From Arcobacter sp. YIC-310 (GTDB lineage Bacteria > Campylobacterota > Campylobacteria > Campylobacterales > Arcobacteraceae): a stretch of 24,000 bases of DNA. This document shows positions 1 to 24,000 of this stretch, in pieces (positions within the stretch are counted from its first letter, which is position 1; each line of letters starts with the position of its first letter). The stretch is taken from contig NZ_JBMOVW010000009.1 in the NCBI RefSeq assembly GCF_049472155.1, forward strand, positions 24,755-48,754, written 5' to 3'. The position numbers were made by a program, and so were the translations under genes. A model generated the notes under the pieces. The model was not told where the DNA came from. It saw only the letters and a program-made list of their open reading frames with translations, and made no database searches.

Positions 1-1
1 G

Positions 2-265
2 TTAAGTTTAGAAGAATTGTCTATAGTCTTTAATCTATCAATAATTCATTTAATCAGAGTTTTTAAAGAAGTTTTTGGGATTCCTATTCACTCTTATATT
101 TTAAATAAGAAAGTTCATAAAGCAAAAGAGTTATTACTTTTAAATATACCTGTTGTTGAGGTTGCTTTACAAAGTGGTTTTTTTGATCAAAGCCATCTAA
201 ATAGAAGTTTTAAAAGAGTTTTTCAAATAACTCCTAAACAATTTCAAAAAAATTTAAAATGTTAA
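2..265 (+). CDS. AraC/XylS-family transcriptional regulator, C-terminal HTH portion (5' end outside window)
   Basis: The frame is open from nt 2, so the track start at 17 is only an internal TTG. The translation LSLEELSIVFNLSIIHLIRVFKEVFGIPIHSYILNKKVHKAKELLL..VVEVALQSGFFDQSHLNRSFKRVFQITPKQFQK matches the two-HTH AraC signature (..GF.DQSH..R.FK...G.TP..F). Confidence 0.85.
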   Translation, partial: LSLEELSIVFNLSIIHLIRVFKEVFGIPIHSYILNKKVHKAKELLLLNIPVVEVALQSGFFDQSHLNRSFKRVFQITPKQFQKNLKC

Positions 266-435
266 TTTTGTACAAGAATTAACTTTATAAATAAGTTACA
301 ATACTCTAAATCTAAAAAGGAGTTTGTTATGAATATAAATGTTTTTAATCAATATATTTCTTTTTTTTATTTCCTCTTAAATTCTTAATATTAAATAATC
401 AATAAATCAAACCAAACTAATAATCGGAGTAATAT

Positions 436-1740
436 ATGAACTTTAGAAAGTATAAACAGTATCCTATTGTCCAAAATCTTCAACGAGAATGGCCAAATAA
501 ACAGATTAATCAAGCACCAATTTACTGTAGCGTTGACTTAAGAGATGGTAATCAAGCTTTAATAAACCCCTTAGGAATAGAAGATAAATTAGAGTATTTC
601 AATACTTTAGTAAAAATGGGTTTTAAACAAATTGAAGTAAGTTATCCTAGTGCAAGCAATACAGACTTTAACTTTACTCGAAAATTAATAGAAGAGAATT
701 TAGTACCAGATGATGTAAGTATTCAAGTATTAATTCCTGCAAAAAAAGAGTGGATTAAAAAAAGTGTTGAAGCTATGGAAGGTGTTAATAATGGAATATT
801 TCATTTATATAATCCTACAAATGAGTTTCAAAGAAGAGTTGTTTTTAAAAAAAGTGATGAAGAAATAATACAAATGGCTGTAGATTCTATGAAATACTTA
901 ATTGAATTGACAAAAAATTTTAAAGGAAATATAACTTATCAATATTCACCTGAAAGTTTTTCTCAAACAAATTTAGAGTTTGCTTTAAAAATTTGTAATA
1001 AGGTAATTGATATTGTAAATCCAACATTAAAGAATAAAATGATCATTAATCTTCCAAATACTTTAGAAGATTGTATGCCCAATATTTATGCAGATAGAAT
1101 TGAATGGATGAGTAAAAATTTAAAAAATAGACAGGCTTTAATATTAAGTGTACATCCCCATAATGATAGAGGAACTTCTGTTGCTTCAGCTGAATTAGCA
1201 GTATTAGCAGGAGCTCAAAAAGTTGAAGGAACACTTTTTGGGAATGGAGAAAGAGCAGGTAATTTAGATTTGATAAATTTTGCTTTTAATATTTATTCTC
1301 AAGGAATTGATCCTAAAATTAATCTATCTATAGTTGATAAAGTAAAAAAAATGTATGAAGAAAAAACACAGTTAAAAGTGAATCCTAGACATCCTTTTGT
1401 TGGAGATATGATTTTTACTGCTTTTAGTGGAGGACATCAAGATGCAATAAAAAAAGGAATAGATTTTTATCGACAAAATAAATCTAAAGAATGGAAAGTA
1501 CCTTATCTTTTAATTGATCCAAAAGATATAAAAAGAGGATATGAAGATGTAATAAGAGTTAATTCTCAATCAGGAAAAGGAGGAGTTTCTTTTATAATAA
1601 GTGAGTTTTTTGGAGATAATTTAAATAACAAACAGTTAAAAGAGTTTGGACTTATGGTTAAAGAATTTAGTGATAAGAATCAAAAAGAACTAGTTAAAAA
1701 AGAAATTATTGATTTATATAAACAGTATAAAATGAAGTAA
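436..1740 (+). CDS. 2-isopropylmalate synthase-like enzyme (long or actinobacterial-type LeuA catalytic core, HMGL-like TIM barrel) without the C-terminal LeuA regulatory/dimerisation domain
   Basis: GGAG lies 7 nt upstream of the ATG. Motifs: REWPNKQINQAPIYCSVDLRDGNQALINPL, FKQIEVSYPSASNTDFNFTRKLIEE, DDVSIQVLIPA, HPHNDRGTSVASAELAVLAGAQKVEGTLFGNGERAGNLDL, FTAFSGGHQDAIKKG, NSQSGKGGVSFI. These are collinear with type-2 LeuA. The protein ends at 434 aa, just after the linker subdomains. Confidence 0.85.
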   Translation: MNFRKYKQYPIVQNLQREWPNKQINQAPIYCSVDLRDGNQALINPLGIEDKLEYFNTLVKMGFKQIEVSYPSASNTDFNFTRKLIEENLVPDDVSIQVLIPAKKEWIKKSVEAMEGVNNGIFHLYNPTNEFQRRVVFKKSDEEIIQMAVDSMKYLIELTKNFKGNITYQYSPESFSQTNLEFALKICNKVIDIVNPTLKNKMIINLPNTLEDCMPNIYADRIEWMSKNLKNRQALILSVHPHNDRGTSVASAELAVLAGAQKVEGTLFGNGERAGNLDLINFAFNIYSQGIDPKINLSIVDKVKKMYEEKTQLKVNPRHPFVGDMIFTAFSGGHQDAIKKGIDFYRQNKSKEWKVPYLLIDPKDIKRGYEDVIRVNSQSGKGGVSFIISEFFGDNLNNKQLKEFGLMVKEFSDKNQKELVKKEIIDLYKQYKMK

Positions 1741-1799
1741 ATTTAAGTATTTAGTAATTATGAGATTAAGTAAAAACTAGATAAAATCCAATTTTAAAA

Positions 1800-2018
1800 A
1801 ATTAGGTGAATTAGATAATTCATGGGAAATAGGTGTAATTCCTATACTGCCCCCGCAGCGGTAATATGTATATGAAATTCATATAAAAGTTTTAAACCAC
1901 TGTCATTTATGATGGGAAGGGAAACTTTACTTTAAAAAAGTTCATTAAGTCCGAAGACCGACCTAATTAATTAAAATGCAAATATCAGGCGGGGTGACCT
2001 GAAAGTAGGCATATTTTT
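1800..2018 (+). promoter_or_regulatory. Cobalamin (AdoCbl) riboswitch: aptamer about 1800-1968 plus a candidate P13/terminator hairpin about 1976-2018
   Basis: P1 pairs AATTAGGT (1800-1807) with ACCTAATT (1961-1968). The conserved core is GGGAAATAGGTGTAATTCCTATACTGCCCCCGCAGCGGTAA (1824-1864), followed by CCACTG...GGGAAGGG. The B12 box is AAGTCCGAAGACCGACC (1947-1963). A downstream hairpin TCAGG-CGGGGTGA-CCTGA (1985-2002) carries GCGGGG (1989-1994), the exact complement of the L5 sequence CCCCGC (1851-1856). That is a candidate kissing loop. A T-run follows at 2014-2018. Confidence 0.9.
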
Positions 2019-2095
2019 ATTACTTCTTTTAGACAATTTATTGTTTATAACCCTAAATGATTCTTGTATTAATAAAAATATTAATAGGAAGTTTC

Positions 2096-5000
2096 ATGCA
2101 AAAACTAAAAGTTTTTTTTGTTTTTTTCTTCTTTGTTTTTAGTGTTTTATCTCTAAAGGCAAAAGAAAAAACTATTTTTTCTATTGTTTCAGATAGATCT
2201 GTTTCAAGTTTAAATCAAGGTGCAATACACTATTTGAAAAACTCAAATGATAAGATTGCTATAAGAACTGAATCACAAGTTTTAAATATGAGCCAGGCTC
2301 AATTACAAAGCTTAGTAAATAATGCTGACATTGTTTTGTATACAGCTATTTTTGGAGATTTGGTTGAGAGGCTTTTGTCTTTAACTTATCAAAAAGAACA
2401 AATTGTTACAGCTTTACAAGGTGATAGAAGGTTATTAGCTTTAAATCAAGATATTTCAAATGCCAATTATAAGCGTTTACCTTCAAATCTTTTATCAAAA
2501 AAAGAGTTTAAAGACTCATATAAAAATGCTATAAAGCAAAAACAAGAAGAGTTTAAATCTTATGCTTGGTATTTACAAGCAAGAGCGTATTGGGATAATA
2601 GAGGAGTTCAAAATAGTTTAAATTTATTTAAATTTTTGTCTTTAAATACAAATGATAGCTCAAAATGGCCTGAATTTAAAGAGTTAAAACAAATAAGGTA
2701 TTTTTTAAATGCTGATAATTCAAAAACTATTAATTCTCTAAAAGAGTTAAAAAGTAGTATAGATTTTTCAAAAGATATACTTTTTATTTTAGATAATGAT
2801 AAAGCTACTAGTACTTCTTGGCAAATACATAAAAAACTAAAACATAGTTCAAATTTACAGACAGTTTCTATTTTAAGTTCATGGGGAAAAGCAAGTAAAA
2901 AAGCAGTAGAAAGTATAAAAGAAATTATAAAAAATTTAGATAAAAATAAAAGTTTTTCTATTATATCTTTACATGATTTTGTAATTGGAGCTGGTGAAGG
3001 AAGAAGTGAAGTTCTTAAAAGTTTTGAAAGTTTAAATGTACCTATTTTAAAAGCTATAAAAGTCTTAGATAGCTCTTCTTTATCTTATGAATTATCTTCA
3101 CAAGGTTTAGATAAAAATTCAGTTCACTATAGAGTTTCTATGCCAGAACTTCAAGGAATAGGACAAAGTCATGTTGTTGCCATAAATGATTTAACAAAAG
3201 TTGATACTTTAACAGGAGCAAATACTTTTGAATTAAAATTACTTGATAAACAAATTAAAAATTTAGTTAATAAATCAAAAAAATGGATGCTTTTAAATAA
3301 AAAAAATAACAAAGATAAGAAAATAGCAATTGTTTATTATAATCATCCTCCAGGACGACATAATATTGGTGCAGATAATTTAAATGTACCTACAACACTT
3401 TTTGAGATGTTAAAAAGTCTAAAACAAGCAGGTTACGAAGTAGGGGAATTACCAGCTACTCATGAGGCTTTACTTGATTTACTTCAACAAAAAGGTGTAA
3501 ATCTTCCAAATGATAGACAAGCTTTAGAACAACAAAGTAAAAATGTAGAAAAACTAAGTGCAAAAGAGTATAAAGAATACTTTGAAACTCTTCCAAAAGA
3601 TATTCAAGGAGAGATGACAAAAGGCCCTTTGGAAGCTTTACATATAAAAATTGAACAGTTTATAAAAGAAGAATCAAAAGATTTAAATAGTTTAAAAAAA
3701 CAAAAAGTATATAGCTCTTTAAATGACTATATGACTAAGACTATGGATAATTTACATCATGCTTTAGATGGTGTTAGAAGTAAAAGTAGACAAAGAGCTA
3801 TAAATCTTTTGGAACAGTTAAAAGTAGAGTATAAAACTATTTTAGAAAATGCAAAAGAGAATAAAAGCTATAGTTTAAAAAATGCAAATGATTTAAAAAA
3901 TGCCATTATAAATCTACAAATAGAAGGTATAAAAGGTTGGGGTGAACTTCCTGGTGTTGTAATGACTTGGAACAATGAACTGTTAATCCCTTCTGTTAAA
4001 TTTGGAAATATTATATTAGCTCCACAGCCTCCAAGAGGATGGGAATTAAATGAAGAGTTACTTCATGCAAATTTATCTTTTCCTCCAACACATCAATACT
4101 TAGCTTTTTATTACTATTTAAAAAATAATTTCAAAGCTGATGCTATTGTTCATGTTGGAAGACATTCAACTTATGAGTTCTTACCTAGAAAAAGTGTAGG
4201 TTTAAGTGCAAGTGATTATCCCTCACTTATTATTGAAGATATCCCAAGTATTTATCCATATATTGTTGATGGTGTTGGTGAGGGAATACAAGCAAAAAGA
4301 AGAGGTCAAGCTATTATGATTGATCACTTAACTCCTCCTTTGGCAACTACTAAATTATATGATGATTTATTAAATTTGAGATTATTGATTGAAAGTGCTG
4401 AGGCTGCTGTTGATGATAATATTAGAAAAAATGCAATTGTAAAATTAAAAGAGTCAATTGATAAAATGAATCTAAAAGATGAAATTATTGCTAGTATGGA
4501 CGAAGAGTTAAAAGTAAGAGGTATTGGTTTTGATGAGGTTGATGATGAGTTTTTACTTCATGAAGTAGGGCATTATTTAACTCATTTACAAGAAGAGTTT
4601 ATGCCCTTAGGTCTTCACACATTTGGGAAAAACTGGAATGATAAAGCTATAAAAACAATGCTTGAATCAATGAGTAAAGACAATGAAATTTCATTAGAAA
4701 CTAAAGAAAATTTAATAGCTTCACCAAAAGCTGAAATGGAATCTTTTCTAAATGCTTTAAATGGAGGTTTTGTAACAGCTGGAAAAGGAAATGATCCTAT
4801 TAGAACAAATGAAGCTTTACCTACAGGAAGAAATTTTTATGCAATTGATGGGGGATTAATCCCTTCAAGTGTAGGTTATGAAGTAGGGGTAAAACTGGCT
4901 TTAAAAGCAAAACAAAAGAAAAAAGAGTTTCTAAAAAAAGAAGCAGTAATTTTATGGGCTTCTGATACAGTAAGAGATGAAGGAGCTATGATAGCCTTTG

Positions 5001-6448
5001 GTTTAGAGCTTTTAGGAGTTGAGCCTATTTGGAATAGTAGAGGTATTGTAAAAGGTTTACAAAGATTACCCCTAGATACTAAAAGACAAAAAAGATATGA
5101 TATTTTATTTACAGGTTCAGGGCTTTTTAGAGATTTATATGGAACTCAATTGGCACTTTTACATAAAGCAGTTCTTATGGCTTTAGATGCTTCTTATGAT
5201 ACTATCTTGAAGAAATATCCTGCTTTAACTTTAAGTCTTGATAGTGCTTTAAAGCCTTTAGGAGATTTAAGAAAAGGTGGAAATGAGAGCTTAGAAGTAA
5301 ATGCTGTTGCTGCAAATTTTGTAAATGAATTAAGAGAACTTTTAAAGCAAACTCCAAATGCTAATTATGAAACTTTAGGAAAACAAGCTATTCAAAGAGT
5401 TTTTGCTACAGCTCCAGGAGCTTATGGTGCAGGTATAAATAGATTAGTTGAGAGATCAAGTTCGTGGGAAGATAGAAAAGAGTTAGCAAAAGTATTTATT
5501 AAAAGAATGTCTTATTCTTATGGAATACAAGATGAACCACAAGTAGCAACAAAAAGTTTTATAAGACAACTAAAAGAGGTTGAAAGTACTTATCTTGGAA
5601 GAGCAAGTAACCTTTATGGATTAATTGACAATAATGACACTTTTGATTATTTAGGTGGATTAAATTTAGCTATTGAGTCTCTTACAAATAAACAACCAAA
5701 GTCTTATGTGGTTAATCATTCAAACTCTAATGATTTAAAAATTGATGGTTTACAAACGGCACTTTTAAGTGAATTAAGAGGAAGGTTTTTTAATCCTCAA
5801 TGGATAAAACCACTTATGAAAGAGGGATATTCTGGTGCTAGAACTATGGGAAGTGAGTTTATAGAGTATTTATGGGGATGGCAAGTAACTAATCCAGAGA
5901 TTATTAAAGATGGTGTTTGGGAAGAAGTAAAAGCTGTTTATATTGATGATAAATTAGATTTAGGTTTAGATGAATTTTTATCTTCAAATCATCAAGTTCA
6001 TGTTCAAACAAATATTTTAGCTGTGATGTTAGTAGCAATTCAAAAAGACTTTTGGAAAGCAAATGAAAAAACAAAGAAAGAACTATCTCAAAGATTTGCA
6101 CAAAATATTATAAAAAATGGAATTCCAGGAAGTGGACATACTCATTCAAATCATCCTATTTATGAGTTTGTAAAACAAAACATTTCAAAAGAGCAGGCTT
6201 TAAAACTTGCACAAAAAGTTGAAGCTTCAAAACTTCAAAAACAAGAAATTCAAAAAGATGATTATAAATCAGTAAAAGAGATTGAATTAAAAGAACAAAA
6301 GCAAGAAATAAAAGAAAATAAAAAGCAAAAAGAAGAAAGCAAAAATCCAAATGAAAGTTATATAAACTACTTGATAATAGCTGTTTTAGTAGTTTTATTT
6401 GCAGGTTTATTTAACTCACTTGTTTTAAATAGAAAAAAAGGAATATAA
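2096..6448 (+). CDS. CobN/BchH/ChlH-family chelatase large-subunit homolog with N-terminal signal or anchor sequence and C-terminal transmembrane anchor (predicted extracytoplasmic)
   Basis: I prefer the ATG at 2096 (AGGAAG at 2086-2091) over the track start at 2057, which has no RBS. CobN-family motifs: KIAIVYYNHPPGRHNIGA, WGELPG, FGNIILAPQPPRGW, HVGRHSTYEFLPRKSVGLS, MIDHLTPPL, GLHTFG, LNGGFVTAGKGNDPIRTNEALPTGRNFYAID, VILWASDTVRDEGAMIAFGLELLGVEPIWNSRG, YDILFTGSGLFRD, PGAYGAG. The N-terminus MQKLKVFFVFFFFVFSVLSLKA is signal-like. The C-terminus is a K/E/Q-rich low-complexity stretch followed by the helix YLIIAVLVVLFAGLFNSLVL-NRKKGI. Confidence 0.9.
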   Translation: MQKLKVFFVFFFFVFSVLSLKAKEKTIFSIVSDRSVSSLNQGAIHYLKNSNDKIAIRTESQVLNMSQAQLQSLVNNADIVLYTAIFGDLVERLLSLTYQKEQIVTALQGDRRLLALNQDISNANYKRLPSNLLSKKEFKDSYKNAIKQKQEEFKSYAWYLQARAYWDNRGVQNSLNLFKFLSLNTNDSSKWPEFKELKQIRYFLNADNSKTINSLKELKSSIDFSKDILFILDNDKATSTSWQIHKKLKHSSNLQTVSILSSWGKASKKAVESIKEIIKNLDKNKSFSIISLHDFVIGAGEGRSEVLKSFESLNVPILKAIKVLDSSSLSYELSSQGLDKNSVHYRVSMPELQGIGQSHVVAINDLTKVDTLTGANTFELKLLDKQIKNLVNKSKKWMLLNKKNNKDKKIAIVYYNHPPGRHNIGADNLNVPTTLFEMLKSLKQAGYEVGELPATHEALLDLLQQKGVNLPNDRQALEQQSKNVEKLSAKEYKEYFETLPKDIQGEMTKGPLEALHIKIEQFIKEESKDLNSLKKQKVYSSLNDYMTKTMDNLHHALDGVRSKSRQRAINLLEQLKVEYKTILENAKENKSYSLKNANDLKNAIINLQIEGIKGWGELPGVVMTWNNELLIPSVKFGNIILAPQPPRGWELNEELLHANLSFPPTHQYLAFYYYLKNNFKADAIVHVGRHSTYEFLPRKSVGLSASDYPSLIIEDIPSIYPYIVDGVGEGIQAKRRGQAIMIDHLTPPLATTKLYDDLLNLRLLIESAEAAVDDNIRKNAIVKLKESIDKMNLKDEIIASMDEELKVRGIGFDEVDDEFLLHEVGHYLTHLQEEFMPLGLHTFGKNWNDKAIKTMLESMSKDNEISLETKENLIASPKAEMESFLNALNGGFVTAGKGNDPIRTNEALPTGRNFYAIDGGLIPSSVGYEVGVKLALKAKQKKKEFLKKEAVILWASDTVRDEGAMIAFGLELLGVEPIWNSRGIVKGLQRLPLDTKRQKRYDILFTGSGLFRDLYGTQLALLHKAVLMALDASYDTILKKYPALTLSLDSALKPLGDLRKGGNESLEVNAVAANFVNELRELLKQTPNANYETLGKQAIQRVFATAPGAYGAGINRLVERSSSWEDRKELAKVFIKRMSYSYGIQDEPQVATKSFIRQLKEVESTYLGRASNLYGLIDNNDTFDYLGGLNLAIESLTNKQPKSYVVNHSNSNDLKIDGLQTALLSELRGRFFNPQWIKPLMKEGYSGARTMGSEFIEYLWGWQVTNPEIIKDGVWEEVKAVYIDDKLDLGLDEFLSSNHQVHVQTNILAVMLVAIQKDFWKANEKTKKELSQRFAQNIIKNGIPGSGHTHSNHPIYEFVKQNISKEQALKLAQKVEASKLQKQEIQKDDYKSVKEIELKEQKQEIKENKKQKEESKNPNESYINYLIIAVLVVLFAGLFNSLVLNRKKGI

Positions 6449-6898
6449 ATGTTTTCATCTATATCATTAGGTTTAATGCACCAAATAACAAGTATTCTTT
6501 TAGAACCTGTATCTTGGGCACTTTTATTTTTTGTGGCTTTTGCAGTTTATGAAGTGGGAATTACTTTAGGGGAACGATTAAGTGAAATAAATAAACTTAA
6601 AAATAATAGTGATATTTCTTATGTTTTAGCTCATGCAAAAAAAAGAATTGAAAGAGCAGATTTTATCACAAGAATCTCTCCAATGTTAGGACTTATGGGA
6701 ACATTAATTCCCTTAGGTCCTGGGCTTGCTGCACTTGGGGATGGGGATGTTAAAATACTTAGTACAGCTATGCTTGTGGCTTTTGATACAACTGTTTTAG
6801 GTTTACTTGCTGGAATGATTGGTTTTGTAATAGCAAGACTAAGAAGAAGATGGTATGATAATGCTTTAACTTTTATGGAAAAACAAAATGAGAAGTAG
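6449..6898 (+). CDS. Small MotA/TolQ/ExbB-family proton-channel protein (149 aa, 3 predicted TM helices)
   Basis: The ATG directly abuts the upstream stop (TAAATG at 6446-6451). There are hydrophobic helices at the N-terminus, at ISPMLGLMGTLIPLGPGLAAL and at TTVLGLLAGMIGFVIARL. The G(L/M)xGT...L....A(L/F).TT..GL pattern is the ExbB/TolQ signature. Confidence 0.8.
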   Translation: MFSSISLGLMHQITSILLEPVSWALLFFVAFAVYEVGITLGERLSEINKLKNNSDISYVLAHAKKRIERADFITRISPMLGLMGTLIPLGPGLAALGDGDVKILSTAMLVAFDTTVLGLLAGMIGFVIARLRRRWYDNALTFMEKQNEK

Positions 6899-7193
6899 AT
6901 TTTCAAGTGAGCATTTTTCAAAAGAAGATGATGAACCTTTAGGGCCTTTGGCAAACTTAGTTGATATTATTTTAGTTTTTGCTTGTGGTTTAATAGCAGC
7001 GCTTGTAGCTATAAATCCAAATTTACAAGATCATTTTAATGTAGAGCAAAAACAAGAAATAAAACAAGGCAAAGAGTTAGCTAATATTCCAAAAGATTTA
7101 AAAAACAATCAAAACTCAAGTAAGGGTTATGAGTCCTTAGGACAAGTTTATAAAGACCCTAAAACAGGAAAGTTAATCTTAATTAGTGAATAA
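6888..7193 (+). CDS. DUF2149-like single-pass membrane protein (ExbD/TolR-like topology)
   Basis: The ATG overlaps the upstream gene by 11 nt. The translation EDDEPLGPLANLVDIILVFACGLIAALVAI is an acidic N-terminus followed by one TM helix and a short soluble tail. The assignment to DUF2149 is from memory of that family's PL.NL.D..LVFA.GL motif. Confidence 0.6.
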   Translation: MRSRFSSEHFSKEDDEPLGPLANLVDIILVFACGLIAALVAINPNLQDHFNVEQKQEIKQGKELANIPKDLKNNQNSSKGYESLGQVYKDPKTGKLILISE

Positions 7194-7203
7194 AGAGTAA
7201 ATT

Positions 7204-8289
7204 TTGGCAGAACTTTTAAAAAATGTATATACTAATAAGTACATACAAAATTTAGCAAAAGAGATTGAAGTTTTTTATAAAGATTTTGATAAACAGGCTT
7301 TTGAAACTTCTATTTTTAATCAAACTTGGAAAAACTTAGAATTAAAACAGAGAATGAGACATATAGCTATTTCTTTAAATAAGCATTTGCCTTTCTCTTA
7401 TGAAAAAAAATTAGAGGTTTTAAAACAAACATCACGTAGTTTTACTGGTTTTGAAGCTATGTTTTTTCAAGACTTTGTGGAAGTTTTTGGCTTAGAGGAT
7501 TTGGAAAACTCTTTGATGGCTTTAGAAATTTTTACAATTGATAGTAGTAGTGAATTTGCTATAAGAGCATTTATTTTAAAATATGAAGAAGAAACTTTAA
7601 AGCAAATGAGACTTTGGGCAAAGAGTGAAAATGAACATTTAAGAAGATTATCAAGTGAGGGATGTCGTCCAAGGCTTCCTTGGGGAGTGTCTCTTCCTCG
7701 ATTTAAAAATGATCCTTCAAAAGTTTTGGAAATAATTGAACTTCTTAAAAATGATGAGAGCAAATATGTTCAAAAAAGTGTTGCTAATAATTTAAATGAC
7801 ATATCAAAAGATAATCCAAATATAGTAATAGAATTTGTTTCTAAAAATCTTGGTAAAAATAAAAATCTTGATTGGATATGTAAGCATGCAAGTAGAACAC
7901 TACTTAAAAAAGGTGATATTAAAATATTAAAACTTTTTGGATATGAAGTAGCTTCTCATATAAACATAATAGATTTTAATTATGATTCTTGTGTAAAAAA
8001 AGAAGGTATATTTAATTTTTCTTTTAATCTTGAAAGTACTGATAAGTTAGGAAATATAAGAGTAGAATATGCTATTTATTATAAAAAAGCTAATGGTAAT
8101 TATTCTAAAAAAGTATTTATGATAAGTCAAAATGAACAAAAAACAAAAACTAAAAGCTTTGTTAAAAAGCAAAGTTTTAAAGACTTAACTACAAGAAAAC
8201 ACTATTTGGGAGAGCATTTTATCTCTATTATTTTAAATGGTGAAGAAAAAATAAAAAGGAGTTTTATTTTAAATGACACCAGCAATTAA
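7204..8289 (+). CDS. DNA alkylation repair protein (AlkC/AlkD-like HEAT-like-repeat glycosylase family) with an extra C-terminal domain
   Basis: The start is TTG at 7204 (in-frame TAA at 7198-7200), 10 nt after the upstream stop. The motif LRRLSSEGCRPRLPWGVSLPRFKNDPSKVLEIIELLKNDESKYVQKSVANNLNDISKDNPNIV is characteristic of the DNA_alkylation family. The approximately 130-aa C-terminal beta-rich tail fits the AlkC-type Ig-like domain. Confidence 0.7.
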   Translation: MAELLKNVYTNKYIQNLAKEIEVFYKDFDKQAFETSIFNQTWKNLELKQRMRHIAISLNKHLPFSYEKKLEVLKQTSRSFTGFEAMFFQDFVEVFGLEDLENSLMALEIFTIDSSSEFAIRAFILKYEEETLKQMRLWAKSENEHLRRLSSEGCRPRLPWGVSLPRFKNDPSKVLEIIELLKNDESKYVQKSVANNLNDISKDNPNIVIEFVSKNLGKNKNLDWICKHASRTLLKKGDIKILKLFGYEVASHINIIDFNYDSCVKKEGIFNFSFNLESTDKLGNIRVEYAIYYKKANGNYSKKVFMISQNEQKTKTKSFVKKQSFKDLTTRKHYLGEHFISIILNGEEKIKRSFILNDTSN

Positions 8290-8740
8290 TTTACTTAAAA
8301 AAAATAAATGTGAATTTAAAATACATAAGTATGACCATGATCCTGCTTGTGAAAACTATGGGCAAGAAGCAGCCCAAAAATTAAATCTTGATGAAAACCA
8401 AGTTTTTAAGACACTTTTAGTTGAATTATCACCAAAAGAGTTAGTAGTTGCAGTTCTTCCTGTTTCAAAGCAGCTAAATTTAAAAGAAGTAGCAAATGCT
8501 TTTAAAACTAAAAAAGCTGTGATGGCAAATAAGCAAGAAGCTCAAAAAGTAACAGGATATTTACTTGGAGGAATATCTCCTTTAGGGCAGAAAAAAAGAT
8601 TAAAAACTGTTATTGATGAAAGTGCAAAAAGCTATCAAACTATCTTTGTAAGTGGTGGTAAGAGAGGTTTAGATATTGAAGTAAACCCTAAAGATTTAAT
8701 CAAGCTTTTAAATGCACATTTTTTTAAGGTTACATCCTAG
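8273..8740 (+). CDS. ybaK: Cys-tRNA(Pro)/Cys-tRNA(Cys) deacylase YbaK
   Basis: MTPAINLLKKNKCEFKIHKYDHDP...FKTLLVEL...VVAVLPVSKQLNLKEVA...TGYLLGGISPLGQKKRLKTVIDES...IFVSGGKRGLDIEV is full-length collinear with YbaK. The gene overlaps the upstream gene by 17 nt. Confidence 0.9.
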   Translation: MTPAINLLKKNKCEFKIHKYDHDPACENYGQEAAQKLNLDENQVFKTLLVELSPKELVVAVLPVSKQLNLKEVANAFKTKKAVMANKQEAQKVTGYLLGGISPLGQKKRLKTVIDESAKSYQTIFVSGGKRGLDIEVNPKDLIKLLNAHFFKVTS

Positions 8741-8845
8741 TAACAAATATATTATTTTTTTATAAAAAACCCAAGCTTTTAATCATTTCTTAACTTATAA
8801 AGAGTAAGATATTATAAAATAACTTAATAAGAAAAGGAAAAATTG

Positions 8846-11800
8846 ATGGCTAATTCGGATATGCAAGCAATTTGTTCACAACTTTTAACACCTGATGATT
8901 TAGCAGTTAGCGATGAGCTTTTTGAAGAGGTTTTAAAAGAAGGGATTGTTTCTAAAATTTTAGATGGAAAAGATACAAAATATATAAAAATCTTTTCTAC
9001 AAAAAAACTATTTTTATCTCATATAACTCCTTTATTGCATAATATTGGCTTTGAAATTATTGATGAAGTTACATATAATGTTTCACATAATAATAAAGAG
9101 ATTTATATTTCAAGATTTAACTTGAATGTTCCTGATATTTCAAAATTAGAAGAAGCCAAAGATAACTTAGAATATGTTATTGCTAGTAGTTTAAAAGATT
9201 CAAATATTAAGCATTCTAAGGCATTTTGTTTAGTATATAAGCAAAATTTATCAATAAAAAAAATAAAACTTTTAAGAGCCTTTATAGAGTATATAGATCA
9301 AGCAGTACTTACTATAAATTCTGCAACTATTTTAAACACACTTACAAAGCATGATAGATTAGCTTGTATGTTTGTTAAGTATTTTATAACGAAATTTGAT
9401 CCAAATTTAAAAGATAGAAAAAAAGAATTAACTTTAATTGAAGAAAAAATAAAAGATGAAATTAAAGCAATTCCTCAAATTATTGATGACAAAGTTTTAA
9501 ATATTACATTCTTATTTTTAAAATCACTTTTAAGAACAAATTATTTTTTAGATAAAGAGACTATTTCTTTTAAAATTGATACAAGAACTTTTGGTAAAGA
9601 CTTAAGAGGTTTACAACCAAATTTTGAAAACTTTATCTATCATCAAGATTTTTATGGGGTTCACTTAAGAATGTCAAAGGTATCAAGAGGTGGTCTTAGA
9701 TGGTCAGATAGACATGATGATTATAGACAAGAGATTAAATCTTTAATGATTACGCAAGAAGGTAAAAACTCTATTATTATACCTGATGGTTCAAAAGGTG
9801 GTTTTGTAATCAATAAAAATACTGCTGATATTACAAAAGAGTTTTTTACTTATGTTTATTCTGAGTTTATTAATGCAAACCTTGATTTAGTTGATAATAT
9901 GGTAGATGGAGAAGTTGTTAAAAATAATGATATAGTTGCTTATGATGGTGATGATCCATATTTTGTAGTTGCTGCTGATAAGGGAACTGCTGCAATGAGT
10001 GATGTGGCAAATAATATAGCAATAAGTAGAAACTATTGGTTAGGTGATGCTTTTGCTAGTGGTGGTAGTAATGGATATGGACATAAAGATTTAGGAATTA
10101 CAGCACGTGGTTCTATCATGTCTACTAAGAGGTTTTTTATTGAAGAAGGTATTGATATTTACAAAGATGAAGTTTCAGTTGTAGGAATTGGTTCTATGAG
10201 TGGAGATGTTTTTGGAAATGGAATGATTGAATCTGAAAAATTTAAACTTCTTGCTGCTATTTCTCACAGTGATATATTTATTGATCCAAATCCTGACTTA
10301 AAGGTATCTTTTAAAGAGAGAAAAAGACTTTTTGAGTCAAAAAATGGTGGTTGGAAAAACTATGATACAAAACTTATTTCTAAAGGTGGAGGAGTATTCA
10401 AAAGAAGTGATAAAGAAATAAATCTTTCATCTGAAATAAAAAAACTATTAGGAACTACTAAAAAAGTAATTTCAGGAGAGGAATTATGTCGTAGGTTATT
10501 AACACTTGAAGTAGATATGTTATTTAATGGTGGAGTTGGAACTTATGTAAAAGCAAGTGATGAAAATAATTTAGATTTAGGTGATAAACAAAATGAAGCA
10601 GTAAGAGTTGATGCAAATGAAATTAAAGCAAAAATAGTATGTGAAGGTGGAAATCTAGGATTTACTCAAAGAGCAAGAATAGAGTATGCTTTAACTGGTG
10701 GAAGAATTCATCAAGATGCAATTGATAATGCAGCAGGAGTTAATACATCAGATCATGAAGTAAATTTAAAAATTTTACTTAATAGTATAAAAGCACAAGG
10801 AGTTTTAACACAAAAGCAAGTTCAAGAAACACTTTATTCTTTAACAGATCAAGTTGTAGATATGGTTTTACAAAATAACTATGATCAAGCTTTTGTAATT
10901 TCAATAGATGAACATTTTTCAAGAAAATATTTAAATGATTTTATAAAAACTATAGAGGTATTAGAAAATAATGTTGAAGCATTTAATAGAAGAGATTTCT
11001 ATATTCCTAAAAATGAAAATATTAGTGAAATAGTAGATATACATGGTTCAATTGTAAGACCAGTGTTAGGTTCTTTATTATCTTACAGTAAAATTTTTGT
11101 TAAAAAAATATTATTAGAATCAAATTTAATTGATGAACAATTTGCTCAACAATATTTATACAGATATTTCCCTAAATCTTTTGTTGGTGCTTATGAACAT
11201 GATATTTCTACTCATCCACTAAAAAGAGAAATAATAGCTACAATGATGGCAGATATTATTATAAATTCTCAAGGGTGTACTTTTGTAAGTGATTTTGAAA
11301 AGTTAGGTATTGATAAGTTTTTATTAAAAATCAAATCTTATCTAATAATAAAACAGCTATTTGGGGCTAGAGTAATTAGACAAAAAATCTATAATCAAGA
11401 TTATGTAATGAGTGTAGAAAAACAGTATAAGCTTATAAATAAACTAGAGTATACTTTATATGCAAGTACAAGATGGATGTTAAAGTACCTAAATAAAAAT
11501 CAGTTAGATTCTTCACATATTTTAGATCATAAAGAAGAACTATTTAGGCTATTATCTGAAGTTCATAACCAAAAAATAGAAGTTTTAATTCAAAATGATG
11601 CTGATTTTAATCAGTTTTTCTCAGTAATTGATTATTTAAGATTTGCTATTGCTGCTATCATGATTAAAGAAGATACTCATCATACATTTAAAGATGTAAT
11701 TATTTTATTCTATTCATTAATTCATGAGTTTAATATTTTAGAAATTGTAATTGCTTTAAATAGGGTAAAAATAACAAATAAAAGTGATATGACATTAAGA

Positions 11801-12031
11801 AATCAAGTCTTACAGTTTATAGATTTTATTGTTGTTCATTATACAAAAAGAGTTTTAGAGTTTAAAAGAGTAAATGAAGAACCTGATACTGCTTTTGCTA
11901 ATTTTGTTACAAATGAAAAAGATATTTTTTATAAAGTAAGAGCTCATTTGGATACTTTTATGGCAAAAGAAACAAAGGATATAAAAGATATAGCTATTAC
12001 TGTTAATCAATTAATGGTTTCATTAATATAA
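8846..12031 (+). CDS. gdh: NAD-specific glutamate dehydrogenase, large (Bac_GDH) type, about 1061 aa
   Basis: The ATG at 8846 is preferred, with AAGGAAAA upstream (the track uses the TTG at 8843). The catalytic-core motifs VSRGGLRWSDRHDDYRQEIKSLMITQEGKNSIIIPDGSKGGF, VVAADKGTA, GYGHKDLGITARG, GSMSGDVFGNGM, EGGNLGFTQRARIEY and DAIDNAAGVNTSDHEVNLKILL match the large NAD-GDH family. Confidence 0.9.
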   Translation: MANSDMQAICSQLLTPDDLAVSDELFEEVLKEGIVSKILDGKDTKYIKIFSTKKLFLSHITPLLHNIGFEIIDEVTYNVSHNNKEIYISRFNLNVPDISKLEEAKDNLEYVIASSLKDSNIKHSKAFCLVYKQNLSIKKIKLLRAFIEYIDQAVLTINSATILNTLTKHDRLACMFVKYFITKFDPNLKDRKKELTLIEEKIKDEIKAIPQIIDDKVLNITFLFLKSLLRTNYFLDKETISFKIDTRTFGKDLRGLQPNFENFIYHQDFYGVHLRMSKVSRGGLRWSDRHDDYRQEIKSLMITQEGKNSIIIPDGSKGGFVINKNTADITKEFFTYVYSEFINANLDLVDNMVDGEVVKNNDIVAYDGDDPYFVVAADKGTAAMSDVANNIAISRNYWLGDAFASGGSNGYGHKDLGITARGSIMSTKRFFIEEGIDIYKDEVSVVGIGSMSGDVFGNGMIESEKFKLLAAISHSDIFIDPNPDLKVSFKERKRLFESKNGGWKNYDTKLISKGGGVFKRSDKEINLSSEIKKLLGTTKKVISGEELCRRLLTLEVDMLFNGGVGTYVKASDENNLDLGDKQNEAVRVDANEIKAKIVCEGGNLGFTQRARIEYALTGGRIHQDAIDNAAGVNTSDHEVNLKILLNSIKAQGVLTQKQVQETLYSLTDQVVDMVLQNNYDQAFVISIDEHFSRKYLNDFIKTIEVLENNVEAFNRRDFYIPKNENISEIVDIHGSIVRPVLGSLLSYSKIFVKKILLESNLIDEQFAQQYLYRYFPKSFVGAYEHDISTHPLKREIIATMMADIIINSQGCTFVSDFEKLGIDKFLLKIKSYLIIKQLFGARVIRQKIYNQDYVMSVEKQYKLINKLEYTLYASTRWMLKYLNKNQLDSSHILDHKEELFRLLSEVHNQKIEVLIQNDADFNQFFSVIDYLRFAIAAIMIKEDTHHTFKDVIILFYSLIHEFNILEIVIALNRVKITNKSDMTLRNQVLQFIDFIVVHYTKRVLEFKRVNEEPDTAFANFVTNEKDIFYKVRAHLDTFMAKETKDIKDIAITVNQLMVSLI

Positions 12032-12108
12032 TATTAACTTATAATTAACATTTGTTTGTTAAAATAAAATTAGTTATACTTATATGAAGTAAATGAAAGG
12101 ATTTAATT

Positions 12109-12321
12109 ATGGAAAAAAAAGATTTCGATGATGAATTAAGTATGGATAAGATAGATGACTACAATGGCAATGAGTCTGAAGAAAAAAGAAATACAGTAAG
12201 AAATGTAATAATTATTTTATTAATAGTTGGAGCAGTTTTTGCGTATTTTAAAAGCACGTCTATACCAGATGATTATGTAGGCACAAGTGAAAATCCAGGA
12301 ATAAACACAAGTAAAAAATAA
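12109..12321 (+). CDS. Hypothetical small membrane protein (70 aa; acidic N-terminus, one TM helix)
   Basis: AAAGGA lies 8 nt upstream of the ATG. The TM helix is VIIILLIVGAVFAYF. The stop is 7 nt before the next gene, which suggests an operon. I recognised no family. Confidence 0.5.
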   Translation: MEKKDFDDELSMDKIDDYNGNESEEKRNTVRNVIIILLIVGAVFAYFKSTSIPDDYVGTSENPGINTSKK

Positions 12322-12328
12322 GGTAAAT

Positions 12329-13639
12329 ATGACACAGTTTTATGATTTTTTTAAATATCATCAAGAAACAAAACATTCTTATTATTCTGTTAGGGCTTTC
12401 CCTAACAGGCTTGATTGGAATAATCAACCAAGTACATTTAAAAACTATCCAAAAGAATATGAACGTATTGATATAAATACAAATTTAGATAATCACAATT
12501 TTTTATATTTAACAGCAGGTATAAACGCTAAAAAAGTATATCCAGGTGTTGAATACTTTTTAAGAATTAACCCAAGTGCTGGAGCTCTTTATCCAAATGA
12601 AATTTATTTTCAAGCTAGAAATGAAGAAGGTTTTGAAGATGGTATTTATCATTTTGAAGTAAGCTCTTCAAGTGCAACTTTACTTTATAAATTAAATAAA
12701 GAAGAGGGGATAGAAGCAAACCTAAATTTGGATAAAAGTTATAATGGTTTTATATTTTTTATATCTTCAATTTATTTTAGATCTTCATGGAAATATAAAA
12801 ATAGAGCTTTTAGGTATTGTTTATTAGATGCTGGACATATTTTAGGTTCTCTTGAAGCTTCATCATATCTTTATAATAAAAGTTTTTCTATTCTTTATGA
12901 TTTTGATAGGAATAAAATAAATAAACTTTTTAATTTTGATAATAAAGAGTTTTTTACTTCAATTGTTTTGTGTGGGAAGGTTTTTGATGAATTAAAAAAA
13001 CCTTTGTCTTTGAATCTTCCTAGGGTAGATGGTCATAAAACAAATGAAAATAATAGTGATGATATTTTTGAAAAAAATGAATTAATTGAAAATGCCTATA
13101 AACTCTCATCTAAAATAAATAATAAAATAGTACAATTAGGAAAACCAAACTTTATTTATAATAAAGAGCTTTTTAAAGAGACTATTTTTAAAAGAAGATC
13201 TATACGAGAATTCTCAAATAAGTCTATTTCAAAAGCTCAGTATGAATCTATAATAAATATATTAAATCAAATAATCAGCTCTGATTGTGATGAGAAAATT
13301 GATATTTTTTATGTAATAAATAGGGTAGAAAATATGCCTATTGGTTTATATAAAAATAAAAAACTTATAAAGCAAGGTGATTTTAAATCAAAAGCTGGAT
13401 ATCTATGTCTTGAACAAGATTTAGGAAAAAGTAGTGCAATTACTTTTTACTTAACTTCAAAAGATAAAAACTATCAAGCTTTATATCAAAAAGCAGGTAT
13501 TCTTGGTCATAGGTTATATCTTGCTTGTAATTACTTAAAGATATCTTGTAGTGGGATAGGTGCTTATTATGATGATGAAGTTTGTGAGTTTATAGATGAA
13601 AACTGTATGGTTTTATATTCATTAGCTATTGGTAATTAA
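12329..13639 (+). CDS. SagB/ThcOx-type dehydrogenase (tandem nitroreductase-fold protein)
   Basis: The N-terminus YHQETKHSYYSVRAFPNRLDWNNQPSTFKNYP and LYLTAGINAKKVYPGVEYFLRINPSAGALYPNEIYF form the SagB-type dehydrogenase domain signature. The second half (RRSIREFSNKSIS...LGHRLYLACNYLKISCSGIGAYYDDEV) is a second nitroreductase-like domain. Confidence 0.8.
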   Translation: MTQFYDFFKYHQETKHSYYSVRAFPNRLDWNNQPSTFKNYPKEYERIDINTNLDNHNFLYLTAGINAKKVYPGVEYFLRINPSAGALYPNEIYFQARNEEGFEDGIYHFEVSSSSATLLYKLNKEEGIEANLNLDKSYNGFIFFISSIYFRSSWKYKNRAFRYCLLDAGHILGSLEASSYLYNKSFSILYDFDRNKINKLFNFDNKEFFTSIVLCGKVFDELKKPLSLNLPRVDGHKTNENNSDDIFEKNELIENAYKLSSKINNKIVQLGKPNFIYNKELFKETIFKRRSIREFSNKSISKAQYESIINILNQIISSDCDEKIDIFYVINRVENMPIGLYKNKKLIKQGDFKSKAGYLCLEQDLGKSSAITFYLTSKDKNYQALYQKAGILGHRLYLACNYLKISCSGIGAYYDDEVCEFIDENCMVLYSLAIGN

Positions 13640-13651
13640 GGAAAAAAAAGA

Positions 13652-14326
13652 ATGGATAAAATTAGAATACTTTTAATTGAAGATGAGAAAATGATAGCTG
13701 AAAATCTTAAATCAGTTATTGAAAATTTTGGATATGAAGTAGTTGATATTGTTGATACAGCAGAAGAGGCTTTGGAAGTTGCTTTTGATACAAATATAGA
13801 TGTTGTTGTTTCTGATATTGAAATTAGAGGTTTAACAGATGGAATTGAAGTTTCAAAAATATTACAAAATACATATAATTTACCAATTATTTTTACAACA
13901 GCTTATAATGATGAAGAAAAAATCAAAAGAGCTTCTGATGTTGTAAATATGGTAGGATATTTAGTAAAACCAATAAGAATTGATGAATTAGATACTATGA
14001 TTAAAATCGCTATTTCAAAATATCAAATCTTAGAAAAAAGAAAAATGAAAAACATAAATGATGTATACAAATATGATTTTGAGAATAAAAAGATATATGA
14101 AGGTGATGAAGAGATTGTCCTTACTAGAAATGAAAGTATTTTATTATCATTACTTATTAATTCAATGGGTGGAATCTTAGAGTATGAAGCTGTAAATACT
14201 GCTATTTGGAAAGATAAAAAAGGTTCTGATGTAGCAAGAAGACAGTTAATTCATAGACTAAAATCAAAATTAGAAAAAATAGATATTGCTTCTGAAAAGG
14301 GAGTTGGAATTTATATAAAAGCATAA
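13652..14326 (+). CDS. Two-component response regulator, REC plus OmpR/PhoB-type winged-helix domain (no cognate kinase in window)
   Basis: REC motifs: IRILLIEDE, DVVVSDIEI (putative phospho-Asp), IIFTTAY, GYLVKP. C-terminal motifs: LTRNESILLSLLINSMGGILEYEAVNTAIW...ARRQLIHRLKSKL. AAGGA is the RBS. The gene starts 12 nt after the upstream stop. Confidence 0.9.
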   Translation: MDKIRILLIEDEKMIAENLKSVIENFGYEVVDIVDTAEEALEVAFDTNIDVVVSDIEIRGLTDGIEVSKILQNTYNLPIIFTTAYNDEEKIKRASDVVNMVGYLVKPIRIDELDTMIKIAISKYQILEKRKMKNINDVYKYDFENKKIYEGDEEIVLTRNESILLSLLINSMGGILEYEAVNTAIWKDKKGSDVARRQLIHRLKSKLEKIDIASEKGVGIYIKA

Positions 14327-14350
14327 GATTTTATATCTTATGCTTTTTTT
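14317..14350. terminator. Bidirectional rho-independent terminator between convergent genes
   Basis: GCATAAGAT (14321-14329) and ATCTTATGC (14335-14343) form a perfect 9-bp stem with a 5-nt loop. It is flanked by AAAA upstream and a T-run (14344-14352) downstream. Confidence 0.8.
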
Positions 14351-14785
14351 TTAAGCTTCGTTAGTATTCATCATCCAAATAGAGAAGATGTCAAGATAAT
14401 TCCAAAAAGATTTTTTTAACTCTTCTGGCATATCATGTTGTGCTAAAACCATTGCATAAGATTCAAGCCATACTCTTCTAGCTTCTGGATTGATTTTAAA
14501 AGGTGCATGTCTTGCTGCCATCATAGGCTGTCCTCTTTTTTGATTAAAATATTGTGGCCCACCACAGATTTGAATAAAGAAGTCTGCTGAGTGTTCTTTT
14601 GCTTTAGCAAAACCTTCATCTGTTGGTGGGAAAAGTCCTTTGATATTACTTTGTCTTAGTAAATCATAATGATCTGATACAAGTTTTCTCATACCTTCTT
14701 CACCAAGATACTCTAATACAGCATGACTTGGTTTCTCTACAGGAGGTCTAGTACCTACTTGTGCTGGTGTTATATTAAATTCCAT
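14351..14785 (-). CDS. Truncated haemoglobin / bacterial-like globin (group-II-like trHb)
   Basis: FFIQICGGPQYFNQKRGQPMMAARHAPFKINPEARRVWLESYAMVL matches the trHb-II (GlbO/YjbI-like) core pattern GGP..Y....G.P.L...H.PF.I......W. Confidence 0.75.
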   Translation of the reverse strand: MEFNITPAQVGTRPPVEKPSHAVLEYLGEEGMRKLVSDHYDLLRQSNIKGLFPPTDEGFAKAKEHSADFFIQICGGPQYFNQKRGQPMMAARHAPFKINPEARRVWLESYAMVLAQHDMPEELKKSFWNYLDIFSIWMMNTNEA

Positions 14786-14935
14786 TTTTGTAACCTTTGA
14801 AAAATTAAAATTGTTTATATTTATGCTTTATAGCGAAGTAATAATACTATGCAAAAGTAAAATACTCACTTAAAAGTATTAAAGCACTAAAAAGATTATT
14901 ATGTTAAAATATAACAATAAAAAAATAGGCCAACA

Positions 14936-15535
14936 ATGTCAATAGATACAAAAAATATAGTTGAATGTTATGGGTGTGGACTTTTTGTAGAAAAAAGAAA
15001 GAAAACCTGGGATAAAAAAATCAAATGTCCTAGATGTTCAAGCAAACTTTCAATTGAAAATAATCATAGTTTAGATTCACTATTTTATGCTATATCTGCA
15101 CTTTTACTTTTTGTACTTTTAAATATCTATCCACTTATAAGTTTGGATATAAATAATTCACATCTAAAATCAACATTATATGATACTATTTTGACTTTAT
15201 TTGAGCAAAATCTTTTTTTTGTTGCTTTAATAGTCTTTTTTACTATTTTTTTAGCTCCGGTTTTAAATTCGATTATAATAATATTTTCATTTATTCAAAT
15301 TCATACAAATATTAAATTATTTACAAATACTTTATTGCATGATAGTTTAAACTTTTTTAAGCATTGGGGGTTTATTGAAGTTTTTATTATAAGTGTGATT
15401 GTAACTTATATTAAATTAGTAGGAATGGCAGATAGTACAAGGTTTGATTTAGGTTTTTATGTAATGCTTTTATATTTATTTTGTTTATATATGTCAAATA
15501 TAAAGTTTGATGGAAGGGAAGTTTTTGAAGAATAA
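14936..15535 (+). CDS. PqiA/LetA-family integral membrane protein, N-terminal-half equivalent (split gene 1 of 2)
   Basis: Zn-ribbon-like CYGCG...(17 aa)...CPRCSSKL is followed by multiple TM helices. At 199 aa it is about half the length of E. coli PqiA/YebS. Confidence 0.85.
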   Translation: MSIDTKNIVECYGCGLFVEKRKKTWDKKIKCPRCSSKLSIENNHSLDSLFYAISALLLFVLLNIYPLISLDINNSHLKSTLYDTILTLFEQNLFFVALIVFFTIFLAPVLNSIIIIFSFIQIHTNIKLFTNTLLHDSLNFFKHWGFIEVFIISVIVTYIKLVGMADSTRFDLGFYVMLLYLFCLYMSNIKFDGREVFEE

Positions 15536-16115
15536 GTGTTTAATTTCATGTAAAAACTGCCATAAAGTTTTCGAAAAGCCAAATTATGATAATTTTGTAT
15601 GTGATAGATGTGGTCATATTGTAAGAAAAAGAATATATCACTCTTTACAAATATCACTAGCCTTAGTTATAAGTGCTATACTTTTATATATTCCAGCTAT
15701 GGTTTATCCAATGATGGAAATTACTAAATTTGGGGTAACAACACAAAGCACTATTTTAGAAGGTGTTATTAGTTTTTTAGAATATGAAAACTATTTTATA
15801 GCAGCAGTTGTTTTTATCGCTAGTGTAGTTATTCCTGTTATTAAACTTATTGGTTTATTGCTGATTTTTTCTACTTTAAAAGTACGTGTAAAAATGAGTA
15901 ATAAAACAAAACTTTTCATATTTAAGTTTATTGAGATTATAGGAAAATGGTCAATGATTGATATTTATGTTGTTGCTATTATGGCATCAATAGTTCAAAT
16001 GGATCAACTTTTTAATATCAAAGGAGGAATTGCTGCAACCTCTTTTGCTTTAGTAGTGGTAATTACAATGATAGCTGCATATAGATTTGATACAAGGATA
16101 ATTTGGGATGAGTAG
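15510..16115 (+). CDS. PqiA/LetA-family integral membrane protein, C-terminal-half equivalent (split gene 2 of 2)
   Basis: It has its own Zn-ribbon-like motif CKNCH...(12 aa)...CDRCGH and TM helices, and contains WSMIDIYVVAIM (PqiA motif). The start is ATG at 15510 (TTG at 15507), overlapping the upstream gene by 26-29 nt in another frame. Confidence 0.85.
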   Translation: MEGKFLKNKCLISCKNCHKVFEKPNYDNFVCDRCGHIVRKRIYHSLQISLALVISAILLYIPAMVYPMMEITKFGVTTQSTILEGVISFLEYENYFIAAVVFIASVVIPVIKLIGLLLIFSTLKVRVKMSNKTKLFIFKFIEIIGKWSMIDIYVVAIMASIVQMDQLFNIKGGIAATSFALVVVITMIAAYRFDTRIIWDE

Positions 16116-18762
16116 TCAAAATGAAAAGAATATAGTTTATAAACCAAAAGAAGAAAAAAGTAAAAGAGCTGTTTCTTTTATTTGGATTTTACCTTTAATT
16201 ATTTTAGGTATTTTATCATGGATTGCCTATGAGTCTTATATGAAAAAAGGTACAAACATTGAAGTTGTTTTTAAAAGTGCAGAAGGACTTAAAGAAAATG
16301 TAACACCCTTAGAATATAAAGGACTTCAACTTGGTAAAGTAACCAATATTAAACTTCATGAAGATTTAAAAAGTGTAAAGGTAAATATTCTTGTAAAAAA
16401 TGAAGTTGCTAAATATGTAGCAAGTGAAAGCTCAAGATTTTACATAAAAAGACCAACTATTTCTCTTACTAAAGTTTCTGGTTTAAGTACATTGATTAGT
16501 GGTTTTAAAATAGAAATATCGCCTAAATTTAGAACAAAAGAAGAGTTTGAAAAAGGAAAAGAGAAATTTATTTTTGAAGGACTTGATAGTAGGCCAGATG
16601 ATGAACTATCTGCTGATGGGTATTATATAACTTTGTTAGTCAATGATAAAGAAAACTTGGAAGTTGGAACACCTATTTTTTATAATCAGTATCAAATAGG
16701 AGAGGTTGTATCAAAAGAGTTTAAAGCTGAAAAGGCATTTTTAAATGCTTATATTTATGATAAGTTTAATTATCTAGTAAATACAAGCTCTAAATTTGTA
16801 ATGAATAGTGCTTTAAAAGTAAACTATGGGCCTAGTGGATTAAATGTACAATTAGGCTCACTTTATTCTGCGATAGTTGGTGGTATTACTATTGTAACAC
16901 CACAAAAAGATGCTAAAAAAATAAAAAGAGATGATGTTCATTTACTTTATACAAGTAAAGATGACTTTAAAGAGAAAAAATACTTTCATATAAAATTCGC
17001 AAATGCAAGTGGAATAGGTGAAAATACACCTATAATTTATAAGGGTATAACAGTTGGAAAAATAGTTGAATTAAGACTTACAAGTGAAGATATTTCAACA
17101 AAAGCATTTATTTATGATGAGTATAAATACTTACTTACTTCAAATACAGACTTTTTTATAAAAAGACCAAAAGTAAGTATAGATGGAATAGAAGATCTTG
17201 GAAATATAGTAAAAGGAGATTATGTTTCTTTAGATTATAAAAAAGGAGATTTTCAAGACCTTTTTATAGCTAAAGATTATCAGGAAATAAAAGAGAGTTT
17301 AGATAATAAAATCATAACCTTATATGCGAAAGATTTAAATTCTATTACAAAGAAATCAAAACTATATTTTAAAAATATTCCTATTGGAAAAGTTGTAGAT
17401 TATGATTTTACAAATAATTTTAAAAAAGTAAAAATAAAAGTAGCACTTGATAAAAGATATGAAAATATAGTAAATGATCATACCTTATTTTATGATATGA
17501 GTTCAAAACTTTTAGATATTAAAGCTTTAGATTTAGATATAAATTATAGTGGATTTGAGCCACTAATAAATGGTGCTATTGGTATATTAAGTGAAAAAAG
17601 AACTCAAAAACTTTCAAAAGATAGCTTTAAACTTTATGAAAATTATAAAGATGTAAGGGATTTAAAAAGGGTTTATAATAAGGGAAGTTTATATACAGCC
17701 TATTTTGATAATAGTTTTTTAGTAGAAAAGTCAATGGCTGTAGTTTATCAAAATAGAGAAATAGGTTTTGTAAAGTCAATAGATTTTGATGAAAATCAGT
17801 CAAAAGCAAAACTTTTTATTTATAAGAAGTTTAAAAAGTATATAAACAACACAAGCGCTTTTTATAAAAAATCAAAGCTTGATTTTAAAGCAAGTTTAAA
17901 TGGTGTAAATCTAAATATTGATAATTTCACTTCTTTTTTAGAAGGTTCAATTCATTTAGAAAGTAATACAGATACAAAATATACAAAAAGAAAAATATTC
18001 AGCTCTTATGATGAGTTGAAAAATAGTTCAAATAGTATAAGCATTATTTTTGATGATGTTGAGGGTTTACATGAGGAGTTTTCAAAACTTATTTTTAAAG
18101 GTGTAAAGATAGGAAAAGTAACTAATATATTTTTAAATAAACAACAAAAAGCAGTAGTTAAAGCACAGATTTTTAAAGACTATGAAAAATTTGCTAAAAA
18201 AGGAACTATTTTTTATCTAAAAAAACCAGTTATATCTTTACAGCAAGTATCAGATGTAGGTTCAGCTTTAATGGCTGTAAATATAGGTGTAGAAACCTCA
18301 AAAGCTAAAAATATATTTGAAAATTCATTTGCTGGTTTTGATAAACTACCACCTATAGATAAAACACATAAAGGAATTACTTTTAAAGTAAATTCTATTC
18401 ATGCTTCAAAAGCTGGTCTTAATGCACCTATTTATTATAAATTTGTGCAAATAGGAAAAATACATAAAAAAGAGCTCTCATCTGATGGTTCAAAAGTTAT
18501 ATTACATTGTCAAATTGATAATAGATATACAAGTTTAGTTAGAAAAAATTCTAAGTTTTATGATATAAGTGGTTTTAACGTTAAGTTTTCTATTTTTTCT
18601 GGTTCAAAAGTAGAATCAAATACTTTTACAAGTATTTTAAAAGGTGGATTAGTTCTTGTAACACCAGAAGATTATACCCAAAAAGCTAGTTCTAAAGATG
18701 AATTTAATCTAATAGAAGAACTACCAGATGGTTGGGATAAAATCACTCCTAATATAAAATAA
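16108..18762 (+). CDS. LetB/YebT-like multi-MCE-domain protein (N-terminal TM anchor plus seven tandem MCE domains)
   Basis: The gene overlaps pqiA-2 by 8 nt. The TM helix is VSFIWILPLIILGILSWIAY. An MCE-like core repeats seven times at roughly 120-aa spacing: YKGLQLGKVTNI, YNQYQIGEVVSK, YKGITVGKIVEL, FKNIPIGKVVDY, YQNREIGFVKSI, FKGVKIGKVTNI, YKFVQIGKIHKK. Confidence 0.9.
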   Translation: MSSQNEKNIVYKPKEEKSKRAVSFIWILPLIILGILSWIAYESYMKKGTNIEVVFKSAEGLKENVTPLEYKGLQLGKVTNIKLHEDLKSVKVNILVKNEVAKYVASESSRFYIKRPTISLTKVSGLSTLISGFKIEISPKFRTKEEFEKGKEKFIFEGLDSRPDDELSADGYYITLLVNDKENLEVGTPIFYNQYQIGEVVSKEFKAEKAFLNAYIYDKFNYLVNTSSKFVMNSALKVNYGPSGLNVQLGSLYSAIVGGITIVTPQKDAKKIKRDDVHLLYTSKDDFKEKKYFHIKFANASGIGENTPIIYKGITVGKIVELRLTSEDISTKAFIYDEYKYLLTSNTDFFIKRPKVSIDGIEDLGNIVKGDYVSLDYKKGDFQDLFIAKDYQEIKESLDNKIITLYAKDLNSITKKSKLYFKNIPIGKVVDYDFTNNFKKVKIKVALDKRYENIVNDHTLFYDMSSKLLDIKALDLDINYSGFEPLINGAIGILSEKRTQKLSKDSFKLYENYKDVRDLKRVYNKGSLYTAYFDNSFLVEKSMAVVYQNREIGFVKSIDFDENQSKAKLFIYKKFKKYINNTSAFYKKSKLDFKASLNGVNLNIDNFTSFLEGSIHLESNTDTKYTKRKIFSSYDELKNSSNSISIIFDDVEGLHEEFSKLIFKGVKIGKVTNIFLNKQQKAVVKAQIFKDYEKFAKKGTIFYLKKPVISLQQVSDVGSALMAVNIGVETSKAKNIFENSFAGFDKLPPIDKTHKGITFKVNSIHASKAGLNAPIYYKFVQIGKIHKKELSSDGSKVILHCQIDNRYTSLVRKNSKFYDISGFNVKFSIFSGSKVESNTFTSILKGGLVLVTPEDYTQKASSKDEFNLIEELPDGWDKITPNIK

Positions 18763-18763
18763 A

Positions 18764-18797
18764 AAAAGAAGAGCTACATCTCTTCTTTTGCTTTTTT
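18764..18797. terminator. Bidirectional hairpin terminator between convergent letB-like and SDR genes
   Basis: AAAAGAAGAG (18764-18773) and CTCTTCTTTT (18780-18789) form a perfect 10-bp stem with a 6-nt loop. An A-run precedes it and TTTTGCTTTTTT follows. The 3' arm overlaps the last codons of the - strand gene. Confidence 0.7.
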
Positions 18798-20198
18798 AAC
18801 AATACTCTCTATCATATTTGTAAATACAAAATAATGAAGAGGTACAAGTGCATACCAATACAATCTTCCAAAAACACCTTTTGGATAGAAGTAGGCTGAC
18901 TGTATAAGTTTTTCATCATCTATTTTGAACTCTAACCAAGCAGTTCCTGGTAATTTCATTTGTGCAAAAAGTAATAGTCTTTTATTTTCTTGTACATCAA
19001 CAACCTTCCAAAAGTCTAAACTATCACCAACTCTTAAGTTATCTTGGTCTCTTCTTCCTCTTTTTAAACCAACTCCACCAATCATTTTATCAATAACACC
19101 TCTAATTTTCCAAAGAAAATCATAATCAAACCATCCCTTTTTACCACCAATAGAAATAAAAGACTTATAAATATTCTCTTTAGAAACTTCTTTATAATGA
19201 ACTATTTTTCTATCAACAAATATAGCATCTGCTAAATCTTTTGTATGGTCTTTATCCCAAGCCTTTCCAAACCTATCACTCCATCTACTGATTACTTGAT
19301 TTTTTTCAATCTCTTCTACAGCTTTTTTTACAGCATTTAAATATGAAATTGGTTTTATATGTGGGAAATATTTTTTTGCATTGTCATTTTGTATTATAAC
19401 TTCTGATTTTAAGCCCTCAATTAAAGCTTTAGCAACACCAAATCTAACAGGAGTAAATAGATTTAGCCAATAAGATGACAAGGTAATAGATAAGAAAGGA
19501 AGAGGAATAATATATCTTTTTAAATTTAAAGCTTCTGCTGTTTTCAACATCATCTCTTTATAAGTTAACTGTTCAGCTCCCACATCAATAACAAGATTTT
19601 TTTCTTCTTTTAAATAAATTGATTCATATAAGTAACTCAATACATCAGAAATAGCAATTGGTTGGGCTTTTGTATCTACCCATTTTGGAGTTGTCATAAC
19701 TGGAAGTTTTTCTGTTAAGTTTCTAATGATTTCAAAGCTTGTACTTCCTGAACCAATAATAACACCAGCTCTCACCCAAATAGTTTGAACTTTTGGATTT
19801 GAACTTAAAACCTGTCCTGTTTCAAGTCGGCTAAGAAGATGTTCACTTGTGTTTTCATTTTCAACTCCAAGCCCACCTAAATAAATAATTCTTTTTACCC
19901 CACAAGAAGCTGCAATATCAACAAAGTTTTGGGCTGAAATTTTGTCAAGGTTTTTATAATCTTTTCTGTTTAGTGAATGAATCATATAAAATGCAGTATG
20001 AACTCCCTCAAGGGCTTTTTTTAAAGCTTCTTTATCAAAAGTATCACCTTCTACTATTTCTATTTTTTTTGGGTCTTTTAAGGTAACTGATTGTTTATTT
20101 CTAACAAAAAGACGTAAATTTATGTTTTCATCTGCTAGTAGTTTATGTTTTAATCTTCTACCTATATATCCTGTTGAGCCTGTTAATAATACTTTCAT
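18774..20198 (-). CDS. NAD(P)-binding SDR/NmrA-like protein fused to a C-terminal DUF2867 domain
   Basis: The N-terminus MKVLLTGSTGYIGRRL is a Rossmann G-x-x-G-x-x-G motif. The C-terminus DFWKVVDVQENKRLLLFAQMKLPGTAWLEFKID...FYPKGVFGRLYWYALVPLHYFVF matches the DUF2867 pattern as I remember it. Confidence 0.85.
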   Translation of the reverse strand: MKVLLTGSTGYIGRRLKHKLLADENINLRLFVRNKQSVTLKDPKKIEIVEGDTFDKEALKKALEGVHTAFYMIHSLNRKDYKNLDKISAQNFVDIAASCGVKRIIYLGGLGVENENTSEHLLSRLETGQVLSSNPKVQTIWVRAGVIIGSGSTSFEIIRNLTEKLPVMTTPKWVDTKAQPIAISDVLSYLYESIYLKEEKNLVIDVGAEQLTYKEMMLKTAEALNLKRYIIPLPFLSITLSSYWLNLFTPVRFGVAKALIEGLKSEVIIQNDNAKKYFPHIKPISYLNAVKKAVEEIEKNQVISRWSDRFGKAWDKDHTKDLADAIFVDRKIVHYKEVSKENIYKSFISIGGKKGWFDYDFLWKIRGVIDKMIGGVGLKRGRRDQDNLRVGDSLDFWKVVDVQENKRLLLFAQMKLPGTAWLEFKIDDEKLIQSAYFYPKGVFGRLYWYALVPLHYFVFTNMIESIVKKAKEEM

Positions 20199-20288
20199 TA
20201 TATATCCTTTTAACAGTTTTAATTATTTTAACATTATTTTTTGTATTTTGATAGAGTTGTTATGTATGAATAAGAGGATTTAATCCTC

Positions 20289-22166
20289 TTATTTTATATA
20301 GTTTTCTTTTTTATCTTCTGTATCTAACTCTTGACCAATTTCTTGGTATCTTTTGAAGTAGTATTTTACAAATGAGTTGATTTTTTTGTTTACTGGCATG
20401 AAGTATTTTTCTTCTTTTACTGCGTATTGATTTAAGAACTGTGTTGCGTCTTTTTTATCAAGGTAGTGTTTTGCTAAATCAGTGTAAGTTTGAATATACC
20501 ACTTTTTAAGTGCTTCGTGTTTTTCATCACTCATATTAACGATTAGGTTTTTCTCATCCCAATCTAAAATGCCACTATCAAAAAGTCCAGCTAAATGAAT
20601 AAGCCCTTCACAATAGTATGGTTGAACTTCATCTACTTCCATCCATCCCATAAGTCCAACAGCTCTTTTTACTGTGTCAATAAGTACTTGTCTTTCAAGC
20701 TCTTTTTCATCATCTTGTTCATCTAAGAAAAATGAAACTAATCCACCTGTTGTAGCTTTGAACTCTTCTATATTTTTGAAGTTTCCTGTTTTATTCATAG
20801 CTGATTCTGTTTCATCATCACACCATAAAATATGACCAAACTCATGCCCAATAGTAGTGATATCGTAAACTTGATGCCATTTTGAAGTTTCATTGAAAAG
20901 GAAAGTTCTATCTTCTGTAAGTAACTCTTGTCCAAAAGTCTCTTTTGAGATTTTTAAAAATGGCTTTGCACGACTGCTTTGAAGTATTTCATCACTAAAG
21001 GCAAAGATTTTTTTACCTTCTTCTTTTGAAACTATCTCATCATTTGGTACAACTTGGGCTGAAAATAGTCCATTGAACTCAGCTCCAAAAAACACAGCAG
21101 GTCTTCCTATATAAAGTTGAACTTTATCAAGTGATTTTAGTGAGAAGTCATAGATGTTTTTGTACTCTTGCGTTTGCTCAATTCTATCAAATACTTTTGC
21201 AAAAGCTGATTTGATTTTTGTTACTCTGTGGTCATTTTGTGCAAACTGTGGGTTTGAAAGTCTTATATCCCACTCAAGAGCTACTGCTTTTCTAAAGTGA
21301 TCTTCATAGTACTCTAAAGGGTGTCCTATTTGAATTGGTGCTTTTACTTTCATCCAAGCTCTATCTACATCTGCCCATTTTGCTACTAGTTTATGCTCTT
21401 TGTCCTCACTAAAGGCTTTGATTAGTGATTGGATATATAAAATATAGTTCCATTTCTCACCATATACATCATCTTCAAGCTCAATTAGTTTTTCTTCAAA
21501 ATCTTCAAGTTCATCTATTACAGCTGTTGTTTGCTCTTTGAAAGCTTTGATATATGCCTGTGATTTGTAATCCTCTTTTTGTTTTACAAGTGCTGAGTAT
21601 GATCTATCTGCTATCATATCGTTGTGACCTAAGTCATAAAGATGATTATTCTCTAAGTATTCATATACTTTTGACTCATCACCATCAAATTTAGCTAATA
21701 ACTCTTTATTTATACCATTTATAATATGTGCAGTCCAGGCACTTTGCCATGAAGACATTTTTAGACCTACATTGTAAACACCTTGGAAAATCTCTTGGTA
21801 AAAAGGAGTTAGTAAGTTGTTATTTTTGATGTAATCAACTGTATTTTTATGCTTTTCATGCCAAAAGTCTCTTACAAAGCAGTATGCTTTTTCTTGAAGT
21901 TCTATAATCTCTTCTTCACTTTTTTCGTACTTTTTAAGTACTTGAACAAGTGAATCATCTCTTAAACTTACAAGTCTAGTAACAAGTGCAAATCTTAAAT
22001 CATCTTTCATATCTAAGTTTAAGTTTTTAGCAAACTCATCTATGATAGTTAGTTTTTCATAATCTTTATTTTCTAAGTGTGATATTAGTTTATTTATATT
22101 TGATTTTTGAGCATCTAAGTACTCATATACTTCATTTAAATCTTCTAAAAATTTGTTTTTATCCAA
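20289..22166 (-). CDS. Uncharacterised 625-aa protein with an HExxH zinc-metallopeptidase-like motif (gluzincin-like spacing)
   Basis: The long ORF has no competing frames. It contains TTIGHEFGHILW, then NIEEFKATTGGL about 25 residues downstream, a possible third-ligand Glu as in thermolysin/M3-type gluzincins. There is no signal peptide or TM helix. I could not place it in a family by eye. Confidence 0.55.
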   Translation of the reverse strand: MDKNKFLEDLNEVYEYLDAQKSNINKLISHLENKDYEKLTIIDEFAKNLNLDMKDDLRFALVTRLVSLRDDSLVQVLKKYEKSEEEIIELQEKAYCFVRDFWHEKHKNTVDYIKNNNLLTPFYQEIFQGVYNVGLKMSSWQSAWTAHIINGINKELLAKFDGDESKVYEYLENNHLYDLGHNDMIADRSYSALVKQKEDYKSQAYIKAFKEQTTAVIDELEDFEEKLIELEDDVYGEKWNYILYIQSLIKAFSEDKEHKLVAKWADVDRAWMKVKAPIQIGHPLEYYEDHFRKAVALEWDIRLSNPQFAQNDHRVTKIKSAFAKVFDRIEQTQEYKNIYDFSLKSLDKVQLYIGRPAVFFGAEFNGLFSAQVVPNDEIVSKEEGKKIFAFSDEILQSSRAKPFLKISKETFGQELLTEDRTFLFNETSKWHQVYDITTIGHEFGHILWCDDETESAMNKTGNFKNIEEFKATTGGLVSFFLDEQDDEKELERQVLIDTVKRAVGLMGWMEVDEVQPYYCEGLIHLAGLFDSGILDWDEKNLIVNMSDEKHEALKKWYIQTYTDLAKHYLDKKDATQFLNQYAVKEEKYFMPVNKKINSFVKYYFKRYQEIGQELDTEDKKENYIK

Positions 22167-22232
22167 AATTTTATCCTTTAGTTTATCTATTTTGTAAGTC
22201 TATCTATTTATATCTTTTTTTTATATAATAAA

Positions 22233-22607
22233 TTAAAATTTATTTTTTAAAAAGTAAGATATAGCAAGTATACCTAATATCACTAAAGGTGTAATAACTT
22301 TGTCAACTGAATCCCCAACAGCAAAATGTGAATATGAAGCAGCAATAAAATCAAAAGTAAAACCTGCATAAGCCCACTGTTTTATTGTAGAAAAATTTCT
22401 AGGTAAAAGTAAAGCAATAGCTCCTAAGATTTTGAATACTCCAAGCATAGGGAAAAAGTATAGTGGGTATTGTAAGGTTTTATTTACTTCAAAAACAGCA
22501 TTTGTTTGAAGTATATCTACTATTCCACCATAAAAACCAACAAGTAAAGCAATAAACAAAGTTGTCGCATAATAAATACTTTTTTTATTTATAATATTTC
22601 CTAACAT
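22233..22607 (-). CDS. DoxX-like family small integral membrane protein (4 TM helices)
   Basis: This 124-aa protein has four hydrophobic helices. MLGVFKILGAIALLLPR and WAYAGFTFDFIAASYSH resemble DoxX-like proteins. Confidence 0.6.
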   Translation of the reverse strand: MLGNIINKKSIYYATTLFIALLVGFYGGIVDILQTNAVFEVNKTLQYPLYFFPMLGVFKILGAIALLLPRNFSTIKQWAYAGFTFDFIAASYSHFAVGDSVDKVITPLVILGILAISYFLKNKF

Positions 22608-22686
22608 CTTGAGTCCTTTTTATAATTAATAAATAATTATATTTTAATTTTGTTTAACAAATGTAAAGTTGAAAAAGTATATAAAA

Positions 22687-22713
22687 TTAGCACTTGATTG
22701 ATAAAAGTGCTAA
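22687..22713. promoter_or_regulatory. CIRCE-type inverted repeat (HrcA operator) upstream of htpG
   Basis: TTAGCACTT-N9-AAGTGCTAA is a perfect 9-bp inverted repeat. It differs from the consensus TTAGCACTC-N9-GAGTGCTAA only at the innermost base pair. It lies 84 nt upstream of the htpG ATG and immediately follows a TAAAAT -10-like hexamer (22682-22687). Confidence 0.85.
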
Positions 22714-22796
22714 AATTTATCTAAACTTTAGCTTTCTTTTATAAAGTTTTGTTAAAATTATCAAAATAAAATTTAAAAATTATAGGAGAAATTAGA

Positions 22797-24000
22797 ATGG
22801 CAAAACATCAATTTCAGACAGAAGTAGGACAACTATTACATTTAATGACACACTCTTTATACTCAAATAAAGAGATTTTTATAAGAGAGTTAGTTTCAAA
22901 TGCAAGTGATGCAATTGATAAGTTAAACTATTTAAAATTAACTGATGATAAGTTAAAAGAACAATATGCAGATTGGTCAGGTGAGATTAATATCTCTTTT
23001 GATGAAGCTGATAAGTCTTTAACTATTATTGATAATGGTATTGGTATGAATGAAGAAGATTTAATCGCTTCTATTGGTACTATCGCAAAATCAGGAACAA
23101 AATCATTTGTTGAAGCCCTAACAGGTGATGCTAAAAAAGACTCAAACTTAATCGGACAGTTTGGTGTTGGTTTCTATTCTGTATTTATGGTAGCTTCAAA
23201 AGTAGACGTTATCTCTAAAAAAGCTGGTGAAGAAACTGCTTATAAGTGGTCTTCTGATGGTACTGGTGAGTTTGATTTATCACCTTGTACAAAAGAGTCT
23301 TCAGGAACTGTAATTTACATCAAACTTAAAGATGAAGAAGCAGAAGAATTCGCAAGTAAAGCAAGAATTGAAAATATTATTGGTAAATACTCAAACCACA
23401 TTGCTTACCCAATTTTCTTAAATTACAGTGAAGAAGTAGAAGAAAAGTTAAGCGAAGAAGATAAAAAAGCTGGAAAAGAAGCTAAAAAAACAGTTGAAAA
23501 AAGACATGAGAAAATCAACGAAGCAACAGCTTTATGGATGCAACCAAAATCAAAAGTAAAAGAAGAAGAGTACAACGACTTCTATAAATCAATCTCTCAT
23601 GATTCTCAAGATCCATTAGTTACTATTCATACAAAAGCAGAGGGTGTAAATGAGTACACTACACTTTTCTATATCCCTAAAACTGCACCTATGGATATGT
23701 ACAGAGCTGATTATCAACCAGGTGTTAAGCTTTATGTTAAAAGAGTATTTATTACTGATGATGAAAAAGAGTTATTACCAACTTACTTAAGATTTGTTAG
23801 AGGTATTATCGATAGTGAAGATTTACCATTAAATGTATCAAGAGAAATCTTACAAGAAAACAGAATTTTAGCAAACATCAAACAATCATCTGTTAAAAAG
23901 ATTTTATCTGAAATCAAAAAACTTTCTAAAGATGAAGAAAAGTATGCTGAATTTATTGAACAATACAACAGACCACTTAAAGAGGGTGCTTATCAAGACT
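22797..24000 (+). CDS. htpG: Molecular chaperone HtpG (Hsp90), N-terminal about 401 codons; continues beyond the window
   Basis: AGGAGA lies 7 nt upstream of the ATG at 22797. [53 protein letters not shown] and [24 protein letters not shown] are canonical Hsp90 motifs. The gene is absent from the ORF track because it has no stop codon inside the window. Confidence 0.95.

Follow-up and report, generated by a model that had tools for sequence, protein, structure and literature searches.

The window analysed here, a 24,000-nt stretch of the Arcobacter sp. YIC-310 genome, carries a cobalamin riboswitch followed by three genes on the same strand, encoding a large CobN/ChlH-family protein (gene 1), a small MotA/TolQ/ExbB-family protein (gene 2) and a DUF2149 protein (gene 3) (Table 1). 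The stop codon of gene 1 abuts the start codon of gene 2 (TAAATG, 6446-6451), and the end of gene 2 shares 11 nt with the start of gene 3 (6888-6898). The first-pass annotation, made from the letters alone, had read these junctions as translational coupling and had proposed a B12 aptamer upstream of CobN-like, ExbB-like and DUF2149 products; the junctions were borne out, and Rfam and domain searches returned a full-length aptamer as well as all three families, with the gene 1 match to PF02514 (CobN-Mg_chel, E = 4.7e-241) extending to position 1089 of the 1090-position profile.

Table 1 Features of the riboswitch-led operon (positions in the window)
Feature	Position	Strand	Evidence or detail
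Promoter-like site ATGAGA-16 nt-TAAAAT	1760..1787	+	Consensus scan, 9/12 matches; just 5' of aptamer
Cobalamin riboswitch aptamer	1787..1980	+	RF00174, 87.7 bits, E = 1e-20, full model 1-189
Conserved hairpin UCAGG-CGGGGUGA-CCUGA	1985..2002	+	Invariant or nearly so across Campylobacterota leaders
Leader element AUGAUUCUUGUAUUAAU...AUUAAUAGGAAGUUUCAUG	2057..2098	+	Conserved; alignment of 10 Campylobacterota leaders
Gene 1, 1450-aa CobN/ChlH-family protein of BtuS/HmuS-like type, predicted exported and membrane-tethered	2096..6448	+	
Gene 1 layout	2096-2167 (signal/anchor); about 6353-6433 (TM helix)		Signal/anchor, chelatase body, E/K-rich linker, TM helix, basic tail NRKKGI
Gene 2, minimal 149-aa three-TM MotA/TolQ/ExbB-family protein, HmuU-like	6449..6898	+	PF01618 MotA_ExbB, E = 2.9e-10
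Gene 3, 101-aa single-pass DUF2149 protein, HmuV-like	6888..7193	+	PF09919 DUF2149, E = 7.2e-12

The aptamer scores well above the RF00174 gathering score of 31.5, and its core reaches 81.3 bits with our own model (R1). The promoter-like site is only a candidate, because such sites are no commoner in this region than in shuffled sequence. The hairpin that follows the aptamer is a candidate L13 element that may form a kissing loop with the aptamer's CCCCC run (1850-1855). No canonical terminator was found after this hairpin, and because a terminator is absent we infer translational control. The leader element, which holds a false start (ATG 2057) as well as the genuine one (ATG 2096) with its Shine-Dalgarno sequence (AGGAAG, 2084-2089), is a candidate hairpin sequestering both the Shine-Dalgarno sequence and the start codon; its fold energy is -9.2 kcal/mol (z = -1.8), and it exhibits no covariation because its sequence does not vary. 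ATG 2057 was rejected as the start of gene 1, as it lies inside a leader whose sequence is conserved across Campylobacterota. The 1450-aa length given by ATG 2096 is that of the public annotation and of all relatives.

Transmembrane analysis of gene 1 recovered the signal-like hydrophobic N-terminus, E/K-rich linker and C-terminal TM helix described in the first-pass annotation, and its proposed extracytoplasmic topology, still a prediction, is supported by recurrence of the C-terminal helix and basic tail in 76 of 79 homologues. The N-terminal hydrophobic segment is present in at least 63 of the 79, and the hydrophobic termini are conserved together with their positive-inside charges. Gene 1 carries the motifs HVGRHS, GEGIQAKRR and DNNDTFDYLGG, and all 79 homologues keep HxGRHS and GEGxQAKRR; with these general catalytic motifs intact, the protein would presumably be catalytic. 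Its best PDB matches were HmuS (9d26, 1e-101) and CobN (9uk9, 1e-97). The product is publicly named 'cobaltochelatase subunit CobN' and is 99% identical to a protein annotated CobN in Arcobacter sp. YIC-80, but it falls below every NCBIfam CobN/BchH equivalog cut-off. Two assignments were ruled out: canonical CobN, given scores far below those cut-offs and the predicted exported topology, and the haem dechelatase HmuS, whose His-1209, His-254/Gly-80 and Met-rich insertion are all absent. Gene 1 is, as far as sequence can define it, a BtuS-type CobN paralogue, related to HmuS but not HmuS itself.

Like ExbB-ExbD, TolQ-TolR and MotA-MotB, genes 2 and 3 are adjacent and overlapping, with gene 2 in PF01618 and bearing the conserved LGxxGT and TM3 Thr motifs. 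The gene 2 family profile matches MotA (6ysl, E = 0.007), and its invariant motifs are LGLMGTLIPLGPGL and AFDTT. Gene 3 has one TM helix (residues 17-47) containing Asp26, invariant in 22 and in 29 homologues. We take this Asp and the invariant Thr of gene 2 to sit at the proton-path residues of ExbD/TolR and ExbB/TolQ, respectively. An ExbD/TolR-like topology had been proposed for gene 3; the single-pass topology stood, whereas homology to ExbD found no support, with no PF02472 match, an hhalign probability of 1-5% and an AlphaFold model of pLDDT 65. Unlike the known motors, gene 2 lacks the ExbB cytoplasmic domain, gene 3 lacks the TonB-contacting ExbD periplasmic domain, and neither TonB, TolA nor a peptidoglycan-binding partner is encoded in the Arcobacter operon. 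That would leave the C-terminal TM helix of gene 1, with its helical linker, as the sole candidate effector of the pair. A proton-motive-force (PMF) stator driving the chelatase is plausible, on the strength of co-occurrence and the conserved Thr and Asp.

We surveyed 80 related loci from four phyla, each from a different species, and scored the triad in the 76 whose chelatase ORF is intact and whose downstream sequence is long enough. In 75 of these 76, genes 2 and 3 follow the chelatase gene, which supports reading the three genes as one obligate unit. Counted separately over 79 loci, gene 2 comes immediately 3' of gene 1 in 78, and gene 3 comes after gene 2 in 76. A same-strand cobalamin riboswitch accompanies at least 71 of the 80, drawn from Campylobacterota, Gamma- and Betaproteobacteria, Nitrospinota and Nitrospirota, which upholds B12-riboswitch control; every other gene is found in at most 28. 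The 80 loci share no conserved AAA+ partner in cis, and CobS/CobT are never linked to gene 1. Within the window itself, ChlI/ChlD, CobS/CobT, TonB, BtuB and BtuFCD genes are absent, as had been reported, and the next 10 kb upstream in the source genome likewise contain none of them.

Campylobacterota loci have no B12 or transport genes near the triad, a point against the operon reading favoured below. Neighbours in other taxa agree with the cobalt or corrinoid link suggested earlier: CobD-like (18 of 80 loci), CobO/BtuR (15), CbiB (14), CbiA/CobB (12), BtuF-like (9), CobQ (8) and CbiZ (5) genes, along with TonB-dependent receptors (28) and a TonB-like protein in one. In Colwellia, a single riboswitch precedes an unknown gene, CbiA/CobB, genes 1 to 3 and CobO, so that, by analogy, CbiA/CobB and CobO bracket the chelatase exactly as the cobalt-insertion step of the aerobic pathway is bracketed. 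No Fur or Zur boxes were found upstream of the gene 1 clade.

The first-pass description of such a system as apparently uncharacterised was overstated, since by in silico evidence its kind is already known from BtuS, Bacteroides fragilis operons and Pseudomonas aeruginosa PA1922-PA1925 (PMC6460266, PMC10100974, PMC4542158). A B12-regulated CobN-like 'BtuS' goes back to Rodionov et al. 2003, as cited in PMC6460266, and a riboswitch-bearing hmu-like operon, the BtuS1 locus, is described in B. fragilis (PMC10100974; Rocha 2018 Fig. S3). BtuS proteins are likewise CobN-like, under B12-element control, not tied to ChlI/ChlD, and predicted to be exported and membrane-anchored, and a cobalamin rather than haem role has already been suggested for BtuS. 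The BtuS1 locus also has TolQ-like, DUF2149 and cobalamin-pathway genes as neighbours; unlike the bare Arcobacter triad, which we liken to it by gene content and control, it further includes TonB-dependent receptors, PiuB, a YodA-like calycin, CbiK and corrin-ring genes. PA1922-PA1925, proposed to acquire cobalt or zinc, encodes a TonB-dependent receptor, a CobN-like protein, an 'ExbD'/MotA-ExbB-family protein and DUF2149. The likeness is one of family and order; unlike the Arcobacter triad, this one is preceded by a receptor gene and is Zur (zinc) regulated, rising 44- to 147-fold in a znuA mutant.

The resemblance to hmu loci raised in the first-pass annotation proved correct (PMC12583661, PMC12094164). 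In hmuYRSTUV of B. thetaiotaomicron and P. gingivalis, a large periplasm-facing CobN/ChlH-family protein with an N- and a C-terminal TM anchor is likewise followed by a MotA/TolQ/ExbB-family and a DUF2149-type protein, and the superfamily catalytic His is kept (HFGTHG in HmuS, HVGRHS in gene 1). The hmu operon is, however, iron-regulated, and the Arcobacter operon lacks HmuY, HmuR and HmuT. Gene 1 resembles HmuS by only about 344 bits overall, roughly as it does CobN. It lacks Met-79/Gly-80, the Met-rich insertion and the His-254-Gly-Arg haem site, with His-254 aligned to an invariant Asp; the HmuS-defining His-1209/Glu-1212 motif is missing in 79 of 79 homologues, 71 of which carry Asp at the His-1209 position, as in solved CobN structures. 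With CobNST and ChlHID (9uk9, 7c6o, 4zhj), gene 1 shares the six-domain PF02514 body and the catalytic His and Glu motifs, and with CobN the Asp of an LLDSDDYYQF-like motif. CobNST and ChlHID are soluble cytoplasmic enzymes whose drive comes from AAA+ (CobS/ChlI) and vWA (CobT/ChlD) partners, whereas gene 1 is predicted to be exported and doubly anchored, with a clade-specific insertion of about 100 aa.

Taken with the observed riboswitch, domain families, topology signals, conserved triad and B12-pathway neighbours, these comparisons lead us to favour, at slightly better than even confidence, a cobalamin-repressed operon that pairs a periplasm-facing, inner-membrane-tethered class-I chelatase homologue with a minimal ExbB/ExbD-like pair for cobalt or corrinoid supply. 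It is unlikely that the small pair is instead a dedicated Ton-like motor for a substrate-importing outer-membrane TonB-dependent receptor, with the CobN-like protein acting independently in the periplasm. A figure legend from the DuBois laboratory assigns HmuU/HmuV to powering HmuR, PA1924 is proposed to serve receptor PA1922, and, beyond the 28 loci with receptors, one (L066) runs receptor, TonB, PduO-type adenosyltransferase, BtuF-like protein, gene 1. Yet the pair follows the CobN-like gene far more faithfully than it does a receptor or TonB, neither the window nor the other Campylobacterota loci have a receptor in cis, and genes 2 and 3 lack, respectively, the ExbB cytoplasmic domain and the ExbD domain that meets TonB. 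Rather improbable is a non-enzymatic gene 1 that binds and hands off corrinoids or Co(II) with high affinity in the periplasm, like a tethered BtuF/BtuG, the small pair being part of an inner-membrane uptake route. Transporters are commonly under B12 riboswitches, and BtuF-like genes adjoin some loci, both in its favour, but a pure binding protein is not expected to retain the catalytic His and Glu, whose invariance therefore argues against it, and the haem-binding residues of the HmuS head and neck are not conserved.

We give little credence to gene 1 as an ordinary cytoplasmic, aerobic-pathway CobN acting on hydrogenobyrinic acid a,c-diamide, its CobS/CobT partners lying at another site: the public name, PF02514 match, CobN-type Asp, riboswitch and Colwellia arrangement fit, but the scores on CobN equivalog models (627 vs 1619, 586 vs 1248 and 532 vs 822 bits), HmuS scoring equal to CobN, the charged hydrophobic termini, the insertion and the invariable link to two membrane proteins rather than to CobS/CobT do not. 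Least credible of all is an hmu-type haem-iron harvesting operon with an HmuS orthologue and an incidental riboswitch, for although HmuS is the top PDB match and the partner families are those of HmuU and HmuV (PMC12094164), the HmuS-specific residues, hmuY, hmuR and Fur/Zur boxes are missing and the riboswitch is conserved across phyla.

Under the favoured chelatase-operon reading, scarcity of adenosylcobalamin would lead the riboswitch to free the ribosome-binding site, and coupled synthesis of the three proteins would yield one complex at the inner membrane. Its chelatase body, with the superfamily His and Glu and a CobN-type Asp in place of the His of HmuS and ChlH, would act on a metal-tetrapyrrole or corrinoid pair outside the cytoplasm, inserting or removing the metal of a corrinoid or other cobalt chelate. 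The periplasm lacks ATP and there is no linked AAA+ partner, so the proton gradient, tapped through the ExbB-like/DUF2149 pair, would be the most likely source of energy or conformational drive. To our knowledge, no enzyme is known to take cobalt out of a corrin, and metal-free corrinoids are undocumented in the environment, both points against this reading. In vitro, HmuS works with NADH in the absence of HmuTUV (PMC12583661); its chemistry can therefore do without the small pair, which counts against a PMF drive, and protoporphyrin release persists in a B. fragilis btuS1 btuS2 double mutant (PMC6460266), which counts against the operon reading. In its favour, the CobN-like, TolQ-like and DUF2149 trio is common to the iron-regulated hmu operon, the BtuS1 locus and Zur-regulated PA1922-PA1925, staying together while regulator and receptor vary. 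The riboswitch-bearing triad is a real and conserved system, which may provide cobalt or a usable cobalt-corrinoid for B12 synthesis or salvage.

The triad operon of Arcobacter sp. YIC-310 opens with a complete cobalamin riboswitch, in agreement with the first-pass annotation, which had placed such an element directly upstream of three coupled genes. RF00174 matches here with 87.7 bits (gathering threshold 31.5, E = 1e-20) over model positions 1–189 of 189, corresponding to the full aptamer, and is the sole Rfam match at gathering threshold in the window, where no tRNA genes were detected. The protein families proposed earlier for the three genes were borne out by profile searches (CobN-Mg_chel for gene 1, E = 4.7e-241; MotA_ExbB for gene 2, E = 2.9e-10, 40.4 bits vs. 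a gathering threshold of 22.9; DUF2149 for gene 3, E = 7.2e-12), as were the tight junctions, with the TAA of gene 1 abutting the ATG of gene 2 and an 11-nt overlap between genes 2 and 3. The start of gene 1 is placed not at ATG 2057 but at ATG 2096, behind the Shine-Dalgarno (SD) sequence AGGAAG; the corresponding public protein, 99% identical, is 1450 aa long.

Features of the Arcobacter sp. YIC-310 window, in window coordinates
Feature	Position	Strand	Family
Cobalamin riboswitch	1787-1980	+	RF00174
Gene 1, CobN-like (upstream ATG/revised start)	2057/2096-6448	+	PF02514
Clade-specific insertion with HALDGxR (gene 1 residues ~507-630, 1450-aa numbering)	~3614-3985
GSGHTHxxH cluster (gene 1 residues 1345-1353)	~6128-6154
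TAA/ATG junction of genes 1 and 2	6446-6451
Gene 2, ExbB-like	6449-6898	+	PF01618
Gene 3, DUF2149	6888-7193	+	PF09919
DNA_alkylation/HEAT-like and YbaK/tRNA_edit genes	7204-8740
NAD-specific glutamate dehydrogenase	8843-12031
70-aa ORF, SagB-family dehydrogenase, response regulator	12109-14326		TIGR03605 (dehydrogenase)
Two PqiA ORFs and PqiB-like gene	14936-18762

A promoter-like site abuts the aptamer, and on its 3' side lies a conserved hairpin, the loop of which contains GGGG and could pair with the aptamer CCCCC run as a kissing partner, followed by a conserved element able to pair with the SD sequence and start codon. The leader, which holds ATG 2057, is nearly invariant among ten Campylobacterota relatives. 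Because no intrinsic terminator was found on the + strand, either in the leader or downstream of gene 3, we tentatively infer that cobalamin represses the triad at the level of translation, with the SD-sequestering hairpin itself short of statistical backing (z = -1.8, no covariation).

Aside from the triad, the window encodes an AraC fragment, IPMS-like, DNA_alkylation-like and YbaK-like proteins, an NAD-specific glutamate dehydrogenase, a SagB-like dehydrogenase, a response regulator, a globin, PqiAB, an NmrA/DUF2867 protein, a DUF7897 protein and HtpG. Gene order is identical in Arcobacter sp. YIC-80 (GCA_044841725.1), in which the 10 kb further upstream contain no B12 genes, and a literature search gave no report of B12 synthesis by Arcobacter. 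The DNA_alkylation/HEAT-like gene has a TTG start 10 nt past the gene 3 stop and is overlapped by the YbaK/tRNA_edit gene, with no terminator between the triad and this pair; the two genes, whose order recurs in the related loci L009 and L011 and not in other relatives, may be co-transcribed with the triad and hence also riboswitch-controlled in this genome. The glutamate dehydrogenase belongs to the large bacterial type but has only 1062 aa; compared with the ~1600-aa enzymes, much of the N-terminal region seems to be missing. A familyless 70-aa ORF lies directly upstream of the SagB-family dehydrogenase (98 bits) and response regulator, an arrangement conserved in L009 and L011, and this ORF and the dehydrogenase could form a small peptide-modification (RiPP-like) pair. 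Finally, PqiA takes the form of two consecutive overlapping ORFs of ~200 aa each, both matching the same C-terminal half of the profile, with a PqiB-like protein carrying seven MlaD domains after them.

We scanned one genome per species, which yielded 533 relatives, and studied the 80 best loci together with 10 kb of sequence on either side. Gene 1 homologs share 60–87% identity within Arcobacteraceae (Arcobacter being a member of Campylobacterota) and 43–53% in many marine Gammaproteobacteria (Oleispira, Methylophaga, Zhongshania, Spongiibacter, Colwellia, Marinobacterium and Vibrio) as well as in Nitrosomonas, Nitrospinota and Nitrospirota. Searching translated downstream DNA with HMMs of both small proteins at the loci with an intact gene 1 ORF (n = 79, including the window), we found gene 2 immediately after gene 1 in 78/79 and gene 3 in 76/79, with two of the misses falling at contig ends. 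Of the 76 related loci left once the window and these two contig ends are set aside, 75 have both small genes. At one locus only, from Bacterioplanoides (L073:9845-14353), gene 1 is intact and preceded by a riboswitch yet followed by neither gene 2 nor gene 3; this locus may be a natural exception to the triad.

An aptamer-core covariance model of the riboswitch, built from 22 loci, gave a + strand match no more than 600 nt ahead of gene 1 in 60/80 loci, and in 12 further loci a match 2–4 kb upstream with all intervening genes on the same strand. Rfam spot checks confirmed 5 of 8 weak core-model matches and added RF00174 matches upstream of gene 1 in two loci where the core model had none, for a tally of at least 71 of the best 80 of the 533 relatives. 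No convincing Zur or Fur boxes were found upstream of the 80 loci, and this clade does not share the Zur control known from P. aeruginosa.

Other neighbors are markedly rarer. The next commonest, a TonB-dependent receptor, accompanies 28/80 loci, a late-pathway B12 gene or BtuF-like gene of any kind 25/80, and a TonB-like protein in cis only one. ChlI/ChlD-type AAA+ subunits, TonB, BtuB and BtuFCD are missing from the window, as had been noted, and AAA+ partners (CobS/CobT, ChlI/ChlD) are likewise absent from the conserved gene clusters of the 80 loci. Set against these rarer neighbors, the triad and riboswitch counts therefore define an invariant unit of riboswitch, CobN-like protein, ExbB-like protein and DUF2149.

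Pfam annotation of recurrent gene clusters across the 80 loci identified as neighbors the CbiA/CobB a,c-diamide synthase (12 loci), CobO/BtuR (15) and PduO-type (4) adenosyltransferases, CobQ (8), CbiB (14), a CobD-like aminotransferase (18), a CobC-type phosphatase (10), CobU (7), CbiZ with CN-hydrolase (5), a BluB-like nitroreductase (5) and BtuF-like binding proteins (9). Some arrangements are notable: in Colwellia, one riboswitch precedes an unknown gene, CbiA/CobB, genes 1, 2 and 3, and CobO; the order at one Thiohalophilus locus is receptor, TonB, PduO, BtuF-like and gene 1; that at one Nitrospinota locus is receptor, triad, CbiA and tetrapyrrole methylase; and in Campylobacterota the triad stands alone.

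Three further observations arose from these flanks. The first gene behind the cobalamin riboswitch in Colwellia-type loci encodes a Pfam-less protein of 207–241 aa (L026:7765-8388, L027, L028, L030, L032, L034, L061, L074 and, on the - strand, L053:8626-9351), which precedes either CbiA/CobB and the triad or CobC and CbiB and forms an unannotated part of the B12 regulon. In two Marinobacterium loci (L031 and L040, ~15200-17700), a Pfam-less 459-aa protein and then FolE2 lie downstream of the triad; FolE2, a GTP cyclohydrolase that does not need zinc, is typical of Zur regulons, and its presence here echoes the zinc link of the P. aeruginosa operon PA1922-25. Unrelated to the triad, one flank holds a glycine riboswitch (RF00504, 54 bits; L056:11551-11668, - strand).

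By sequence, gene 1 belongs to the class-I chelatase superfamily, with a full-length PF02514 match and the catalytic His (HxGxH) and Glu (GEGxxAKRR) in place; the motifs HVGRHS and GEGIQAKRR are both found in 79/79 relatives. The Glu of GEGIQAKRR is the equivalent of ChlH Glu-660. HVGRHS holds the counterpart of His-538, a residue that HmuS cannot do without in dechelation (PMC12583661). Against solved structures, gene 1 is roughly equidistant from HmuS (344 bits), two CobNs (331 and 303) and ChlH (301). Its scores fall well short of the CobN equivalog cut-offs of NCBIfam/TIGRFAM (627 vs. 1619, 586 vs. 1248 and 532 vs. 822 bits) and far under those of the BchH models. Canonical CobN is moreover soluble and cytoplasmic, whereas gene 1 has a predicted signal/anchor and a C-terminal TM helix. 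We rejected a canonical CobN/BchH identity on account of these scores and the predicted exported topology.

Gene 1 also departs from HmuS at several defining positions. The HmuS motif LSLDHxxEFMGG (His-1209, Glu-1212) is replaced by LIDNNDTFDYLGG in gene 1 and occurs in 0/79 relatives, 71 of which carry Asp at the position of the HmuS His—the same Asp that is seen in both solved CobNs (LLDSDDYYQF and IADSDDYFQY). The ~120-residue Met-rich insertion of HmuS (domain IV) is missing, the corresponding gene 1 segment being ~200 residues shorter and no 120-aa stretch of gene 1 containing more than 6 Met. As mapped indirectly, through four HmuS-type representatives rather than B. thetaiotaomicron HmuS itself, the heme ligand His-254-Gly-Arg aligns to an invariant Asp and a 2-residue deletion in the gene 1 clade, and Gly-80 (beside ligand Met-79) to I/T/V/A/S. 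The surrounding operon differs as well, with only HmuU- and HmuV-like genes and no HmuY, HmuR or HmuT in the window, and with control by a B12 riboswitch and no Fur-like box found. Since the His-1209/Glu-1212 motif, heme ligands, Met-rich insertion and hmuYRT are all missing, gene 1 was rejected as an HmuS ortholog. Two further features of gene 1 are possible metal hand-off sites, namely a clade-specific insertion of ~100 residues with the invariant HALDGxR, and the His cluster GSGHTHxxH just ahead of the linker, which is present in 45/79 relatives (the nearer half of the clade) and lies where HmuS has a Cys-x4-Cys motif.

Hydropathy analysis of gene 1 revealed a K-rich n-region and a 15-residue hydrophobic core at the N-terminus (MQKLKVFFVFFFFVFSVLSLKA followed by KEK), and an E/K-rich linker, TM helix and basic tail at the C-terminus; the C-terminal helix with its short R/K-rich tail recurs in 76/79 homologs. 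By the positive-inside rule, these two ends predict a periplasmic body of ~1400 residues, tethered by the C-terminal helix via a ~70-residue E/K/Q-rich spacer. The same topology is predicted for BtuS1 and BtuS2 (PMC6460266) and assumed for HmuS (PMC12583661). Searching the whole library with the last 432 residues of gene 1 returned 1367 cluster representatives, with the clade sharply bounded (identity at least 44% within and at most 40% beyond). Among the 87 closest full-length representatives (of the 1367; among P0241-P0390), most have hydrophobic N- and C-termini, and the diagnostic position is Asp in 59 and His in 15, with only 4 of true HmuS type. The doubly anchored CobN-like proteins would therefore make up a large and mostly unstudied group, with HmuS as a minor branch.

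As for the small pair, gene 2 contains three hydrophobic stretches and the invariant motifs LGLMGT and AFDTT, and its family profile matches MotA (6ysl) with E = 0.007. We take the TM2/TM3 Thr residues within LGLMGTLIPLGPGL and AFDTT to be equivalent to the proton-path lining of ExbB/TolQ. While MotA/TolQ/ExbB proteins are typically 230–300 aa with a large cytoplasmic domain, gene 2 is 149 aa, with a TM1–TM2 gap of only ~35 residues. For gene 3, the ExbD-like topology read from the sequence was upheld by hydropathy, which gives one hydrophobic stretch (single TM, residues 17–47), with an invariant Asp26 at the start of the helix. Homology to ExbD/TolR found no such support: PF02472 gave no match even at E ≤ 10, the DUF2149 profile returned only noise from the PDB, and hhalign against E. 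coli ExbD and TolR sequences gave probabilities of 4.8% and 1.2%, in an alignment that sets Asp26 on ExbD D25 and TolR D23 without statistical support. An AlphaFold model of gene 3 (29-sequence alignment) reached pLDDT 65 with two short strands, and only ~55 residues follow the TM helix, compared with the folded ~90-residue periplasmic alpha/beta domain of ExbD/TolR. We thus do not assign DUF2149 to the ExbD/TolR family and retain only the topology and the invariant TM Asp. From these features, it is reasonable to propose that the small pair might act as a stator for gene 1.

The family trio has precedents in other regulatory settings. It occurs under Zur regulation in P. aeruginosa PA1922-25, under iron regulation in the hmu operon (PMC12094164), and beside CbiK and corrin-ring genes at the B. 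fragilis BtuS1 locus. According to Rodionov et al. 2003, as cited in Rocha 2018 (PMC6460266), from which we take the definition, BtuS is a third, B12-regulated type of CobN, proposed for metalloporphyrin salvage; gene 1 resembles it in being a CobN-like protein under a B12 element, apart from CobN/ChlH, not tied to ChlI/ChlD and predicted to be exported. Meslé et al. 2023 reported hmu-like operons behind cobalamin riboswitches and suggested a link to cobalamin metabolism (PMC10100974). The first-pass impression that such a system appears uncharacterised therefore needs qualification: the architecture and its B12 link were already published (BtuS, hmu-like operons, PA1922-25), as a kind described only computationally. 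Our analysis adds a bare riboswitch-triad unit in Campylobacterota, the near-universal pairing of triad and riboswitch over a well-delimited multi-phylum clade, and the absence from this clade, judged by sequence, of HmuS-defining features alongside retention of the catalytic ones.

On balance, the reading we consider most probable is that the triad acts under B12 limitation, gene 1 handling a metal–tetrapyrrole pair in the periplasm so as to supply cobalt or a usable cobalt-corrinoid, while genes 2 and 3 would provide a PMF-derived drive from the membrane. Within this, the CobN-type Asp and the bracketing by CbiA and CobO lean toward cobalt insertion, and the HmuS precedent, the zinc/cobalt link of PA1922-25 and the B. 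fragilis locus with its receptor, its YodA-like protein that binds metal and its CbiK lean toward metal harvesting. A more specific proposal, to which we give distinctly less credence, is that the triad is a PMF-driven extracytoplasmic cobalt (de)chelatase acting on corrinoids, which would either load Co into scavenged metal-free or mis-metallated ones or strip it from unusable ones. If true, this would constitute the first periplasmic step of B12 metabolism and the first class-I chelatase whose AAA+ motor has been swapped for an ExbB/ExbD-like stator, with gene 1 itself contributing the C-terminal TM helix and helical linker through which the stator would act, a mirror image of the TolA/TonB arrangement.

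It is unlikely that the small pair instead powers a receptor: the trio is constant across the hmu, BtuS1 and PA1922-25 settings while receptors and regulators change, which argues that the pair serves the chelatase homolog. More doubtful still is a role for gene 1 in binding and hand-off. An ordinary cytoplasmic CobN, despite the shared Asp, is very improbable given the equivalog scores and predicted topology, and an hmu-type heme system, despite the shared trio, is scarcely credible given the missing HmuS features.

Class-I chelatases are textbook cytoplasmic, ATP-driven machines. An exported relative that runs the chelatase reaction in reverse on heme, HmuS, was described in 2025 (PMC12583661). 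The clade delineated here is a sister group to HmuS that, in four phyla or more, is tied to B12 sensing, and it is always packaged with an ExbB-like/DUF2149 pair, and as such offers a clean, genetically tractable entry to the role of "CobN" paralogs outside cob operons and to how periplasmic chelatase homologs become energised. The public name "cobaltochelatase subunit CobN" is misleading for this clade and, because its genes are annotated in this way, will make aerobic B12 synthesis look too common when it is predicted from genomes and metagenomes. The hosts of the triad are mostly marine bacteria, and cobalt and B12 are scarce in marine settings; a role in cobalt or corrinoid scavenging, if true, would bear on B12 cycling.
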